DNA of 64,000 nucleotides from positions 4,976 through 68,975 of the forward strand of contig JAPORB010000244.1 in NCBI GenBank assembly GCA_026710425.1, in the 5' to 3' direction. How positions within the stretch are numbered: the first letter of the stretch is position 1; the number at the start of each line of letters is the position of its first letter. Shown one piece after another: positions 1-64,000 of the stretch. Source of the DNA: Gammaproteobacteria bacterium. Its GTDB lineage: Bacteria > Pseudomonadota > Gammaproteobacteria > Pseudomonadales > Pseudohongiellaceae. The notes under the pieces are model-generated. The model was not told the DNA's origin, did no database searches, and was given only the letters and a program-made list of their open reading frames with translations. The position numbers were made by a program, and so were the translations under genes.

Positions 1-460
1 TCGGAGGAATGCGCGAAGAGAGCAACACTGTAAAGTATTGCTCCGATACCAAACTGAACTAGGGAATGAACTGGAGGACAATTGACTTTACGACTAACTC
101 TCATGAGCTACTCCCGGAGTGCTTGCGGTAAGCTGGTTTGCCTACAGGCCATTACCAAAATTTAGCACAGTCAGCTTAATTTGGCAGCACTTGCTTGTCA
201 TCATCTCGTATACTACGGTTATTTCATCAGCGAAGAACAAAGCAGGGAATCAAATAAAGCGACAAATTGAAGGTTTGGGTAAATCTGATGTCCATAAAGA
301 TTGGCAACCGGGTGCAGCACTGCTGTGTCGGAGGCGGAGTTATGACCACTGGACAAAATGCAAACTCCATCATACCTTGTCGATCCTGATACCCTCGCCC
401 AGCTAATCGTTATGAAAATCACTACTTCGGGTGATTTAGGGTACAGGGAAAATTGAATTA

Positions 461-2191
461 ATGAGTATCATCATGACATACAAATCCTGCTCCGCTCTGT
501 TCATAGCCACCGCCTTGCTTGCTGTCGGCGTGCTAGCCCAAAATAATCTCAAAGATTATAACCCAGTCAGTGATAAGCGGCTGATCGATCCGGAAGCACA
601 TAACTGGCTGTCCTATCGCGGCAATCTGAAAGGATGGGGTTACAGTTCTCTGGATCAGATCAATGATCGAAATATAACTGAACTGGAACCGGTGTGGTCC
701 TTTTCTACAGGTGAACTGGGTGGTCATGAGGCACCGCCCATTGTAAACGACGGTATCATGTTCATTACTACACCGGAGAATCTGATATATGCAATAGATG
801 CCGCAAATGGCGACTTGATTTGGCGATATCAGCATGACCTGCCACAGAACTATATCGCCTTTCATCGAACCAACCGAGGCGTGGCTCTCTATGGCGACAA
901 GGTTTACATGGCAACACTGGATGCCAGAGTCGTTGGATTGGATGCGGCAAGCGGTCGCAAACTCTGGGACACCTCGGTACAGGATAACTCCTTTGGATAC
1001 TATATCACGATGGCACCACTGGGCATTGAGGATAAAATTCTTGTGGGCACTTCTGGTGGGGAGCTGGGTATCCGCGGCTTTGTGGTCGCTCTGGATGCAG
1101 AAACCGGAGAAGAGGTCTGGCGCACTTACACTGTGCCAGCTCCGGGTCAGCCGGGGAATGAAACCTGGCCGGGTGAATCCTGGAGGACTGGTGGTGCGGC
1201 TGTATGGGTCCCCGGTCATTACGATGCCGAGCGGCGGCTGGCCTATTTTGGAACGGGTAATCCCGGGCCTTGGATCGGCGATCAACGACCGGGGGACAAT
1301 CTGTACACTAATTCGGTTCTGGCATTAAACATTGACGGCGGCGAAATCGTTGCGCATCACCAGTACCACTGGAACGGATCTTGGGACTGGGACGAAGTAT
1401 CGACACCTATTCTGATGCCGGTGCAGCGCAAAGGCCGTGAGTTTGATGCTCTGGTGCATGCTGGTCGCAACGGTTATCTATGGACACTCGAACGCATGGA
1501 TGACCGCATCGGCTTTATTGATGCCGAACCCTATGTATACCAGAACGCCTTTGCCGGTATCGATCCGGTGACTGGACGTCCCGACTATGACCCGGCACAC
1601 AAGCCAACAACAGACACTACAACCTCCTTCTGTCCGTCATTATGGGGCGGCAAGGACTGGCCGCCTGCCGCTTACAATCCTGATACCGGTCTTCTGTATA
1701 TCCCAGCCAACGACAATCACTGTGGTGCCATTGAGGGACGCGAGGTAACCTATATGCCGGGCAGTGCCTATAAGGGGGCCCGTACAGAGTTTACCTTGCA
1801 GGATGGTTCAGACCACATCGGCGAAATTCAGGCCTGGGACATGAATACCGGTGAGCAGGTATGGACTGTCGAGTTCGCTGATCATAACTGGGGCGGAATT
1901 CTTACCACAGGTGGGAATCTTGTATTTAGCGGTGGGACTCCGGATCGGTACTTCCGTGCCCATGATGCGAGCAGCGGCGAAGAGCTATGGCGATTCAGGA
2001 CCAATTCCGGAATTATTGGCGTGCCCACCACTTTTGCCGTGGACGGTAGACAATTCATTGCTGTGCAATCCGGCTGGGGTGTGGATGCCGCCTCCAAAAC
2101 AGCCCGTATTGACCAGCAGCGGGGTACTCGCACCTTTGTACCCCAAGGTGGTGTGGTCTGGGTCTTTGCCCTGCCTGCCCACTCACCCTAA
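461..2191 (+). CDS. PQQ-dependent (quinoprotein) alcohol dehydrogenase, methanol/ethanol family, periplasmic
   Basis: 576-aa ORF with a signal peptide (ALLAVGVLAQ). Family landmarks are WLSYRGNLKGWGYS, GGHEAPPIV, SGGELGIRGF (metal-ligand Glu context), GTGNPGPW (Asn ligand context), SWDWDE (catalytic Asp context) and GGKDWPPAAYNP. AGGGAAAA lies shortly upstream of ATG 461. Confidence 0.85.
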   Translation: MSIIMTYKSCSALFIATALLAVGVLAQNNLKDYNPVSDKRLIDPEAHNWLSYRGNLKGWGYSSLDQINDRNITELEPVWSFSTGELGGHEAPPIVNDGIMFITTPENLIYAIDAANGDLIWRYQHDLPQNYIAFHRTNRGVALYGDKVYMATLDARVVGLDAASGRKLWDTSVQDNSFGYYITMAPLGIEDKILVGTSGGELGIRGFVVALDAETGEEVWRTYTVPAPGQPGNETWPGESWRTGGAAVWVPGHYDAERRLAYFGTGNPGPWIGDQRPGDNLYTNSVLALNIDGGEIVAHHQYHWNGSWDWDEVSTPILMPVQRKGREFDALVHAGRNGYLWTLERMDDRIGFIDAEPYVYQNAFAGIDPVTGRPDYDPAHKPTTDTTTSFCPSLWGGKDWPPAAYNPDTGLLYIPANDNHCGAIEGREVTYMPGSAYKGARTEFTLQDGSDHIGEIQAWDMNTGEQVWTVEFADHNWGGILTTGGNLVFSGGTPDRYFRAHDASSGEELWRFRTNSGIIGVPTTFAVDGRQFIAVQSGWGVDAASKTARIDQQRGTRTFVPQGGVVWVFALPAHSP

Positions 2192-2690
2192 AAATAAGGC
2201 CGACATTACACCGAAAGTTTTACGCTGGTAAAACTTCTCATGAAACTTGCATGATTCACATTCACTCCAACATGGAATGACAACAACAGTGATGAAATGT
2301 ACCCGGGAAAGCAGCCAAGTTTGCAGCTACTTGATAAGAGTCAAAACTGGAATAGCTATTATATAAAGCTCTCCTCCCGTACTGGGGTATTCAAGAGTAT
2401 CTTTAAGAACTCGAAGTATATGACTTATTTAGGCAGCCGAGTACTTTATAACTTTTTTCAGTCACGAACTATCAAAAACTCCAGTAATACTCTCCTCCAA
2501 TATAAAGACTCAATCAAATTTTTAACCGATTATAACAAAATTTGTATGGGTATTCGTCATAATTCTGGCCAATGCGCAAGTGCATTATTTATTTGCAGCC
2601 AGAACCTGCTTTAGCCCCTCTTCGGCATAATAATTAATTTGCGATAGATGGTTTTGGCATCCAAAGCTATTGCATAAATTGTAGTCTTAC

Positions 2691-4112
2691 TCAAACCTCA
2701 GTGGTGAGCGATGGGTGGTGCTGATGCCATGAGGTGGCCTGTTGATACGCATGACCAAATCGACATAAGGTTGCTTCACTCAGGCGGCGTCCCATAAATT
2801 GCATCCCGTAAGGCCAGCCCTTTTCGTTAAATCCACAGCACAAAGACAGAGTTGGTGTACCAGCAAGATCGGCCGGAATGGTGAACTGGCCCTGAAAATG
2901 TTTCACTACCTCTTTCATAACCTCAGCATTTCCATATTGCTTAGATTGCTCCACAGGGAAAACCATCCCACCTGAGGGGCAAATGACAGCGTCGACTTTT
3001 TCCAGCTCCGCCACAAACCTGCGATTAAACGCTGCGCGCCTGTCCTTGGCCTGTGAATACTCCTCCGCACTCAAGGAGCGACCCATCTCCAACACCCCAC
3101 TCAGATAATCACCATATTCATCGGCGCGTTCAGGATAATATTCGCCATGAGCCCTGTAAGCTTCATAGCCGACAAGCGGCAGCCACAAATCACGGTAATC
3201 CATGGGTCCCTCCGCTGGCATACTGACCTCCACCAGCCTTGCTCCCAAGGTCTGCAGAATTTCCAAGGCCTTTTCGATAGCAGCTACCAACCCAATGTCT
3301 GTGCCAGTAGTCAGGTAGCGCTCATCAACTCCCAGCGTCAAGCCACTCAGATTCTCTGACAAAAAACTTGGCTGGTCAGGAACCGGCTCCGATAAGGTGC
3401 TGGGATCAGAACTATCTTGACCAGCAAGCACCACAAACATGGTGGCAGCATCCTCCACAGTTCTGGCCATCGGGCCGACATGATCCAGCGACTCGGCCAA
3501 TGCCAGCAGTCCATAGCGACTCACCCTGCCCCAGGTGGGTTTCATGCCTACCACTCCGTTGGCCATGGCGGGGTAACGAATGGAACCTCCAGTGTCCGTG
3601 CCAATGCCGACATAACAAAGCCCAGCGGCTACCGCTACCCCGGTACCGGAAGAGGAGACTCCAGACCACAACCGGGAATCCCATGGATTCACTGGAATTG
3701 GAAATTCAGTATTGTAGGCAGAAAGGGCTCCCTCTGTAAGATTGAGTTTACCCAACAGCACTGCCCCCGCTGCGGCCAGCCTTGCCACTACTGTGCCATC
3801 ATACTCAGGCACAAAGCCCTTCCTGATCTTCAGGCCACCCATGGTCGGGATACCACGTGTATAGCAAAGGTCCTTGACCGCCACTGGGATGCCATGTAGC
3901 GGCCCTCGGTAAAAATCAGTCTGTATCTCCTCCTCGGACCGCTTTGCCTGTTCCAGAGCCAGTTCCGCCGTTACCGTGGCATAGCTTTTTAACTGCGGAT
4001 CAATTGCCTCAATACGACGCAGCATTGCCGTACACAACTCAATCGGTGAGAGCTGCCGAGTCCTTAGCAGTTCAGCCACGCTGGAGAGGCTTTTAAATGA
4101 CAATTCTTCCAT
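2691..4112 (-). CDS. amidase (amidase-signature family)
   Basis: 473-aa ORF with the AS block GGSSSGTGVAVAAG...GTDTGGSIRYPA and the catalytic Lys context PVAVKDL. No signal peptide. Confidence 0.85.
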   Translation of the reverse strand: MEELSFKSLSSVAELLRTRQLSPIELCTAMLRRIEAIDPQLKSYATVTAELALEQAKRSEEEIQTDFYRGPLHGIPVAVKDLCYTRGIPTMGGLKIRKGFVPEYDGTVVARLAAAGAVLLGKLNLTEGALSAYNTEFPIPVNPWDSRLWSGVSSSGTGVAVAAGLCYVGIGTDTGGSIRYPAMANGVVGMKPTWGRVSRYGLLALAESLDHVGPMARTVEDAATMFVVLAGQDSSDPSTLSEPVPDQPSFLSENLSGLTLGVDERYLTTGTDIGLVAAIEKALEILQTLGARLVEVSMPAEGPMDYRDLWLPLVGYEAYRAHGEYYPERADEYGDYLSGVLEMGRSLSAEEYSQAKDRRAAFNRRFVAELEKVDAVICPSGGMVFPVEQSKQYGNAEVMKEVVKHFQGQFTIPADLAGTPTLSLCCGFNEKGWPYGMQFMGRRLSEATLCRFGHAYQQATSWHQHHPSLTTEV

Positions 4113-4335
4113 TGAAGGTCAGTATGTGCCGACCATATCGGTAATTGACAAGGTTGACTAGGAGTTTTAATTGTTCAGGAGGTAACAAGCCAGAGAAAAC
4201 GACTGCACCGATGTCAGCATGCAGCAGCTAAGGGTCAAGCAACAGCAATTCCCCACACGACTCACACTAATGCCAAGGAGCCGAAGACATAGTCTGACCC
4301 AAATCTTTTTCACCCGAGTCTCGGGCAAAAGCTAA

Positions 4336-4359
4336 GGCAGGATGTTTAGCCACCCTGCC
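4336..4359 (-). terminator. candidate intrinsic terminator downstream of the C-S lyase-like gene
   Basis: On the minus strand, GGCAGG-12 nt-CCTGCC is followed by TTAGCTTTTG, about 60 nt past the stop at 4419. The T tract is interrupted, so confidence is modest. Confidence 0.35.
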
Positions 4360-4418
4360 CTTTGCCTCAATCTGAAACAGCCTTTACAAATTCGGCTGGA
4401 TTGGCTCTTGAATGGTAA

Positions 4419-5789
4419 TTATACAACCTTGTTGGTGGCCAATGCGATTGCATCCAGCACGTCCTTGATCACCGCCTTGGATGAAGCAATGTTCAGACGC
4501 ATATGCCCTTCGCCTCCCATGCCATAAGTGGAGCCGGGATTGAGATAGACACCTGAGTTATAAACCAGCCAGTCCTGAAAGTAATGTTCGGCAGATTGCT
4601 TGCCATGGGCTACTGCTTGACCTTCGGCATCGATGGCCTGCAACACCTTGCTGAAATCAAGGAAAGTCATAAAAGTGCCCTCATTTCGCGTGTAAACCAC
4701 CGAAGGCATTTTCGCTGTAATGTACTCCTCGACCATGGTGTGGGTGCTGTCCATATAGGCATTGGCCTGGTCGAACCAGTCAGCACCATGAGTGTAGGCC
4801 GCTTCCGTTGCCGCAGCACCCAGCGTTGACACTTCTGCACGGTGATATGCATTGACCCGCGCCAGCAAGATTGGGTTCTTGGAATAGTAATGGGCGATCT
4901 TCATACCCGCCAGATTGAAAGTTTTGCTCACGGCGGTGACTATAACACTGTTATTGACCACAGCCTGATCGGGCAGAGAAGCAAAGGGGACTAGCTTCTG
5001 GCCAGATCGAATAATGTCACAATGAATTTCGTCTGAAACCACAATGACGTTTTTCTCAAGGCACAACTTGCCCAGTCGCATCAGTTCGTCTTCTGTCCAC
5101 ACGTTTCCAGTAGGATTTTGTGGATTACACAGCAGCATCACCCGCACATCGGGTGTCATCTTGGCCTCAAGATCATCAAAATCAAACTCAAAGCGCCCGT
5201 TAACTCGCTTCATCTGGCTATCAACTATCTGCACATTAGCCTGTTCCGCCATGGTGTAAAAGCCATTGTAGGCCGGTGTGGTAACAATGATTTTTTCATG
5301 CTGGGGCACGAATGCCCTTAGTGCGGCAATAACACCAGGGTACACGCCGTCACTGAGGGTGAGTTCTTCAACGCCGATATCCACCCCATGTCGATCACCA
5401 GTCCAGCGAACAATGGCTTCAGTTACGCTCTGGGTGGAACTCATATAGCCCCAGTTATGATGCTTGATGCGCTCCTGTAGTGCTTCAGTAATGCAGGGTG
5501 CACATTCAAAATCCATGGACGCAACACCCATGCCATATTGAAACTCGCCGTTGGGATAATTTCGTGGTGGTGAGTCCCAGCGGGAACAGTTGGTGTTCAC
5601 TCGATTGTAGACTCTGTCAAAATCATACTTGCCGTTAGACAGTCTTGGGTAGCTTTCAGAAGCACTCATACTTTCCTGTGCATCAGCATGGGGAGCGGCT
5701 GTTGCCAGAGTTCCGGCAGCACCTGCCAGCGCAGTTAGGCCAGCATTTTGCATAAAGGTTCTTCTGTTTAATCCCATGTGTTTAGTCAT
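4419..5789 (-). CDS. PLP-dependent MalY/PatB-type C-S lyase / class I aminotransferase fold, with twin-arginine signal peptide
   Basis: The ORF track starts at TTG 5816, but ATG 5789 has GAGGG 7 nt upstream. N-terminus is MTKHMGLNRRTFMQNAGLTALAGAAGTLATAAPHADA (RRxF plus h-region plus AxA). Fold markers are NPQNPTGNVWT, VSDEIHCD and the PLP-Lys context SKTFNLAGMK. Confidence 0.8.
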   Translation of the reverse strand: MTKHMGLNRRTFMQNAGLTALAGAAGTLATAAPHADAQESMSASESYPRLSNGKYDFDRVYNRVNTNCSRWDSPPRNYPNGEFQYGMGVASMDFECAPCITEALQERIKHHNWGYMSSTQSVTEAIVRWTGDRHGVDIGVEELTLSDGVYPGVIAALRAFVPQHEKIIVTTPAYNGFYTMAEQANVQIVDSQMKRVNGRFEFDFDDLEAKMTPDVRVMLLCNPQNPTGNVWTEDELMRLGKLCLEKNVIVVSDEIHCDIIRSGQKLVPFASLPDQAVVNNSVIVTAVSKTFNLAGMKIAHYYSKNPILLARVNAYHRAEVSTLGAAATEAAYTHGADWFDQANAYMDSTHTMVEEYITAKMPSVVYTRNEGTFMTFLDFSKVLQAIDAEGQAVAHGKQSAEHYFQDWLVYNSGVYLNPGSTYGMGGEGHMRLNIASSKAVIKDVLDAIALATNKVV

Positions 5790-6028
5790 GGCGGTGCCCT
5801 CTTTTGTTATTTTCAAGTATGTTTATTGTTGCACTTTTTCTATTTATTGCTTAATTCTTTATCTGTTTCCAGCATTATTTCGATATTACTCTTGATCCTT
5901 CTTGCAGTTTATTTAAGTTTTTTACTGTGTCGCTTCTATATTGCTACTTCCCTGCCAGTATTTCCGGTCATTTTACCGATGCTGCAATAAGGTTAATCTT
6001 ATGCGCAACCGACATCATAATTTCCTGT

Positions 6029-7066
6029 CTAAAGCTTTCCCTCTGATTCCAGCCGTTCCTGTACTCGGGCCCCGCGCAGGATATTGACCATACCATAATT
6101 GCCCTCATGGCAGGCATATTCATATAGTAAGCCACCGACCTTGGTCATGGGCACGATTCCCTTGAAGGTATCGGTGTAAGTGGCCGGATCATCCACGATG
6201 AACTCATAATCCACGGTAAATTCATCCACTCGAGTAAAACGCTCGGTCAGAACCTTATCCCATGAAGTACCTGACCCACCAAAACTAAAAGACAATCCAT
6301 TGAAGTTTTTGGTGATAACAACCAGAGTATCTCCCTCCCAGTAACCCTTGGAGTCTCCTGTCCAGAGGCGGACATCATCGGAAAGTAACTCAATGACCTC
6401 GGCTGAATCATACAGCGGTACGATTCGGGCATCATGGATCATCTCTGTCAGCAACACGACCGTGTCCCTACTTTGAAAAATCTGTACATTATTGTTGTAT
6501 AAACTAGGCACGAAGGGAGGGCCGGCATTGAAACCAATAATACAGCGTTCCGACAACCCCCGATCTTCAGGACCATCAGTGCCGATTCCTCCTGCGGCAA
6601 TCCGGACCGGTCGGGATTCACCAGTGGATTCTCCGCCATAAACTCCCTGGCGTTCAATCGCTCCCTCCGCGAAGGGAGGCAGACGTCCGTTTTCCGGGTA
6701 GACAATATGGGATGTGCGGACCGTCTCACCTATGCCGGCATTTTCAACCCAGAAGTCATTGTAGGACTCATCAACTCCCTCAATATTCAGTGCCGAGTCG
6801 GACGCTTCATCAACAGCGACACGTCGTGCTTTGATTTCCTCGATCTCTCCAGTGGTCAGAAACTGTCGGTTTCCAAACTTACCAGGACGCTGCATAGGCA
6901 CATTGGATGAAAAGTTCCAAACCCCCTGTAGGTCAGGTTGGTTCCATTCCGTTCGCGGGACTGCATAATCTTCCTGTGCAAACACAGTCAACGAAAAGCA
7001 TGTGCCAGTCCACAGCAAACAACTGATTAGGGAAGTCTTTATTCTATACCAACCCGGGCTAGTCAT
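6029..7066 (-). CDS. secreted protein of unknown function
   Basis: 345-aa ORF with a signal peptide (SLISCLLWTGTCFSLTVFAQ/ED) and coding-like composition throughout. It has a distinctive C-terminal YEYACHEGNYGMVNILRGAR. I recognise no characterised family. Confidence 0.6.
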   Translation of the reverse strand: MTSPGWYRIKTSLISCLLWTGTCFSLTVFAQEDYAVPRTEWNQPDLQGVWNFSSNVPMQRPGKFGNRQFLTTGEIEEIKARRVAVDEASDSALNIEGVDESYNDFWVENAGIGETVRTSHIVYPENGRLPPFAEGAIERQGVYGGESTGESRPVRIAAGGIGTDGPEDRGLSERCIIGFNAGPPFVPSLYNNNVQIFQSRDTVVLLTEMIHDARIVPLYDSAEVIELLSDDVRLWTGDSKGYWEGDTLVVITKNFNGLSFSFGGSGTSWDKVLTERFTRVDEFTVDYEFIVDDPATYTDTFKGIVPMTKVGGLLYEYACHEGNYGMVNILRGARVQERLESEGKL

Positions 7067-7296
7067 CTTCTTCCATCTCCTGCCATGATTCTGTCTGTGT
7101 TAGTGTCGGCAATATATCGGTAACCGGCCTCAGCTTGGTTCTCAGCTGATTGCCGAACCGCTCCTGAACAGTCAGGTGACAAGCAGGTCATAATCGGACA
7201 GGCTTACATTGCCAGTCAATCCTGTCAGCCGCAAAGAACTTTAACCTTCGATTAAACTCGACACCTTGCCTGCACACCCGACCCTTCAGAGCCGAT

Positions 7297-8445
7297 TCAA
7301 CTCAGCACCTTGCGAAATACATCCACCGCAACCTGCATCTCTTCCATACTGCCCAGTGAAATACGGCAATGGGTATTGTGCAGTGGCGGAAAATCACGAC
7401 CGACGAGAACTTTGTGCTGCTGGCACAGGGATCGCAAATTGCTGGCTGGTTGCCTGAAGTTTGGGAAGATATGGTTGGTGTGTGACTCCGGCGTGTCGTA
7501 ACCAAGATCTGCCAAGGCACCCACCACAAAATCTCTGACCCGAGTGTTTTCTTCCCGCTCCCACTCCAAGTGCTCCACATCTTCAAAGGCAGTCAATGCC
7601 GCCACGGCACTCAGCATGGCGACATCACCCATACCCCAGGCATTGCGAATCTCGCTCAAAGTCTGGGGCTGGGCCAGTGCATATCCGATACGCATGCCCG
7701 CCAACGCATGTGCCTTGGAAAAAGAACGGGTCACAAAGACATTCTCAAATTCACGGGTGAGCGGGTGTCCAGTTTGCATCTTGGCCGGGTCAGCATAATC
7801 TATGTAAGCCTCGTCAAGATGAACATGGGTTTCAGGAGAGGCTGCTAGTACGGCCCGGACCGCTTTTTCAATGGCCTGCGGACTGTGCACCGTGCCAGTG
7901 GGATTATTGGGATTACAGAAGTAAACCAGTCCGGCACCCTTACTTTGGGCAACCATCGCATCTAAATCGAGTTTGGCCTCCTGGTCCAAGGGTATCTGCT
8001 TGACAGTCGCACCAATCTGACGTGCTGTTGCTTCACTGGTGGCGAACGTGGGACCGGCGGTAACCAAAGGCCTATCAGCACTGCACCAAGCGCGAGTAGA
8101 GGCTTGCAGGAGCCAGGTCGAACCGGAGGCCAGCAGCACATAATTACGGGGCACATCGAAACGCGCAGCAATGCTATTCTGCAGCTCAGGCACAAAATCC
8201 GGCGCATAGCCACGGCCTACCCGATAGTTAGTGTATTTGCGGATTGCTTCCAGCGTTTTTGGTCCTGGTCCCCTACCGCTTTCATTTTGATTGAGATGGA
8301 TCTCACCCAGGTCAAAAAGGCCTGCATGGTGATCAGAACGTGCTTGGGCGAGCACAGAGCTGCTGATGAGGGTAGAGCCACCCAGCAGACCAGCAGCCGT
8401 ACCAAAACCTGCTGACTTGACGAATCCACGGCGTGTTAGTCTCAT
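7297..8445 (-). CDS. HisC-like class I/II PLP aminotransferase with twin-arginine signal peptide
   Basis: AGGAGG lies 6 nt upstream of ATG 8445. N-terminus is MRLTRRGFVKSAGFGTAAGLLGGSTLISSSVLAQA. Fold markers are CNPNNPTG, the PLP-Lys context RSFSKAHALAGMRIGY, and a 382-aa length. Confidence 0.8.
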   Translation of the reverse strand: MRLTRRGFVKSAGFGTAAGLLGGSTLISSSVLAQARSDHHAGLFDLGEIHLNQNESGRGPGPKTLEAIRKYTNYRVGRGYAPDFVPELQNSIAARFDVPRNYVLLASGSTWLLQASTRAWCSADRPLVTAGPTFATSEATARQIGATVKQIPLDQEAKLDLDAMVAQSKGAGLVYFCNPNNPTGTVHSPQAIEKAVRAVLAASPETHVHLDEAYIDYADPAKMQTGHPLTREFENVFVTRSFSKAHALAGMRIGYALAQPQTLSEIRNAWGMGDVAMLSAVAALTAFEDVEHLEWEREENTRVRDFVVGALADLGYDTPESHTNHIFPNFRQPASNLRSLCQQHKVLVGRDFPPLHNTHCRISLGSMEEMQVAVDVFRKVLS

Positions 8446-8880
8446 TATTTTCCTCCTGGTTCCACGCTATCAGAAGCCTAGATTGGTGAATAGGGCATTA
8501 TTGTGGCACACTTTGAAGAGCATAATAGCCTTAGCGGCTTGGAATTGCACTAATTTCTATTCGTTGAGTTGATTTGCCCTGAAACCGGAATCCTCAGTAG
8601 CCAGGTGAGTCTTTTGCGGGGGACCAAGAGCTACCTGATAATTCTGTCCAAAACTCGCCGCTTTGTTATGGCCCTGCTCGGTAGCAGCAATAAAGGTTCA
8701 ACGGGCATGATTGTGACCTGCTTACCGGCAAACAGTTAGAATCCAAAATGCCGAACACTCCCAGCTAGGTGAATCGAAGTATTTTTTCAGCCGCTTTAAT
8801 CACCTTTTAGCATGGCTCAAGAGCTGAATGGACATTCCATTGGCTTGGTTTTATGCTATACATCAAATGAGAGGTTAATA

Positions 8881-9426
8881 ATGAAGATTGTAACCCTGAG
8901 CCTGCAAATTCTCGGGCTGATTGCTCTATTCATTGCAGTTGCCATGGCAACCCTGCGATTTAATCACCGTAATGACGATGGCCCGTCCATCCTGTTCCCA
9001 GGTGGCGCACTGGTTGCCGGTGAACTGTACAGTGGACCGGAGCCTGACTGGGATTTCACCGCTGATGTGCAGACGGTGGAGCTGGAACTGGACGATTCTG
9101 ATACCTCACGACTGATCTGGATTCAAAATGCAGATGGCAAAGCCTATGTGGTGTCAGGCTACATGAACAACTGGTTGGGCCAACTGTGGAAAGACTGGGC
9201 AGTTGAGGCTGACGAGGATAGCGGTCGTGCCGTTTTGCGCATTGGCAACACACGCTATGAGAGACAACTGGTTCGCATTCATGAAGGGGATGAGCTGGAT
9301 GGAATTGCCGAGAGTGTGATTCGCAAATATGCGGGAGGCGACCCCACACCCCAAGCCATAGCAGGCTTTCGCGCCTCTATCGAATCAGGTGGCACTAGGG
9401 CTTTCGCCGTTCTGCCTAGAGGATAA
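8881..9426 (+). CDS. membrane-anchored protein of unknown function
   Basis: The ORF track starts at 8812, but ATG 8881 has GAGG 6 nt upstream and begins a single TM helix (MKIVTLSLQILGLIALFIAVAMA). The rest is soluble and coding-like, with no recognised family. Confidence 0.5.
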   Translation: MKIVTLSLQILGLIALFIAVAMATLRFNHRNDDGPSILFPGGALVAGELYSGPEPDWDFTADVQTVELELDDSDTSRLIWIQNADGKAYVVSGYMNNWLGQLWKDWAVEADEDSGRAVLRIGNTRYERQLVRIHEGDELDGIAESVIRKYAGGDPTPQAIAGFRASIESGGTRAFAVLPRG

Positions 9427-9431
9427 ACAGC

Positions 9432-9569
9432 ATGAAGTCCAAAACCTACCTGATCTGTTGCGGTGTTGTGGCCGTTGCCAGTGGCCTATCTATGCTTTTC
9501 GTGCCCCCCTTGGCCCAGGGATTTGAAAGTCTGGTTCTTCTCTTTCTAAGCATTTTTGCCACGGGATAG
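9432..9569 (+). CDS. possible small (45-aa) membrane protein
   Basis: Not in the ORF track because it is under 60 aa. ATG 9432 lies 5 nt after the upstream stop, with AGAGGA 8 nt upstream. Translation is MKSKTYLICCGVVAVASGLSMLFVPPLAQGFESLVLLFLSIFATG, consistent with two hydrophobic helices. It overlaps only a weak antisense ORF. Confidence 0.3.
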   Translation: MKSKTYLICCGVVAVASGLSMLFVPPLAQGFESLVLLFLSIFATG

Positions 9570-9688
9570 ACACGATTTCCAAAGACCGTCCAACTTAATT
9601 GCCTTTTGTCGGTCCCAACAAACTCAATCATGCTGGAACGGATCGGAAAGACCTGCAAAATTTGTCTTGTGGGTTTTGACTAAACTGA

Positions 9689-11221
9689 TCACGCCGCTTG
9701 CTCAGTGCCCACTGAGGACTCAGTCAGTGATTCCTTGCTGGTGCTGGTATTGCCCAGAAATTGTAAAACTCCATCATTAACCGGACCATGACGCAGTAAC
9801 TTTCTGTCCAACAAGTAATTCTGCGTATTATGCCAAGGAGGCTGATCGCCCTGACGCGGAAACAAATGCATCGCCCGCTGTATGTAACCTGGGTTGAAAT
9901 CGGCCATCCAGTCCTTCTCATGCATGTTTTGCTCATCCTCAGATAACACAGGTACCACGCGAGTACTTTGGGTGGCATCCATTTTCTTAAGCAAGTCACA
10001 GACAAATCGGGAGTTGAGATCAGCGCGCAGGGTCCAGGATGCATTAACATAGCCAAACGTCTGAATCAGATTAGGCACGTTGGAGAACATCATTCCATGA
10101 TACATAAAACGTTTTGGAAAATTTATCGCCTCACCATCCTGAAAGAATTTTACATCCCCCATAAACTGGAGCTGCAGACCAGTTGCAGTAATCAGAATAT
10201 CGCATTCAACCGTAGAACCATCGTCTAGCCTTACGCCCGTCTGCGTAATGCGTTCAATCTGTGCTGTGCAGACTTCAGCCTTACCAGAATTGAGCGCATG
10301 GAACAGGTCAGAATCTGGAACCAGGCACATTCGTTGAGTCCAGGGATCGTAGCTCGGTGTGAAATGAGTAGCCACATCAATATCGTCTTTCAGAGCCTTA
10401 TTTACCCGACTCAACAGCCAAGCTTTCATCTTTTGTGGATCGTTGCGAGAGCGCCGATAGACATGATTTTGAAAGCGGATATTGCGCCATCTCACCACAG
10501 AATAGGCCCAGGTCTCGGGTAAAATTTTGCATAGAAGTTTATAGAGTCTATCCTGCTCCGGCATGGACACAATATAGGTCGGCGATCGCTGGATCATGGT
10601 GATATGGTTGGCGTTTGCGACCATGGCAGGAACCAGAGTCACGGCGGTTGCTCCGCTACCAATGACCGCGATTTTCTTGCCTCGGTAATCAAGGTCTTCT
10701 GGCCAGTGCTGCGGATGCACCAGCTTGCCTTCAAACTCATCCAGTCCGGGCAGATCTGGTGTGTAACCAGCCTCATAATCATAATAACCGCTGCACATGA
10801 ACAGCAGGCGACCACGCACCTGTTTCACTTCCCCGGTATTACTCAGGGTGCTCACGGTCCAAAGAGCTGCGCTGCTGTCCCAAGCGGCAGAAGTAACTTT
10901 CAGACCGAACTGAATATGCTTCTCAACCCCATATTCTTCAATTGTTTCCCGCAGGTAACTGAGTATGGATGGTCCATCTGCCAATGCTTTGGGGTTGGTC
11001 CAAGGTTTGAAATTAAAACCAAAAGTAAGCATGTCGCTGTCAGATCTGATCCCTGGATAACGAAACAGATCCCAGGTACCACCGATGGAATTTCTGGCTT
11101 CCAGGATGGTGTAGCGTTTTTCGGGGCATAGTTTATGCAGATGGCATGCAGCGGAGATCCCGGAAATACCGGCCCCAACAATGATGACATCCTGTATTTC
11201 AGCATTTGTCATAAATAACAC
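9689..11221 (-). CDS. type I Baeyer-Villiger / flavin-containing monooxygenase (EthA-like)
   Basis: Two Rossmann motifs (VGAGISG and IGSGATA) flank the BVMO fingerprint FxGxxxHxxxWP, present as FEGKLVHPQHWP. The real start is probably ATG 11212 (MTNAEIQDV...). Confidence 0.85.
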   Translation of the reverse strand: MLFMTNAEIQDVIIVGAGISGISAACHLHKLCPEKRYTILEARNSIGGTWDLFRYPGIRSDSDMLTFGFNFKPWTNPKALADGPSILSYLRETIEEYGVEKHIQFGLKVTSAAWDSSAALWTVSTLSNTGEVKQVRGRLLFMCSGYYDYEAGYTPDLPGLDEFEGKLVHPQHWPEDLDYRGKKIAVIGSGATAVTLVPAMVANANHITMIQRSPTYIVSMPEQDRLYKLLCKILPETWAYSVVRWRNIRFQNHVYRRSRNDPQKMKAWLLSRVNKALKDDIDVATHFTPSYDPWTQRMCLVPDSDLFHALNSGKAEVCTAQIERITQTGVRLDDGSTVECDILITATGLQLQFMGDVKFFQDGEAINFPKRFMYHGMMFSNVPNLIQTFGYVNASWTLRADLNSRFVCDLLKKMDATQSTRVVPVLSEDEQNMHEKDWMADFNPGYIQRAMHLFPRQGDQPPWHNTQNYLLDRKLLRHGPVNDGVLQFLGNTSTSKESLTESSVGTEQAA

Positions 11222-11679
11222 TCTAGTTCAAGATGACCTAGGTTTCTTTCCACCAGCCGACATCTCATGTGAATGAGTGCAAAGAGTATAAAGCATTTGG
11301 TTGAGAATTTCTGCCTGCCTGAACTCTTTCTATGTGTATATTCACTTGCTGGCAAGGGGTTCAACGATATCGCGGCTTTTTTCGATCATGTCGGCAAGTA
11401 AAGAGGAAGACGAGCTAAAAATTATATGCTTAATGTGAGTTAGCTCTTATGGAGAGATTGATCCCGTAAGTCATGGGAAAATTGAATCCTGCGCAGTGTG
11501 AATTACAGCGTGATTGTTTGGAAAAGTCTATCCACGCAAACTGGTGAATTAGTTCGAAACTAGTCTTAAAAAATACTCTTAACCCTTTTACAACAATCTG
11601 CCCTTTCTTTACACTAACTGTAAGCGAACCACTTATTATAGGATTCAACTTTCGCAGTCCCCAATCTGGAGAATATAGA

Positions 11680-12798
11680 ATGTGCAGAGTGAGCATCGGC
11701 AAATGCCTGTCGTGTCTGACCAGCCTGCTGGCTAGTTTATCACTGCTGTCAGCAGCCTCGGCACAGATCACACCCGAAGAGATCTCCATTGAAACCATGG
11801 CTGACCCCGGCCCTAACTGGTTTATCTCCAAATCTGAAATGGGTGGCTACATATTCGATGCCGAGTCCGGCGAAATGAAAGGTCTGCTCTCACTCTCTAG
11901 GCGCACCCCGGCAGTCACGACCTATGCTCCGCGAAAAGAGTTCTATGCCGCTGAATCCTACTTCGCTCGAGAGGTGCATGGTGAACGCACTGATCTGGTG
12001 GCCATTTACGATTTCGATAATCTTAGCCCGGTCGCCGAAGTAATCATCCCCAATCACATGGCCCGACTGCAGGTACGGAGTCATCTCGGTCTAATGAACA
12101 ACGGTCGCCATCTTGCTGTGATGAACATGAATCCGGGTCATTCAGTATCAATCGTTGATGTGCAGGACCGGGTCTTTATCTACGAAATATCCACGCCCGG
12201 CTGTGCGGTGATCATGCCAGTAGCCCAGAACGATTTTCTCCAGGTCTGCGGAGATGGCACGCTGCAGCTGATACAGCTGGACCTCAGTGGATTTGAAGAA
12301 AACCGGGTGCGCAGTGATGTTTTCTTTGATGTAATTGAGGATGCGGTCTTTGACCGAGCAACACCCAGTGCCAATGGCTGGATTCTGAGTACTCATGCCG
12401 GAGTAATATTCGAGGTGAGTACCGATGATGATGACATCCTGATCGAAGAAAGTTGGAGCTTGGTAAGCCCTGATGAAAGAGAATGGCGCCCTGGCGGGGA
12501 GGAATTCATTACCGCCCATAAGGAATACGGTCTGCTCTATGTGTTGATGCATGAAGGCAAGGTTGATACCCACCATGAGCCAGGCAGTGAGGTATGGGTT
12601 TACGATTTGACAACCCGCAACCGGGTTTTTCGTCTTGAGCTGGATGGAGCAGCACAAAGCGTCATGGTGACCCAGGAGGAAAATCCCAGGTTGATCCTTA
12701 ACGGAACAGATGGCGGCATTGATGTATATGATGCCCTCAGCTTTGCGCATCACCGGCACATTGTGACCCCCGGTTCTCATCACTTTGAGGATTTTTAA
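11680..12798 (+). CDS. mauB: TTQ-dependent amine dehydrogenase, heavy (large) subunit
   Basis: GGAG lies 8 nt upstream. It has a signal peptide (LLSAASAQ). It is collinear with methylamine dehydrogenase heavy chains as recalled (ARxxHGERTD, xDxxxLxP, WRPGG), and its size fits a seven-bladed propeller. It sits first in a mauB-E-D-A gene order. Confidence 0.85.
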   Translation: MCRVSIGKCLSCLTSLLASLSLLSAASAQITPEEISIETMADPGPNWFISKSEMGGYIFDAESGEMKGLLSLSRRTPAVTTYAPRKEFYAAESYFAREVHGERTDLVAIYDFDNLSPVAEVIIPNHMARLQVRSHLGLMNNGRHLAVMNMNPGHSVSIVDVQDRVFIYEISTPGCAVIMPVAQNDFLQVCGDGTLQLIQLDLSGFEENRVRSDVFFDVIEDAVFDRATPSANGWILSTHAGVIFEVSTDDDDILIEESWSLVSPDEREWRPGGEEFITAHKEYGLLYVLMHEGKVDTHHEPGSEVWVYDLTTRNRVFRLELDGAAQSVMVTQEENPRLILNGTDGGIDVYDALSFAHHRHIVTPGSHHFEDF

Positions 12799-12900
12799 AG
12801 CGCAGCGGCCAATACAGGCTAGTCACAGATCCACCGCTGAAAGATCGACAGCAAGACTTGTTATTCAAATTACTGATACCTGTTAATTTACCTAATCAAA

Positions 12901-13503
12901 GTGCAGACCCTAATAAACATTGCAACCATGGATCCAGCTCCTCACGCTCTGATTAGTATCTTCTTCTCGGTTCTGCTGCTCGGTGCTTCGCTTCATAAAT
13001 TTTCCGATCGTGTGCGGTTTCAGGGCATTGTGAGTTCCTACCGACTAGTCCCTGCGCCCCTGTTGGTAACAATCGCCCTGGGCATACCGGTATTGGAACT
13101 GGGCATTGGCCTGGCATGGCTGGTTGGCTTGCAGCCCAAGCTGGTGGCACTGGCAACTGCTTTATTGCTGACGACCTATACTCTGGCAATAGGTATCAAT
13201 ATCTTGCGCAACAACACCGAAATTGATTGTGGTTGCGGATTCAGTGGTACCACTGACAAGTCCACCAGCTACCAGACTTTGACGCTGGCCCTACCATTGC
13301 GCAACATACTGCTTATTGCTCTAGCATTACTGCCACTGTTGCCAACCACTCACAGACTGCTGGGCCTTGTCGATTACCTTAGCATTGCCTTGGGGAGCGT
13401 AGTAATGCTGTTGCTTTATGCGGCATTGAATCAGCTAATGGCCAACTGGCAAATCATCAATAACTGGCGAAGCGGTCGTGGCGAAGGTCCTGCTCATGGA
13501 TGA
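12901..13503 (+). CDS. mauE: methylamine utilisation protein MauE (membrane, TTQ-enzyme maturation)
   Basis: Polytopic membrane protein with the family hallmark IDCGCG and the expected position between heavy-chain and MauD genes. An alternative start is ATG 12928. Confidence 0.8.
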   Translation: MQTLINIATMDPAPHALISIFFSVLLLGASLHKFSDRVRFQGIVSSYRLVPAPLLVTIALGIPVLELGIGLAWLVGLQPKLVALATALLLTTYTLAIGINILRNNTEIDCGCGFSGTTDKSTSYQTLTLALPLRNILLIALALLPLLPTTHRLLGLVDYLSIALGSVVMLLLYAALNQLMANWQIINNWRSGRGEGPAHG

Positions 13504-14134
13504 GGCTTTAATTGTCTCGAATGTTCTGTTGTGGCTGGTGGTGGTTGTACTCGCCCTGCTGGTTTTTGCCCTCACCCGTCAAGTGGGTATATTGCATGAA
13601 CGGATTGCTCCTGCTGGAGCATTGCAACCAACCAACGGACCAAAAGTGGGAGAGTTGACGACAGCGATGGCACTGCGTGGTGTCGATGGTGGGGAAGTTA
13701 CCATTGGCGGAGAACACCAGGGAGGATTGGCCACTTTCGTACTATTCATCTCGCCAAGTTGCCCTGTTTGCAAGTCACTGGTTCCGACCGCCCGCTCTCT
13801 GGTTCATTCGGAAAGAAACCGGATGAGGCTTGTGTTTGCCAGCGATGGTGCTGAAACGCCGGAAGAGCTGAAGCAGCACGCCGATTACGTGAGTAATCTG
13901 CAAATCACGGCCTACCCTTATGTTATTTCCCAGGCCCTAGGGCTGCATTACCAGGTGAGCAAGTTGCCTTTTGCCTTGTTGATCAGCAGTGATGGGACTC
14001 TGAAAAGTAAAGGGCTGGTGAATACCAGAGAACACATGGAAAGTCTGATTGAAGCCATGGACAGTGGTATTAGCACAGTGCAGGAATTCACAGGAAAAAT
14101 ACAACCCAAAAACGCAATGGAACAAACCTCATGA
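13478..14134 (+). CDS. mauD: MauD, thioredoxin-fold disulfide oxidoreductase for light-subunit maturation
   Basis: N-terminal TM anchor followed by a thioredoxin fold with SPSCPVCK. The likely start is ATG 13496, which overlaps the mauE stop (ATGGATGA). The stop overlaps the mauA start (ATGA). Confidence 0.8.
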   Translation: MAKVLLMDEALIVSNVLLWLVVVVLALLVFALTRQVGILHERIAPAGALQPTNGPKVGELTTAMALRGVDGGEVTIGGEHQGGLATFVLFISPSCPVCKSLVPTARSLVHSERNRMRLVFASDGAETPEELKQHADYVSNLQITAYPYVISQALGLHYQVSKLPFALLISSDGTLKSKGLVNTREHMESLIEAMDSGISTVQEFTGKIQPKNAMEQTS

Positions 14135-14676
14135 TGCTTGACAAACTGGTTGACCGAACCTGCTATTGGGTGGATGAGAATGCTCGACAGACAGCACTTG
14201 CATTCGCCCGCCGACTGTCGCGCCGCAGTTTCCTATCCCGCCTTGGCTTATTCCTGGCTGGGGCCGCTTACTTTCCACTGTTGCCAGTAGCCCGTTCCTT
14301 TGCTCAGGATTCGGTACAGGAGGTCGGGGACCCACAAAGTTGTGACTACTGGCGCTACTGCGCTATGAGCGGCACCCTTTGTAGCTGCTGTGGCGGATCC
14401 TTTACTACATGTCCCCCCGGTTCCCAACCCTCTCCCATTACCTGGGTGGGAACCTGTCGCAATCCGGTAGATGGCCAAGATTACCTTATGTCCTATAACG
14501 ACTGCTGTGGCAAGGCAGTATGCGAGCGTTGTGGTTGCCACAATACCGAAGGCGACAAACCACTTTACTTCAACAGCAATAGCAACACCGTCATCTGGTG
14601 TTTTGGCACAGAAGACACCAGCTATCACTGTACCGTATCTCTAGTGTTGGGTACCGCTGACGAACAGGGGAACTGA
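14131..14676 (+). CDS. mauA: TTQ-dependent amine dehydrogenase, light (small) subunit precursor
   Basis: Long Tat-type leader (RRLSRRSFLSRLGLFLAGAAY...SFAQ). The Cys-rich mature domain CDYWRYCAMSGTLCSCCGG...TWVGTCRNP...DCCG...VIWCFG...YHCT matches methylamine and aromatic amine dehydrogenase light chains, including both TTQ Trp contexts (TWVG and IWCFG). Confidence 0.9.
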   Translation: MMLDKLVDRTCYWVDENARQTALAFARRLSRRSFLSRLGLFLAGAAYFPLLPVARSFAQDSVQEVGDPQSCDYWRYCAMSGTLCSCCGGSFTTCPPGSQPSPITWVGTCRNPVDGQDYLMSYNDCCGKAVCERCGCHNTEGDKPLYFNSNSNTVIWCFGTEDTSYHCTVSLVLGTADEQGN

Positions 14677-15107
14677 TGGCCGCCGGGAACAAAATTTTAG
14701 TTCTCGGCGGACTGGTAATGGTGTTTACTACCCTGCTCATTCCCGGTGACTTACTTTTCGCCGCCTCAGCGCGCACCAACTACTTGTTGTACTGTAGTGG
14801 CTGTCATTTGGTCAATGGTAAAGGCAATCATCCCAATGTCCCGACTTTGCATAACGAATTAGGTCGTATGATGACGGTTCCGGCAATGCGTGAGTACCTA
14901 GTCAGGATTCCAGGGGCAGCCCAGGCCCCTATCAACGATGAAGAGTTATCGGCGGTCATCAACTGGGTTCTGCAACAATGGAATGCAGATACCTTACCTG
15001 CAGGGTTCAAAAAGCTAACGCAGGCTGAAGTGACCGCCGCCCGACAGGAGATTCTGGCCGACCCTTTGCGCTACCGAGCCCAGCACTGGAAAGACCTGCC
15101 TCACTAA
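14676..15107 (+). CDS. monohaem c-type cytochrome, probable electron acceptor of the amine dehydrogenase
   Basis: 143 aa with an N-terminal signal or anchor, a single CSGCH haem-binding motif and a downstream Met-rich stretch (GRMMTVPAM). The ATG overlaps the mauA TGA by 1 nt. Confidence 0.75.
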   Translation: MAAGNKILVLGGLVMVFTTLLIPGDLLFAASARTNYLLYCSGCHLVNGKGNHPNVPTLHNELGRMMTVPAMREYLVRIPGAAQAPINDEELSAVINWVLQQWNADTLPAGFKKLTQAEVTAARQEILADPLRYRAQHWKDLPH

Positions 15108-15320
15108 CTGCCTTGATTCAATCCTTTATTTACCATTCGGTGCGTTACTTCTTTTTCTTTGCAGAGCAGTACCATTCTTGTCGATTTCTGCACGGGCCTG
15201 CAGATTTACGGCCATTGATGTTTTAGTATTTCATTTTTTTTGATCCATTTTAGATCAGTCAATTCACATACCGCATAGTCCGTAGATCCATCAAAGGTTT
15301 ATTGTTCGGGTCCAGACTGA

Positions 15321-15635
15321 TCAATTGGCATTGGTCAAGCGATACTTTTCATTCGCCCAGAGGTAAGAAGGCAGGGCAAAGGATAGGCCAATGCCGAGAT
15401 TGAGCACAATAAATATCCACGGGGCGGGACCATGATCACTCCGGCTGAACATAAACAGCCAGAACGCTACCGAGCTGATCACTAGGTCCGCAGTAAAACC
15501 GCCAACAGCACCATTGGCTAATAAGCTGCCGATGAATAACGGTGCATCTGCACCATTGCTGCTGAAAAACTCAAAGAAAAACCACCAGGGCATCACAGCC
15601 CCTATACAAGCCAAAATCAGATAGACAGTCTTCAT
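15321..15635 (-). CDS. small integral membrane protein (DUF2834-like, from memory)
   Basis: 104 aa with three to four hydrophobic helices and clean coding composition. The family assignment is only recollection. Confidence 0.5.
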   Translation of the reverse strand: MKTVYLILACIGAVMPWWFFFEFFSSNGADAPLFIGSLLANGAVGGFTADLVISSVAFWLFMFSRSDHGPAPWIFIVLNLGIGLSFALPSYLWANEKYRLTNAN

Positions 15636-15690
15636 TAGTTTCTGCTTGAACCTCCTGTTTCTCGTCGAAACTGCAAACGGCAGTACTCAA

Positions 15691-16575
15691 TCAGTTAAGT
15701 TGGGGCAGACTTTGGCTGAGTCCATTCAGAATATCTGTGCAATCATCAGCCAATTTAAGTGCAAATAGGTTGTCAGCCCGAGTCAGACCCTCATTAATGC
15801 ACAGCAGGGGAATATTCATTTGTCTGGCCTGTTTGCAAAAGCGGTAACTGGAGTAAACCATCAGCGAGGTACCTACGGCCAATAAAGCATCCACCTGCTC
15901 AAGGATTTTACTCAGATGCTTAATCATCTTAGCTTCTACAGATCCCCCGTAAAAAACCACGTTGGGTTTGAGCAAACCCCCGCAACGCGAGCAGTTTGGT
16001 ATACGCAATTTGTGGACCAGCGTATCCTGTATATGGGCATCGCCATCAGGGGCAGGCTCTGCCCCAAGGTCATCTAATCGGGGATTATGCTCCCTTAGCC
16101 AGTGCTGAATGTCATTGCGTGAATGCAGGGCATCACATTCCATGCATATTACCTGATCAAGGCGGCCATGCAAATCGAACACATGCTTTTGACCAGCCTT
16201 TTGATGCAAGCGATCTATGTTCTGCGTGACCAATGTCTGGATGTAACCCAGCTCCTCTAGCCGCACCAGTGCCCGGTGAGCCTGATTCGGTTGGGCATTG
16301 GCTACGGTGGGCCAACCATAAAAACTACGCATCCAGTAGGACTGGCGAGATGCAGGATCACTCATAAAATCGCTATGCTGAACTGGTGTTCTGCTCTGCC
16401 AGTTACCCTTAGTATCCCGATAGGCAGGAATTCCCGATTCACAACTGATGCCCGCACCCGTGATGACAAACAGTCGTGGATGATTGGCTATAAACTCTTG
16501 AAGCTCGGATAGAGTTCCTTCAGGCACTGGCTCTGGGGCAATAGGTTCAGGGTTCCTCAGTAAAATATTACGCAT
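15691..16575 (-). CDS. NAD-dependent protein deacylase, Sir2 family
   Basis: Motifs are GAGISCESGIPAYRD, TQNIDRLH and HG, plus a Zn ribbon (CMEC...CSRCGG) and the C-terminal Rossmann half VGTSLMVYS. Confidence 0.85.
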   Translation of the reverse strand: MRNILLRNPEPIAPEPVPEGTLSELQEFIANHPRLFVITGAGISCESGIPAYRDTKGNWQSRTPVQHSDFMSDPASRQSYWMRSFYGWPTVANAQPNQAHRALVRLEELGYIQTLVTQNIDRLHQKAGQKHVFDLHGRLDQVICMECDALHSRNDIQHWLREHNPRLDDLGAEPAPDGDAHIQDTLVHKLRIPNCSRCGGLLKPNVVFYGGSVEAKMIKHLSKILEQVDALLAVGTSLMVYSSYRFCKQARQMNIPLLCINEGLTRADNLFALKLADDCTDILNGLSQSLPQLN

Positions 16576-17374
16576 TCAGGAAGCCCCTGCTCGGTTTGGA
16601 AAACTCAGGCGTTTCACAATTGAGTTGAAATCAACTGACTTGTGTTTCGAGGTAGACTTATGCAAGTTAGTATCCACGTATCCTCTCAAAGTAACAGTTC
16701 CGGGAAGTATCTCGAAACCAGGATTAAATGTGGCAAGAACCGATGCCAATTCAAGCAATACCTCCCGGTCTCTTTGCAACTTAGTCGCACCTGAAAGTGC
16801 TTGATGTTCATTGATTACCCTATGCATATCACCAAAGTTATATATATGGGAGTGAGAATAGACAATGGTTATCACTGGAAACTGACCAAGATACTCTGTG
16901 GCAAGGTCGAAGGTAGCTACTACTGTTTTACTGGTAAGCAGCACATCAAAAATAATCCAGCCTCTGTCTCGTTTGACCATTGCCATATTAGCCAAATCGA
17001 AACCATGCGCCTGGTGCATGAAATACGATACCACTTCAAAAAACCCAAAATTCATATTCAGAGTTTTCTGACGTTATAGCCAGGTATATGCTGTTGAACT
17101 GCTCACCTTTAGGCAGAAAATCATAACGTCCCTTATCCCAGACTACACTGCTATTTTCGCAGGAAATCTGCCGCGTGCCTGGTTCGGCTATGAATCCTTT
17201 TGTCGCCTTAACGCCGCCTCAAATTCACGCCCGTCTTCAAATGGAAGAGTCACCCTCAATTGAGACTGCTAGGCAACTGGTGCTGACGTTTGTACCTTTG
17301 GAATTAAGATGATCTTGAGCATTGATTTTTCCTGCAAGCAACAACATCGGTATGGCAAGCAGTAAACGAGGCAT
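16576..17374 (-). pseudogene. decayed alkyl/aryl-sulfatase (SdsA1/YjcS-type MBL-fold) gene
   Basis: Three collinear pieces lie on the minus strand. (1) ATG 17374 opens a signal peptide, MPRLLLAIPMLLLAGKINAQD, that hits a stop. (2) Another frame reads PFEDGREFEAALRRQKGFIAEPG...VVWDKGRYDFLPKGE. (3) ORF 16576..17055 has GFDLANMAMVKRDRGWIIFDVLLT and a corrupted metal motif YSHSHIYNFG (expected HxHxDHxGG). It then jumps directly to the C-terminal LLELASVLATFNPGFEILPG, so several hundred residues are missing. Confidence 0.6.
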
Positions 17375-18032
17375 TAACTAGGCTAATTTATATCCAGACG
17401 GCGGCATTGCATAAAAGCGAACAATATTAATCATAGAATTTTCTCCATGAGTCGATGGTCATGACGTTCATAGAGGGGCACCTTTGACTCTATGCCAGAT
17501 ATTATAGCCAATGACTGATTGAATTGATCCTAAGCTGGAAAGAAGTAGGTGAAACTCAGCGGCAGATAAGCTGGAAACGACTGATTACCACCATGTCGAG
17601 TTGCATATTACTGTCGGTTGCGGATAATCGCGCTTTAACTGGCAGTATTCAGCGATTCATGGTTTATCACCGTCAGTTCCTTCACAGTTCGACAGGAGTT
17701 TTTCCGAATCCAGCTGGCCGTGGTAATCTCCCTGCGGCACACCACTCTTTGCCTTGCAGGCATAGTCTGGTTCCAGACATGCAGTTCCTCAGCAGACATA
17801 TTGTCAAATATAGGATGACTGGAATGGCAAGACGTCATAGAAGCATCATACCAAGCGAAAACAGAGTGCCTATAGGTAGCAGTCACCTAGTTTGATTCAT
17901 TATTTTTGATGCACTTCACTATTGTAAATTAACAGAAATAGGTTTTAGAAGATACCTGTTAGTCATCAATATTGGTAAGATCTTGCTAACTTTTTGTCAT
18001 AGATACAAGCTTGATATTCCATACCAGTAAAA

Positions 18033-18488
18033 CTACTTGCGTACCACCAACAGAACACCAACAGCCATGATGATCACACCAATCAATCTTTGCAAGTTAA
18101 TCGATGTTTGTGGTGCTCCCATCAGGCCAAACTGATCAATCATCATCATAGAAATAAGTTGACCAATAAGAACAAAAGAAACAGCATTCCCGATACCAAA
18201 ATTTGGGGCGACCCAAGTGATACTCATGATATAGAACACTACAAAGAAGCCACCAAGGTAATAGTAGATCGGCAAATTTTCAGCCAGCAGAGATCTCGGT
18301 TTGTCCTCAAATATCAGCAAACAGGCTATCGACAACAGAGTTGCAAGCCCGAAAAGAATGGTGGCACCCAGAGCCGGACTTTGCAGCCTCTCACTAAGAC
18401 CGGCATTGAGGGCAGCCATGGTGGGGATACCGATTCCTGCCAGTAGCATAATCGCTGCATAGGTAAGGGTGTTCTGGGGCAGCAACAA
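18033..18488 (-). CDS. DMT-superfamily small membrane protein (YdcZ/DUF606-like)
   Basis: 151 aa with five hydrophobic helices. The motif GQLISMMMIDQFGLMG matches the DUF606 pattern as recalled. Confidence 0.6.
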   Translation of the reverse strand: MLLPQNTLTYAAIMLLAGIGIPTMAALNAGLSERLQSPALGATILFGLATLLSIACLLIFEDKPRSLLAENLPIYYYLGGFFVVFYIMSITWVAPNFGIGNAVSFVLIGQLISMMMIDQFGLMGAPQTSINLQRLIGVIIMAVGVLLVVRK

Positions 18489-18502
18489 TAGTTTCCTCTG
18501 TC

Positions 18503-20023
18503 TTATCGCTCAGGCAGATCCTGTCGTGGTATGCGGACAATAAATGGCCTGTTATCAAGAGATGCCACATCAATGTCCATAAAATGATGATCTACTCTGC
18601 CAGCTGTGGACATCGTAGTTACTCGGATATCGACCTGCGATGAATCCAGAGTCGCTATGTGAACTGGCATGGCATTCTGGGCATTGTAACCGCTTCCAGT
18701 ATCAACCAGACGCGTTCCCAATAATTTGGAAGTTCCAGCACGGTATACGCGGACCTCACTACCTTGCATTACATAGTTGCCATTGCTGTCCAGCACCTGC
18801 ACCTTGATTGATGGTCGACCGGCCAGATCCGAATCGTTTCTGTATAATGGGTGAGATGCGGCAGGGTCGTTGGCTGCCAGCGATATATCCAAATCCCCAT
18901 CGTTATCATAGTCTGCCATCTGCGCACCATGGTCGGAATCATTCAACCGAATATTTTCAGGAATTCGGTTCTCAAAATGGCTGCCACTGTTAATGAAAAG
19001 GTAGTCTGGCATGCCGGGCTTGCCATTGACATAGCCCACAGCATATAAGTCGGGCAATCCGTCGTTATTCACATCACCCCAAACACCAGTCACAATATGG
19101 TCATGTACCGCCAGACCAACTTCCTTTGCCACATCCGTGAAGCTGCCATCGCCATTATTGCGAAAAAGTGAATCATCACCGTATTCCGCTACATACAGGT
19201 CCAGGTCTCCGTCGTTATCAAAGTCAGTTATGGCGCATCCCACACCACCATCTGTAAGTGGCCTTCTCGACTGATCCATGTCCAGGGCTATGGCAATATC
19301 GGTGAAGTACTCACCATCATTGCGGTACATGCCATCCCGATCTCCGTTTTGGTTGGCCGTGAAGACATCAAGGTCGCCATCTTCATCCATATCGAACCAG
19401 CAACTGCCTACAGTACGTCTGGGCTCAAAAAATCCCCAATTACTGGCCTGATTCTTGAAGTGTGAGTTCTGATTTTCATATAAAAGGTTTGGAGCATTAC
19501 GCAATGCCAGATGCAAATCAAGATCCCCGTCATTATCGAAATCGATAAAGTTCAGCTGCCGTACGATGCCCGTAAAATTCACTCCACGGCTGGTAGCAAC
19601 ATCCTCAAAACCCACCTTCCCGGACTCCATTCTGTTTTCCAGCAATTTGTTGGCGGTGGAACCATCCGCATATGCAATATAAATATCCTGATCACCATCA
19701 CTATCATAATCGGCCCAAGCCACGGAGCGAGGATTACCACCAGTTGGCAGATTCAGGGTATCTGCAATGTCAACAAAGCCACCCACGCCAAGGTTTTCAT
19801 ATAGGCGCACAGCACGATCAAGAAACACTACCAATAAATCAAGGTCACCATCATTGTCAAAGTCGCCCCAAGCGTTCGACTGGGCAAAGGGTGCGGCAAA
19901 AAGCTCGGGTTGCACTGCCGTAAACAGAAGTTCTTCATTCGATTCCGCAACAGCAAACAGACCGGATGATAGGCCGAGGCTGACCCCAATAAGAAATTTG
20001 TAGAATGAATTAACGTAATTCAT
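18503..20023 (-). CDS. secreted FG-GAP/VCBS-repeat protein with ASPIC/UnbV-type C-terminus (CRTAC1 family)
   Basis: Signal peptide followed by at least six copies of the Ca-binding loop D(F/Y)DNDGDLD(L/I/V), spaced about 50-60 aa apart. The C-terminal beta domain reads ...VQVLDSNGN...RVY.... Confidence 0.8.
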   Translation of the reverse strand: MNYVNSFYKFLIGVSLGLSSGLFAVAESNEELLFTAVQPELFAAPFAQSNAWGDFDNDGDLDLLVVFLDRAVRLYENLGVGGFVDIADTLNLPTGGNPRSVAWADYDSDGDQDIYIAYADGSTANKLLENRMESGKVGFEDVATSRGVNFTGIVRQLNFIDFDNDGDLDLHLALRNAPNLLYENQNSHFKNQASNWGFFEPRRTVGSCWFDMDEDGDLDVFTANQNGDRDGMYRNDGEYFTDIAIALDMDQSRRPLTDGGVGCAITDFDNDGDLDLYVAEYGDDSLFRNNGDGSFTDVAKEVGLAVHDHIVTGVWGDVNNDGLPDLYAVGYVNGKPGMPDYLFINSGSHFENRIPENIRLNDSDHGAQMADYDNDGDLDISLAANDPAASHPLYRNDSDLAGRPSIKVQVLDSNGNYVMQGSEVRVYRAGTSKLLGTRLVDTGSGYNAQNAMPVHIATLDSSQVDIRVTTMSTAGRVDHHFMDIDVASLDNRPFIVRIPRQDLPER

Positions 20024-20046
20024 TGCACTTGATGGTTTTTATGCAA

Positions 20047-20123
20047 TGGTCGGGATGAGAGGATTTGAACCTCCGACCCCTGCCTCCCGAAGACAGTGCT
20101 CTACCAGGCTGAGCTACACCCCG
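20047..20123 (-). tRNA. tRNA-Pro (anticodon CGG)
   Basis: The reverse complement reads CGGGGTGTAGCTCAGCCTGGTAGAGCACTGTCTTCGGGAGGCAGGGGTCGGAGGTTCAAATCCTCTCATCCCGACCA. It has a 7-bp acceptor stem, D-arm GCTCAGCCTGGTAGAGC, anticodon stem CTGTC/GGCAG with loop TTCGGGA (CGG), T-arm GGAGGTTCAAATCCTCT and an encoded CCA, for 77 nt in total. Confidence 0.92.
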
Positions 20124-20493
20124 ACTGTTGTTGTCAAAATGATGATGATAAATAAAATGGAATATCTGTATTCTCCAACAAGTCCATCTCAATTAGAGGG
20201 CGAGCACCGAACAGAATTGCTAAACCAGCTTTTTCACTGAGAGTGACACCGTGAGTTTACCAATAAATTTTAACTTCAGTGCCACTTGCCAACTAATGAC
20301 AAATCCTTATCGAGCTGTACTACGGATCAATTGCTATGAGAACTTGATGAAGTCCAATCAATATCCTATATTTCCTATAGTCGATGAACTGCACTTCTGT
20401 CATATCATGTCATTGAGGACCGCCATTCCTGCATTTTCTCTAAGCCGAATTATCCATGAAAATGCGGTCTCAACACCGGATTCTCTGGCAAGT

Positions 20494-22161
20494 CTAGTAG
20501 ATACGGGAACGGTTCAGCTTGATATCCGCATTCCTCCACTGTGATTCAAACTGGCGCTTGGTGATATTTGCTTCCTGCTCTTTACCCTGAGCCTCAAGGG
20601 CCTGATACAGACCAAAGGTGGCCCAGCCGTTCTGCTGACTCCATTCCAGATCCTGTCGGTAAACATCTTCAGCTTCGGCAGCCCGACCCGCCTCCAACAG
20701 AGCTGCACCTAGGTACAACCGCATGGACTGATTCCAGTCCGGTGGCTCGGTATAGTTGAGGTTTTCCTGATACTCAACCGCATGGCCATAATGCATTATC
20801 GCTGCATCAAGATTACCCTTGGCCTCTTCAATCTCACCCCAAAGGGCATGCATAGCCAAGGTTAGGACATGGGAAGCAGGTGTTGGCCCTACATTGGGCT
20901 GGTCTACATCTTCAGCAGCAATTTGCTCACGGATATTCTGCAACTCGGCCTCGGCAGCTTCCAGATGAGCCTTGGCCACATGAGCGCTGCCCATGACAAA
21001 ACTCCAAATACCTCGGTGGTAAGGGGTGGCGGCCTTGGCACTGTTGGTCTCATGATTTGCATGAATTTTGTCCCACTGACCGAACACCTTATCCATGACC
21101 CATTCATGAGCTATTACTTTCGGTCCACGACGGTTGTGCGGATCGACAGTGGTCGCATTGAGGGAGGCCGCTTCCGAAGATGCCTGGTAGTTGCCCTGCA
21201 ACATATTGGCATAACGAACGAAGTCAAGTGCATGGGCCTTATGGCCCTTATGTGAGAGCGGATAGGTACCAATGTATGGAAGATTGGTATCACCCCATAT
21301 TTCAGCGAACTGGTCATCTACGATCTGCGATCTTACATTGATGTCGATGGCCTTTTCATACTCACCCACTCGGAGATAGATATGGCCTGGCATGTGGACC
21401 ATATGTCCACTGATAGGCATTGTGGCTTCCAGCTTCTGGGCTGAGGGCATGGCCAGCTCGGGCTGGGCTGACATTTCCATCAGATGGATATAGAGATGGT
21501 TGGCTCCAGGATGATCGTGCTCCAGCGTCATTGCTTTCTCAAGTGCTGCTTTGGCTTCGGCTGTACCTGGTTTGGCCGTACCATCAAGATTCCAGTAATC
21601 CCAACGGGAAGAGTTCATGTAAGACTCTGCGAACACAGTATGAATATCTGCATCATCTGGGTATTTTTGCGCCAACTGACGCATGGCATCAAGATAGGCC
21701 AAATCCCTTTCCCGGTTATCTGGTATGGCATCCTTGTTGTAAAGTACAAACATGGCGTTGACCAGATCCCGCTCCTTTTCCGTACCGTTGTTGGCCAGTT
21801 CGAGACCCTTGCGTATGGCATCCAAGCCTGTACCCATAGGATCGTCCGGCATATTGTTATAGCGACTATTGGGGTTAGGACCGATGGCATGAGCCATTCC
21901 CCAATAAGGCATGGGATGATCCGGTTCCAGTCTTGACGCTTCCTGATAGGAAGCAATGGACTCTGGAAAATAGAAACCCCAGGCCATGCGAAGACCCTGA
22001 TCAAAGAAACGTTGCGCCTGTTCCGACTTCAGTGAAACCGAGTAGCTGTAGTCGCCACCTCCCGGAACCATGACCGCCAGCGGTTCATCCTGCGCAACAC
22101 CAGATAAACTTGAAAGAAGCAGGCAACCCACTACGGTCATCTTTGCAAATAGATTTAGCAT
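20494..22161 (-). CDS. secreted TPR-repeat protein of unknown function
   Basis: 555 aa with a signal peptide (LLLSSLSGVAQD). It has repeated A/Y/L-rich helical pairs typical of TPR, for example the stretches ending AIDINVRSQIV and AEDVYRQDLEW. Confidence 0.6.
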   Translation of the reverse strand: MLNLFAKMTVVGCLLLSSLSGVAQDEPLAVMVPGGGDYSYSVSLKSEQAQRFFDQGLRMAWGFYFPESIASYQEASRLEPDHPMPYWGMAHAIGPNPNSRYNNMPDDPMGTGLDAIRKGLELANNGTEKERDLVNAMFVLYNKDAIPDNRERDLAYLDAMRQLAQKYPDDADIHTVFAESYMNSSRWDYWNLDGTAKPGTAEAKAALEKAMTLEHDHPGANHLYIHLMEMSAQPELAMPSAQKLEATMPISGHMVHMPGHIYLRVGEYEKAIDINVRSQIVDDQFAEIWGDTNLPYIGTYPLSHKGHKAHALDFVRYANMLQGNYQASSEAASLNATTVDPHNRRGPKVIAHEWVMDKVFGQWDKIHANHETNSAKAATPYHRGIWSFVMGSAHVAKAHLEAAEAELQNIREQIAAEDVDQPNVGPTPASHVLTLAMHALWGEIEEAKGNLDAAIMHYGHAVEYQENLNYTEPPDWNQSMRLYLGAALLEAGRAAEAEDVYRQDLEWSQQNGWATFGLYQALEAQGKEQEANITKRQFESQWRNADIKLNRSRIY

Positions 22162-22499
22162 TGGTCTCCCCTTTTAAAGGTTTTTCTGATTATTATCCTG
22201 TTTCCTCTCCTAATGCCCTATGGCAACCAAGCTAAGGTCAGGACCATTCAATTCGTGAATAGTATAACCTATGTGTGGGCTTCGCAGTGCTCTATATTAC
22301 GAAACAGGGACTTAAATAAATCCAAATGGTGATTCTCCAACCAACTCAGGCTGAACATGCCATCTCAACCATTGTGCCTATAATTATCACCAATCGTTAT
22401 ATTACGGTTTTTGGTTTAACAGAAGGAATGCAACGGTTCTGACCTGTCTGCTGTTCTCTGTTACCCTGTCCAGTCTCAATTATCAACAGAGGCAAACTC

Positions 22500-23120
22500 A
22501 TGAACGAACTTATAATGGAAGTCTTTAGCGACTACATCTGACCCTGGTGCTACCTCAGTACCGTGAGTATTGAAAAACTAAAGGCAAATTACCCCTTGTC
22601 TGTTCGCTGGGTTCACTTTCCCCTGCATCCGCAGACACCACCTGAGGGCCTACCCTTGGTTGAGTTGTTCGCTGGCAAGGATATTGGACCCATGCAACAA
22701 CGAATGCAATCGCTGATGGCCGAAGCCGGGTTGCCCTACAGCGAGCGCAGCCATACCTTTAACAGCAGGCTGGCCCAGGAATTGGGTAAATGGGCTGAAT
22801 CTCAGCCCAAGGGTGATGCCATCCATATTGCCCTTTTTCGTGCTTACTTTGTTGACAAAATTAACCTTCATGATATTGATTGCCTACTCACTATTGCCGA
22901 AAATATTGGTCTGAATCCTGCTGAGGCTAGGGCTGTTTTGGAACAAAGACTGTTCAAGGATTCCGTGGATGCTGACTGGCAACGGTCCCGACAACTGGGC
23001 ATCAACAGCGTACCGACATTTTATGCCAATGACCTGGTGGTTGTGGGATCTCAGCCCTATGAGGTGTTGCAGCGATTTATGGATAATTTGATTGACTCCG
23101 CCAAGGACACAAAATCATGA
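22500..23120 (+). CDS. DsbA/FrnE-family thiol oxidoreductase with an in-frame TGA (22539..22541) at the first CxxC position: candidate selenoprotein or fresh pseudogene
   Basis: ATG 22500 has AGAGG 7 nt upstream. Translation is MNELIMEVFSDYI-TGA-PWCYLSTVSIEKLK..., in the same frame as the track ORF 22563..23120. The rest is collinear with the DsbA_FrnE pattern (HFPLHP, NSRLAQE, FRAYF, LGINSVPTF, GSQPYE). The stop overlaps the next gene's ATG (ATGA). Confidence 0.6.
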
Positions 23121-23782
23121 GCCAAAAAACCGTATTAATCACTTGTGTCGACCGCTACATGGGCGTGGCGATACAACTAAAGTTTGAAGAACTGGGCTTT
23201 CGGATCATCACCGGCAACTACCCAATGCAATCCCAAAACGAGTGCGAAAAACTAATTGAGTCAGCAGGTGAGATCGATATCCTGGTAGCCAATCTGGCAG
23301 AAACACCAAGGGCCTCGCCAGTGCAGAGTATCGACAACAAGGACTGGAGTTATTTGTTCGATTGCCTGGTGCATCCACTGATGTATCTGGTGCGTGCTGT
23401 AACTCCACAAATGCTAGACCGTCAGTCGGGAAAAATTATTGCAATCACCAGTGCCGCCCCTTTGAAAGGTGTTCCCAACCATGCATCCTACTGTGCAGCC
23501 AGAAGTGCACAGAACGGATTCATAAAGGCGGTTGGCATGGAACTGGCCCGGTCCAATATACAGATCAACGCCATTGCTCAGAACTACATTAACAACGACA
23601 CTTATTATCCTGATCAGTTGCTTAATGAGGCAAAATTTGTTGACCACCTTAATCGAAACTTACCGACTCAAAAAGTCGCTGCCGCAGCGGAAACTGCCGA
23701 ATTGGCTGCTTACTTGGCCAGTGATAACTGCACGCACATGGTAGGTCAGATCCTGCCTCTGGCGGGAGGCTGGATAACCTGA
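23117..23782 (+). CDS. halohydrin dehalogenase-like SDR-fold lyase (would normally be auto-annotated as SDR oxidoreductase)
   Basis: There is no TGxxxGxG motif; instead T-CVDR-Y-M-G (T-x4-[F/Y]-x-G) is present. The catalytic pattern is S-x12-Y-x3-R (ITS-AAPLKGVPNHAS-Y-CAA-R). SGKIIAITSA, AIAQNY and C-terminal LAGGW are collinear with HheC as recalled. Confidence 0.75.
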   Translation: MSQKTVLITCVDRYMGVAIQLKFEELGFRIITGNYPMQSQNECEKLIESAGEIDILVANLAETPRASPVQSIDNKDWSYLFDCLVHPLMYLVRAVTPQMLDRQSGKIIAITSAAPLKGVPNHASYCAARSAQNGFIKAVGMELARSNIQINAIAQNYINNDTYYPDQLLNEAKFVDHLNRNLPTQKVAAAAETAELAAYLASDNCTHMVGQILPLAGGWIT

Positions 23783-23812
23783 GTATCGCAGCCCGTTTGC
23801 CGACCAGACATC

Positions 23813-25051
23813 TTAAGGCCCAGCCACAAGGTTGGCATCATGGAGGCCACCTATTTCGGCTTGGCTTAGCCCCAGCAGATCACTGAGTATTTCATCGGTG
23901 TGCTGGCCCAGCAAGGGTGCCGGCGCATTAGTCTCCCGCATTCTCGCTCCAAAATCCAATGGCTGATCCGGCACCACATAGCGACCAATCCCCGGCTGAT
24001 CAATGCTTTGAAATAGGGGATTCTCCACAGAACAATCGGCATCGCTCTTCACAAGTTGCTCAATAGTCTGATACGGCCCCCAACACGCACCCGCAGTGTT
24101 AAGGGCCAAACAAACTTCTTCAAAGTCTCTGGCTTCAAACCATTTGGCAAAAATGACTCTAATAGCTTCCCGAGCCTCAAACCGCTGGCTTTCCTGATCA
24201 AAATCCAGATTTAGTTCCTCCTCCAGTTTGTGGATTATCTGTTCTGACTGCGTTACCTTGACCAGTGCCTGCCATTGATTGGGACTTACACCTACCACCA
24301 TCACACGGCCACCGTCCCGGCACTGAAAATCATGACCGAAGGTACCAAACACATGATTACCCATCGGCTTTCTTCCCTGTTGATTGATCTGGACTTCAGC
24401 AAGGTAACCGAGATGTCCCAGTGTGGCCATAGCCACATCGGCCAATGCCAATCGGATAAACTGTCCTTCTCCACTCAGGCGGCGATGTCGCTCAGCAGCC
24501 AGTAGCCCAAGGGCGATTTGCTGACCTGCGATCACATCCCAGGCAGGGAAAGGATTGTTGATTGGCTTGACTCCGTCGCCACTCAGAAATGGCAGACCGA
24601 CTCGACTGTTTACCGTGTAATCCAGTGCCGTACCACCGTGGCGGTCACCAGTCAGATTCAGGTAAATTAAATCTTCCCGCTTTCTGCGCAGGACCTCATC
24701 AGCAAGCCAGCCCCGCGCCGGAAAGTTGGTCAGAAAGATACCGGCATTATCACCTGTGGCGGTTATTAGATCAGTCAGCAATTCCCGCCCCCGGGGCTGT
24801 CGAAAATCAACAGCAATGGACCGCTTGCCCTTGTTCAGACAGTGCCAATACAGACTTTTACCTTCGGTATTGACAGGCCAGCGATGATAGTCGATACCAC
24901 CACCAATTTGATCGAAGCGAATGACATCAGCACCAAGTTGCGCCAGTGTCATGCCACCGGAAGGTGCAGCGATAAAGGCACTGCCTTCCATAATGCGTAA
25001 GCCTTCTAGCAGATTTTGCATAAGGATTATGGGAGTCTCGACATACAGCAA
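23813..25051 (-). CDS. family III CoA-transferase, 2-methylfumaryl-CoA isomerase (Mct)-like
   Basis: LEGLRIMEGSAFIAAPSGGMTLAQLGADVIRFD, GKRSIAVD, FLTNFPARGWL and LLAAERHRRLSGEGQ are collinear with the CaiB/BaiF family, and closely with Mct-type members as recalled. The likely start is ATG 25021 (MQNLLEGL...). Confidence 0.85.
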   Translation of the reverse strand: MLYVETPIILMQNLLEGLRIMEGSAFIAAPSGGMTLAQLGADVIRFDQIGGGIDYHRWPVNTEGKSLYWHCLNKGKRSIAVDFRQPRGRELLTDLITATGDNAGIFLTNFPARGWLADEVLRRKREDLIYLNLTGDRHGGTALDYTVNSRVGLPFLSGDGVKPINNPFPAWDVIAGQQIALGLLAAERHRRLSGEGQFIRLALADVAMATLGHLGYLAEVQINQQGRKPMGNHVFGTFGHDFQCRDGGRVMVVGVSPNQWQALVKVTQSEQIIHKLEEELNLDFDQESQRFEAREAIRVIFAKWFEARDFEEVCLALNTAGACWGPYQTIEQLVKSDADCSVENPLFQSIDQPGIGRYVVPDQPLDFGARMRETNAPAPLLGQHTDEILSDLLGLSQAEIGGLHDANLVAGP

Positions 25052-25757
25052 AATGATTGATGAGAATAGTCTGGCATTGTTTAATTCACTTGTAAGGAAA
25101 AGTCACATCAAGCAACTCTTTTCAGATTTGGCATTAATGCTTATTAGGCATCGTTGTTGCCGAGCAAAGCTGATGTAATCAGTCATTCCATATTGAGCAT
25201 TGGATATGACAGGAGTCATTAACCAAATGCAACAAAATACAATTGCAAATTTGTGGCCAATTCTCGAATACAATCTATCTTTATATTTTACCAATCTGTT
25301 GCATGGCAATGCTAAAAATTATTGTTGATCAGCTACAATAAACTAACTATCTATTCATAAGTTAGTACTTAATCTCAAATTAAAGCTATTTATTAGGTCA
25401 GGTATACAAAACTTGCTTTTTTAAACAGATTCTATTTTCATGCATACAAAATACAAATATTTATATATATAAATATAAGATCTCACATATAAACTTATCA
25501 TTTACTTATCAAATTAAGCAAGCTGGCAACGATTTAGTCAGATTTGAAATAAAGAGAAAAGGTCGCTTGACAAATGCTGTGGAGATATCTTGATCGGCAA
25601 CTTGAACATACGCCACTCACCTTTTGCGGATCTTTCTCCGAGGATATTTGCTTGTATCTCTGCAACTACTGAAGCCCTTTGTGGCAACTAGAACTCAGTC
25701 CATAACGGGTTATCGGTCCTTGGTTAGGTAGTGGGAGTGCTCCCTTATAAGCTGAAA

Positions 25758-28202
25758 TCATCTTGACGATAATGCAAAGCCCGCACTGTTGTGTTGTTCC
25801 ATCATCTCCTTGGCAATGACCCTGATAGCCAAGACCTCCTCTGTACCCTCAAAAATCGAAAGCACCCTCGCATCAACAAAATACCGACTCACCGCCGTTT
25901 CTTCCGCATAGCCCATTCCACCATGTAGTTGCATGGCTTCACGGGTTACCCACTCAGCAGCCCGGCAGGCAAACAGCTTCACCAGACTGGCCTCCATCTG
26001 CCCCTTACCCGCATCCATTAATCTGGCCACGGCATAGCTGAACTGGCGACAGGCAGTAATCGTGGCTAGCATTCGCGACAGTTTGAGTCGGGTCAGCTGG
26101 TAGTCTCCCAATGTATGGTTGAAAACCCTCCGCTGGGCGGTGTACTGCAAGGCCTCATCAAAAGCGGCTTGCATAAGCCCGGTGGCACGGGCTGCGGTTT
26201 GCAGTCTGCCACCAGCAAAGCCCGCCATGGTGTAGTAAAAACCCTTGCCCTGACCCTCAGCCCCGCCAAGTAAGCCCTCGGTCGGCACAAAATAGTCATC
26301 AAAAAATAGGGTATAGGAATGCATACCGCGATAACCAAGGGTTGCAATCGCTTTACCGCTAAATACACCTCCCTGAGGTTGACTATGGCTGAACTCATGT
26401 CCCTTAAAAGTCGGTTTTTCCACCAGAAACAGGCTCAGACCCCGATGCCCATTGGGATCCTGACCGGTACGGGCCAGCACTAAGACCAATTCCGAACGGC
26501 CTGCAAAGGTACACCAGGTTTTGCTGCCATTGAGCAACCAACCACCCTCACAGGCACTGGCACGCAAGGATACTGCTGCAACATCAGAACCGGTATCCGG
26601 TTCGGTGATGGAAATCGCACACAGTTTTTCACCACTGGCCAGCATAGGCAACCAGGTTTGTTGTTGCTCTTGTGTACCGCCAGCCAGCAGAGCACGAGCA
26701 GCTATTTCAGGCCTGGTAATCAGACTGCCCGCCGCACCAAGGGAACCGCGTGAAAGCTCCTCGGTCACAATAATCATGCTCATGCTGTCGGGCTTTTCAT
26801 CCGGCTGCAAACCACCAAATCGCTCGGGAATACAGGTCCCAAAGCATCCCAGATTAGCAGCAGTTTCAATTAGGGTGTCGGGTACATCCTGGTCCTGTCG
26901 ATGAATTGCTTCTGCCAATGGTGCCACATCAGCCTCGGCAAAGCGCTGGAAGTTACTGCGCACTTGCTCATAGCTTTCATCCAAGCCTGATTCAAGACAA
27001 GTGATGCCAGCCTCAATACAGCGTGTAGCCAGCTGCTCAAATCCATCGGCTGACTTCAGCAAGTCATTCAAATCATCATCAGCCAAGAGTGCCCGAACCT
27101 CTTGCGAATCCAAACCAAGCATCGCACCTTCAGTTACAAAACTGCTAAGGATTGATTTGATAGTCTCAACACAGAATCCGAGGGCGCAGGGAGCAAGCAG
27201 CGGAGCCTGTGGAGATGTCTTGGCATGCTCCAACAGAACTTGCGCTGCTTTCAGCTCTGCCGAGACGACAGCAAGGGTGTAGCAGCGACTTTGTTGTTGG
27301 TCAAATAGGTTTTCATCCAGTTTGCCTTTGCGGTACATATCCTCTTTGGCTGCATGCACGGCAGTTTGCAGCTGGTGCGATACCTTCTCCTCCAAGACAT
27401 AACTTGCCCGGTCCAGTTGTATCCGCTCTGGGGACCTGTGAGCACTTGGTAAATCATGATGAGTCTTCTTCTTTAGTGTCGTTGGTCTATGGTGAGGAGC
27501 ATTAAACCCGCTGTAAGGTACATCTTTCGATATTTCAGGATACCAAGGCTTGCCCCAATCCTGATCTGGATTGCTCATCATGACACTAACAAAGACTGGC
27601 ACCAAAGAATCAAGAATTTTAGTTCCATCACAAACTTGATTTCGATTCCAGTTACTATCCCATGTTGCTCCACCATGGACTAACTGATTTCTCAGTACAT
27701 TTAATCTTCTGAAAATCTTTATTAATGCTTTCTCTATGTTGTGCCCTTTCATCATTTTGTGAAAATAAACATTGTCATTTTCAAAATGAGATTCCCAACT
27801 TTTATAACTATTTAGTCCGTGTTGAGAATCCCAAAACCGCCTGAATATAAATCGATTTCCCATTAAATCTTGTATAAGGATAGAGAATTTTTTCAGATAA
27901 CCTTTAATTATATTTTGTGCATCCCTAGTCACAATATCCGTTAAAAATGATTCTCGGATTTTAAATTCTTTTCCTCTCTCACAATTAGTATCTGCATGAA
28001 GAGCATCAAAAGCTATCCATAGAAAAATATATTTTCCATCACTATCATCTGTATCTTTGGCGCGCTTAATCCAACTCAAAGCACGTCTAATGCGATGACT
28101 GAAGTCCTGTTTGAAAGCATGTTTGTTCTCATCATACTTCTTTTTTAGCTCGTCATAGCTCGGTGGTTTTTCCATGGAATATTTACCTCGAATATATTTC
28201 AT
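25758..28202 (-). CDS. long acyl-CoA dehydrogenase (methylsuccinyl-CoA dehydrogenase-like architecture) preceded in the same ORF by a low-GC HEPN-like module
   Basis: The C-terminal ~555 aa form an ACAD (TEPDTGSDVAA, WCTFAG, GGRLQTAARA, IFEGTEEV) with a helical N-terminal extension. Residues 1 to ~230 are a different, AT-rich module containing LRNQLVHGG (Rx4H). The best start is ATG 28178, with GAGGT 10 nt upstream. An internal alternative is ATG 27338, which has a poorly spaced AGAGG. Confidence 0.7.
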   Translation of the reverse strand: MKYIRGKYSMEKPPSYDELKKKYDENKHAFKQDFSHRIRRALSWIKRAKDTDDSDGKYIFLWIAFDALHADTNCERGKEFKIRESFLTDIVTRDAQNIIKGYLKKFSILIQDLMGNRFIFRRFWDSQHGLNSYKSWESHFENDNVYFHKMMKGHNIEKALIKIFRRLNVLRNQLVHGGATWDSNWNRNQVCDGTKILDSLVPVFVSVMMSNPDQDWGKPWYPEISKDVPYSGFNAPHHRPTTLKKKTHHDLPSAHRSPERIQLDRASYVLEEKVSHQLQTAVHAAKEDMYRKGKLDENLFDQQQSRCYTLAVVSAELKAAQVLLEHAKTSPQAPLLAPCALGFCVETIKSILSSFVTEGAMLGLDSQEVRALLADDDLNDLLKSADGFEQLATRCIEAGITCLESGLDESYEQVRSNFQRFAEADVAPLAEAIHRQDQDVPDTLIETAANLGCFGTCIPERFGGLQPDEKPDSMSMIIVTEELSRGSLGAAGSLITRPEIAARALLAGGTQEQQQTWLPMLASGEKLCAISITEPDTGSDVAAVSLRASACEGGWLLNGSKTWCTFAGRSELVLVLARTGQDPNGHRGLSLFLVEKPTFKGHEFSHSQPQGGVFSGKAIATLGYRGMHSYTLFFDDYFVPTEGLLGGAEGQGKGFYYTMAGFAGGRLQTAARATGLMQAAFDEALQYTAQRRVFNHTLGDYQLTRLKLSRMLATITACRQFSYAVARLMDAGKGQMEASLVKLFACRAAEWVTREAMQLHGGMGYAEETAVSRYFVDARVLSIFEGTEEVLAIRVIAKEMMEQHNSAGFALSSR

Positions 28203-28456
28203 CCCTATGATTATTCGCTAACTTTCTGCAAAAAGAGTGAAGCAAACGGGGGATACTATTAGGCCTTTAATAATCTTTACCTTTTTTGAGCCGTAGGGCA
28301 GGAATCAGTCACTTGATATCACACCCAGACTCGAATCTCTGACAACGCCTGAATTTTAATGCTGATGTACCTAATCAGTCCCAATGTAATGCTGGTAACC
28401 TTTTACCGATATGCTCTTGCCCGCATAGAGATGATTCAAGGGCTAACCCAGACCAT

Positions 28457-28927
28457 TTAGCCCAGTTGCTTGACCATAAGCAAAGTCTCCTCACCATAGA
28501 CCGTAAGCCTTTCCAATGGCTTCCATCCAAGAGAGGTATACAATCCCCCGCTAAGATTCTGGGTTTGCAAATGCAAGTGCGGCAAACCCCTTGATTGAGC
28601 CAGTTCAACTATGTATTGAGTAATGCTCGAACCCAACTTTCTTCCCCGACAACTTGGCTCCACAAAAACGCTTCCAAGCCAATAACGTCGTTTTGGAAAT
28701 AATTTCTCAAGTTCATGCAACTTCATTACAGCTATGGCTACTGGTTGTTCATCCTGCAAGGCCAGCATGTGTACCGGAAAGTCCTTGCGCTTCAGCAACC
28801 GATGCAAGTGAATTTCAAGCGAACGGAAATCTGAGCCCATACGCTCACTCCAGACACTGTGCCACCAGCGAATAACCAGTGGTATATACTCCTGGCGTTG
28901 AGCAAGGTTCTGAAACTGCAAATGCAT
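28457..28927 (-). CDS. GNAT-family N-acetyltransferase
   Basis: 156 aa with acetyl-CoA motif A: VFVEPSCRGRKLGSSITQYIVELAQSRG. Confidence 0.7.
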   Translation of the reverse strand: MHLQFQNLAQRQEYIPLVIRWWHSVWSERMGSDFRSLEIHLHRLLKRKDFPVHMLALQDEQPVAIAVMKLHELEKLFPKRRYWLGSVFVEPSCRGRKLGSSITQYIVELAQSRGLPHLHLQTQNLSGGLYTSLGWKPLERLTVYGEETLLMVKQLG

Positions 28928-28992
28928 ACCAGTAATTTTCGCCGTTCAGATCTGACAGCAAGTTTTGTAGAAGCTATCTTTACGCGTCGAAA

Positions 28993-30261
28993 CTAACGCC
29001 GCTCCATGATGGCTGCATCCACCAAGCGCGAAAAGTTTTCCCGAAAACCGCCACCCTGGGACGGCGACACTTGGGCCATAATGACCATGATCAGATTCTG
29101 CTGGGGATCAATAAAATACCGAGTGCCGGCTGAACCATCCCACCAGATAGTGCCTGTAGATACTGGCCAGCTGTAAGTCTCGGGGTCCAAGACCAAGTTG
29201 AACCCGCCGAGAGTCCAGCCCGAACCCCGCCAGTATCCGCTCTCGCCAATCGGCATGGCCTGCCGAGGTACCGCATTTTCAAAAATGAGGGTAGCCGTTT
29301 CCGGTTGAAGAATCTGGCGGCCCTCGAAGACACCATTATTAAGAATCATCTGGGAGAAATTGACATAATCCATCACGCTGGACAACAGTCCCACTCCACC
29401 TTCGATCAAAATCGGTCGCTGTGTCCAGGGTACCGCTTCAATACGATGAGGTAACAACTGACCTTCTGTCGGTTGATAGAGCTCAGCAAGACGTCGCTGA
29501 TTGTCACCAGATGCCCAGAACATAGTGCTGTGCATCTCCAAAGGCTCCAAAATATTCTTCTGCAAATAATCCTCAAAAGACTGGCCGGACCATACCTCCA
29601 CCAGCTTGCCAAGAATAGTGGCATGAATACCGTAACGGAAACTCGTGCCGGGGTCATGAAACAGTGGAATCCTTGCGGCGTTATTAACCATTTGGTCCAG
29701 AGAGATATTCCTATCCCGGACCTCCTGCTCCCTGTACAAACGCGAGTTCCTACTGCCCAAACCCGAAGTATGCGTGAGCAAATGAGCAATGGTGATGTCG
29801 CCATTTCGCTGACGCACCTGACTGATGTCAGTGCTCTGCGGTTCAATCAATACCTTTTGTTCTGTGAATTGGGGCAGATAGCTGGTAACCGGATCATTCA
29901 ACTCAAAAGCACCCTGCTCATACAACTGCAGTACAGCTAAGCTGGTCACCTGTCTTGTCATGGAATAGACGCGAAATAGCGCATCCCTTGGCATGGGCAG
30001 TTTCTGTTCCCGATTCAATTGCCCCAATGCTTCGTAGTAGACTAGCTTACCATCCCTAGCCACAGCCGCCACAACGCCGGCAATTTCTCCTTCGTCCACA
30101 TGCTGTTGTAGTCGCTCTGTAACTCGCTGCAGCGCATCAGCAGACAGACCGACTTCCTCAGGTGTTGCCAGATTTAGAGTCTCTGCCGTAAGCAACAGAT
30201 TGACGCCACACAAGGCAATGAGAAGCAACAGAGCTTGGGACAACAATTTTGATGTGGCCAT
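28993..30261 (-). CDS. secreted beta-lactamase-fold serine hydrolase family protein (variant S-x-x-R motif)
   Basis: Signal peptide. LFRVYSMTRQVTSLAVLQLYEQG aligns with the SxxK helix of PF00144 proteins but has Arg (AGA) in place of Lys. HLLTHTSG and GGxGLxS-type blocks are present. Confidence 0.75.
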   Translation of the reverse strand: MATSKLLSQALLLLIALCGVNLLLTAETLNLATPEEVGLSADALQRVTERLQQHVDEGEIAGVVAAVARDGKLVYYEALGQLNREQKLPMPRDALFRVYSMTRQVTSLAVLQLYEQGAFELNDPVTSYLPQFTEQKVLIEPQSTDISQVRQRNGDITIAHLLTHTSGLGSRNSRLYREQEVRDRNISLDQMVNNAARIPLFHDPGTSFRYGIHATILGKLVEVWSGQSFEDYLQKNILEPLEMHSTMFWASGDNQRRLAELYQPTEGQLLPHRIEAVPWTQRPILIEGGVGLLSSVMDYVNFSQMILNNGVFEGRQILQPETATLIFENAVPRQAMPIGESGYWRGSGWTLGGFNLVLDPETYSWPVSTGTIWWDGSAGTRYFIDPQQNLIMVIMAQVSPSQGGGFRENFSRLVDAAIMERR

Positions 30262-30286
30262 AGGTCAGAATTTTCCGAAGAGCACT

Positions 30287-32137
30287 TCAGAGTGCCAGCT
30301 TTTTCTCTACCCAACGTTGCACTCGTGCATGCAAAATCGGCATCGGTACGGCACCGGCACCCAACACCACATCATGAAATTCACGCAAATCAAAAGCTTC
30401 GCCTAGCGAAGCTTCGGCCTCGGTCCGGGCCTGCTGAAAGTTCAACATGCCGATCTTGTATGCAGTGGCTTGACCGGGATTCGCAAAATAGCGTTGCACT
30501 TCTGAACGCACGGCTCCTTCCGGTATCGGTGAGTTCTCTAGAAAAAACTCTACTGCTTGCTCCTCGGACCATTGCCGAGCATGAATGCCGGTGTCCACCA
30601 CCAGCCGTACCGCCCGCCAGATCTCGCCGGCCAACCGACCAAATTCTGAATAGGGATCCTGGTAGCCACCCATCTCCTTGGCCAAGAATTCGGCATAAAG
30701 TCCCCAACCCTCAGTATAGGCTGTAGTGCGGTACTGTGTACGAAAGCGCGGCACATCCGTCAGCTCCTGCTGGATAGAGATCTGCATGTGATGTCCGGGA
30801 TTGCCTTCGTGGTAGGCAATGTCTTCTATCTGCCATTTGGCCAAAGTCGACATGTCGGACATATGGGAGTAAAACACACCCGGCCGCGAACCATCGGGAG
30901 AACCCTGACGGTAATGCTGGGCAGCACCCGGCTGTTCACGAAAAGATTCCACTCGCCGCACTACCAGAGGGGCTTTGGGCAATCTGCCAAAAAACAATGG
31001 GAGTTTTTCATTGATCCTTTTCAGATATTCGTTGTTGATATTCAGGTAGTCCTGGCGGCCCTGCTCAGTATCGGGGAAGAAGAACTGCTTATCTTGCCTT
31101 ACAAAGACAAAAAACTCCTGCAATGTGCCTGCAAACCCGGTACTCTTCTTCACCGCTTCCATTTCTGCAAGCAGCCGCTCTACCTCGTCCAGGCCAATGT
31201 TGTGAATTTCATCTGCCGTCAACTCGAGGGTGGTCATTTGGCTTAGGCGTTGCCGGTAATAGCCGTCTCCGTTGGGCAGTGCCCAGACACCCTGTGGCTC
31301 TGAGGTTGTATTGTTGATATCAAGTTCCAGCCACTGACGAATCTCCTGATAGGCAACCATTACCTCCCCAGCTAGCACTTCCCGGGCCTCTTCCAGGTAC
31401 ACTTGCGCCTCATCATCATTAAGCAAACCACTTTGCACCAGATTGCCGACCTTGGTCTGCAAATCAGACCAAATCGGAGAATTGGGAGACTCGTCACTGG
31501 AATTAAAAGGCACACCCGACGTTACCTGACCGATTTCAGTCAGCGCATATCTGTAGCTGAATCGGGGTGGTCGAATACCCTGCTCGGCTTGCTGGCGAGT
31601 TCGCTCCAGTAACTCAGCCAATACCCGGTCGATTTCCCTGAGTCTGGCGATATAGGCCTGCAGGTCCCCGACGCTCTCAATAAGGTGAAAACTGATCATA
31701 AAACTGGGCAAGCTGGCGTGAGGACCACCACGACCAAAAAAATAACGGTATTGACGGTAGGGGAAGGCTGCCTCGGCCTGCTGCAGGGCATATTCCCACA
31801 TATCCCAAGATAACTTGCCATCCTCAGTCAAGTTAGCGTAATCAAAATCATTGTGCATGCTGGCAACCGAATGTCGTTGCCAGTCCAGGATTTTCTGTTC
31901 GGCCTCCAAGGTGGCATTATCCAGCTGGTGATATCCGGTCTTTTGTCCAAGCACACTGCGCATCTGCGGGCTGAAATCCAGTTGTTGATTGAATTGCTGA
32001 TCCAGCCAGACCGTGAGTCTTTCCGTCTCTGTCAGCTCTGGCAACCCGGCCTCAGCCTCATCGACAGAATTTTCCAGAGTAAGACCTTCCCCGCAAGCTG
32101 CCAACAACACTATCAGCAATAGCAACGGTTTTTTCAT
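30287..32137 (-). CDS. DUF885-family lipoprotein (putative metallopeptidase-like)
   Basis: Lipobox LLAAC. The DUF885 hallmark HEGNPGHHMQ is present, and the 616-aa length is typical of the family. Confidence 0.8.
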   Translation of the reverse strand: MKKPLLLLIVLLAACGEGLTLENSVDEAEAGLPELTETERLTVWLDQQFNQQLDFSPQMRSVLGQKTGYHQLDNATLEAEQKILDWQRHSVASMHNDFDYANLTEDGKLSWDMWEYALQQAEAAFPYRQYRYFFGRGGPHASLPSFMISFHLIESVGDLQAYIARLREIDRVLAELLERTRQQAEQGIRPPRFSYRYALTEIGQVTSGVPFNSSDESPNSPIWSDLQTKVGNLVQSGLLNDDEAQVYLEEAREVLAGEVMVAYQEIRQWLELDINNTTSEPQGVWALPNGDGYYRQRLSQMTTLELTADEIHNIGLDEVERLLAEMEAVKKSTGFAGTLQEFFVFVRQDKQFFFPDTEQGRQDYLNINNEYLKRINEKLPLFFGRLPKAPLVVRRVESFREQPGAAQHYRQGSPDGSRPGVFYSHMSDMSTLAKWQIEDIAYHEGNPGHHMQISIQQELTDVPRFRTQYRTTAYTEGWGLYAEFLAKEMGGYQDPYSEFGRLAGEIWRAVRLVVDTGIHARQWSEEQAVEFFLENSPIPEGAVRSEVQRYFANPGQATAYKIGMLNFQQARTEAEASLGEAFDLREFHDVVLGAGAVPMPILHARVQRWVEKKLAL

Positions 32138-32255
32138 CTCGATATCCTTAATGAGTAGTACCCAAGCATGTCCATTACATTACCGAAGAATCAGGTTCAC
32201 ATTTAATATTCATACTTTCTTTATTTCAAGATGTAATGCAAGGCTATTCTACGAC

Positions 32256-32768
32256 ATGAGCCGCCATCCCTATGAATTCTCCGGCGTACAAAGGCAACGC
32301 ATTGGTATCGCCAGGGCACTAGCCCTCAATCCGGATTTAATAACCGCCGACGAAAGCGTTTCCGCGCTTGACGCGTCAATTCGTTCGCAGGTGCTCGATC
32401 TGCTACTCGAAATCCGCTACCGCCTCAAGGCATCCCTGCTGTTTATCTCCCATGACCTATCGGTGGTCCAATATCTCTACGACCTGACGGCGGTAATGTA
32501 CCTTGGGCACTTGGTCAAGTTTGGTGCCACGGAAAAGGTTTACAGGCATCCCGCCCACCCCTATACACGCGCCCTGCTCAAGGCAGTACTGGTACCCAAC
32601 CCAAGCGCGTCGCAGGTGCGGGAATTGCTGAAAGGCGATGCGCCCTCACCGCTAGCACCACCGTCGGGTTGTGTTTTCCGCACCCGCTGTCGCACGCGGC
32701 AACCGCTTGCGCCGATGCCATGCCCACCCTCGCACAATGGGGACCGGGACGCCAGGCTGCCTGCGTGA
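32256..32768 (+). pseudogene. 3' remnant of an oligopeptide/dipeptide ABC transporter ATPase (DppF/OppF-type)
   Basis: It begins abruptly at the ABC signature region (HPYEFSGVQRQRIGIARALALNPDLITADESVSALD). The H-loop (FISHDLS) and the Opp/Dpp C-terminal extension (HPYTRALL...PSPLAPPSGCVFRTRC) follow. Walker A and the whole N-terminal half are absent, and GC is far above the flanks. Confidence 0.7.
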
Positions 32769-32793
32769 GACTGGCGGAGATTGCCTGAAAGCG

Positions 32794-33620
32794 ATGACAG
32801 CCAACGATTCTCCATGGCAATCGCCTTGGCATGAGACGCAAGGCCTGCGACCTCTCATCAATGTGGCCGGAACGTCGCGGCGGGCCTGTATGTGGTTTAC
32901 CACCACACCGTGCATTACGGCCAATGTCCACTGCGACGTTTCGTTACCTTGTGCCACGATGCTGAGGTTCCCGTTATAGTTGACGCGGCTTCGGATTACG
33001 ATCTGCATGGCTTTCTGGCGTCGGGTGCCGATGCCATGGTCTATTCCGGCCATAAATTTCTCGGTGGCCCGACCGTCGGGATTATGGCCGATTGTCGGGA
33101 CCTCATCCGCGCTGCCTACCTGCAAAACATCGGCATCGGGCGCAACATGAAAATCGGTAAGGAGAGCATCTTCGGTGCCATCGCCGCTCTCAAGGCATGG
33201 GAAACTCGGGACCACGCTGACATCCGCGCCGCCGGGGAGCGAATCGTCGAGAACTGGATGGCGGTCCTGAACGAAATTGAGGGGGTACGGGCTGTCCCGG
33301 TCGCTGACCCAACTGAGAATCCGATCACCTGGTTCTAGGTCGAGCTTATTCCAGAGATCCTGGGGTTCAACGCCGCTACCGCCGCTCGCGCGCTTGCCGA
33401 GCGTAACCCGGCGGTCATCGTCCGCAGCCATCAGACTGAACTTGGCTTTTCCCAGCTCGACCCCTGTATCTTGAAAATCGGCCAGGAATCGCTCGTTACC
33501 ACCACACTGCGGGAGGTGCTCAGCGGTGCTGCGGCACCAGAGCCGCAGGCCAAGGACGGTGCGATCGCGCGCAATGGTACCATCGCGGGCTATCTACAAT
33601 GGGAATCAAACGGAATATGA
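32794..33620 (+). pseudogene. decayed SelA-fold / DgaE-like PLP enzyme gene
   Basis: The N-terminal piece MTANDS...GLRPLINVAGT is in one frame. After a deletion or frameshift, VPVIVDAASDYD...YSGHKFLGGPTVGIMA...MKIGKESIFG (PLP-Lys context) is in another. An in-frame TAG at 33336..33338 is followed by a continuing homologous tail, VELIPEILGFNAATAARALAERNPAVIV.... Confidence 0.55.
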
Positions 33621-33849
33621 CACAGTGCCCGGATTTTCCTTAATCGCACTCCCTCCGGCATAAGATTGATGCACAACAATCTTTCCTGGGGACTAATGAG
33701 CCGTACCTCAACCTCGAACAGCGAGATACCTTCAGGGATGTCTTGATGAATCGGATGAGCTTCAATGCATTGTCATGGTGCCTTCACACAAGCAAGACAT
33801 ACTCAAGACAGGATAGTCAGCGTTTTTTTGTATAAACTATCAACCTGAA

Positions 33850-34677
33850 TCAGGGCAGAGCTGGTGACAGTAAACACTTCCAGTCATAGTCAGTATCTCC
33901 GAGCACCAGAAAGTTTGGGTTAAGCAGATTATCTTGCTGATTATAACGCAATGGCTTGAAATCAGTGGCCACTACCTCACCACCAGCGGCCCGTAGCACA
34001 GCATGTGCTGCCGCTGTGTCCCATTCGCTGGTAGGCCCTAAGCGTGCATACAAGTCGGCACTGCCTTCCGCTACCTGACAAATTTTGAGGGAACTGCCCC
34101 TTGATTCCAGCTTAAGATCGGGATACATACTCTGCAGATAAGCCAGCAGTCGGCCTTCCCTCTTGCTGTGATGACTACGGCTGGTGAGGATCCGCAAGCT
34201 GGCAAAATCGGGGTCCACATCGGAGACCTGAATTGTTTTCGGAACTTCTGCTCCCGACTGTTTCCAGGCATATCGGACAGCTGTACCCCCGTAATAGGTC
34301 ATATCAATCACGGGCGCATGTACCACACCCAGCACTGGCTCACCGGCCTCAATCAAAGCTATATTGACTGTGAACTCACCATTGCGATTGATAAACTCCT
34401 TGGTGCCATCCAGCGGATCAACCAGCCAGAACCTTTGCCAGTTTCTGCGTATATCCCAGGCGGGTCGTTCAGTCTCTTCACTGAGTATGGGGATAGACCT
34501 GTCCAACCCATGCAACTGCTCTGTAATCAGTCTGTTGGCTCGGATGTCGGCCAACGTAAGCGGCGTGGAGTCATCCTTCAGGCTAATGGTGTCTGCCCCG
34601 GAAGCTTGGTAGAGAGTGAGAACCTCTTGCCCGGCGGCGGCAGCGACAAATCTTATTGACTCTAAAAGGGCTTGCAT
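33850..34677 (-). CDS. cysQ: 3'(2'),5'-bisphosphate nucleotidase
   Basis: Inositol-monophosphatase fold motifs ILSEE, WLVDPLDGTKEF and WDTAAAHAVL, with a 275-aa length. Confidence 0.85.
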   Translation of the reverse strand: MQALLESIRFVAAAAGQEVLTLYQASGADTISLKDDSTPLTLADIRANRLITEQLHGLDRSIPILSEETERPAWDIRRNWQRFWLVDPLDGTKEFINRNGEFTVNIALIEAGEPVLGVVHAPVIDMTYYGGTAVRYAWKQSGAEVPKTIQVSDVDPDFASLRILTSRSHHSKREGRLLAYLQSMYPDLKLESRGSSLKICQVAEGSADLYARLGPTSEWDTAAAHAVLRAAGGEVVATDFKPLRYNQQDNLLNPNFLVLGDTDYDWKCLLSPALP

Positions 34678-34786
34678 GGACTTGCTGTTTCCTCACTGGA
34701 AACATTTTCAAGTAAAGCATTGCTGGTAATTTTACTCTATTATCGGAATTTGTTCTTGTGAATTCACTCAGCGAAGGTCCTGCGTC

Positions 34787-35446
34787 ATGCTACCGTGGTC
34801 CACCATTGACACTGTCATGTTTGACATGGACGGGACATTACTGGATTTGCATTTTGACAATTATTTCTGGCTGAAACTGGTGCCATACCACTACAGTAAA
34901 AAGTATGATGTAAGCGAAGCGGAGGCCGAACAGTTTGTGCGCCAGAAATATTCGGATGTGCATGGCACCCTGAAATGGTATTGCATTGATTACTGGCAGG
35001 CTGAGTTCGGTCTCAACATCCCTCAACTAAAACTCGGTATCACTCACAAGATAACTGTGCGTCCCAATGTGGAGCATCTACTCCAGGCTCTGAAGCAACT
35101 TGACAAGCGGCTGGTACTGGTAACCAATGCTCACCCCATCAGTCTTGACCTAAAAATGAAACATGCGGGCATCCGCGATTATTTTCACCAGTGCATCAGT
35201 TCTCACAGCCTGAAACTGGCCAAGGAGAACAGGGGCTTCTGGGAAAACCTCAAGGCCGTGGAACCCTATGATCCGGCCCGCACTGCCCTGTTCGACGACA
35301 ATCTGAGTGTGTTACGCGAGGCAAAGCGGCAAGGCATAGCCCACTTATGGGCCATTAGCCAGCCGGATAGCCAGCTGCCTGCTGTGGCAGCAGGCGAGTT
35401 CCCTCAGGTGCAGGACTTTGAGCAACTATTACCCGCCCGCGGTTGA
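34787..35446 (+). CDS. yrfG: HAD-family GMP/IMP nucleotidase
   Basis: HAD motif I (MFDMDGTLLD), motif III/IV (ALFDDN), and position immediately upstream of hslR, as in enterobacterial yrfG-hslR. Confidence 0.7.
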   Translation: MLPWSTIDTVMFDMDGTLLDLHFDNYFWLKLVPYHYSKKYDVSEAEAEQFVRQKYSDVHGTLKWYCIDYWQAEFGLNIPQLKLGITHKITVRPNVEHLLQALKQLDKRLVLVTNAHPISLDLKMKHAGIRDYFHQCISSHSLKLAKENRGFWENLKAVEPYDPARTALFDDNLSVLREAKRQGIAHLWAISQPDSQLPAVAAGEFPQVQDFEQLLPARG

Positions 35447-35452
35447 TTCTCA

Positions 35453-35884
35453 ATGAGCAGAGCCACCTTCACCAGCAAGTCAATAACCACCGTTAGTTCC
35501 AAGGTTCGCCTTGACAAGTGGTTGTGGGCAGCTCGGTTTTACAAAACTCGGTCTATGGCCAAGAAGGCGATTGCAGGCGGGAAAGTACAGTGTAACGGTG
35601 CCCGCAGCAAACCCGGCAAGGAACTTGTGCCGGGAATGATCATCTCCCTGCGGCAGGGCTTTGATACCAGAACTGTAGTGGTCAAAGCCCTCAGTGAACA
35701 GCGGCGGGAAGCACCACAGGCACGGTTGCTCTATGAGGAAACCGAGGCCAGCATTAAACAGCGAGAAGAACTGGCAGTACAACGCAAGGCACAACCAAAA
35801 CCATGGCCTACACCCGGCAAGCCCAACAAGAAGCAGCGACGTCTTATTACCCGATTTAAACAGAAACCCCCTGTTGGGTCCTGA
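35453..35884 (+). CDS. hslR: ribosome-associated heat-shock protein Hsp15 (S4 RNA-binding domain)
   Basis: RLDKWLWAARFYKTRSMAKKAIAGGKV and a basic C-terminal tail, with a 143-aa length. Confidence 0.85.
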   Translation: MSRATFTSKSITTVSSKVRLDKWLWAARFYKTRSMAKKAIAGGKVQCNGARSKPGKELVPGMIISLRQGFDTRTVVVKALSEQRREAPQARLLYEETEASIKQREELAVQRKAQPKPWPTPGKPNKKQRRLITRFKQKPPVGS

Positions 35885-36405
35885 TCAGGAGAGAGAATTT
35901 GATACCAAAGAAAACATCAAATCAATTGAATCAAGTGAACCAAACTGCTTTAATAAGCCTCAGGTGGCATTGACCGAAATCATTGACGATAAAGGAATGG
36001 AATTGCGTCAGGCCAAAAGACTTAGCCCTTAGAAAACTCTCTGCTGCTACTAGTGTTTTTGTTCAAACTAAACCCAGAAGCCTAAAGTCGTAACCGATTG
36101 TGGATATGATTTCTGGTTTGGCAGGCTGACAAACAGACAAAAAATTAACTCCTCATTACAAAATGACAGATGACGTATCTACAATACACGGATGATGTTC
36201 ATCCATTAACCACTTCTTCATTTTCAAGCAGATAAAATTACAGCATGGATGATCGGGCTTGCCAATACCAAAGATCAGTATTTTGCACACAGGTCAAAAA
36301 CCTCCTGATTCGTTTATTATCGCAAACTGGTGCAGTCGCTGTTCGAATGTGCCGGACAAATCTATCCCCTGCTATCTTTGCAAGAATCGGGCACGGTAAA
36401 ACAGA

Positions 36406-37974
36406 TTGACCAAACAATACTACGAAAGCCTCAAGCACTATGGTCTACCCGAATTTGATCGAAGCTGGGGTCTGATCAGAAGGGGAATCGAAAAGGAGAG
36501 CTTGCGGGTCTCACCGGAAGGTTATATCTCTGACGGCCCCCACCCGGCTGCATTGGGCTCGGCCCTGACGAATCCCTACATCACCACTGATTTTGCCGAG
36601 GCTCTGCTGGAGTTCATCACACCGGTCCATACCGATATAGATGAGTGTCTCGACATGCTGAAGAATATTCACCATTTCAGCCTTCAAAACCTTGACGCTA
36701 ACGAATTGCTATGGGTGGCAAGCATGCCCTGCCCGCACTCAAGCGAAGTGAATATTCCCATAGCTGAATATGGCAACTCAAATATCGGTCGCCTTAAGAA
36801 CCTGTATCGACGCGGTCTGCATGTTCGTTATGGCAGTCTGATGCAAGTCATCTCCGGTATCCACTACAACTTTTCAATGCCTGCAGAGTTCTGGGAACCG
36901 TTCCAGCAGCTCTGCGGTGACAGCCAGTCCTTGTCGGACTTCAAAACCACTAGGTATTTGCACCTGATTCGTAATTTTCATCGCTATTCCTGGTTGCTGG
37001 TGTATCTGTTCGGTGCCTCACCTGCAGCCTGCAACTGTTTTGTCGAAGGTAGAAATCATGGCCTGCAGCAGTTCGATGCAGTCAGCCTATATCTTCCCGA
37101 AGCCACTTGCCTGCGCATGGGAAATCTTGGTTACAAGAGCGAAGCTCAGGAATCGCTATTTGTGTGTTATAACGAACTACAGACCTATGTTGACTGTCTC
37201 TACCAAGCTATGTATGAACCCTACCCTGAGTACGATGAACTGGGACAAAAATGCGATGGGGATTACCAGCAAATCAACACCTGTTTGTTACAGCTGGAGA
37301 ATGAGTTCTACAGCACAATCCGCCCCAAACCTAAAATCAACAGCGGTGAACGACCGCTGGATGCATTGATTAAATATGGCATTGAGTACGTGGAAGTGCG
37401 TGCCCTTGACCTTAATCCCTATCTACCCGTTGGTATTGACGCACAGGATATTCGTTTTCTGGACACCTTTCTGTTGCATTGTCTGCTTAGCGACTCGGCA
37501 CGCTGTGATCAGCGGGAGTTTTTCGAAGTGGCGACCAACCTGGCTGCGGTGGTAGAACGGGGTCGTGATCCTGAGCTGCAACTAAATCGGGGCGACAAAA
37601 TGCTGGGTATACGAGACTGGGCGGAACAATTGCTAGATGACATGGCTCATAGTGCCACCTTGCTGGATCAGGTTCACCATAGCCAGACCTACAACGAATC
37701 AGTACGGCTACAGCAGGCCAAGGTGCGCGATGCCAGCCTGACACCTTCTGGTCGTATGCTGAAACAGATGCGAGAGCAGGAACTTTCCTTTTTTGAACTT
37801 GCCATGAATCTCTCAAAATCCGCCAAAAAAACTTTGCAAAATTGCAGACCTGATGATGAGGTTATGGCACATTTCGCCGATGCTAGTGCTATATCGCACC
37901 AGCGCCAAAAGGAAATTGAAGAAGCTGACACCCAAAGTTTTGATGAGTTCCTGGAGATTTGGAACCGCAAATAG
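36406..37974 (+). CDS. gshA: glutamate--cysteine ligase (gammaproteobacterial type)
   Basis: 522 aa. RGIEKESLRV, TPVHTDIDE, ISGIHYNFS and YIEVRALD-type blocks are collinear with GshA. The track start is TTG 36406, and the start codon is uncertain. Confidence 0.9.
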   Translation: MTKQYYESLKHYGLPEFDRSWGLIRRGIEKESLRVSPEGYISDGPHPAALGSALTNPYITTDFAEALLEFITPVHTDIDECLDMLKNIHHFSLQNLDANELLWVASMPCPHSSEVNIPIAEYGNSNIGRLKNLYRRGLHVRYGSLMQVISGIHYNFSMPAEFWEPFQQLCGDSQSLSDFKTTRYLHLIRNFHRYSWLLVYLFGASPAACNCFVEGRNHGLQQFDAVSLYLPEATCLRMGNLGYKSEAQESLFVCYNELQTYVDCLYQAMYEPYPEYDELGQKCDGDYQQINTCLLQLENEFYSTIRPKPKINSGERPLDALIKYGIEYVEVRALDLNPYLPVGIDAQDIRFLDTFLLHCLLSDSARCDQREFFEVATNLAAVVERGRDPELQLNRGDKMLGIRDWAEQLLDDMAHSATLLDQVHHSQTYNESVRLQQAKVRDASLTPSGRMLKQMREQELSFFELAMNLSKSAKKTLQNCRPDDEVMAHFADASAISHQRQKEIEEADTQSFDEFLEIWNRK

Positions 37975-38171
37975 CAGACACCCACAACCTAGTCCAGCAC
38001 AGCATAGTCATCTCCTAGGTCGGCCTGCAATGCCTGCTATCGGCCAATACGCTGTAGTGAGCCAGAAAAATTTATGCGAGGAGGCCGCTAAGACTAGTAG
38101 TTGATTCTTTAAGTGTTACGAGACTAGGGCGGTAGTGTAAAATCACCAATCGCAAGTTTGGGAGAGAATCC

Positions 38172-38681
38172 ATGACAATATCGTTGCCCGTTAACCGAAT
38201 GATTAACCTCGCTATGTTTCTAGTCACGGTCATTACCATTGGCATAGTACTCTATATGGAGCATGTGTTGTTGATGTCGCCCTGTGGTCTATGCATTACT
38301 CAGCGAGTGTTCGTCATTCTCTGCGGCCTTACCTGTCTGGTATCGGCCTTGCACAATCCTGGCACACAGGGACAGAAACTGTACGCCTTCGGCGCAGCTT
38401 CAATGTGTATTTTTGGGAGCTACTTCGCTGGTCGCCAGATCTGGCTGCAGCATCTACCGGAAGATCAGGTCCCTGCCTGCGGGCCAGGACTGGGTTATCT
38501 TTATGAGAACTTTCCGTTCATTGAAGTGCTGAATTTTCTGCTCAAAGGCGATGGCAATTGCGCGGAAGTCCAGTACCGCCTGCTGGGACTGAGCATTCCG
38601 GAAATGTCCATGCTGGCCTTTGTTGCCCTCTTCTGCACCTGCCTCTATGTAGCCTTTCGTCACACAGCCCAGCCAGTCTGA
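38172..38681 (+). CDS. dsbB: disulfide bond formation protein B
   Basis: Four TM helices, the first periplasmic-loop CxxC (PCGLC), and second-loop cysteines (PACGP...GNC). Confidence 0.85.
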   Translation: MTISLPVNRMINLAMFLVTVITIGIVLYMEHVLLMSPCGLCITQRVFVILCGLTCLVSALHNPGTQGQKLYAFGAASMCIFGSYFAGRQIWLQHLPEDQVPACGPGLGYLYENFPFIEVLNFLLKGDGNCAEVQYRLLGLSIPEMSMLAFVALFCTCLYVAFRHTAQPV

Positions 38682-38683
38682 GG

Positions 38684-40144
38684 CTACTGACCACGCTGCC
38701 AGCGAAAGAATCTTTCCATCAGAGGGAAATACTTCTCCGGCAATCTGGCATTGCGCCAGGCATTGGCCGCAAACTTGTTGGCTTCCGACAGGGTCGGATA
38801 AATGTGTGTGACTGCAGCGATCTTCTTCAATCCCAGTCCATGGGTCATGGCAAGCACAAACTCACCTATCAGCTCACTGGCATGATGGCCCACAATGGTC
38901 ACCCCAAGAATTCGGTCCCGACCCGGCACGGTCAATACCTTGATGAACCCATGAGCCTCTCCCTCGGCCAGGGCGCGATCCAAATGATTCATATCGAAAC
39001 GGGTTACCTCGAAGGCCACCCCCTGTTCCCTTGCCTCGGTTTCACTAAGACCGACTCGGGCAACTTCCGGGTCAGTGAAAGTAGCCCAGGGCACAGCACG
39101 GTAATTGGCCTTGAGCCGCCACCAACTTCCCATCAATGAATTTATACTGGCAAAAAAAGCCTGATATGATGCCATGTGAGTGAACTGATAGGGACCAGCG
39201 ACATCGCCACAGGCATAAATGCTCGGATAAGCTGTTTGCATGGCGTGATTGACTTGTACTGTGCCCTGAGATGTCAGTGGCATGTCCAGTGCTTCCAGTC
39301 CTAGTCCTTCCACATTGGCCTTGCGGCCAATCGCCAACAACACCTTATCAAACCCCAAGCAAACCTTGGCATTGAATCCTTCAGCTTCCATCATATAACC
39401 GCTATCGTCCTTGAAGAACCGCATGGGCCGGTACCCGGTCAGGACCTTTATCCCCTGTTCCCGAAATTTTGCGGTGACAGTTTCAGAGACTTCCGAATCT
39501 TCCCGCGGCATAATGCGCGATGCCAAATCGACCTGAGCCACCTTGGATCCGAGATGACTGAACGCCTGCGCCATTTCACATCCAATCGGACCGCCACCAA
39601 CCACCAGCATCCGCTTCGGTAATTCCCGCAAGGACCAGAGTGTATCCGAGGTCAGGTAGTCCACTTGCTCCAAGCCTGGAATTTGCGGCACAAGCGGTCT
39701 GCCACCACTAGCCAGAATAATGGCGCGGGTACTGATGGATCTGCCGTTCACTTCTACTGTCCAGGGCGAGCTGACGCGCGCATCCCCGCTAATGCAATCC
39801 ACGCCCAAATCGCTAAATCGCTCCACGGAATCATGGGGTTCAATGATCTTGATCACACTCTGCACACGATCCATCACTGCTGCAAAATCCACGCTACCTG
39901 CTGCTCCATTGATGCCGTATTCCCGGGCCCGACGCAGGTATGACATGATACGACCGCTGCGTAGCAAGGTCTTACTCGGCACGCAACCAGTATTCAGGCA
40001 ATCACCACCCATTTTATGCTTTTCAATCAGAATAGTTCCGGCTTTTGCGCCACTGGCAATTATTGCGGCGACCAGACCGGCCGAGCCGCCACCGATAATC
40101 ACCACATTGGCATTAAATTTTCTGGGCTTGCGAAAAGACTTCAT
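38684..40144 (-). CDS. class I FAD-dependent pyridine nucleotide-disulfide oxidoreductase (lipoamide dehydrogenase/mercuric reductase-like)
   Basis: GGGSAGLVAA, the redox-active disulfide GGDCLNTGCVPSK, an NAD Rossmann motif VVGGGPIGCEMAQ, and the dimerisation-domain motif HIYPTLSE. The ATG overlaps the stop of the upstream TVP38 gene (ATGA). Confidence 0.85.
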   Translation of the reverse strand: MKSFRKPRKFNANVVIIGGGSAGLVAAIIASGAKAGTILIEKHKMGGDCLNTGCVPSKTLLRSGRIMSYLRRAREYGINGAAGSVDFAAVMDRVQSVIKIIEPHDSVERFSDLGVDCISGDARVSSPWTVEVNGRSISTRAIILASGGRPLVPQIPGLEQVDYLTSDTLWSLRELPKRMLVVGGGPIGCEMAQAFSHLGSKVAQVDLASRIMPREDSEVSETVTAKFREQGIKVLTGYRPMRFFKDDSGYMMEAEGFNAKVCLGFDKVLLAIGRKANVEGLGLEALDMPLTSQGTVQVNHAMQTAYPSIYACGDVAGPYQFTHMASYQAFFASINSLMGSWWRLKANYRAVPWATFTDPEVARVGLSETEAREQGVAFEVTRFDMNHLDRALAEGEAHGFIKVLTVPGRDRILGVTIVGHHASELIGEFVLAMTHGLGLKKIAAVTHIYPTLSEANKFAANAWRNARLPEKYFPLMERFFRWQRGQ

Positions 40145-40887
40145 TTTCTTGCTCTCTTGATAGCATTGATGAGTAGCTTGGCCGCCAGGGGCGAGACCCC
40201 GACCAGCACTAGGGATAGAATCACTGAAGGGCTAACCAATCCCGATAGGGAGGTAATCTGCGCGAGTTCGGAACCGGCGTTTACATAAACCGCCGTGATC
40301 AGCAACATCCCTATCTGGCTGACCAAATAGAAAGGAATCACTCCGATAGGAGTCAACCCCATAAGCAGATTGACCACAAAAAACGGGAAAATAGGCACCA
40401 TACGAATACTGAACAGATAAAAATTACCATCCTGTTCAATGCCTCGGTTAATGGGGGCAAGGTAATTGCCAAAGCGCGATTGCACCCAGTTTCTTAACAG
40501 TGTTCTTGATAGCAGAAATGCTAAGGTTGCACCGATTGAACTGGCAAACGATGCCAGTACTGTGCCCCAGATCAGACCAAAAATGGCCCCGCCGGTGAGA
40601 GTGATGATCAGGGCACCTGGAATGGACAGAGCGGCAATCAGCAGGTAGGTCAGAAAATATATTGCTAAAGCCAGCGCAAAATGATCATTTCGGAAGGTCT
40701 GCAGGGCAGAAAGACGAGACTGCACATATTCCAACGACAAAAATCGGCCTAGATCAAACTGGAAAAAAATGACCAGGACCAGCCCGATGCAGAGCGCAAT
40801 CATAATTTTCACCAGAGATGATTTGCTCATCCTGCATTCCTTTGCAGCTTTAAGTCGGTTCCAGGCATGAATTGTCGTCCGTTCCAC
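40141..40887 (-). CDS. TVP38/TMEM64 (DedA-related) family membrane protein
   Basis: Polytopic membrane protein containing FRMVPIFPFFVVNLLMG-type SNARE-associated motifs. The likely start is the internal Met (MSKSSLVKIM) near 40830. Confidence 0.75.
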   Translation of the reverse strand: MERTTIHAWNRLKAAKECRMSKSSLVKIMIALCIGLVLVIFFQFDLGRFLSLEYVQSRLSALQTFRNDHFALALAIYFLTYLLIAALSIPGALIITLTGGAIFGLIWGTVLASFASSIGATLAFLLSRTLLRNWVQSRFGNYLAPINRGIEQDGNFYLFSIRMVPIFPFFVVNLLMGLTPIGVIPFYLVSQIGMLLITAVYVNAGSELAQITSLSGLVSPSVILSLVLVGVSPLAAKLLINAIKRARK

Positions 40888-41001
40888 TGATCGGGTTCAT
40901 GAAAATAGCAAGACTCTGGGGCAACGCAATGGAACAAAGAAAAGCCATGCAGAAAAATGATTAGTAAGAAACTGCCTAAGCAGGACGACAATGGCGTATA
41001 A

Positions 41002-42099
<1,098 letters not shown>

Positions 42100-42632
42100 A
42101 GTCTACTGTACCGAGGCAAGCAAAAGTGGCAGGCTCGTGTGCCGTTCAATTTCAGGGTAAATACAGCTAAAAACGGGACTGACGGCGTCTGAATAGCTAG
42201 TCACGGCTGAAATTGATGAGAAAAAAGCCAGAGCGAGTTGGTCACAAAAGCCAATCTTGCCTTGGTTAAGAAGGAGATAGAGTTACTATGGGAAAATGAA
42301 TGGCCAGATTTCGTCTTTGCGCTGCGTTATGGGGTCAATGGTCGCCATCCACCTAGTCAGCCTCGCCGCCGATATCGGGCTAATGATTCAAAGCTTATCA
42401 GACCCACTGTTGACTGAATGAGTCTTGAATCCTGTATAAATACCCTTATATTATAGACTTATAAATTAATCTGGATTCCATAACCCCAACCGGACGGGGA
42501 TCTGACCCTGAAATTCCGGCTGCGAAGAACAAATTTTTAAGCCCTGTGCCCCTGTAAGCGGGTTCCAGCGACAATTCAACACAATCAATTAACGACTAAG
42601 CGTCCTGCTGTGTAGGGACAAGGAAGGAATTT

Positions 42633-42986
42633 ATGAGCGAAAGCATTGTTCAAGTAACAGACTCTAGCTTCGACCAGGATGTACTGCAATCTGAGAGCCC
42701 GGTACTAGTTGACTTCTGGGCCTCCTGGTGTGGCCCATGCAAAATGATTGCCCCGATTGTGGAACAGGTTGCCACCGAATATGATGGCAAACTAAAAGTA
42801 TGCAAGCTGGATGTGGATGCCAATCCCGAGACTGCGGCCAAATATGGCATTCGCGGCATACCGGCTCTGGTTATGTTCAATGATGGTGCCCAAATGACAA
42901 AAGACAAGGAAGGGGCTGAGGTGCAGCCGAAAGTCGGTGCACTGTCCAAAACTCAGCTTTCAGAATATATTGACAAGCTGATCTGA
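42633..42986 (+). CDS. trxA: thioredoxin 1
   Basis: [25 protein letters not shown] and VGALSK are present. It is 117 aa because of a 9-residue insertion before the last strand. Confidence 0.9.
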
Positions 42987-43000
42987 ATAGCGTCTAATAC

Positions 43001-43026
43001 GGGTGTTCTGCTAGAGCTGAACACCC
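43001..43026 (+). terminator. perfect 8-bp stem hairpin just after trxA (possible terminator or attenuator; no T tract)
   Basis: GGGTGTTC-10 nt-GAACACCC begins 15 nt after the trxA stop. It is followed by CAAGGAC rather than a U run, so the function is uncertain. Confidence 0.3.
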
Positions 43027-43766
43027 CAAGGACTCAGCAGCGCATATAGACGACTGATTTCCTTACTACCAACCATTCTCCAACGTCACCCGAATCCCAG
43101 ACCATTCGCAGCAGGCTCAAGTGAGTCAGGCTGTTCGGTAGCAAGACAATCCCTGAAAAAATAATGCTTGACAGTTATCCAGATGCCCGAAACCTTGCCA
43201 GTACTGCCGGTCCAGCCTTGAATCACTTGATTTTGTCCCTGCCAGGACAGCTCAGCTTGGGCACGAAACATAACATTACCCCAAAAATTTAAAACGAGTA
43301 GACGAAAATATGTGCACCGCCAGTTTCTCTGGGAAAATGCCAAATTGGATGCTAGCGGCAGTAGAAATATCACCATCCGCCGACAAGGTCACTGAAAATC
43401 AGTGGTACTAACCATCATGCCAGACACAACAACAGTCAATTCCATGAGCCAAGCACCTAAAGCGTGTCTGGGGCAACGTATGCAAGGTCAATGCTGCGTA
43501 ACATTCCACTGTGCAGAAATACTAAACTATCTTTGACATTCGACCGGTTAATCACCAACAGTCAAAAACGTTTCTTGATCCTAATTTACAACTCTATCCA
43601 TGCCGATAATGAAACAAAAACTATTCCTATTCTGACTGCTACCTGACTATTATTTATTACCTCATATTTGTCCCGGCTTCTTATCAGTAGCTGACGACCA
43701 TTCGTAATCCGCGATGCTGAATCGCCGATCGATTTCCCTATCTTCTTCTCTGAAAGACCTTTAACT

Positions 43767-45026
43767 ATGAATCTTACCGAACTCAAGCAAAAACCCATTG
43801 CTGAATTAATCGAAACAGCTCATGACATGGGCCTGGATAATGTGTCCAGAAACCGAAAACAAGATATCATTTTTATCATACTGAAGCGGCATGCCCGTAA
43901 TGGTGCCGACATTTACGGCGATGGCGTGTTGGAAATTCTTCAGGATGGATTCGGGTTTTTGCGATCGGCTGATTCATCCTATCTGGCCGGCCCTGATGAC
44001 ATTTATGTCTCGCCCAGCCAGATCCGGCGCTTCAATCTGCGCACCGGAGACACTATTGCTGGCAAAATAAGGCCGCCCAAGGATGGTGAACGCTACTTTG
44101 CCCTGCTCAAAATCAGTGAGATCAATTTCAATAAGCCCGAAGCCTCCAAAAACAAAATCCTTTTCGAAAATCTTACGCCACTTTTCCCACAGGAGCGTCT
44201 GGAGTTGCAGGTTGGAAACGGCAGTACAGAAGATCTCAGTGCACGTGTTATTGACTTGACGGCCCCTGTTGGCAAAGGCCAGAGAGGATTGATCGTATCT
44301 CCGCCAAAGGCCGGTAAGACCCTTATATTGCAAAACATTGCGCAATCAATAACCCGCAATAATCCGGAAACACGGCTAATTGTGTTGCTCATTGATGAGC
44401 GACCGGAGGAAGTTACCGAGATGCAACGCTCGGTACGCGGTGAGGTTGTGGCGAGCACCTTTGATGAGCCCCCTTCACGGCACGTTCAAGTTGCTGAGAT
44501 GGTTATTGAAAAAGCGAAGCGCTTAGTGGAACATAAGGAAGATGTCACTATTCTGCTGGACTCCATCACCCGCTTGGCACGAGCTTATAACACCATCGTA
44601 CCATCTTCCGGCAAGGTGCTAACTGGCGGAGTTGATGCCCATGCACTGGAACGTCCCAAGCGATTTTTTGGTGCCGCACGAAATCTTGAAGAAGGTGGCA
44701 GCCTTACTATTCTTGCTACAGCCCTGATTGAAACCGGTTCCAAAATGGATGAGGTCATTTATGAGGAATTTAAGGGTACTGGCAATATGGAATTGCATCT
44801 TGATCGTAAAATCGCTGAGAAGCGGGTGTATCCGGCCATCAATGTTCGCCGCTCTGGTACTCGTCGCGAGGATCTTCTAACTACCGAAGAGGAACTGCAA
44901 CGCATGTGGATTCTGCGAAAATTACTGAGTTCCATGGAAGACGTGCAGGCAACTGAGTTCTTGCTTGACAAGCTCAAGGCCACCAAAACCAATGATGAAT
45001 TTTTTAATGCGATGAAGCGAAAATAG
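43767..45026 (+). CDS. rho: transcription termination factor Rho
   Basis: [15 protein letters not shown], the RNA-binding motif GFGFLR, Walker A PPKAGKT, and a 419-aa length. A long (~780-nt) leader is typical of rho. Confidence 0.95.
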
Positions 45027-45207
45027 TCATTGAAGTCCCTACATTTGTAAGGTGTATGGCAATTTAACCGGATGGTAAATATCAGTTCCAATGGATTTGA
45101 TCTTACCAGGTCCTAATGCCAAAATTTTACTTGCCAGAAATAAAAAATAACAACTGACCCGTAGTAAAACCATATTCTTTATCATCTCTCAGTATTCCTC
45201 ATCAGTA

Positions 45208-46686
45208 TTGCCGATGCCATTCAATGACCTACGCCAGTTCATCGACTTGCTAGAAAACCAAGGCGAACTAAAGCGCATCAGTGCCGAAGTTGATCCCCAT
45301 CTTGAGATCACGGAAATCTGCGACCGTACCCTACGCTCAGCAGGTCCTGCATTGCTGTTTGAAAACCCCAGGGGGTCGTCCATACCACTGTTGGCGAACC
45401 TGTTTGGCACCACCCGCCGAATTGCCCTTGCCATGGGTCAGGAGGACACGGAAGGCCTTAGAGAAGTTGGAAGATTGTTGGCCTTTTTGAAGGAACCCAC
45501 GCCACCCAAGGGCTGGAAAGATCTTTGGCAAAGCCTGCCAGAATACAGAAACGTGCTGAATATTGCTCCAGCCGTCAAGAAGACCGCCGCCTGCCAGCAA
45601 ATCATCATCGAGGCAGAGGATGTCGATCTGAACATGTTCCCAGTCCAGACCTGCTGGCCAGGTGATGTAGCTCCGCTGATGACTTGGCCTCTGGTTATAA
45701 CCCGCGGGCCGGAAAAGGATAGGCAGAATCTTGGCATCTATCGTATGCAGCTGCTTGGACCCAACAAGCTTATCATGCGGTGGTTGTCGCACCGCGGTGG
45801 TGCCCTGGACTTCCATGAATGGAAACTTAGACACCCGGATCAGCCGTTTCCCATTTCCATTGCGATCGGTGCCGACCCGGCAACCATCCTTGCCACCGTT
45901 ACTCCAGTACCAGACACATTGTCAGAGTATGCCTTTGCCGGACTGTTGCGTAACAGAAGAACCGAAGTTGTGAAGTCGTTAACCAATGAACTGCAGGTGC
46001 CTGCCAGTGCCGAGATTGTATTAGAGGGTGCCATCTATCCGGGTGAGATTGCGGAAGAGGGGCCCTTCGGGGACCACACTGGCTACTACAACGAAACAGA
46101 ACAGTTTCCGGTCTTTACAGTCACCCGCATCACGCATCGGAAAGACCCAATCTATCACAGCACCTACACTGGCAGACCGCCGGACGAACCGGCGATGCTG
46201 GGTGTGGCACTGAATGAAGTATTTATCCCTCTACTGCAGAAACAGTATCCCGAAATCGCAGATTTCTATCTGCCGGCAGAGGGTTGCTCATATCGACTGG
46301 CCATTGTCAGCATGAGAAAACAATACCCCGGGCATGCCAGGCGCATCATGATGGGAGTCTGGTCCTTTTTGCGTCAGTTCATGTACACCAAATTCGTGGT
46401 GGTGGTGGACGAAGACATCGATATTCGTCTTTGGGAGGATGTAATTTGGGCCATCACAACGCGCATGGATCCTGTACGAGATACGGTGTTAATGGAAAAT
46501 ACGCCCATCGACTACCTCGATTTTGCATCACCCGTTGCTGGTTTGGGTTCCAAAATGGGAATGGATGCCACCAGTAAATGGCCAGGTGAAACAAACCGAG
46601 GCTGGGGCACCGCCATCATCATGAGCGAAGAGATTAAAACTAAAGTGGATGCGATGTGGGATGAGCTAGGGATTGAAAAAAGCTAA
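45208..46686 (+). CDS. ubiD: 4-hydroxy-3-polyprenylbenzoate decarboxylase
   Basis: [24 protein letters not shown] and [11 protein letters not shown] are present, the length is 492 aa, and the position after rho is conserved. Confidence 0.9.
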
Positions 46687-47939
46687 TGAGTCAGAGTCCC
46701 GGGTTCGGGCATGGGAAGTTCGGGCAAGGAAGTACCCATCAGATCCCCATAACTCTTAAAATACATTTCGCTGGCCTCAATCTCGCCAAGGTGTTTGAGC
46801 AACCGTCCCAATTCCCCGTAAGCTTCTGCAGAGGGGGCAATCTTGATACTGGCTTCGTAATACTCCTTTGCCTTTCCCCATAACTGGTTGCGCATAGAAA
46901 TCCGGCCAAGACTAAGCAGCAGTTCGGCATCAGCCGGATTTGACTTTAGCCAGTTTTCGGCTACCAGTAATTGTTGATTGCTGGTTCCATATTCTTTTGC
47001 ACCATACTGTCGCACTAGCTTGCTGCTCCAGGCACGGGACAAAGTGAACTCAAGTACTTTAGCTGCATCGATATTTTCATTCAGCTGCATCAGCAAATCA
47101 GCATAGTGAGTGACCACCTTCTCATCGGTATGAAATTTGGCCGGTGCCTTTTTCCAAAGTTTTTTCAGTTGCTCCAGTGCGCCTTCTTCCCCTGCCTGCA
47201 CTGCATTGAAGCTGGCATAAAGTTTTTCCATAAAAATACGTTTCTGCACCCGCTCCAACTCTTCGTCATCAAGCAGACGGTTTTTCTCCAACGTGGGCAG
47301 GATTAATTCCAGGTGCTGCCAGTCATCAAGTTTTACATATACTTCCTTGAGCAATCGGAGCAAGTTACCATCATTGAGTGCCTGCTTTTTCAATTCTTCA
47401 AGTACTGCCAAGCTTTGTTCCAGCTGGCCACTCTGGAAGTGCAATTGTGCTTTAACATAATTGATCGTTGAGTGCGCCGCAGGGAATTGCTGTTCTGCTA
47501 GCTCCAGCAACTCAAGCCAGGACTCACGCTGTCCCAATTGACAGGCCGCATAAGCCGCTGCAAGGTGATTGATCACTGTTGCATCCTTGTCTTTCATTCC
47601 CTTGCGTAACTGATTATGAGCCGCCTGCCAGTTGCTCCGGGCAAAACTCAGCAGTCCTTCCAAGGTCTGACTACGCGCCCGCGCCTTCCGTTTCAAATTG
47701 AAGTCACGTCCGATTGCCCATAGGTGCCTAGGATTAATCCAGTCAAAAATGATAAGCAGGATCCGAATGACAGTGTAGAGAATAATCAGTAACACCAGCA
47801 GCGCAAACAAACTGGTTTCAAACGTGGTGTTACCAAAGGCGATCAGCAAGTAACCGGGGTCCGCCGGAAAGCCTAGGGTCAGGGTCACCCAAAGTGCCAC
47901 CACAATAGCCAGCAGACTGAATATAAATAGTCGAATCAT
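46683..47939 (-). CDS. hemY: HemY-like membrane TPR protein (haem-operon associated)
   Basis: Two N-terminal TM helices followed by TPR repeats, in last position of hemCDXY. I prefer ATG 47939, which lies just past the hemX stop, over the track start at 47972. Confidence 0.8.
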
Positions 47940-47940
47940 G

Positions 47941-49134
47941 CTAGCGAATGTCCGACACCAGTTGTTGGACACTGTTGGCAGAGCGACTAATTTCAGGTAG
48001 CACAGGTGCTATATCAATTTCCTGCAAGGCGGAGAATTCAGCAAGTAATGCTTGACCAATACTGGACTCAATAACTGCAAACTGGTTCAACCAACCAATT
48101 GCTTCGGTCAAACTGCGCTGGTATAGAGTTGTGTCAGACTTCATCAGGGCCAGTTGTGCGCGCTCTAGTATTAGATGCATACGCTGCAGAATGAGTGCTT
48201 CCTGTCCAGGAACCAAAATGGCCTGCGGGGAGTCCTCCCAACGGCGCCAGACAAACACTTTGCCAAGAAAATCCAGACTGCTGTCCAAAAAACCCTGAGT
48301 TTCTGCCGGAGCGAGTACAGCCGTGGATGCCTCACCACGCTGGCTTTGAAAACTTTCGCGCATGGAACTGAGCAAATCAATTACGTTCACTTGCCCGCTC
48401 AGGTTTTCGATTCGCAGGTAAACTCCCTCCCGGTCGAACATTTGCAGTTCCTGCAACAGAGCAAGATCCTCGGCAATGGCCTGACGAGCACGCAGGACGG
48501 TAGAGCTGCCGGATTCCAGCAGAGCAGTATCAGCCTGCCGCAACAGCAGCATCGCCGTTTGTTCATCAGACTCCAACTGTAACTTGCGGCTGGCTAGCTG
48601 GGTGAGATAGTTTGCCTCCAATATCTTCCACTCGAAAGACTGCGGTGAAGCAACAGATTTGGGTAATGTTGCCAGCGAGTTTACCTGTTGCTGCAGTGCT
48701 TCCATGTTGTCCAGTTGCCCCTCCAGTGCAGTCAGACCTGACTGGACACGCACAACCAGTTCCCGGAGGGCACTGTCATCACTGTCTGCCGACTCTGGCA
48801 GCTCCGCCACCTGTGAGCGCAACTCAGCAAATTGATCTCGAAACTGGGTGATGGTCGCCTGCATCAGGTCATTTTGCTGCCCTTGGTTTGCCATCTCGGC
48901 ACGTAAATTGGCCTGCTCGTAGCCGAGGTAGGCAAGCACACCCGACAACGAAAGAAACAGCAACAGTATGATCAGAAATCGCCTGCGTGCATTTTTTTTG
49001 GAGCGTGAAGAAGTGACTCCTGATTTGGTATTAGTTCCCTTGGAGATCTCGTCCAGTATTTTCGGGGTTTCCGGCTTATCAGCCACGGATGATCCCCCCT
49101 GGTTTTCGGTTTTGCTATTTTTCATTTTCATCAC
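47941..49134 (-). CDS. hemX: HemX-like membrane protein (often annotated uroporphyrinogen-III C-methyltransferase)
   Basis: K/S-rich N-terminus, a single TM helix (FLIILLLFLSLSGVLAYLG), and a Q/L/E-rich coiled periplasmic domain. It sits between hemD and hemY. Confidence 0.75.
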   Translation of the reverse strand: MMKMKNSKTENQGGSSVADKPETPKILDEISKGTNTKSGVTSSRSKKNARRRFLIILLLFLSLSGVLAYLGYEQANLRAEMANQGQQNDLMQATITQFRDQFAELRSQVAELPESADSDDSALRELVVRVQSGLTALEGQLDNMEALQQQVNSLATLPKSVASPQSFEWKILEANYLTQLASRKLQLESDEQTAMLLLRQADTALLESGSSTVLRARQAIAEDLALLQELQMFDREGVYLRIENLSGQVNVIDLLSSMRESFQSQRGEASTAVLAPAETQGFLDSSLDFLGKVFVWRRWEDSPQAILVPGQEALILQRMHLILERAQLALMKSDTTLYQRSLTEAIGWLNQFAVIESSIGQALLAEFSALQEIDIAPVLPEISRSANSVQQLVSDIR

Positions 49135-49921
49135 GCAAGGCGAGTTGTTTCAAGGCATCCAGCATGGACTGGTCATCAGCACCTCCGGCATCATTCACCA
49201 CGCTAAAACCTTGCTGCCTAGCTTGTATCAAGATGCGTTGGGAAGGTACCACCAATGGTAACAAACTGATCTGGCTCATGTTTTTAGCACAAATCTCGGT
49301 CAGGATCTTGAGGGACTCACCATTATGCACCGTAATCATGTCACAACAATGCTCCAACTTGGTGATTTCTGCTTGGTCATGGGCAACCCGCTGCCGAGAA
49401 TAGACTTCAATGTAGTCCACCGCTGCACCACGCTCGGTAAGTATGGTAGCTAGCAACTCACGACCGCCCTGACCACGGACGATACCGATGCGTTTACCGA
49501 CCACGTCTTGCAGTGCGGACAAAGCAAGCACAGACTCACTATCAGCACCCATTGACGGACAGATGGCTTGGATATTAAGCACTAGGTTCAACGTGTTGGC
49601 TGTAGTTCTGCCAATGGCAATCAACTGTAGATCGGACGGGAGTTGTGACCAGTATTTATTGATTAATTGACCGGCCAAATTAGCGGCATTGTGGCTGACA
49701 AAGATGAGAAAATCATACTGATCCAGAGCCTGAATCTGGTCTCTGGCCTTTGCACCAGCTTGTGACCCAAAAAATGGTTGAATGTTGAGTAGGGGAAAAG
49801 CAACCGGCACCCCGCCTGCAGCAGTGATTTTCTCACTCAAACCAGTCTGTTGCGGTAGCGGGCGCGTAATCAGAACCGAAACTCCAGATAGTGGCTGCTG
49901 GTCTGGTCTCAGTTTGCCCAT
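49115..49921 (-). CDS. hemD: uroporphyrinogen-III synthase
   Basis: 268 aa with VLITRP near the N-terminus. Its ATG overlaps the hemC stop (TAATG), and its position in hemCDXY is conserved. Sequence conservation in this family is intrinsically low. Confidence 0.8.
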   Translation of the reverse strand: MGKLRPDQQPLSGVSVLITRPLPQQTGLSEKITAAGGVPVAFPLLNIQPFFGSQAGAKARDQIQALDQYDFLIFVSHNAANLAGQLINKYWSQLPSDLQLIAIGRTTANTLNLVLNIQAICPSMGADSESVLALSALQDVVGKRIGIVRGQGGRELLATILTERGAAVDYIEVYSRQRVAHDQAEITKLEHCCDMITVHNGESLKILTEICAKNMSQISLLPLVVPSQRILIQARQQGFSVVNDAGGADDQSMLDALKQLALRDENEK

Positions 49922-50856
49922 TAGTCTGGGCTGGTTGTGCCCATGATTTCGGCGAGCACCCTGTCGGCCCCCTGAACCAGCAAATCTTCGGCAGCTTGAA
50001 CGCCCAGTTCCTCAGCATCCCGACTTTTACCGACACGCTGGCTACTGAACAGTTGCTTGCCGTCCAGCGAGCCAACTCGGGCTTGCAACATCAGTGAATC
50101 GCCATGAAGTTCGGCAAAACTAGCAATCGGTACCTGGCAGCCACCCTGAAGCCGGGCATTCACAGCGCGCTCGGCAGTCACCCGTGCCGCTGTCGTTACA
50201 TCATGCAGTGGGCTGATCCGTTGCAGGGTTTCGATATCATCAATGCGGCACTCAATGCCAACCGCTCCCTGCCCGCCGGCGGGCAGGCAACAATCGAAGG
50301 GTATTTTCTGTCGGATGCGTTCGGCCAAACCCAGCCTGATTAGCCCGGCCGTTGCGAGAATGATCGCATCGTACTCGCCGGCATCCAGTTTGCTTAGCCG
50401 AGTACCGACATTACCCCTGAGATCGGCGATATGTAGGTCGGGCCGATACCTCATTAGCTGACACTGGCGACGAAAGCTGGAAGTGCCCACTCTAGCTCCG
50501 GCAGGCAACTTCTCAAGGCTTTGATAGGTGTTGGAAACTAGCGCATCGGAGGGATCTTCGCGTTCGCAAATCACCGCCAGCCCCAGGCCATCGGGAAACT
50601 CCATGGGTACATCTTTCATGGAATGCACGGCCAAATCTGCCTGATCCTCCATCATTGCGCGCTCAAGTTCCTTGACGAACAACCCTTTGCCGCCCAACTT
50701 GGCCAAGGGTGAATCCAGTAACTGATCGCCTCGGGTTGTCATGGGTACCAATTCAACCTTGATGCCATCATGTTGTTGGACCAGAGCATCCTTCACAAAA
50801 TTGGCCTGCCACAGGGCGAGTGGGCTGTTGCGAGTAGCGATACGAAGTGTGCTCAT
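49921..50856 (-). CDS. hemC: hydroxymethylbilane synthase (porphobilinogen deaminase)
   Basis: [35 protein letters not shown] and GGCQVPI are present, with a 311-aa length. Confidence 0.95.
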
Positions 50857-51859
50857 GCTTGATGAGTGTTACAGAATTCAGATTACGGGATTAATGGCGA
50901 TTCTAAGAGATTTCAACTTGAATGTCAGATTTACTTCACCAACAACAGTGTGGGTCGTTGAGATTCACCCCCCCCTCCCTCAATCAACCTCTGGAAAAGC
51001 TCTAGAAAAATGTATGATCCAAAGTGAGTCTGTATTGAAGCAAAAGCCATCATTCATTGACGAATTGGCCGTAAAATATGGTAGCGGACTGGCTATAGAC
51101 TTAGTATCAACCTGCGATTCGATCCATCTACAAAATAGACTGAGTTCTATTGATAGAAAAGAAAGGGTGCTCAATTGGCCAGGTTACAGTCAATCATAAT
51201 TATTGTAAGACATAACGATTCTTCATGTTCCAGCTTTACTTTATAGTTGCTATCAATTTTGAATATGGTATCAGTAGAGTAGAATCAAAGGTCCATAAAC
51301 CCTGGATTTTGAAATCTACATCCAGCCAGAATCAACTCATAATAGCAGTCTCAGCATAATTAAGTCTTCATCCAATTCATCATTGATTGAATAAAGTCTG
51401 ACCAGCAGCAAGATTAATAATTCAAATATTTCCCCTCAGTTGGCTGCCATTATCAAGGAATATGGAAAACAAGGCCATGCCGGAAATTATCTACCATATC
51501 CTAATGGGAGAGTTATCTTGAGTGCACAGGTGATAAAGAATTTTTCAGCAATGATGGCTGATGCACACTGGAGAGCCTCACTGCCAACAGCACAGGCCAG
51601 CATTCATAAGGAAGTCAGCTACTTCGACCGCCAACTGCCAAGGAACCAAGCAGTTGATCACTGGGGGATTGGCTGCAATTTTTACTGAATTCGTATTACC
51701 AAGCTCCTTAATCTTATCAATAGCTCAAGAATATCAACATAGACTTTGCCTTACTCTGCTTTTTGTGAGTATTATTTTTTATTGGTCCATATTAAAATTT
51801 GAGTCACTGCTTATGGTATAATTTTGCTGCTTTTCTTAGTAGCAAACCTAAACTACGCA

Positions 51860-53425
51860 ATGAAACGCCGACAACTTCCAGTTGGAATCCACTCTTTTGC
51901 CACTCTGCGGGCAGAAGATTATTACTATGTTGATAAAACTGCCCAGATCAGCCATCTGGTGAGCAAGGGGCAACGGTATTACCTGTCCCGTCCGCGCTGC
52001 TTTGGCAAGAGTCTGTTGCTGGATACCCTGCGGGAGCTATTTGAGGGTAATGAAAGGCTGTTCCATGGTCTTGCCATTCATCAGCACTGGGATTGGTCAG
52101 TCAATTATCCAGTTGTGCACCTGAGTTTTGATAGCGGCAAGTATTGCGAACCCGGAGGCCTCAACCAAAGCATTGCCCGCCAGCTGATGGAAAACGAAAA
52201 TAGTGCTGGCCTTGAGCCTTCACCTGAGCAGCACTCAGGGCCAGAGCGTTTATCGAGTCTCATCAAAAATCTGCATCGCAAGACAGATCAGCAGGTTGTG
52301 GTGCTGGTTGACGGGTGTGACAAGCCTATTTTGGATGTTATGAATAACCGGGAACTGTTGAATGCAAATTTAAAGGACCTGAGCAGTCTTTACAGTATTA
52401 TCAAACACAATGATAGGCTAATCCACTTCGTCTTTATTTCCGGCATCAGCATGTTCTCAGGAGACAGCTTTTTTCCGGAACTCAATCATCTCGAAAACAT
52501 CAGCTTCGACCAGAACTACGGCACGATTTGCGGGTATACCGACAAGGATCTGGATACAGTCTTTGCCCCTGAGTTGCTATGGCTTGATCGTGACGAAATT
52601 CGCCGCTGGTATAATGGCTACAACTGGCGCGAGCAGGAGAAGGTCTATAACCCCCTTGATATCTTAATGCTGCTCCAAAAGCGGATATTTAAGCCTTACT
52701 GGTTCGAGTCCGGCTCAAGCACCAATCTTCTCACCTTCATGATGGAGGGGAATATCGGTCTGTTGGATATTGAAAAACCCAGAGCAAGCCAGTCGCAACT
52801 GTCAACATTGGACATCAATGAACCTGACTCAATCTCATCACTTTTCCAGGCCGGGTATCTGACCATAGCAGGAGAAGAACAGATAAGCAGCAAAAAGCAC
52901 TACATTTTGGATTACCCCAATTTCGAGGTACGAGACTGCTTGACTCGACGTTTTTTTGAGTTTATTGAGCAACCCTCTTCTGACATCTCCGATCATGGAC
53001 AGGCCTTTGCGCCTCTGCTGGCAAGCAATGATTTCCAAGGTCTCGCCGTAAAACTGGGTTCATTCCTTGCAGGGATTCCCTGTCAATGGCATGGTCAAAA
53101 TGCCCGTCTTGAATCTTGGTATGCCACTAATCTGTTTGGTTGTCTGCGTATTGTCGGCTTAGATGTTCGGGTTGAAGACCCATCAAGGCGGGAACGTGCA
53201 GACATGATAGTATTCCACAAAGATCAGGTCTTTATTTTTGAATTGAAGATGGCTGACACATTAGGACTGGAAAAGACAGCCGATAAGGCCATTATGCAGA
53301 TTCGTCATCGTGGTTTTGTGGACAAGTATCAGCACCTCAATCTGCCCATACATCTGATCGGTATTGCTTTTGACCGGGAGGAGATTACCGGGGTATCGCT
53401 GTTCCTAAAGGCCGAACCAGCTTGA
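51860..53425 (+). CDS. AAA-ATPase-like (PF09820-type) protein with C-terminal PD-(D/E)xK nuclease domain (PDDEXK_9-type)
   Basis: The N-terminus MKRRQLPVGIHSFATLRAEDYYYVDKT...YLSRPRCFGKSLLLDTL matches the predicted AAA-ATPase family as recalled. The C-terminus ERADMIVFHKDQVFIFELK gives a D...ExK nuclease motif. The track ORF starts 36 nt upstream at TTG. Confidence 0.75.
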   Translation: MKRRQLPVGIHSFATLRAEDYYYVDKTAQISHLVSKGQRYYLSRPRCFGKSLLLDTLRELFEGNERLFHGLAIHQHWDWSVNYPVVHLSFDSGKYCEPGGLNQSIARQLMENENSAGLEPSPEQHSGPERLSSLIKNLHRKTDQQVVVLVDGCDKPILDVMNNRELLNANLKDLSSLYSIIKHNDRLIHFVFISGISMFSGDSFFPELNHLENISFDQNYGTICGYTDKDLDTVFAPELLWLDRDEIRRWYNGYNWREQEKVYNPLDILMLLQKRIFKPYWFESGSSTNLLTFMMEGNIGLLDIEKPRASQSQLSTLDINEPDSISSLFQAGYLTIAGEEQISSKKHYILDYPNFEVRDCLTRRFFEFIEQPSSDISDHGQAFAPLLASNDFQGLAVKLGSFLAGIPCQWHGQNARLESWYATNLFGCLRIVGLDVRVEDPSRRERADMIVFHKDQVFIFELKMADTLGLEKTADKAIMQIRHRGFVDKYQHLNLPIHLIGIAFDREEITGVSLFLKAEPA

Positions 53426-53583
53426 TTTTTGCCAAGCTAAGCGAATTTGCAAACAGTATTCCACATTCTCACCAAAGCACAAGTTAATTTAGCTGGTGCT
53501 GACACCGGTTCAGAATTTCAGAGGATAGGAGCGTAAGCAACCATCTCTATAAGCTGGATCATTCCCGCCATTACTTGCCAACT

Positions 53584-54981
53584 ATGAGCGACAAACAAAA
53601 TACTGACAAACTATGGGGTGGACGTTTCAGCGAAGCAACTGATTCGTTCGTTGAGCGATTTACCGCTTCTGTGGACTTCGACAAACGTCTCTATTCATAT
53701 GATATTGACGGCTCGATAGCCCATGCCCGTATGCTCAAGAAGGTTGGAATTCTGACCGATGAAGAAGCCGGGCAAATTGAGGCAGGGCTGGAATTCATCA
53801 GGAAAGAGATAGCCGCCGGTCGATTTGAATGGTCTGTGGAACTGGAAGATGTCCACATGAACATTGAGGCAGCTCTGACTGCCGACATCGGCGACGTGGG
53901 CAAGAAGCTTCATACCGGTCGCTCCCGCAATGACCAGGTTGCCACTGACATTCGCCTGTATGTGCGCGACAGTATTGATAGATTATGTGCTCAATTGAGC
54001 CAGCTGCAAAACACTCTGGTTGATCTTGCGGAACGGGAAGCCGACACCATTCTTCCAGGGTTCACTCACTTGCAAACAGCTCAACCCATCAGTTTTGGAC
54101 ATCACATGATGGCCTGGAACGAGATGCTGGATCGTGACCATGAGCGACTGCAAGATTGCCGTCGTCGAGTCAACCAATCTCCACTGGGCTGTGCCGCACT
54201 GGCTGGCACTACCTTCCCCATTGACCGTTACTACAGTGCACAGTTACTGGGATTTGATGCACCAACAAAAAACTCTCTGGACTCGGTCAGCGATCGTGAC
54301 TTTGCCATCGAACTGGCAGCGGTGATCAGTCTGATCATGATCCATTTGTCGCGATTCTCTGAAGAACTGATCATCTGGTCCTCAGCTCAGTTCGATTTTA
54401 TCGACCTTCCGGATCGCTATTGTACCGGCTCCTCAATTATGCCCCAGAAAAAGAACCCGGATCTGCCAGAGCTGGTGCGTGGTAAAACCGGCAGAGTCAC
54501 GGGCCATCTTATGTCGCTGCTGATTCTGATGAAGTCACAACCATTGGCCTATAACAAGGACAATCAGGAGGATAAGGAACCTTTGTTTGATTCCCTGGAT
54601 ACCGTGCGCGACTGTCTACAGGCCTATATTGAGATTCTGCCAGCCTTGATTTGCAAAAGGGAAAATATGCTGATGGCCGCCCGCCAAGGCTATACCACTG
54701 CGACTGATCTAGCTGACTATCTAGTCAAGAAGGGAGTACCCTTTCGGGATGCGCACGAAACATCAGGCAAGGCAGTCAGCCTCGCCATTGGCATAGGCAA
54801 GGAACTGCAAGAGCTGACATTGGCCGAACTTCAGAAATTAAATGGCTTGATTGAGGCAGATGTGGCCGAGGTACTTTCCCTTCAAGGTTCACTAGCCGCC
54901 AGGGATCATTACGGAGCCGCTTCACCTGCCCAAGTTCGAAAGGCGATCGCCATAGCGCGCAACAAACTGGCCGACCGCTAA
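53584..54981 (+). CDS. argH: argininosuccinate lyase
   Basis: [20 protein letters not shown] and the fumarate-lyase signature [12 protein letters not shown] are present. The start is taken at ATG 53584 (MSDKQN...). Confidence 0.95.
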
Positions 54982-56048
54982 CGTCCTTGTGGTGCCTGCA
55001 AATAAATCTGATAGTGCTGAAAATCATTATCGCGGCGAGTCGTCACTGATACTCTGTCGCCCGCCTGTTTCTGTTCCATGACCATCGCCAGATCGTTCTC
55101 ATTGCGTATGGGCTGACCGTCCACCTCAACAATCACATCACCCAACACAATGCGTCCCCGAACCGAGCGGGCAACTCCACGCATACCCAATCTTTGTGGA
55201 TCGGATCCCTGCACAGTGTCCCTCACAATAACTCCCTCAATTCCCCACAGGTGCCGATAGTAGTCCGGCTGTGGCAACAGGGTAATGCCAAGAATCGGTG
55301 TTTGCACCCTTCCGTAGGTTATCAGTTCGGGAACCACTCGTTTTACCGTGTTGACTGGAATCGCAAAGCCGATGCCCGAACTGCCACCGCTGGGACTGAA
55401 GATTGCGGTATTCACCCCGATCAGTTGACCCATACTATTGAGTAAGGGGCCACCGGAATTGCCCGGATTGATCGCTGCGTCAGTCTGAATGACATCGCGG
55501 ATTTTGCGTTGGTTGACCGCATCAATTTCGCGGCCAAGGGCACTGACGATACCTACCGTCATAGTGGTATCAAGTCCAAAAGGGTTGCCAATGGCAATGA
55601 CCTTACGCCCTACTTCCAGCAATGAGGAATCACCAGGGCTGACTGGAATCAAATCCTCATCAGGGGCCTCAATCTTGAGTACAGCCAGATCCCGACTTGG
55701 ATCCAGTCCCACTGCTTTTGCCGAATAGGTTGTTCCATCCTGCAGGGTAACCAATACCCTATCAGCCTGTTGTACCACATGAAAATTGGTGACGATGTGT
55801 CCCTGTTTATCCCAGACAAAACCAGTACCACTGCCCTGGGGCACCTGCTGGGGATTGAGCGAATAGAATGAGCGCACGAGCCGAGCGTTTGTGATGTTGA
55901 CCACTGAAGGACTGGTGCGTTTGAAAATCTGGATATTGTTCGCTTCATCATTGGTTGCGAACTCACTGTAGGCTACGGCTTGGGCACTGGCTTGGGCGAC
56001 CGACAAAAGGGCCTGCAAGCATAACAATACAATGAATAAAATCTTCAT
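54978..56048 (-). CDS. periplasmic S1C (HtrA/DegS-like) serine endoprotease with one PDZ domain
   Basis: Signal peptide, catalytic contexts TNFHVV, DLAVLKI and GNSGGPLLN, and a C-terminal PDZ domain ([19 protein letters not shown]...GDVIVEVDG). Confidence 0.85.
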
Positions 56049-56650
56049 TTTGTATCAGTCCTGGTTTGTATGTTTTGGGTGAAGCAAAAACTATAGCTTC
56101 TATTTATAGGCCCAAACTAGAGGTTTCAAGCCTAATGTCGGCAGGAATCTCTGTGATTCCCGTTTTTCCTGCGCATTCATCGTGCCAATCAAGGATGCCT
56201 CAGCTGAAGGCAGCCCGGATGGTAATTGGAGATTAGTCTGACTCTCCCTTACATACATATGATACATAGATCTGCTGGACTACCACCATGATAGGTTATA
56301 TGGCCAGGATACCAATTCAATTAGGACCAGAAAATCCAGAGGCAACCCGAAGCCAAATCATGCCTTCGCAACGACTAATAACTCCGAAAGGGTGCTGCGG
56401 CAAAAGATACGCCGATTTCGTAAGTGCATAGTCACGATACCCTATCATCAGAGTAACCGCAGAGAGACCTTAAAGTGGGTAGTTTAGTCATCAGCCATAT
56501 TCCGCTGATTCGATACTGACTGGCTTTTCGCTTACGCCGTGCTCCGATGTGACATGGTTAGTTTTGCCATTCCAGCCTGATGGACATGGTGCATCAGCGT
56601 CAACAACGAGGCAAGAAGAATAGAAATCTGTTATTGTGAGGATCGTGAGT

Positions 56651-56664
56651 AGCGACTAGTCGCT
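56651..56664. promoter_or_regulatory. perfect 14-bp palindrome AGCGACTAGTCGCT upstream of the response-regulator gene (candidate operator)
   Basis: The sequence is self-complementary by direct reading and lies 37 nt upstream of ATG 56701. No binding protein can be assigned. Confidence 0.3.
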
Positions 56665-56700
56665 CTATCGACAAGCCTGCAAAGGAATCCGACACCATTC

Positions 56701-57396
56701 ATGAAAAAAATACTGATTATCGACGATGACGAAAAGTTGGGTGAGTTACTCACCCAATATCTTGAACGTTATGACATGAAAGTCACCTTTGCCTTGACAC
56801 CAAGCAAGGGATTCGAGCTGATCAAGAGAGGTAAGCCTGACTTGCTAATACTGGATGTGATGCTGCCCGAGAAAGACGGTTTTGAGATTTGCCGAGAAAT
56901 ACGGGCCAAGTCCTCAATTTACGGCCAGCTACCCATCCTAATGTTGACTGCCCATGGAGAGGTCACGGATCGTATTGTAGGCCTTGAACTGGGTGCGGAC
57001 GACTACCTGCCAAAACCCTTTGAACCCAGGGAGCTGGTGGCACGAATTCACAATATTCTCAGGCGAAGCAGTGACGATGCAATTAGAGATATAAAACCCA
57101 TCAATGGACTGGAAGTCGATGTGTCGCGCCGAGAAGTCAAACTTGACGGGAAGGTGCTGGAGCTTACGACCATGGAATACGAGCTTCTTATTCTTTTCAT
57201 GCAGTATCCCAATAAAACATTCACCCGTGATGAGTTGATGAATCGTCTCCGAGGCATAGATGCAGAGCTTTTCTCCCGGGCTGTGGATACTCTGGTAAGT
57301 CGCTTGCGCCAAAAACTGGGAGACACATCAAAAACTCCTCGTTTTATCAAGACTGTCTGGGGTCGAGGCTATACCTTTGTCGGCGAACAGCTGTGA
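56701..57396 (+). CDS. OmpR/PhoB-family response regulator
   Basis: A receiver domain (DDDE, phospho-acceptor context LLILDVMLP, and KPF) is followed by a winged-helix domain (LTTMEYELL...VWGRGYTF). Confidence 0.9.
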   Translation: MKKILIIDDDEKLGELLTQYLERYDMKVTFALTPSKGFELIKRGKPDLLILDVMLPEKDGFEICREIRAKSSIYGQLPILMLTAHGEVTDRIVGLELGADDYLPKPFEPRELVARIHNILRRSSDDAIRDIKPINGLEVDVSRREVKLDGKVLELTTMEYELLILFMQYPNKTFTRDELMNRLRGIDAELFSRAVDTLVSRLRQKLGDTSKTPRFIKTVWGRGYTFVGEQL

Positions 57397-58718
57397 CCTC
57401 TATCGTCCAGCAGTTCAGAAAGTCGCTATTTCTGCGGCTCCTGCTGATCTTTGGCTTCACTGTCATCAGTTTCTTTGTCATTATCTCGGTCTCCCTGCGG
57501 GTCATCAATCAGAACACCACCAGCATTGATACCATTCCCGACTTTTTCACACGCAATGTTGAGTCCATTATTGAGGATATTGGGACTCCGCCTAACCTTA
57601 GTAATGCCATGCGTCTCGCTGATGAGCTGGACTGGACCATAAACATCCGCAACCCAATCATGCGCTGGAGTTCGGACCCGGACTACCGCCTTAATGTTGA
57701 TGATTCCTCCTTCGACCGGCAGCTATCCACGGATGCAGAGGTTCGCACCGTCGATAATGAAGGCATTATCCATGTTAATCGCAGCGGATATGAGTTTTTC
57801 CTATATCCGCGGCTAAGAAGTGGCAACCGATTCAATACTCTGGTTTTTTATGTCGGCAGTGCTCTGGCCGTACTGGTTCTGTTCCTGAACTACTTCATGG
57901 TGAACCGATTACTGGCACCAGTCCGACTACTGCGCCGCGGTGTTGAGCGAATCGAGAAAGGCGAACTTGACTATCGGGTAGAAAGCACTCGCCAGGATGA
58001 GTTAGGCGAGCTGACAGAGAGCATCAATCACATGGCCGATTCCCTGCAGTCCATGCTGGAGGCTAAGCGACAACTGCTGCTGGCGATTAGCCATGAGCTG
58101 CGCACACCGATCACCAAGGCCAAACTTAGGCTAGAGTTTATGCCAACCAGCAGCGAAAAGGACCAACTGGCAGAGGATATTGATGAAATTGACCTGCTAA
58201 TTTCTGACTTGCTGGAAGCAGAGAGACTCAATAATCAACACGGGGTGTTGGCCGAGGAACCAGTGTATTTGGCCGAGTTTGTGGAAGGTGTCGCCTCGCA
58301 ATTTGATCGCTATGAAGGCGGCTTGCAGATAAGTATTCCAACTCAAGACCGGCAGTTCCTGATAGACCGGCTCCGCATTCGGCTGTTACTGACTAACTTG
58401 CTCAGTAATGCAATGCGTTACGGCAAAGATAACCCTATCCGAATATCCCTTACCTTCAACGGCAAAGTGGCAGTAATTGAAGTTATCGATCAGGGTGAAG
58501 GCATTGCCGAAGAACACCTTTCCAAAATCAGTGAACCTTTCTACCGACCTGACAGCTCCCGGCAGCGCAATACCGGTGGATTTGGCTTGGGGTTGTATCT
58601 GTGCCGCCTTATTGCAGAGGCTCACAAGGGAGAGTTGCTAATCACCAGCACACTGGGCAAAGGCACTCACATTACTGTGAAACTGCCAGCTTCTGAGCCT
58701 TTGCAGAAACCAGTGTGA
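57393..58718 (+). CDS. sensor histidine kinase (two TM helices, HAMP, HisKA, HATPase_c)
   Basis: H-box SHELRTPIT, N-box LLSNAMRYG, G1 DQGEGI and G2 GGFGLGL are present. The ATG overlaps the regulator's stop (GTGA). Confidence 0.85.
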   Translation: MTSIVQQFRKSLFLRLLLIFGFTVISFFVIISVSLRVINQNTTSIDTIPDFFTRNVESIIEDIGTPPNLSNAMRLADELDWTINIRNPIMRWSSDPDYRLNVDDSSFDRQLSTDAEVRTVDNEGIIHVNRSGYEFFLYPRLRSGNRFNTLVFYVGSALAVLVLFLNYFMVNRLLAPVRLLRRGVERIEKGELDYRVESTRQDELGELTESINHMADSLQSMLEAKRQLLLAISHELRTPITKAKLRLEFMPTSSEKDQLAEDIDEIDLLISDLLEAERLNNQHGVLAEEPVYLAEFVEGVASQFDRYEGGLQISIPTQDRQFLIDRLRIRLLLTNLLSNAMRYGKDNPIRISLTFNGKVAVIEVIDQGEGIAEEHLSKISEPFYRPDSSRQRNTGGFGLGLYLCRLIAEAHKGELLITSTLGKGTHITVKLPASEPLQKPV

Positions 58719-58732
58719 GTACCTTTACCCAA

Positions 58733-60814
58733 CTATTGGGCTGCATTTCGTCGGCGCACACGGGTAAAGTGAGCAAACAAGGCAATAATCGTCAGCAAGG
58801 CCGGAATCAGTGCCGTATTGATGGCTTTAAGATTGCTGCCTAGTCTATCGATCGACTCGGTCAGCTGAAACTGCACATCCCGCAAGCGCCGTCGAGTATC
58901 CATCAATTCCACATTGAAGCGATCAATCTCTTGCTGAATCTCAGGTGTAATTTGCCCCACAGGATTACCTTCCTCATCTTGGTTAAGCTGCGCCAGAGAC
59001 TCTTCGGTCGAAGCCATGCTTTGCAGCAATTCGGCTTCTTCTAGCCGTAAGCGATCATCAGCCTCCCGTTGCAGGTTAATCACTCGTGTGAAAGGGCGCG
59101 AGTAGGTCCCACGGCTACGAATACTTACCAGATCAGCACCACCGCTGAGATTGTCCAGGGTATTGATCAACAAATCACCGTTGTTGGCAAAGGGCTGGGG
59201 AATGCGCTGGCCAAAGAACTGGGTAAGCTGCACCCATAAGCGATCCAGCAAAAGGTCAGTATCGGCGAAGACCACAATTGTGACCGACTCTGTCGAACTG
59301 GCCAAATGAACCTCTTCATCGCTATCATTCTCAACCGATGCCTGTTCTTCTCCATTGACACCCTCCCCGCTGGCATCTTCTTCCGGTACATCTGCAGAGG
59401 TTGAAGAATCTTCCTCGGCTGCCGTAGAATCAGTTGCCTGCTCGTCCGCCACCAAGGAAGGCTCAATGGATTCAGTCTCAGAATTGGCGTTTTCAGGCTC
59501 AGAGCTCTGGTTTTCAGTTTCCTCGGCAACTGCCGGGCGCCCGTCTGGGAAGGCACTGTTGACCATACCGCTGATACGCGCAGCCACCACATGGCTTTCG
59601 TTGTCTGGCTCAAATTCATCAAACAGCACCGATGGATCAGTCACACTCTCCAGCAATATTCGGTTCATCAGCATGGAATCGGTTGAGGAAGTGATCAGCG
59701 GTTCAAACTGGGTTGTGGCATCTTCGGTCGGTGCAATCACTCCCGCCGATGAAAGGTTAATGGTCTCCAGATTACTGGTGATGATGTCCTCTTGAGCCAG
59801 GTACTGCCGTTGCACTCCCAGCATGCCCAAGTGTGGGACTGGTCGCTGTGATTGACTGACGCGAACCCGTAAAGCCAGTTCATTATCTGCAAGCACTTTG
59901 TCATCGATGTAGTCAATTCCCCAACTCTCTAACAATCCTGGCAGGCTGGAACTCATGCCTGCAGGAATCAATGCTCCCTGCGGCGAAAGCGACACCATGG
60001 AATCGGCATTTGGATCGAGAAACACCAGGGTTTCACCTCCGCGCATGACATGCTGGTCAATGGCATAGAGCAACTGCTCAGATAGATCCTGCGGATGGAT
60101 GACCATGAGAATATCCACATCCAGCTCAATTCGTTCCGCCGTGAGCGGGATACGCCGCACATCATATAATTGTCGCACCAGATCCATCACAAACCAAGGT
60201 TGAGTAGCTTGACCAAGGGATGGATTAAACCCACCATCGATTTCCAGCGGGGTGATCAATCCAACTGTTGTACGATCCGGATTGGAAGCATTCACAATCA
60301 GTTTCATGAACTCATATTCAAGAAACTGCTCTTGATCCGGCCTGACCAATGGCATGGTTTCAGTGGCTACCGACAGCAGTGAGTCTGATTCCTCAGGAGC
60401 CACCACCAGTCCAAAATAGATTTCCTGACCTCCCTGGCTTACCGGCACTGACTGAATACCATAACGGGTGGCAAGATCTTCTTCTTCGGAGAAGGGCTCT
60501 GGATCAATCACCTCAAGAGTCAAGTTGCCTTTGCTGGCAATCACTATCTCACTCAGCAGCTCCTGAACCCGGTTGCCATAAGCCCGAATCTGCGGTTCAT
60601 CCTCGGTGGCACTTTCGGAGTAGAAAAACATAAGCCGGAGCGGTTGTTCCAGATTAGTCACGATGGACCTGCTGCCTTCGGACAGTGTATAAAGTCGGTC
60701 TTGAGTCAGGTCAATGCGCAGACTAGGTAGTATGCTGATCATGGCCACAGCCATAATCAGTGCTAAGGCCATGGCTACCAACCCGGCTGGTGAAAATAGA
60801 AGTTTCCTGTTCAT
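58733..60814 (-). CDS. GldG-like auxiliary component of an ABC-2 transport system
   Basis: N- and C-terminal TM anchors flank a large extracytoplasmic domain, and the gene lies downstream of the ABC-2 permease and ATPase. I prefer ATG 60814 (MNRKLLFSPAG...), which removes the overlap with the permease gene. Confidence 0.7.
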   Translation of the reverse strand: MNRKLLFSPAGLVAMALALIMAVAMISILPSLRIDLTQDRLYTLSEGSRSIVTNLEQPLRLMFFYSESATEDEPQIRAYGNRVQELLSEIVIASKGNLTLEVIDPEPFSEEEDLATRYGIQSVPVSQGGQEIYFGLVVAPEESDSLLSVATETMPLVRPDQEQFLEYEFMKLIVNASNPDRTTVGLITPLEIDGGFNPSLGQATQPWFVMDLVRQLYDVRRIPLTAERIELDVDILMVIHPQDLSEQLLYAIDQHVMRGGETLVFLDPNADSMVSLSPQGALIPAGMSSSLPGLLESWGIDYIDDKVLADNELALRVRVSQSQRPVPHLGMLGVQRQYLAQEDIITSNLETINLSSAGVIAPTEDATTQFEPLITSSTDSMLMNRILLESVTDPSVLFDEFEPDNESHVVAARISGMVNSAFPDGRPAVAEETENQSSEPENANSETESIEPSLVADEQATDSTAAEEDSSTSADVPEEDASGEGVNGEEQASVENDSDEEVHLASSTESVTIVVFADTDLLLDRLWVQLTQFFGQRIPQPFANNGDLLINTLDNLSGGADLVSIRSRGTYSRPFTRVINLQREADDRLRLEEAELLQSMASTEESLAQLNQDEEGNPVGQITPEIQQEIDRFNVELMDTRRRLRDVQFQLTESIDRLGSNLKAINTALIPALLTIIALFAHFTRVRRRNAAQ

Positions 60815-60828
60815 TGGCTTTTCCTGCT

Positions 60829-61563
60829 CTAGTTGGCCTTCTTCATTTCGATCACTACGGCACTGGCCATTAGCCATAAAGCGATGAATACAGCAAAAAA
60901 CAGCAAGTCACGAATATCCAGTACGCCTTTGGAGATTGAGTCAAAATGCGTCAAAAAACCCATGGCAGAGAAGGCATCAACAAAAAATTGTGGCACCCAG
61001 GCAGGAAAGGCGTTGAGTAATATGGGGGATCCCAGTAGAACAAAGAGAAAACAGATTGATACTGTCAGTATGAATGCAATTACCGAGTTCCTGGTGCAGG
61101 CCGACATGCAGGAACCAATGGCCAGAAAACCGCCAGCCATGAACCAGCTTCCTAGATAGGCAGCCAGTATAACTCCGTTGTCTGGGTCACCCAGATAGTT
61201 GACTGTGATCCAAATGGGAAAGGTCAGCAACAAAGCGATCCCGGTGAGAGCCCAGGCGGCCAGAAACTTGCCCAATACCACATCGGAAAGTCGAACCGGC
61301 AAGGTCAGCAACAACTCAATCGTCCCGGTCTTGCGTTCATCCGCCCACAGGGTCATGGCGATAGCGGGAACCATGAACAGATAAAGCCAAGGATGAAAGC
61401 CGAAAAAGGGCAGTAGATCCGCCTGCCCCCTAATAAAGAAACCGCCCAGATCGAAAGTGAAGATGCCATTGGTGACCAAAAAAATAACCACAAAAACATA
61501 GGCCAGTGGTGTAGCAAAGTAGCTCATGAACTCACGCTGAAAAACGGTACCCAGATTCCCCAT
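60829..61563 (-). CDS. ABC-2 type transporter permease (GldF-like)
   Basis: 244 aa with six hydrophobic helices, adjacent to the ATPase gene with a 1-nt gap. Confidence 0.8.
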   Translation of the reverse strand: MGNLGTVFQREFMSYFATPLAYVFVVIFLVTNGIFTFDLGGFFIRGQADLLPFFGFHPWLYLFMVPAIAMTLWADERKTGTIELLLTLPVRLSDVVLGKFLAAWALTGIALLLTFPIWITVNYLGDPDNGVILAAYLGSWFMAGGFLAIGSCMSACTRNSVIAFILTVSICFLFVLLGSPILLNAFPAWVPQFFVDAFSAMGFLTHFDSISKGVLDIRDLLFFAVFIALWLMASAVVIEMKKAN

Positions 61564-61564
61564 G

Positions 61565-62497
61565 TCACACTCCCTCTGTCTGCTGTGTCACCGATCGAAA
61601 GACATCTTCCAGCTGACCGCGCTCTATATGGAATGCTGCGACAGGCCACTGTCGGTTTCGAGCAATGGACGAGACTTCGGAAAAGATGGATTGGTTGTGG
61701 TTAGCCAGTATGATATAGGTTCGTTCTGCGCCATCCACTTTTTCCACTGCTTCCACCGTAGTCAAATCAGCAAGATCTGCCTCCAAGTCATAGTCGGCAC
61801 TCAGTTGCACACTCACTGCTTGATGGTAGCGAGAGCGAGCTTCCAGTTCTGCTGGCGTGCCATCGGCCACGATTTTACCTTCGGCAATGATAATGGCACG
61901 ACTGCAGACAGCGGTGACCTCTTCCAGAATATGAGTTGAGATGATGACTATCCGATCTTTGGCCAAGTTCCTGATAAGCTCTCGCACGTGGTGCTTCTGA
62001 TTAGGATCCAAGCCATCAGTTGGCTCATCCAGAATCAGCACTTTGGGATCATGCATAATAGCTTGGGCCAGTCCTACCCGGCGCCTGAAACCCTTAGAAA
62101 GGGTCTCAATTGGTTGCTGAGTGACCCCTCCAAGTGCCACTTCGTCAATGACTCGGGAAACCTTCTCCTTTATCGTCTCACCCCTAAATCCTCGCACCCG
62201 GGCGATAAATCGGAGGAATTCGATGGTGGTCATTTCACCATAGGAAGGGGCACCTTCCGGCAAGTAACCAATAAGTGATTTTGCCTCGATTGGGTTGGTA
62301 ACAATGTCGTAACCATCGATGCTTACACTGCCGCCGCTGGGTGCGAGAAAGCCAGTGATGACCTTCATGGTAGTAGACTTACCTGCACCGTTGGGGCCAA
62401 GAAAACCCAAGACCTCACCCTCTTTCACCTCGAAACTCAGGTCATCAACAGCGACAAGCTGATCAAATTTTTTGGTCAGATTCTTTATCTTGATCAT
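61565..62497 (-). CDS. ABC transporter ATP-binding protein (GldA-like)
   Basis: The start is taken at ATG 62497 (MIKIKNLTKKF). Walker A GPNGAGKST, the signature variant LSKGFRRRV, Walker B LILDEPTDGLD and the H-loop ISTHIL are present. Confidence 0.9.
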   Translation of the reverse strand: MIKIKNLTKKFDQLVAVDDLSFEVKEGEVLGFLGPNGAGKSTTMKVITGFLAPSGGSVSIDGYDIVTNPIEAKSLIGYLPEGAPSYGEMTTIEFLRFIARVRGFRGETIKEKVSRVIDEVALGGVTQQPIETLSKGFRRRVGLAQAIMHDPKVLILDEPTDGLDPNQKHHVRELIRNLAKDRIVIISTHILEEVTAVCSRAIIIAEGKIVADGTPAELEARSRYHQAVSVQLSADYDLEADLADLTTVEAVEKVDGAERTYIILANHNQSIFSEVSSIARNRQWPVAAFHIERGQLEDVFRSVTQQTEGV

Positions 62498-64000
62498 GAT
62501 ATTTACTTCATGCCCGTAGCCAAATACACAACGGCCTAAGTCAAAGCCTGATATGTTCAAACAACAAATTCTACCTGAGCAGAACAATTGGTGCTCAGAA
62601 TATGATTCCGAAAGGTGGGGTTGGTCCAGTCGATTTTCAAGCCTTTTAGCAGGACATCGCAATTCACTGATTCAGTGGGTAATAGATTCTTATAATAATC
62701 AGCAACTCTGAACCAGACAATCTCTCTGAAAATATTTTAGAGTCCTATCAAATTTTACAGACCGAAACCCCCGTAAGCCACGAGATGGCATGCTTGAAAT
62801 CAAAAAATAGAAAATCTGAAGGAAAATTGGCTTAATACATAAGTCTCTACATAGCTGCTAATTCTACGGGGATCGGAGGTATGCTTCCAAGCTTTGTCCG
62901 CCTGTTGTAAATTTTACCTCAAGTAAGAATAAAGCGCGTCTATCGTGCTGCTGTGTTTCGCATAAATTTGGATCTTTGCAATAAACCAATGTTATGCTTG
63001 AAAAACCCTAAAGACTGAAGGTTTTATTTCAAAAAACGAGTAAGGTACGGCTTTTCGCAGAGTTTCGAAGTGATCGAGTGCTTTGTATTAGATGCAGAAT
63101 TTGAGTTGCGTATTCTAAAAATTCATTCGATTTTCCGACATATGCTATAGTAAAGACCATTCTCCACCGGATAGGAATCACATCGACCGCGAAATACACC
63201 AGCAAGCATTTATTTTACCAGAGAGTGTCCATAATTAAAGACCAACTGATCTATCTTGTTCAGCAATTCATTAGAGAATAAGGGTACATTGTAAGCAATC
63301 TTTTGCGATTCATGGTAAGTCTCATCAGCAACCGATTTATGTCTCATCATCTCACCCAATTCATGATAGCTGTTGGCCAAACCATGAAGTCGATCAAACT
63401 TGCAATCTGGACTTTGTTTCACCACTGCCATAACAAGTATGTTCAAGATATCCATGCCGAGACGACCCACGTCAAGATTCTTGTTCGTGTGCAAGTACTT
63501 CTTCAGAATATCGAAGACATCTTCTTTTTTCTAAATCTAAAGTTATTGCAAATCCAACAACACCTTCGGTTTATCGTTGCGGGACTTTGAAATAAGTTTG
63601 AAATCTGCAATCGCCTGCTGGCCAAGTTTGAGCAGGATCCCGCCTTAAAGCAGATTCAATTAGTCCCAAACCGTTGCGGTGTCCACTTCCGCCTCAAGTT
63701 CAGAATCAGTAAGATTCACGTCCTGCCCGAATTGAAGTACTTAAAGCTAGAGACAAGTGTCTGGAACTACCTTCCTTTCTCACCCCCGGTAAGCACCCTA
63801 ATGTTGCGTTCAATGTAGGTTTGGAGATATGGAGATAAATACAAATCTCGAGACGAGTAATCCCGCACATCACGCAGTTTCAAAAGTCCTGTTTCCAACA
63901 AACACTCAACGTGCTCTTGTGGCGACACGGCTTGGGCGCAATCCTTTTCAGCAAAGGAGAGTCCAAGCGGATTCAGCATGGCGATTCGGTCATACATCCA

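Follow-up and report, generated by a model that had tools for sequence, protein, structure and literature searches.

The question raised by this locus is whether the in-frame TGA at positions 22539 to 22541 of the window (the whole 64-kb stretch of DNA that was analysed) ends a short reading frame or is read as selenocysteine in the middle of an active site. From ATG 22500 the frame reads MNELIMEVFSDYI, then the TGA, then PWCYLSTVSIEKLK…, and it continues with no shift through the stop codon TGA at 23118 to 23120. The coding sequence from 22500 to 23120 therefore holds 206 codons, of which the in-frame TGA is codon 14. Judged from the sequence comparisons set out below, 22500 to 23120 very probably encodes a 206-residue cytoplasmic thiol-disulfide oxidoreductase of the DsbA/FrnE type, with the active site Sec14-Pro-Trp-Cys17 and with the UGA recoded. 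The features of the gene are as follows.

22500 to 23120, plus strand: full coding sequence of the predicted DsbA/FrnE-like selenoprotein (translation; Pfam DSBA match; homology to AACY01028493).
22488 to 22492, plus strand: AGAGG, a Shine-Dalgarno-like motif 7 nt 5' of ATG 22500 (read from the sequence).
22539 to 22541, plus strand: UGA predicted to be read as selenocysteine, at the first, nucleophilic position of the U-P-W-C redox motif (codon conservation; FrnE alignment).
22548 to 22550, plus strand: TGC, which encodes the second (resolving) residue of UxxC, Cys17 (Cys invariant across all loci).
22563 to 22565, plus strand: GTG, the apparently false start chosen by ORF callers, within the SECIS loop (ORF list).

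The mechanical ORF list gave the gene as 22563 to 23120, a protein of 185 aa starting from the GTG. The preliminary description of this locus had reported this call, together with the TGA between intact coding stretches from ATG 22500 and the AGAGG 7 nt upstream of that ATG, and all three observations were confirmed from the sequence and its translation. When the U was read as C, the full-length protein matched the Pfam DSBA profile PF01323 with an E value of 9e-30 and 104 bits (cut-off 25.6) over residues 7 to 193, and the match spanned profile positions 3 to 189 of 191. Since the match starts from residue 7, the 21 residues 5' of the ORF-list start are part of the domain. The only Cys residues in the protein are at positions 17 and 128, and the C-terminus (…DNLIDSAKDTKS) is without Cys. 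The translated protein has no signal peptide and no hydrophobic N-terminal leader, because its active site is located at residue 14.

We then considered the base call itself. The gene is identical (0 mismatches in 621 nt) in scaffold_419 of ENA ERZ23497148 and in Logan SRR10996935, two assemblies possibly derived from one and the same sample. L081 and L082, two further assemblies that stem from other samples, retain the TGA as well. The presence of the TGA in the identical copies and in the other-sample assemblies makes a base-calling error unlikely.

To read the codon directly in related organisms, we fetched the DNA of the best 80 species-level genomes. The codon at the Sec column was TGA in 77 of these 80 closest genomes and TGC or TGT in the other three (L031, L050, and L052). 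Carriers of the TGA ranged over the Gamma-, Alpha-, and Betaproteobacteria, Terriglobia, Myxococcota, and SAR324, and included MAGs of Pseudohongiellaceae, OM182, and Pseudomonadales whose proteins were 55 to 69% identical to that of the window. The flanks of the codon (..DY[VI]-U-PWCYLST..) were kept in the 77 loci, and the second Cys of the motif (Cys17) was invariant in all loci. On the 5' side of the TGA, the amino acids were kept while the codons varied, as for Phe (TTC in 57 genes, TTT in 20) and Asp (GAC in 57, GAT in 20). An in-frame ATG was located 13 to 19 codons 5' of the TGA in 72 of 78 genes, and a Shine-Dalgarno-like motif preceded the upstream ATG in 44 of 72 relatives.

The protein search returned 6749 homologues. 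Among the best 120 of these 6749 matches, about 109 covered 81 to 90% of the query and started at (M/V)SIEKLK, which is the same truncation as in the window. Eight proteins among the best 120 had Cys at the Sec column, and the Cys-type homologues were continuous across the region. Two full-length calls among the best 120 had Trp at that column (DYVWPWCYL), the simplest explanation being that a gene caller translated the TGA as Trp. A reassigned genetic code was ruled out: TGA serves as the stop codon in 23 of the 77 Sec-type genes, the window gene included, and is therefore still a stop codon in these organisms.

Several individual relatives deserve a separate description. The full-length homologue P0079 has Arg at the Sec/Cys position (EIFTDYVRPWCYL), and an Arg codon (CGA) is one substitution from TGA; P0079 may have lost its activity, or the Arg may stem from a sequencing error or a mis-call. 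The residue within the G-x-QPY motif (VVG-S-QPY) is Ser in the window protein, and the relatives have Ala (40), Cys (33), or Ser (2); given this mixture, the Ser was rejected as the meaningful loss of a third Cys. The MAG PBHS01 carries two near-identical Sec-type copies with the same neighbors, on contigs 61 (L012) and 40 (L015), which represent either a duplication or two strains in one bin. In an Alphaproteobacteria MAG (L062, CAVSNJ010000025.1), the first 74 nt of the gene are present three times in direct orientation between positions 3658 and 6062. Each 74-nt unit begins with the start codon, includes the TGA, and ends in the SECIS loop, with spacings of 1245 and 1086 nt. The array is located just 3' of a tRNA-Leu (3494 to 3580), the full gene follows the third copy only, and a zinc-ribbon-like protein is encoded in each of the two intervening segments by a gene of about 250 codons. 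Small elements that inserted at the SECIS, with a duplication of the 5' end of the gene each time, would account for the array, as would an assembly artefact. Among the carriers, the Mb-scale contigs that were checked for a cultured organism were long-read metagenome assemblies and not isolates.

The region 3' of the TGA was then analysed for an RNA element that could direct recoding. The following features were found.

22555 to 22573, plus strand: SECIS-type hairpin (RNAalifold consensus, compensatory pairs, synonymous-site trough).
22549 to 22551, plus strand: 5' half of a putative weak 3-bp lower stem (RNAalifold pairs 11-40, 12-39, and 13-38).
22576 to 22578, plus strand: 3' half of the putative weak lower stem (RNAalifold, same pairs).

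In the hairpin, the strand 22555 to 22561 (UCAGUAC) pairs with 22567 to 22573 (GUAUUGA) around an apical loop at 22562 to 22566 (CGUGA), so that seven contiguous base pairs carry a 5-nt loop and the helix begins 13 nt past the UGA. This structure was chosen by RNAalifold from the 77 sequences (alignment columns 17-23 and 29-35). In that alignment, 100% of the 539 cells pair and two pairs are compensatory (four sequences have C-G in place of U-A, and one has U-A in place of A-U), and none of 500 shuffles reached the observed values. When the alignment was widened to include all seven DsbA-like sequences printed in a 2005 supplement (one ill-fitting fragment among them), 99% of the cells paired, four of the seven pairs were compensatory (11 cells), and none of 500 shuffles matched the observed value on any of five measures; these covariation counts come largely from few independent events. 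In AACY01178397 and AACY01078317, the fold of lowest free energy is this hairpin, in which G-C pairs replace U-A and A-U.

The loop nucleotide G25 (G22563 of the window) was invariant in 84 of 84 sequences, and the loop followed the pattern C-G-K-G-M. The bSECISearch model describes a bacterial SECIS as a hairpin within the ORF with its apical loop about 16 to 37 nt after the UGA and a G among the first two loop bases. In the hairpin 22555 to 22573, 20 nt separate the UGA from the loop and a G is found within the first two bases of the loop, in agreement with that model in both loop distance and early G. In the TGA-type genes the string that follows the TGA is nearly frozen (TGA CCN TGG TGY TAY CTC AGT ACC GKG MGT ATT GAA). 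The codon entropy was 0 to 0.6 bit at codons +5 to +10, compared with 1.7 to 2.2 for Leu, Thr, and Pro codons elsewhere, and this trough in synonymous variation coincides with the hairpin. The three Cys-type genes diverge across the frozen stretch.

The preliminary description had proposed two other short hairpins as candidates. Both exist in the sequence, but neither is the covarying one; it is the third hairpin, at 22555 to 22573, that covaries. In the candidate at 22551 to 22569 (-2.3 kcal/mol), pair 17-28 is broken in 44 of the 77 relatives and 85.5% of the cells pair, so that it was rejected as the SECIS. The candidate at 22545 to 22563 (-7.4 kcal/mol) was 99.3% paired, yet it showed no compensatory changes and did not rise above shuffles, and it too was dropped. 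This candidate starts at nt 7 counted from the U of the UGA, and a ribosome decoding the UGA would melt a hairpin that starts there, within the mRNA channel. By itself the hairpin 22555 to 22573 has a folding energy of -5.8 kcal/mol, against -7.4 kcal/mol for the slightly more stable competitor at 22545 to 22563. When the first 12 to 16 nt were removed, 22555 to 22573 became the minimum-free-energy fold, and from what is generally known of the mRNA channel such removal would mimic a ribosome positioned on the UGA. The single-sequence fold of 22539 to 22600 was no better than shuffles (z -0.76), and the hairpin region had no Rfam match at the gathering threshold or at E ≤ 10. Within the lower stem, pair 12-39 joins the third base of the Cys17 codon (TGY) to the third base of a Lys codon (AAR) and is partly covarying (UA in 34 sequences, UG in 17, CG in 16, unpaired in 10); in the window it is C-A, unpaired. 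The lower stem may be a weak extension of the SECIS. The alignment of orthologues that the preliminary description had called for thus returned both TGA at the column in 77 of 80 genomes and a covarying hairpin 3' of it.

We next looked for the machinery of selenocysteine decoding. ARAGORN detected no tRNA-Sec in the 64-kb window, and tblastn with E. coli queries detected no SelA, SelB, or SelD in the window or in any related locus. When the window and 81 loci were taken together, a tRNA-SeC was found by ARAGORN in one, L054, at 5.8 kb from its copy of the gene. A scan of the 64-kb window revealed no other in-frame-TGA genes with redox motifs. We infer that the sel genes are present elsewhere in the source genome.

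It could be argued that the UGA is read through without selenocysteine, by near-cognate insertion of Trp or Cys or by programmed stop suppression aided by the hairpin. Among the alternatives this one survives best, but we consider it quite improbable. While the genes of the 64-kb window include no Sec machinery and downstream hairpins can stimulate read-through of that kind as well, the recoding takes place at the position of the catalytic Cys in a thiol oxidoreductase, with Cys as the sole alternative residue in homologues, and Trp at position 14 would inactivate the enzyme. The small apical loop with its conserved G is typical of a bacterial SECIS, and in L054 a tRNA-SeC is found near the gene. 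A Sec/Cys pair is the defining hallmark of selenoproteins (PMC1088965).

An even smaller probability is given to the proposal that the true product is the 185-aa protein from GTG 22563, or one from a later start, without a redox motif, in which case 22500 to 22541 would be a leader ORF and the hairpin would be regulatory. In such a product the DSBA domain, whose profile match begins at residue 7, would be missing strand β1 and its entire CxxC motif. Public databases annotate precisely that protein, and the GTG is kept in many relatives; however, the GTG lies inside the hairpin loop and is GGG or GTT in many other relatives, and it is therefore not a conserved start. Furthermore, the upstream 13 codons and the PWCYLST that follows are conserved as protein and align with FrnE, and the Cys-type homologues run without interruption through the region.

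The genomic neighborhood was also investigated. Immediately downstream is the following gene.

23117 to 23782, plus strand: short-chain dehydrogenase/reductase (SDR) gene (NCBIfam SDR matches; sequence).

The ATG of the SDR gene overlaps the TGA stop of the selenoprotein gene (ATGA), so that the two genes are probably co-transcribed, and the SDR gene is immediately 3' in 25 related loci. The selenoprotein gene and the SDR gene are located between the gene of a 555-residue TPR protein and the gene of a family-III CoA-transferase. This gene order is conserved in about 25 loci of the Pseudohongiellaceae/OM182 type, in which the neighbors are 65 to 80% identical, and the conserved synteny points to vertical inheritance of the TGA-bearing gene. 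From these neighbors, the window probably comes from a marine gammaproteobacterium of the Pseudohongiellaceae/OM182 kind.

The neighborhood itself has some unusual members. The CoA-transferase (23813 to 25051, minus strand) matched the 2-methylfumaryl-CoA isomerase model TIGR04253 with an E value of 1.6e-163 and 544 bits, below the cut-off of 725. The acyl-CoA dehydrogenase (25758 to 28202, minus strand) is unusually long at 814 residues; the dehydrogenase domain occupies only residues ~407 to 803, and the N-terminal ~400 residues had no NCBIfam match. L081 represents a near-identical strain, with 3 mismatches in the selenoprotein gene. Beside a tRNA-Pro it carries an extra 403-residue gene (6339 to 7550, corresponding to 20024 to 20493 of the window), and between the CoA-transferase and acyl-CoA dehydrogenase genes it carries a 774-residue DruA (Druantia-type defence) gene (13079 to 15403, corresponding to 25052 to 25757 of the window). 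Since both genes are absent from the window, they represent strain-variable islands flanking the selenoprotein operon.

The preliminary description had left open a choice between a selenoprotein and a very recent nonsense mutation, and the second reading, in which a TGC or TGT Cys codon became TGA and left a pseudogene that is dead or yields a 13-residue peptide, has next to no probability, since, although TGA is one substitution from TGC and TGT and no Sec machinery was seen in the 64-kb window, the conserved TGA and the conserved upstream codons exclude it: several phyla are represented among the 77 of 80 related genomes that share this TGA (the rest have Cys), purifying selection acts on both sides of the TGA, the hairpin covaries, relatives keep both the synteny and the SDR gene that overlaps the 3' end, and published orthologues share the TGA.

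The selenoprotein reading suggests how the gene could be expressed and how its product could work. The UGA at 22539 to 22541 would be recoded to selenocysteine. The hairpin, 13 nt past the UGA, would lie immediately beyond the edge of a ribosome that has the UGA in its A site, and it would there recruit SelB·GTP·Sec-tRNASec in the manner of the E. coli fdhF SECIS. The first residue of UxxC, as a selenolate, would then attack substrate disulfides or oxidised thiols and form a selenenylsulfide with Cys17, such that the nucleophilic attack would fall to Sec14 and the resolving step to Cys17. The chemistry of Sec14 and Cys17 is that described in the thioredoxin-fold literature, and SelB binding, selenium incorporation, and redox chemistry are all proposed here by analogy. 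As the protein has no signal peptide and only Cys17 and Cys128, we read it as a cytoplasmic FrnE-like reductase/isomerase; to judge from its sequence, it is probably such an enzyme rather than a periplasmic oxidant.

A broader proposal is possible but rather doubtful: that the PWCYLST(V/G)(S/R)IEKLK subfamily is almost obligately selenium-dependent and has spread horizontally with its recoding element, perhaps as the dedicated selenoenzyme of an uncharacterised metabolic step (e.g., one that is kappa-GST/HCCA-isomerase-like) rather than as a general disulfide isomerase. The TGA in 77 of the 80 nearest species would fit a near-obligate dependence. The gene is found with a near-identical SECIS in at least six bacterial lineages, most of them known from MAGs only and marine gammaproteobacterial groups among them, as would be expected if gene and recoding element had spread horizontally together. 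The gammaproteobacterial operon with the SDR gene, beside the CoA-transferase and acyl-CoA dehydrogenase genes, is compatible with a dedicated selenoenzyme.

The main value of the analysis is the correction of a systematic mis-annotation. Almost all public copies of the gene are entries of 180 to 190 residues, within a full range of 154 to 192, lack the active site, and are named 'DsbA family protein' or 'hypothetical protein', and the called start varies with the gene caller (154, 174, and 185 residues for one gene). In NCBIfam release 20, no model reached its cut-off for the window protein. The 19-nt hairpin together with the TGA-CCN-TGG-TGY signature provides a simple rule by which hundreds of entries could be corrected, and the two also make it possible to spot the Sec trait in MAGs from Pseudohongiellaceae/OM182 and from many Alphaproteobacteria. 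The locus adds one more case of selenium use in uncultured bacteria, and no new principle.

The gene and its element can be compared with four known systems. Periplasmic DsbA of E. coli (CPHC) shares with the window protein the thioredoxin fold, the inserted helical domain, and PF01323. In contrast to DsbA, the window protein has no signal peptide and has the motif UPWC instead of CPHC.

The SECIS of E. coli fdhF and the window hairpin are both located in the coding region just 3' of the UGA, and in each the small apical loop contains a GU whose G is essential or invariant. In the extracted fdhF element, the helix starts from nt 15 and the loop GGUC occupies nt 22 to 25, while in the window the helix starts from nt 17 and the loop CGUGA occupies nt 24 to 28. 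The window element is thus 2 nt farther from the UGA; it also has no bulged U and at most a weak lower stem. The bulged U is a feature of the E. coli type and is not required by the general bacterial SECIS model.

The closest solved structure is that of FrnE from Deinococcus radiodurans (PDB 5cnw and 5cp1), which matched query residues 4 to 190 with an E value of 1e-20. FrnE is a cytoplasmic disulfide isomerase/reductase of the DsbA fold, and its segment sdiaCPWCyi aligns with sdyiUPWCyl of the window protein, so that FrnE has Cys where the window protein has Sec. The placement of the TGA at the first Cys of a CxxC motif, as claimed in the preliminary description, is borne out by its alignment with the first Cys of the FrnE CPWC. 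The two proteins also have the cis-Pro loop G-(I/V)-x-x-V-P in common, and both are without a signal peptide. FrnE has a C-terminal extension with a second Cys pair. That pair is absent from the window protein, which ends at residue 206; the window protein therefore resembles FrnE in its fold and motif without being an FrnE orthologue in the strict sense.

The closest likeness is to a family of selenoproteins that is already known. Zhang, Fomenko, and Gladyshev described in 2005, from Sargasso Sea sequences, a selenoprotein family termed 'DsbA-like protein' (COG2761, UxxC), with nine sequences, each with a predicted SECIS (PMC1088965). Sequenced genomes later proved to contain the family as well (PMC1794560), and it appears in a 2026 review under the entry 'DsbA-like protein form 1, PF01323, UxxC' (PMC13188914). 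The statement in the preliminary description that Sec-containing DsbA-like families had been reported from marine metagenomes was therefore correct, and the window gene is an orthologue. The supplement of the 2005 paper prints AACY01028493 as MKKYNLKVFIDYIuPWCYLSTVSIEKLK… (PMC1088965), and the window protein is 55% identical to it in a full-length match over 194 aa (E value of 4e-85). The family has the same Pfam domain and the same U-P-W-C near the N-terminus as the window protein. The nucleotide string after the UGA in AACY01028493, AACY01601659, and AACY01473751 is nearly identical to that of the window, and in the divergent AACY01178397, AACY01078317, and AACY01543637 the hairpin is retained without a shift in register. 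Since the family was published in 2005, the present result is an annotation fix and not a discovery. The window gene is an ordinary member of the published 'DsbA-like protein' selenoprotein family, COG2761, with UxxC, and nothing essential differs in the window copy.

Follow-up and report, generated by a model that had tools for sequence, protein, structure and literature searches.

A predicted halohydrin dehalogenase gene that overlaps a DsbA-like selenoprotein gene in marine Gammaproteobacteria

Introduction

Halohydrin dehalogenases (HHDHs) are prized as industrial biocatalysts, and their natural substrates and roles are open (PMC4989007). As the original prediction for the locus described here had stated, two published motifs discriminate these proteins from SDRs. 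The first, T-x4-[F/Y]-x-G, replaces the SDR nucleotide loop T-[G/A]-x3-[G/A]-x-G, and the second, S-x12-Y-x3-R, carries a Ser-Tyr-Arg triad whose SDR counterpart is Ser-Tyr-Lys (PMC4989007, PMC11976700). Published HHDHs from ocean metagenomes include HheB3-B7 and HheE-E4, most of which proved active. In the hheC-echA operon of Agrobacterium radiobacter AD1, an HHDH is accompanied by a second protein, which in that organism removes the epoxide (PMC4989007).

The DNA analysed here is a 64-kb stretch, referred to as the window. We consider it likely that its gene at 23117..23782 encodes a cofactor-independent HHDH, and that this gene is the second cistron, after a selenocysteine (Sec)-containing DsbA, of a conserved operon whose genes are coupled by overlap.

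Results

The gene and the two motifs of its product are as follows.

23117..23782, plus strand: halohydrin dehalogenase family gene, 221 aa (PDB phmmer, tree, AF2/Foldseek)
23141..23164, plus strand: HHDH motif 1, T9-CVDR-Y14-M-G16 (translation and published motif definition)
23450..23503, plus strand: HHDH motif 2, S112-x12-Y125-x3-R129, predicted catalytic triad (translation, conservation)

Residues 9-16 of the 221-aa ORF read T-C-V-D-R-Y-M-G and match T-x4-[F/Y]-x-G, and residues 112-129 read S-AAPLKGVPNHAS-Y-CAA-R and match S-x12-Y-x3-R. The Gly-rich NAD(P) motif TGxxxGxG is absent from the translated ORF. Among 39 relatives down to 30% identity there is no variation at G16, S112, Y125 or R129, and T9 is conserved at 90% or more, with Ser as its occasional substitute; Y14 does not vary among the 22 close relatives. 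The motif match is therefore not a matter of chance. Translation and conservation together bear out the original reading of both HHDH fingerprints in an ORF that lacks the SDR loop.

Database searches place the protein among HHDHs. With the window protein as query, the best solved relative in a PDB phmmer search was HheD2 (7b73; E 3.6e-50, 174 bits), accompanied by HheD8 (8xxb; E 1.7e-48, 168 bits) and HheB (E 1e-41, 143 bits), all at 37-40% identity, and the top SDR scored ~86 bits, about half of the HHDH values. In an NJ distance tree calculated without bootstrap, the Ser-Tyr-Arg sequences all group, the Lys/Gly-rich SDRs form the outgroup and the window protein makes its own subclade within the Ser-Tyr-Arg radiation. 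The nine best Foldseek matches of its AF2 model (pLDDT 94.8, pTM 0.92) are HHDH chains of HheD8, HheD2 and HheB, with TM 0.94-0.97 and rmsd 1.1-1.3 A.

These results bear on whether the protein could be a true NAD(P)-dependent SDR that has Arg129 and an unusual N-terminal loop only by accident. Such an enzyme would fit the matches to Pfam adh_short and adh_short_C2, and the names that databases give this protein, "SDR oxidoreductase" or "2-keto-3-deoxy-L-fuconate dehydrogenase". However, the Pfam matches begin only at residue 22 or 41 and leave out the cofactor-loop N-terminus (residues 1-21), the Gly-rich loop is missing, an NCBIfam scan gave no specific model and none above cutoff, curated SDR models included, and the neighbours in sequence, tree and structure are all HHDHs. 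We therefore regard a genuine SDR as very improbable. The sequence comparisons and the model support membership of the HHDH family, and not of the true SDRs. The original prediction had anticipated that automatic annotation would mislabel an HHDH as an SDR, and had proposed comparison with characterised HHDHs and placement in a tree; the database names agree with the former, and the latter put HHDHs nearest and the protein outside the SDR clade. From motif 1, and from the failure of Pfam SDR models to match residues 1-21, we infer that the protein does not bind NAD(P) and that the motif 1 region lines a nucleophile or halide pocket in place of the Gly-rich loop. HHDH catalytic activity is likewise predicted for it.

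Membership of subtype D was not borne out, as HheD2 is only 37-45% identical to the proteins of all 82 loci and the window protein lies on a separate branch of the tree. Two cysteines, Cys10 inside motif 1 and Cys126 beside the catalytic Tyr, are specific to the window clade and absent from HheD2 and HheB. A redox switch formed by these residues and serviced by the DsbA protein was considered and rejected as unsupported, because both are equally conserved in lineages that have no DsbA gene, such as Minwuia (P0096).

The gene upstream of the HHDH gene has the following features.

22500..23120, plus strand: FrnE/DsbA-like selenoprotein gene, 206 codons including Sec14 (read-through translation, PF01323)
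22539..22541, plus strand: UGA codon, predicted to be read as selenocysteine in U-P-W-C (TGA at the aligned position, frame conserved on both sides)
22555..22573, plus strand: SECIS-like hairpin UCAGUAC-CGUGA-GUAUUGA, beginning 16 nt past the UGA (entropy, compensatory pairs)

Its product matches PF01323 (DSBA; E 9e-30), and the closest solved structure is that of Deinococcus radiodurans FrnE (E 1e-20). No signal peptide was found in the product, which suggests that it is cytoplasmic. The true start of the gene is the ATG at 22500; the mechanical ORF list had placed it at a GTG (22563), and gene callers shorten the product to 174 aa, from which the redox motif is missing. An in-frame TGA stands where the first Cys of CPWC would be. 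This codon occupies the Sec position in 62/62 genome loci that carry the DsbA gene and in 80/80 metagenome loci (142/142 in total, never Cys), and in-frame coding conservation extends to either side of it. The original prediction of a FrnE/DsbA-like partner thus stands, with its '(U/C)xxC' motif corrected to UxxC because of the in-frame TGA. Judged by its sequence, the protein is a member of the known 'DsbA 1' UxxC selenoprotein family (PMC2398784).

The hairpin spans +16 to +34 relative to the UGA. In 60 distinct sequences, synonymous codon entropy over the hairpin is zero from codon +6 through codon +10, with a value of 0.21 at +5, compared with 1.6-2.4 bits at other conserved codons with four- to six-fold degeneracy. 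Pairing reaches 92% or more at seven core pairs, and there are compensatory changes from U-A to C-G and from A-U to G-C. The stability of the hairpin (z-score -0.64) does not exceed that of shuffled sequence, and an Rfam search of the window at gathering threshold found no SECIS family. Codon constraint and covariation support the view that the hairpin helps read-through of the UGA as Sec. ARAGORN and Rfam searches over the 64-kb window found tRNA-Pro only and no tRNA-Sec, and selA, selB, selC and selD are likewise absent from the window.

At the junction, AAA TCA TGA closes the DsbA gene and ATG AGC opens the HHDH gene, and two features mark it.

23103..23107, plus strand: AAGGA Shine-Dalgarno-like site for the HHDH gene, within the DsbA coding sequence, 9 nt before the ATG (direct reading)
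23117..23120, plus strand: ATGA start/stop overlap of the DsbA and HHDH genes (direct reading)

The overlap is as originally described, and it is a predicted translational coupling of the two genes. The original prediction had proposed to examine whether the pair is conserved in other genomes: the two genes are neighbours, no more than 330 nt apart, in 57 of 80 related genome loci, and in 23 loci they overlap, by 4 nt (n=7), 1 nt (n=14) or 11 nt (n=2). As a stand-in for RNA evidence on the gene pair we used an orthologous locus, L093, whose junction is spanned by metatranscriptome contigs from three runs, evidence that the pair is co-transcribed there, although such assembled contigs can contain DNA. 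For the window's own locus no RNA was found, the matches being to sponge metagenome DNA runs only. Neither promoters nor terminators scored above chance in our scans. Our literature search found no report of a DsbA-HHDH pairing, in keeping with the original view that the coupling had not been characterised.

The operon is conserved in marine Gammaproteobacteria (Pseudohongiella, OM182, SAR86 and relatives), and sponge metagenomes contain the copy found in the window. The HHDH clade is abundant in ocean bacteria, with over 1500 close relatives in databases and with transcripts in marine metatranscriptomes. The HHDH gene is found without the DsbA gene in alpha- and betaproteobacteria and in SAR92; ~16 HHDH loci have room upstream and no DsbA gene, and in five loci a PutA-like gene in the opposite orientation sits between the two. 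A reciprocal scan from the DsbA side found an HHDH gene in 16 of 70 Sec-DsbA loci and none in the other 54, by which an obligatory pairing was rejected. Since each gene is common without the other, the coupling appears to be lineage-specific.

This pattern lends weight to the possibility that the two genes are co-regulated and chemically independent, as parts of a stress or catabolic island in which the selenoprotein is a general cytoplasmic disulfide reductase or isomerase like Deinococcus FrnE and the HHDH converts halohydrins or epoxides by itself. Each gene can occur, or be missing, independently of the other, and in betaproteobacterial loci the HHDH gene lies beside peroxiredoxin and photolyase-like genes (families assigned by eye and not scanned). 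FrnE, which has a role in oxidative-stress tolerance, is also the nearest characterised relative of the window DsbA. Start/stop overlap in 23 loci, together with adjacency across several orders, nevertheless suggests more than chance synteny, and we take such independence to be a serious possibility that falls somewhat short of an even chance.

The same data can be weighed for a two-step unit, a more specific form of the haloalcohol or epoxide detoxification unit put forward in the original prediction. In it the HHDH would make an epoxide from a halohydrin, the Sec14 selenolate would attack the epoxide and Cys17 would resolve the resulting adduct, so that the selenoprotein replaces the epoxide hydrolase of HheC-type enzymes. 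Translational coupling and conserved adjacency fit such a unit, as does the lack of an epoxide hydrolase gene adjoining the HHDH gene in gammaproteobacterial loci; an epoxide hydrolase neighbour is described for only two known HHDH genes (PMC4989007). The epoxide product is harmful and has to be consumed at a matching rate (PMC11976700), and a Sec that is never replaced by Cys (142/142 loci) would suit a need for a strong nucleophile. On the other hand, both genes often occur singly, the TPR and CoA-transferase genes are still neighbours of Sec-DsbA in loci without an HHDH gene (L087, L095, L097, L099 and L104), and our searches found no precedent for an epoxide-opening enzyme of DsbA fold. 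We judge a two-step unit unlikely.

Three neighbouring genes were identified on the opposite strand.

20494..22161, minus strand: TPR-repeat protein, divergent neighbour of the DsbA gene (present in 45 loci)
23813..25051, minus strand: family III CoA-transferase, first gene of a convergent beta-oxidation-like cluster (PF02515, E 5.6e-57)
25758..28202, minus strand: acyl-CoA dehydrogenase, same cluster (Pfam ACAD domains from residue 408)

The CoA-transferase gene adjoins the HHDH gene in 62 of 81 loci (80 plus the window) and recurs beside Sec-DsbA in loci that have no HHDH gene. The window acyl-CoA dehydrogenase has an unusual N-terminal extension of ~250 aa, its orthologues being mostly 553-585 aa long.

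The operon and the cluster are arranged tail-to-tail, and genes for CoA-transferase, ACAD, MaoC hydratase, thiolase and acyl-CoA ligase adjoin the HHDH gene in 50-62 loci. This context is one argument for a different natural reaction of the HHDH fold, either epoxide opening by nitrite, cyanate or thiocyanate, or conversion of an epoxy- or halo-acyl-CoA that feeds the cluster. HHDHs take a wide range of anions, the literature leaves their physiological role open (PMC4989007, PMC11976700), and Cys10 and Cys126 set the window clade apart from HheD2 and HheB. However, the cluster is not co-transcribed with the HHDH gene, because it lies on the opposite strand. In SAR92 genomes, moreover, a 65%-identical HHDH orthologue lies downstream of a haloalkane dehalogenase gene (E 7e-88 to PDB 4mj3) and an SDR gene on the same strand, which provides an independent context for organohalide chemistry and indicates halogenated substrates. 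A different reaction of this kind seems to us somewhat unlikely.

Discussion

The reading that we favour is an HHDH encoded as the second cistron after a Sec-containing DsbA. Its SDR fold would have an anion pocket where the NAD(P) site used to be. In line with the mechanism established for HHDHs, Ser112 would bind the substrate hydroxyl and Arg129 would activate Tyr125, which would deprotonate that hydroxyl; the substrate oxygen would then expel the vicinal halide and form an epoxide, and in the reverse direction a small anion would open the epoxide. The first cistron would encode a FrnE-type DsbA selenoprotein of the cytoplasm, with U-P-W-C as its redox centre, made by hairpin-aided read-through of the UGA, and it may supply thiol or selenol chemistry to the same task as the HHDH. 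That task could be disposal of reactive epoxides, or repair of damage by hypohalous acid or organohalides.

In a more specific form, which we think decidedly improbable, Sec-DsbA would be a selenol-based epoxide-disposal enzyme that partners the HHDH, with Sec14 opening the epoxide and Cys17 resolving the Se-alkyl adduct to a selenenyl-sulfide; an alkene may be released, by a logic like that of vitamin-K-epoxide reductase. If true, this would constitute a reductive, hydrolase-free route from a halohydrin to a harmless product, and would provide the first function assigned to the DsbA 1 family as well as a natural role for marine HHDHs.

More broadly, the pairing with Sec-DsbA may point to the natural role of HHDHs. 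A conserved HHDH-selenoprotein operon links two open functions and offers a concrete experimental handle on both. The locus also brings to light two systematic faults of annotation: the HHDH goes under the name of an SDR or fuconate-pathway dehydrogenase, and the selenoprotein is annotated as a DsbA shortened at its N-terminus, from which the active site is missing.

The window HHDH is an additional member of an already known family, in an operon that we did not find in the literature. HheD2 (gamma proteobacterium HTCC2207) and HheD8 (Thauera aminoaromatica) resemble it in length (~220-230 aa), in both motifs and in the Ser-Tyr-Arg triad, with 39-40% full-length identity and a model TM of 0.94-0.97 at an rmsd of ~1.2 A. 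However, the window protein falls outside the D clade in the NJ tree, and its identity is 40%, whereas published D-type members are 57-95% identical to verified HheD enzymes (PMC4989007). Motif 1 of the D type is T-Q-A-D-x-F-M-G, whereas that of the window clade is T-C-V-x-R-Y-M-G, with Cys126 following the catalytic Tyr. HheB (Corynebacterium sp. N-1074, PDB 4zd6) shares 37% identity, the Tyr in motif 1 and the length class, yet HheD2 and HheB are closer to each other (47% identity) than either is to the window clade. HheB3-B7 and HheE-E4 share with that clade an origin in ocean metagenomes, a comparison made by description only, and the clade may be one of these published types; cluster look-ups of the window HHDH gave no GOS accessions, and two short NCBI contigs were not from GOS. 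Because marine HHDHs have already been published and assayed, and the clade may be among them, the protein is less novel than the original prediction implied.

Deinococcus radiodurans FrnE (PDB 5cnw), a cytoplasmic disulfide oxidoreductase, resembles the first cistron in having a CPWC-type motif at the extreme N-terminus and no signal peptide. The window protein differs in having Sec for the first Cys and in stopping at residue 206, without the ~50-residue C-terminal tail of FrnE. This tail carries a second Cys pair in FrnE. 'DsbA 1', or 'DsbA-like protein form 1', shares PF01323, UxxC and marine enrichment with the window protein (Zhang and Gladyshev, 2008, PMC2398784; 2026 review), but linkage to an HHDH is not mentioned in either source, where the function of the family is uncharacterised. 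The hheC-echA operon is alike in pairing an HHDH with a second protein, but there the partner is an alpha/beta-hydrolase, whereas in the window it is a thioredoxin-fold UxxC selenoprotein encoded upstream.

Motifs and start of the dehalogenase gene

The original prediction held that an apparent short-chain dehydrogenase/reductase (SDR) carries both motifs of the halohydrin dehalogenases (HHDHs), and that its ATG overlaps the stop codon of an FrnE-like gene. Reading the ORF and the junction from the window bore this out.

23117..23782, + strand: HHDH ORF of 221 codons, read from the window
Residues 9-16: HHDH motif 1, T-CVDR-Y-M-G, matching T-x4-[F/Y]-x-G
Residues 112-129: HHDH motif 2, S-AAPLKGVPNHAS-Y-CAA-R, matching S-x12-Y-x3-R

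These are the two motifs that tell HHDHs from SDRs (PMC4989007); the SDR equivalents are T-[G/A]-x3-[G/A]-x-G and S-x10-14-Y-x3-K (2025 study, PMC11976700). The product has the N-terminus MSQKTVLITCVDRYMGVAI, and inspection of the 221-aa translation revealed no T-G-x3-G-x-G nucleotide loop. Among 39 relatives, down to 30% identity, S112, Y125, R129 and G16 do not vary, and T9 hardly does. The start ATG at 23117 overlaps the stop TGA (23118..23120) of the upstream DsbA-like gene, and AAGGA lies 9 nt 5′ of this ATG. Two cysteines, Cys10 (23144..23146) inside motif 1 and Cys126 (23492..23494) directly after the catalytic Tyr, are also invariant in the clade, whereas HheD2 and HheB carry Gln/Asn at the first of these positions and Ser at the second.

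The protein groups with halohydrin dehalogenases

When PDB sequences were searched, the top match was the HHDH HheD2 (7b73, E 3.6e-50, 174 bits), followed by HheD8 (8xxb, E 1.7e-48), HheB (4zd6/5b12, E ~1e-41) and then HheA and HheC; the best true SDR reached only ~86 bits. Pfam SDR profiles align from residue 22 or 41 onwards, leaving out the cofactor-binding N-terminus, and with the protein as query none of 206 NCBIfam SDR models (0/206) reached its curated cutoff. Only 34 clusters were retrieved at E<=1e-30 from a library of 1.84 billion representatives. A neighbour-joining tree, which is distance-based and carries no support values, was built on an alignment of 42 of these representatives together with five close members of the clade and three HHDHs of solved structure. 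Nearly all Ser-Tyr-Arg sequences with a non-glycine motif 1 form one radiation in this tree, in which the window protein and its close relatives make up their own subclade next to the HheD2/HheD8 and HheB clades. SDRs with Lys and a Gly-rich motif are the outgroup. The protein does not fall inside a genuine SDR clade, the placement that would have counted against the original prediction. Its AlphaFold2 model is confident (pLDDT 94.8, pTM 0.92), and in a Foldseek search of the PDB its nine top matches are HheD8, HheD2 and HheB chains (TM 0.94-0.97, rmsd 1.1-1.3 Å), with SDRs ranking lower (mostly TM 0.82-0.90, rmsd 2-4 Å).

Several independent tests, namely sequence, profiles, tree, predicted structure and conservation, agree with the original prediction that this is an HHDH, of predicted activity, and not an SDR with an incidental Arg. 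As an enzyme type it probably shares the established chemistry of the family, a Ser-Tyr-Arg halide displacement that is reversible with small anions (PMC4989007). Ser112 would hydrogen bond to the substrate hydroxyl, and Arg129 would lower the pKa of Tyr125, which would take the proton; the alkoxide would then displace the adjacent halide, which would exit via the pocket lined by motif 1. In the reverse direction, an epoxide would be opened with halide or other small anions.

Relatives are abundant, with >1580 proteins at E<=1e-20; the best 120 of these show 69-76% identity, and nearly all of them are 221 aa long. NCBI labels them 'SDR family oxidoreductase' and JGI '2-keto-3-deoxy-L-fuconate dehydrogenase', just the kind of automatic annotation that had been anticipated. 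The exact sequence of 22300..23900 occurs in sponge metagenome runs and in the runs of one other, coded organism; the sequencing-run search found no RNA runs holding it.

The upstream gene and its hairpin

From the ATG at 22500, the upstream gene reads MNELIMEVFSDYI-TGA-PWCYLSTV..., with the in-frame TGA occupying the first-Cys position of CPWC. Its product has a full DsbA domain (PF01323, E 9e-30), and among solved proteins Deinococcus FrnE comes closest (E 1e-20). Of 80 genome loci retrieved with the HHDH as query, 62 have the DsbA gene upstream on the same strand, and TGA is found at that position in 62/62. It is likewise present in 80/80 metagenome loci fetched through the DsbA protein, which were picked by peptide patterns that leave out the selenocysteine (Sec) position itself. 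Gene callers begin the protein downstream of the UGA and give just 174 residues. On these sequence grounds the upstream gene is a predicted selenoprotein gene. The 64-kb window contains no sel genes and no tRNA-Sec.

22555..22573, + strand: hairpin UCAGUAC-CGUGA-GUAUUGA, 3′ of the UGA
20047..20123, - strand: tRNA-Pro (CGG), the sole tRNA in the window

Counting from the UGA, each of codons +6 to +10 is the same in all 60 distinct sequences compared (AGT ACC GTG AGT ATT), and CTC is nearly fixed at codon +5 (entropy 0.21); equally conserved 4-6-fold degenerate positions elsewhere have a codon entropy of 1.6-2.4 bits. The seven core pairs of the hairpin are >=92% paired in 52 distinct sequences from the genome and metagenome sets; one pair changes from U-A to C-G in four of these, and a second from A-U to G-C or U-A in two. 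The hairpin is small, and its stability does not exceed that of shuffled sequence (z -0.64), so its support is evolutionary and not thermodynamic.

At residue 183 (23046..23048) the window protein has Ser, within VVGSQPYE, in place of a third Cys that is conserved in nearly all orthologues (VVGCQPYE). The UPWC family reaches well past marine bacteria, into soil and other metagenome loci (L110-L164), where a family III CoA-transferase is a recurrent neighbour, as are, judged by eye, an alpha/beta-hydrolase, a luciferase-like monooxygenase and a cyclase-like protein.

Conservation of the gene pair

The pair recurs in other genomes but is limited to certain lineages. A DsbA gene lies <=330 nt upstream of the HHDH in 57/80 genome loci, and the two genes overlap by 1, 4 or 11 nt in 23 of those 57. 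The paired loci are from marine Gammaproteobacteria (Pseudohongiella, OM182, SAR86 and unclassified Pseudomonadales). In five further loci (L011, L013, L018, L077 and L078) the operon is broken by an opposite-strand gene of ~1200 aa, PutA-like by eye, that lies between the DsbA gene and the HHDH, and ~16 HHDH loci with enough upstream room have no DsbA gene. The latter are from Alphaproteobacteria (Minwuia, Rhodospirillaceae), Burkholderiales, SAR92/Porticoccaceae/Cellvibrionales, one unclassified gammaproteobacterium and one Pseudohongiella. HHDH neighbours in Burkholderiales are, by eye, peroxiredoxin-like and photolyase-family-like proteins.

At the orthologous locus L093, on a TARA scaffold, contigs from three metatranscriptome runs span the DsbA stop and HHDH start, and coverage drops to zero just 5′ of the DsbA gene. 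The pattern is consistent with a bicistronic transcript, with the proviso that assembled metatranscriptome contigs can include DNA.

Viewed from the DsbA side, an HHDH is present in only 16/70 loci with enough downstream sequence; those without it include marine loci with the other neighbours unchanged and many soil loci. The original prediction, which stands as to HHDH identity on sequence, tree and predicted fold, also proposed a two-step detoxification unit. Such a unit, in which a selenolate would consume the epoxide made by the HHDH, is improbable. The pairing is not obligatory. How the selenoprotein relates to the HHDH is a matter of inference, and we tentatively entertain that they are co-regulated yet chemically independent.

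Wider gene context

In gammaproteobacterial loci the gene for a TPR protein flanks the pair divergently on one side, and on the other lies a convergent cluster, found in 50-62 loci, for a family III CoA-transferase, a MaoC-type hydratase, an SDR, an acyl-CoA dehydrogenase, a thiolase-like protein and often an acyl-CoA ligase. The CoA-transferase also lies beside the selenoprotein gene in loci that have no HHDH. A different natural reaction of the HHDH, possibly tied to this cluster, is somewhat unlikely. Both this reading and independent co-regulation are compatible with the preferred explanation of the locus.

A hint of the substrates comes from SAR92 genomes (L079, L080 and L081; ~4000..6660), in which a haloalkane dehalogenase (E 7e-88 to solved enzymes, PDB 4mj3), an ordinary SDR and an HHDH orthologue 65% identical to the window protein stand in a row on one strand, with the DsbA gene absent. 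This row looks like a candidate organohalide operon, and is the best independent sign that the HHDH clade may act on halogenated compounds.

The window itself is an ordinary stretch of chromosome that carries rho, hemB, ubiD and gshA. Its acyl-CoA dehydrogenase ORF (25758..28202, - strand) encodes 814 aa, where orthologous loci mostly have 553-585 aa. The ~250 additional N-terminal residues have no Pfam match, but an HEPN-like R-x4-H motif (RNQLVH) occurs in them. Missing here is the MaoC hydratase gene, which in 49 other loci lies between the CoA-transferase and acyl-CoA dehydrogenase genes. A methylamine-dehydrogenase-like cluster (heavy chain, MauE, thioredoxin-like protein, light chain) occupies 11680..14676 on the + strand. 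The stretch 36406..40887 holds gshA (glutamate-cysteine ligase) and, on the opposite strand, genes for a pyridine-nucleotide disulfide oxidoreductase and then a VTT/DedA-family membrane protein.

Comparison with known families

None of the accessible HHDH and selenoproteome papers describes a DsbA-HHDH operon, and a full-text search for both terms gave one irrelevant paper, in keeping with the view that the coupling had not been characterised. What the operon offers is a lead: the physiological role of HHDHs is stated to be open (PMC4989007), and DsbA 1 is a selenoprotein without assigned function (2026 review). The upstream protein belongs to this known family, described as pfam01323 with UxxC, marine-enriched and with 63 sequences in Global Ocean Sampling (PMC2398784), and named 'DsbA-like protein form 1', function uncharacterised, in the 2026 review.

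The window HHDH is 40% identical to HheD2, 39% to HheD8 and 37% to HheB, whereas HheD2 and HheB are 47% identical; its clade is therefore at least as far from B and D as these are from each other. Since D-type additions in the literature have 57-95% identity to verified D enzymes (PMC4989007), the clade is not D-type in that sense. In Table S1 of the same review, 'marine metagenome' is the source of HheB3-B7 (five B-type enzymes) and of HheE-E4 (four of E-type), with activity verified for most (PMC4989007). As the window clade is so frequent in marine data, it may be the same as one of these groups. The enzyme is a new addition to the known HHDH family, possibly within a marine subtype that has already been sampled.

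What the first reader, a model, noticed from the sequence alone, without database searches (positions are those of the whole stretch)
27338..28202. Low-GC HEPN-like module (Rx4H) fused in frame to the 5' end of an acyl-CoA dehydrogenase gene
Seen: the 814-aa ORF is compositionally two genes. A hand count of the 60-nt line at 27721 gives 17 G+C (28%), whereas the line at 26161, inside the ACAD core, gives 37 G+C (62%). The switch occurs near 27480-27530. The AT-rich part has its own good start (ATG 28178, with GAGGT 10 nt upstream). It encodes a K/N/F-rich ~230-aa helical module: ...RIRRALSWIKRAKD...YIFLWIAFDALHA...IFRRLNVLRNQLVHGGATWD.... No stop codon separates it from the ACAD. The linker is PHHRPTTLKKKTHHDLPSAHRSPER. 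The only internal ATG with any Shine-Dalgarno-like sequence is 27338, which has a 2-nt spacing and would clip the ACAD's N-terminal extension.

Established: R-[N/D/H]-x3-H in a C-terminal helix of a four-helix module is the HEPN RNase/nucleotide-binding signature. It is common in toxin-antitoxin, abortive-infection and other conflict systems.

Inference: a laterally acquired HEPN-type module has become translationally fused to a metabolic dehydrogenase, or its stop codon was lost. I know of no described HEPN-ACAD architecture. It could be a regulatory or toxin domain tethered to a metabolic enzyme, or a decaying insertion.
Basis: partly seen in the sequence, partly recalled or inferred. Interest (0 to 1): 0.7.

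Follow-up and report, generated by a model that had tools for sequence, protein, structure and literature searches.

The report
HEPN-like gene fused to acyl-CoA dehydrogenase
A foreign, AT-rich gene for a putative RNA-cutting (HEPN-like) protein has landed just upstream of a metabolic dehydrogenase gene and lost its stop codon, giving one 814-residue reading frame that recurs in one narrow bacterial lineage but has no demonstrated joint function.

Summary
ORF 25758..28202 (-) is 814 aa. Its first ~233 codons have 35% GC; the rest have 53%.

Residues 10-232 are a full-length homologue (E 1e-55) of an unmodelled family of solitary ~220-231-aa proteins. These carry an invariant R-N-Q-x-x-H-G motif and give only sub-threshold hits to HEPN models. 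Stand-alone members stop exactly where the window reads on.

Residues ~258-814 are a (2S)-methylsuccinyl-CoA-dehydrogenase-like enzyme with its native N-terminal extension. About 25 disordered codons of former spacer join the two.

The fusion is not an artefact. The same junction occurs in three other fetched assemblies, and a fourth database protein spans it. There are two alleles.

Orthologues at 77% identity or less are unfused and hold other genes in that slot.

Replacements between the alleles avoid the family's conserved positions (P about 1e-4 to 1e-3), so the module is translated and constrained.

The window allele has AAG where the sister allele has an ATG at the ancestral dehydrogenase start.

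Structure searches did not confirm a HEPN fold, and no function for the fusion is shown.

A perfect 16-nt inverted repeat brackets the cassette and is unexplained.

The parts
25758..28202 (-). 814-aa chimeric ORF (HEPN-like module + linker + MCD-like acyl-CoA dehydrogenase)
   Evidence: The same ORF is present in L001, L009 and L010.
27504..28175 (-). HEPN-like module, aa 10-233, 35% GC. It is a full-length homologue of a solitary ~220-231-aa family.
28185..28189 (-). GAGGT, 9 nt upstream of ATG 28175. This is the probable true start, where homologues begin.
27675..27692 (-). Codons R171-N-Q-L-V-H176, the R-N-x3-H motif. In the family R and Q are invariant, N is 98% and H 97% conserved.
27432..27503 (-). 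Linker, aa 234-257. It is read-through of the former spacer, predicted disordered, and the most diverged stretch between alleles.
27468..27470 (-). AAG (K245). The sister allele has an in-frame ATG here, at the position where orthologous dehydrogenases start.
26979..27431 (-). Native N-terminal extension of the MCD-type dehydrogenase, aa 258-408
   Evidence: PMC5798300
25758..26978 (-). Canonical ACAD core (Pfam N, M and C domains), aa 409-814, plus stop
27393..27395 (-). TTG (L270), a possible internal start. It is CTG in the sister allele.
27336..27338 (-). ATG (M289) with GAGG 2 nt upstream, a possible weak internal start. It would clip about 11 residues of the part of the N-extension that aligns with the solved MCD.
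27484..27499 (.). Arm of a perfect 16-nt inverted repeat. It begins 2 codons after the end of HEPN homology.
28487..28502 (.). Other arm of the inverted repeat, inside the native 3' coding end of the GNAT gene (codons VYGEE)
28457..28927 (-). GNAT acetyltransferase gene upstream. It is syntenic in all relatives.
25052..25757 (.). AT-rich gene-free spacer downstream of the ORF. It holds a druA gene in sister strain L009.

Best explanation
Shown:
- A horizontally acquired, AT-rich copy of a normally solitary, uncharacterised HEPN-like gene sits in the variable slot between a GNAT gene and a methylsuccinyl-CoA-dehydrogenase-like (MCD-like) gene, in the same orientation.
- It ends about 35 nt upstream of where that gene's start codon lies in the sister allele and in orthologues.
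- It has no stop codon where its relatives have one. Translation from ATG 28175 therefore runs through about 25 codons of former spacer into the dehydrogenase frame.
- The arrangement is heritable. It occurs in several assemblies and two alleles, but only in one narrow lineage.
- Replacements in the HEPN-like part avoid the family's conserved positions.
- The window allele lacks the ATG at the ancestral dehydrogenase start.

Inferred:
- In the window the dehydrogenase is made mainly as an 805-814-aa fusion: HEPN-like domain, flexible linker, MCD. Weak internal initiation may add a little.
- The HEPN-like domain is a latent RNase of the conflict or defence type. It came along by an accident of insertion and was not designed as a regulator of the enzyme.

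Not shown: RNase activity, or any functional coupling between the two halves.
For: Composition:
- HEPN part 35% GC, ACAD 53%.

Homology of the N-terminal module:
- Full-length homology of aa 10-232 to solitary 220-231-aa proteins, E 2e-55, 46% identity. About 1,360 cluster representatives match.
- The closest homologues end at ...SG[A/V]-stop, aligned with window S231-G232.
- The invariant R40, W44, W62, R171, Q173 and G177, and the R-N-Q-x-x-H motif, are all kept.
- Sub-threshold matches converge on HEPN models: PF18735 in 40/113 members (best E 2e-5); PADLOC CARF_HEPN/Csx1 models with 59 member hits, counted per model; Cas13e 3; ApeA.

The dehydrogenase part:
- It matches solved MCD 8ciw at E 2.5e-161 from chain residue 21, which corresponds to ORF aa 278.
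- MCD has a native ~170-aa N-extension and is a homodimer (PMC5798300).
- Orthologues P0122 to P0125 are 569-578 aa and unfused. Their starts map to ORF aa about 245-249.

The fusion recurs:
- It is present in L001, L009 (a 1.13-Mb contig), L010 and protein P0391.

Selection and linker:
- The 18-19 replacements between alleles fall in weakly conserved family columns (permutation P 0.0001-0.0015).
- The window deviates at only 4 of 36 columns that are at least 90% conserved, which is within the family range.
- The linker has pLDDT 24-29, and a confident helix starts at ORF aa 258.
- Codon 245 is ATG in allele 2 and AAG in the window.
Against: - There are no transcript or peptide data.
- Overall dN/dS of the HEPN part between alleles is 0.8, from only 6 synonymous and 21 non-synonymous changes.
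- Keeping the linker open despite about 27 substitutions and one 3-nt indel is not statistically remarkable: P about 0.45 for no stop, times 1/3 for the indel.
- Many native genes in this genome lack a Shine-Dalgarno sequence. Internal starts at TTG 27395 or ATG 27338 (ATG245 in allele 2) therefore cannot be excluded.
- The window's module deviates at two positions that are 96% conserved in the family (N66D, Y69H).
- Foldseek found no HEPN structure, so the RNase assignment rests on motif and weak profile hits.
- The two alleles are almost identical outside the block 26988-28285. The intact ACAD core therefore says little about selection.
Confidence: 0.68

Rival explanations
1. Two proteins in practice. 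The long ORF is only formal. The dehydrogenase is translated on its own from an internal start: ATG245 in the sister allele, TTG270 or ATG289 in the window. The read-through HEPN product is minor, unstable, or cut in the disordered linker.
For: - Allele 2 keeps an in-frame ATG exactly where orthologues start.
- The window has a TTG at codon 270 that allele 2 lacks.
- Everything that aligns with the solved MCD starts at aa 278, so a TTG270 product would be complete.
- Native genes here often lack a Shine-Dalgarno sequence.
- NCBI's pipeline called a sister copy from an internal Met.
- The linker is predicted disordered.
Against: - There is no stop to release ribosomes coming from the HEPN start, so a fusion product must be made whenever the HEPN part is translated. 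The selection test indicates that it is translated.
- The window has lost the ancestral ATG.
- None of the internal candidates has a usable ribosome-binding site.
Confidence: 0.3
2. Decaying insertion. The HEPN module is a dead remnant on its way to pseudogenisation, and the fusion is a neutral by-product in a genome under weak selection.
For: - dN/dS is 0.8 between alleles, and substitutions are spread almost evenly over codon positions: 32, 28 and 36.
- N66D and Y69H fall at 96%-conserved positions.
- The lineage is very narrow.
Against: - There is no stop or frameshift in 223 codons in any of the four ORF sequences recovered.
- All residues that are invariant in the family are kept, including the R-N-Q-x-x-H motif.
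- Replacements avoid conserved columns (P about 1e-4 to 1e-3).
- The number of deviations from the family consensus is within the family range.
Confidence: 0.12
3. Invertible cassette. The 16-nt inverted repeats are recombination sites. Flipping 27500-28486 would switch between the fused state and a state with a stand-alone HEPN gene, a slightly shortened GNAT and an unfused dehydrogenase.
For: - The perfect 16-nt inverted repeat exceeds all 500 shuffles and sits exactly at the junction.
- In-silico inversion ends the HEPN ORF at ...APHHRP-TAA, ends the GNAT at ...VYGEEH-TAA, and leaves a 545-aa dehydrogenase ORF.
- Gene-overlapping invertons are documented (bioRxiv 10.1101/2023.03.11.532203).
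Against: - All four fetched assemblies are in the fused orientation.
- No product of the inverted state is in the 15-billion-protein collection.
- Allele 2 has only 13 of 16 arm positions.
- No recombinase was seen among the neighbours examined.
- The GNAT tail of the present state is the ancestral one.
Confidence: 0.07
4. Assembly or sequencing artefact at the junction (chimeric join or homopolymer error).
For: - There is a sharp compositional switch.
- GGG TTT AAT would read GGG GTT TAA, giving ...SGV-stop as in homologue P0007, if one more G were present.
Against: - The same junction is present in independent short-read scaffolds, in a 1.13-Mb contig from a third sample, and in a further database protein. 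It occurs in two alleles that differ by about 25% in the linker.
Confidence: 0.01

Closest known systems
RiboL-PSP-HEPN (Pfam PF18735) and the wider HEPN RNase superfamily (Csx1/Csm6 HEPN domains, ApeA, Cas13)
   Same: - All-alpha protein with an invariant R-N-x3-H motif.
- 40 of 113 family members give their best Pfam hit to PF18735. Others hit CARF_HEPN/Csx1, ApeA and Cas13e models over the motif region.
- Solitary genes that are AT-rich relative to their hosts and lie beside toxin-antitoxin and restriction-modification genes.
   Different: - No member reaches the curated PF18735 threshold.
- The window's own copy hits no model.
- No structural match was found.
- There is no L-PSP domain and no ParB neighbour, which are the associations reported for that family (PMC3710099).
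(2S)-methylsuccinyl-CoA dehydrogenase (PDB 8ciw; PdMCD 6es9)
   Same: - ACAD core plus a homologous ~150-170-aa N-terminal extension.
- E 2.5e-161 to 8ciw.
- Next to a family III CoA-transferase.
   Different: - It carries an extra ~250-residue N-terminal addition that no orthologue has.
- No NCBIfam equivalog threshold is met.
- The MaoC hydratase found next to more distant relatives is absent.
HEPN-MNT (HepT/MntA) type II/VII toxin-antitoxin modules
   Same: Small HEPN protein with an Rx4H motif, on mobile or variable DNA.
   Different: No MNT or other conserved partner gene lies next to the window copy or next to the three homologues examined. The family is about 220 aa, against about 130 aa for HepT by my recollection (not checked here).
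Gene fusions created by stop-codon loss between adjacent co-oriented genes
   Same: - The upstream gene ends exactly where its relatives stop.
- A short former spacer is read in frame.
- The downstream gene keeps its full length.
- The distribution is narrow.
   Different: The partners are unrelated in function and origin: a foreign conflict-type gene and a native metabolic gene. The downstream start codon is lost in one allele.

Membership tests
HEPN superfamily | Conserved Rx4-6H motif (often R-N/D/H-x3-H) | tested here: met
   R171-N-Q-L-V-H176. In 112 homologues R is 100%, N 98%, Q 100% and H 97% conserved.
HEPN superfamily | Significant profile match to a curated HEPN model | tested here: inconclusive
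   - The window module has no Pfam or NCBIfam hit. It has PADLOC CARF_HEPN hits at E 0.0013-0.018.
- Among family members, PF18735 is hit by 40/113 with best E 2e-5, at 25 bits against a cut-off of 28.4.
HEPN superfamily | Four-helix up-and-down HEPN fold | tested here: inconclusive
   The AlphaFold model has pLDDT 94.6, is all-alpha and has 10 helices. Foldseek against PDB and BFVD gave no hit at E <= 0.001; the best TM-scores were 0.1-0.2. Coordinates could not be inspected by hand.
HEPN superfamily | Metal-independent RNase activity that depends on the R and H residues | not testable with these tools
   Needs biochemistry.
Pfam PF18735 RiboL-PSP-HEPN | Score at or above the gathering threshold (28.4 bits) | tested here: not met
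   Best family member scores 25.0 bits. The window copy has no hit.
HEPN-MNT toxin-antitoxin | Adjacent MNT (nucleotidyltransferase) antitoxin gene | tested here: not met
   The window's neighbours are a GNAT gene and the ACAD. The contexts of homologues P0002, P0018 and P0007 share no partner.
(2S)-methylsuccinyl-CoA dehydrogenase-type ACAD | ACAD N, M and C domains | tested here: met
   PF02771, PF02770 and PF00441 at aa 409-800, E 4e-23 to 7e-42.
(2S)-methylsuccinyl-CoA dehydrogenase-type ACAD | ~170-aa N-terminal extension homologous to that of MCD | tested here: met
   Aligned with 8ciw from chain residue 21 (ORF aa 278), E 2.5e-161. pLDDT is about 95 for aa 258-400. The extension is described in PMC5798300.
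(2S)-methylsuccinyl-CoA dehydrogenase-type ACAD | Substrate-binding arginine cluster and activity on methylsuccinyl-CoA | not tested
   Residue-level comparison was not done. No NCBIfam equivalog cut-off is reached.
Inverton (site-specific invertible segment) | Pair of inverted repeats flanking the segment | tested here: met
   16/16-nt inverted repeat at 27484-27499 and 28487-28502. None of 500 shuffles reaches 16 nt.
Inverton (site-specific invertible segment) | Both orientations observed in a population | tested here: not met
   Only the fused orientation is seen in 4 assemblies. No inverted-state protein is in the collection. Reads were not available.

The most novel reading that the evidence does not exclude
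The 16-nt inverted repeats that bracket the cassette are recombination sites of a gene-overlapping inverton. It would toggle the locus between two states. In one, a free-standing HEPN RNase gene is convergent with a slightly shortened GNAT and the dehydrogenase is unfused. In the other, the RNase is tethered to the N-terminus of an obligately dimeric dehydrogenase. This would be a phase-variable way of arming or disarming a toxin or defence domain.
Probability: 0.06. Interest if true: 0.8.

Novelty: new variant of a known kind. Interest (0 to 1): 0.42.

Why it matters
If the 90-kDa product is made, it is a natural case of a conflict-type RNase domain attached to a dimeric FAD enzyme. This architecture is not mentioned in the HEPN survey consulted. 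HEPN RNases are generally understood to act as dimers (established knowledge, not tested here), so it could show how tethering to a dimer affects a HEPN nuclease.

More broadly, it documents three things:
- A large family of solitary HEPN-like proteins that has no curated model (about 1,360 representatives at 50% clustering).
- How a foreign gene can be welded to a housekeeping gene by landing a few dozen bases upstream without a stop.
- How standard annotation hides this: NCBI calls the sister copy a plain dehydrogenase from an internal Met.

The fusion is confined to one narrow lineage and no function is shown, so its general importance is modest.

Tried and rejected
- **Misassembly or homopolymer error:** rejected. 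The junction recurs in independent assemblies and in two alleles.
- **Programmed -1 frameshift at GGGTTTA:** the heptamer is not in the register needed for tandem slippage from the HEPN frame (reading). Not pursued.
- **Diversity-generating retroelement as the cause of the local hypervariability:** the substitution spectrum has no adenine bias, and no template repeat is present in the window.
- **ATG 27457 as the dehydrogenase start:** it is out of frame and not conserved in allele 2.
- **Structure-based confirmation of a HEPN fold:** Foldseek against PDB and BFVD gave nothing significant. A profile search of PDB sequences gave only ApeA at E 0.38.
- **Search for the species or further alleles:** protein-pattern and exact-DNA scans of GTDB genomes and JGI metagenomes found nothing.
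- **Remnants of the MaoC hydratase or DUF1801 genes of relatives:** none in the window.
- **Longer HEPN-family proteins as precedents for enzyme fusions:** ten members of 288-528 aa have no other Pfam domain.
- **Promoter and terminator scan:** counts are at chance level.
- **Ancestral hairpin in relatives that could explain the inverted repeat:** not found. There is only a 12/16 resemblance next to the start codon in L012.
Full report
**1. The observation**

- The minus-strand ORF 25758..28202 encodes 814 aa with no internal stop.
- GC is 0.29-0.37 across 27600-28200 and 0.50-0.575 through the dehydrogenase.
- The bin 27601-28200 is the most AT-rich 600 nt in the window. The second most AT-rich bin is the spacer on the other side of the same gene.
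- Two corrections are needed. The start that matches homologues is ATG 28175, not 28178. GAGGT lies 9 nt upstream of it.

**2. The two halves**

*The dehydrogenase*
- Pfam finds the three ACAD domains at aa 409-800 and nothing in aa 1-240. NCBIfam agrees.
- The C-terminal 581 residues match about 560-580-aa proteins, some of which JGI labels (2S)-methylsuccinyl-CoA dehydrogenase.
- They match the solved MCD 8ciw at E 2.5e-161, from chain residue 21, which corresponds to ORF residue 278.
- MCD is a homodimer with a native ~170-residue N-terminal extension (PMC5798300). Residues ~258-408 are therefore part of the enzyme and not of the addition.

*The N-terminal module*
- The N-terminal 240 residues hit 1,234 proteins in the word-index search and 1,364 representatives in the exhaustive search. 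Nearly all are 210-250 aa. The best is E 2e-55 at 46% identity.
- The alignment shows that the module is complete. The closest stand-alone proteins end at ...Y-P-V-V-S-x4-S-G-[A/V]-stop, aligned with window S231-G232.
- The family has six invariant residues: R40, W44, W62, R171, Q173 and G177. It carries the motif R-N-Q-L-x-H-G-G.

**3. Is it HEPN?**

*Evidence for*
- The motif is present.
- NCBI names some members "HEPN domain-containing protein".
- 40 of 113 members give sub-threshold hits to PF18735 RiboL-PSP-HEPN. The best is E 2e-5 at 25 bits, against a cut-off of 28.4.
- There are 59 member-to-model hits to PADLOC CARF_HEPN/Csx1 models (counted per model), over the HEPN part of those models.
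- A few members hit Cas13e, ApeA or Cthe_2314-HEPN.
- A profile of the family hits ApeA 9hxl at the motif, at E 0.38.

*Evidence against or missing*
- The window's own sequence hits no Pfam or NCBIfam model.
- A confident model (pLDDT 94.6, ten helices) has no significant Foldseek match in PDB or BFVD.

I therefore call it HEPN-like. It is probably a distant relative of the RiboL-PSP-HEPN / AbiD-F clade described in PMC3710099, but it is not a demonstrated member.

**4. The junction**

- Between G232 and about residue 258 lie roughly 25 codons with no homologue.
- They are predicted disordered: pLDDT is 24-29, and a confident helix starts at ORF residue 258.
- The N-termini of orthologues map to ORF residues about 245-249.
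- The foreign gene therefore ends about 35 nt upstream of the ancestral dehydrogenase start, and the former spacer is read in frame.
- GGG TTT AAT contains TAA in another frame. One extra G would give ...S-G-V-stop, as in homologue P0007. This is a plausible route to stop loss but is not demonstrable.
- By chance, a spacer of this composition stays open for 12 codons with P about 0.5 and for 37 codons with P about 0.14. An accidental in-frame fusion is therefore unremarkable.

**5. Real and heritable, but narrow**

*Other copies*
- The ACAD query recovered P0121 (813 aa). Its 90% cluster holds P0392 (814 aa), P0393 (804 aa) and P0391 (606 aa).
- P0391 is NCBI MCY4358900.1, called from internal M209.
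- The contigs are two sponge-study scaffolds (ROBB21, two samples) and a 1.13-Mb contig from a third sample. They show the same GNAT-fusion-CoA-transferase synteny.

*Unfused relatives*
- Orthologues at 77%, 71% and 69% identity are unfused. They hold DUF1801/OmdA in the slot, with or without a second GNAT or a LigT gene.
- No stand-alone copy closer than about 50% identity exists in 1.84 billion representatives.
- GTDB genomes and JGI metagenomes hold nothing related.

**6. Two alleles and selection**

*Divergence pattern*
- The window and L010 form one allele. L001 and L009 form the other.
- Outside 26988-28285 they differ at 0-3 positions per 100 nt, mostly 0 or 1. Inside it there are 109 substitutions and two indels.
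- The divergence is patchy: 24/100 in the linker, 1-8/100 in the HEPN part, and 11-13/100 in the MCD N-extension.

*Nei-Gojobori estimates*

| Segment | dN/dS | Notes |
|---|---|---|
| HEPN part | 0.80 | 6 synonymous, 21 non-synonymous changes |
| Linker | 0.56 | |
| MCD N-extension | 0.36 | |
| ACAD core | not defined | one difference in 406 codons |

*Tests*
- The 18-19 replacements in the HEPN part fall in the family's weakly conserved columns (permutation P 0.0001-0.0015).
- The window deviates at 4 of 36 columns that are at least 90% conserved: F58Y, N66D, Y69H and Y168N. This is within the family range.
- I read this as a module that is translated and constrained, not as a dead remnant.
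- The linker stays open in both alleles, with one 3-nt indel, but that has little statistical weight.

**7. Which protein is made?**

- Allele 2 has an in-frame ATG at codon 245, where orthologues start. The window has AAG there.
- The window has TTG at codon 270, which is CTG in allele 2. It also has ATG289 with GAGG 2 nt upstream. No candidate has a usable ribosome-binding site.
- Several native genes also lack one, so internal initiation cannot be excluded.
- Nothing stops ribosomes that start at 28175, so a fusion polypeptide must be produced whenever the HEPN part is translated.
- My best reading is that in the window the enzyme is made largely as the fusion (inference).

**8. Context of the family**

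- Three stand-alone homologues share no neighbour.
- One abuts a peptidase M3 gene and lies next to Phd/YefM and PIN genes. One lies beside an HTH-methylase-XhoI restriction module. One sits among transport genes.
- Two of the three are clearly AT-rich relative to their flanks (0.40 vs 0.62 and 0.47 vs 0.54). The third is only slightly so (0.57 vs 0.60).
- This fits a mobile, solitary conflict or defence gene with no antitoxin partner. It does not fit HEPN-MNT.
- In L009 a druA gene occupies the AT-rich spacer downstream of the dehydrogenase. Both flanks of this enzyme gene are therefore insertion slots.

**9. Unexplained: the inverted repeat**

- GGTCTATGGTGAGGAG at 27484-27499 is perfectly complementary to 28487-28502. 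No shuffle out of 500 reaches 16 nt.
- One arm is native GNAT coding sequence, conserved in L002. The other begins two codons after HEPN homology ends.
- Inverting the intervening 987 nt in silico gives three results:
  - a 240-aa HEPN ORF ending ...APHHRP-TAA;
  - a GNAT ending ...VYGEEH-TAA;
  - a 545-aa dehydrogenase ORF.
- Evidence against an active inverton:
  - Only the fused orientation is seen.
  - No inverted-state protein is on record.
  - Allele 2 has 13/16 of the arm.
  - No recombinase was seen among the neighbours examined.
  - The present GNAT tail is the ancestral one.
- I keep it as a low-probability novel reading.

**10. Verdict**

- The finding is real and correctly described.
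  - "HEPN-type" is probable but not proven.
  - "Laterally acquired and stop lost" is well supported.
  - "Decaying" is disfavoured.
  - A designed regulatory or toxin tether is untested and unlikely, given the narrow distribution.
- It is a new architectural variant arising from an ordinary process.

Noticed in passing
window 27484-27499 and 28487-28502: A perfect 16-nt inverted repeat brackets the HEPN cassette. One arm lies in the GNAT 3' coding end, the other at the HEPN/linker junction. In-silico inversion closes all three ORFs within 1-2 codons of the arms.
   Followed up: partly
window 26988-28285 vs L001/L009: This block carries 109 substitutions plus 2 indels between strains that are otherwise about 99.8% identical. 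The divergence is patchy and shows no adenine bias. It suggests recombination with unsampled alleles at a hypervariable locus.
   Followed up: partly
window 25052-25757; L009 6785-9109: A gene-free, AT-rich 706-nt spacer (GC down to 0.235) lies downstream of the dehydrogenase. The sister strain L009 carries a 774-aa DruA (Druantia) gene inserted there. More distant relatives have a MaoC hydratase at this position, and no remnant of it is left in the window.
   Followed up: partly
L002 5037-5648; L011 1681-2283; L012 2235-2837: In unfused relatives the slot between the GNAT and the dehydrogenase holds a DUF1801/OmdA gene, with or without a second acetyltransferase or a LigT gene. The slot is therefore variable.
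   Followed up: yes
protein P0391 (NCBI MCY4358900.1), sister MAG: NCBI annotation calls the same ORF from internal Met209 as a 606-aa 'acyl-CoA/acyl-ACP dehydrogenase'. The next accession is the GNAT, so the HEPN part is invisible in the public annotation.
   Followed up: partly
window 15691-16575 (-) and 16576-17055 (-): A SIR2-family ORF lies directly adjacent to a 159-aa ORF with no Pfam match. This could be an ordinary sirtuin or a defence pair.
   Followed up: no
window 20050-20123 (-): A single tRNA gene. It is the only Rfam match in the window.
   Followed up: no
L003 2144-4720; L007 1-4696: Two stand-alone HEPN homologues lie downstream of a peptidase M3 gene. In L003 the HEPN start directly follows the peptidase stop. 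This may be a shared insertion site.
   Followed up: no
The word-index protein search with the HEPN module did not return the near-identical fusion proteins. They surfaced only through the ACAD query and the cluster look-up. Absence from that tool's list is therefore not evidence of absence.
   Followed up: yes
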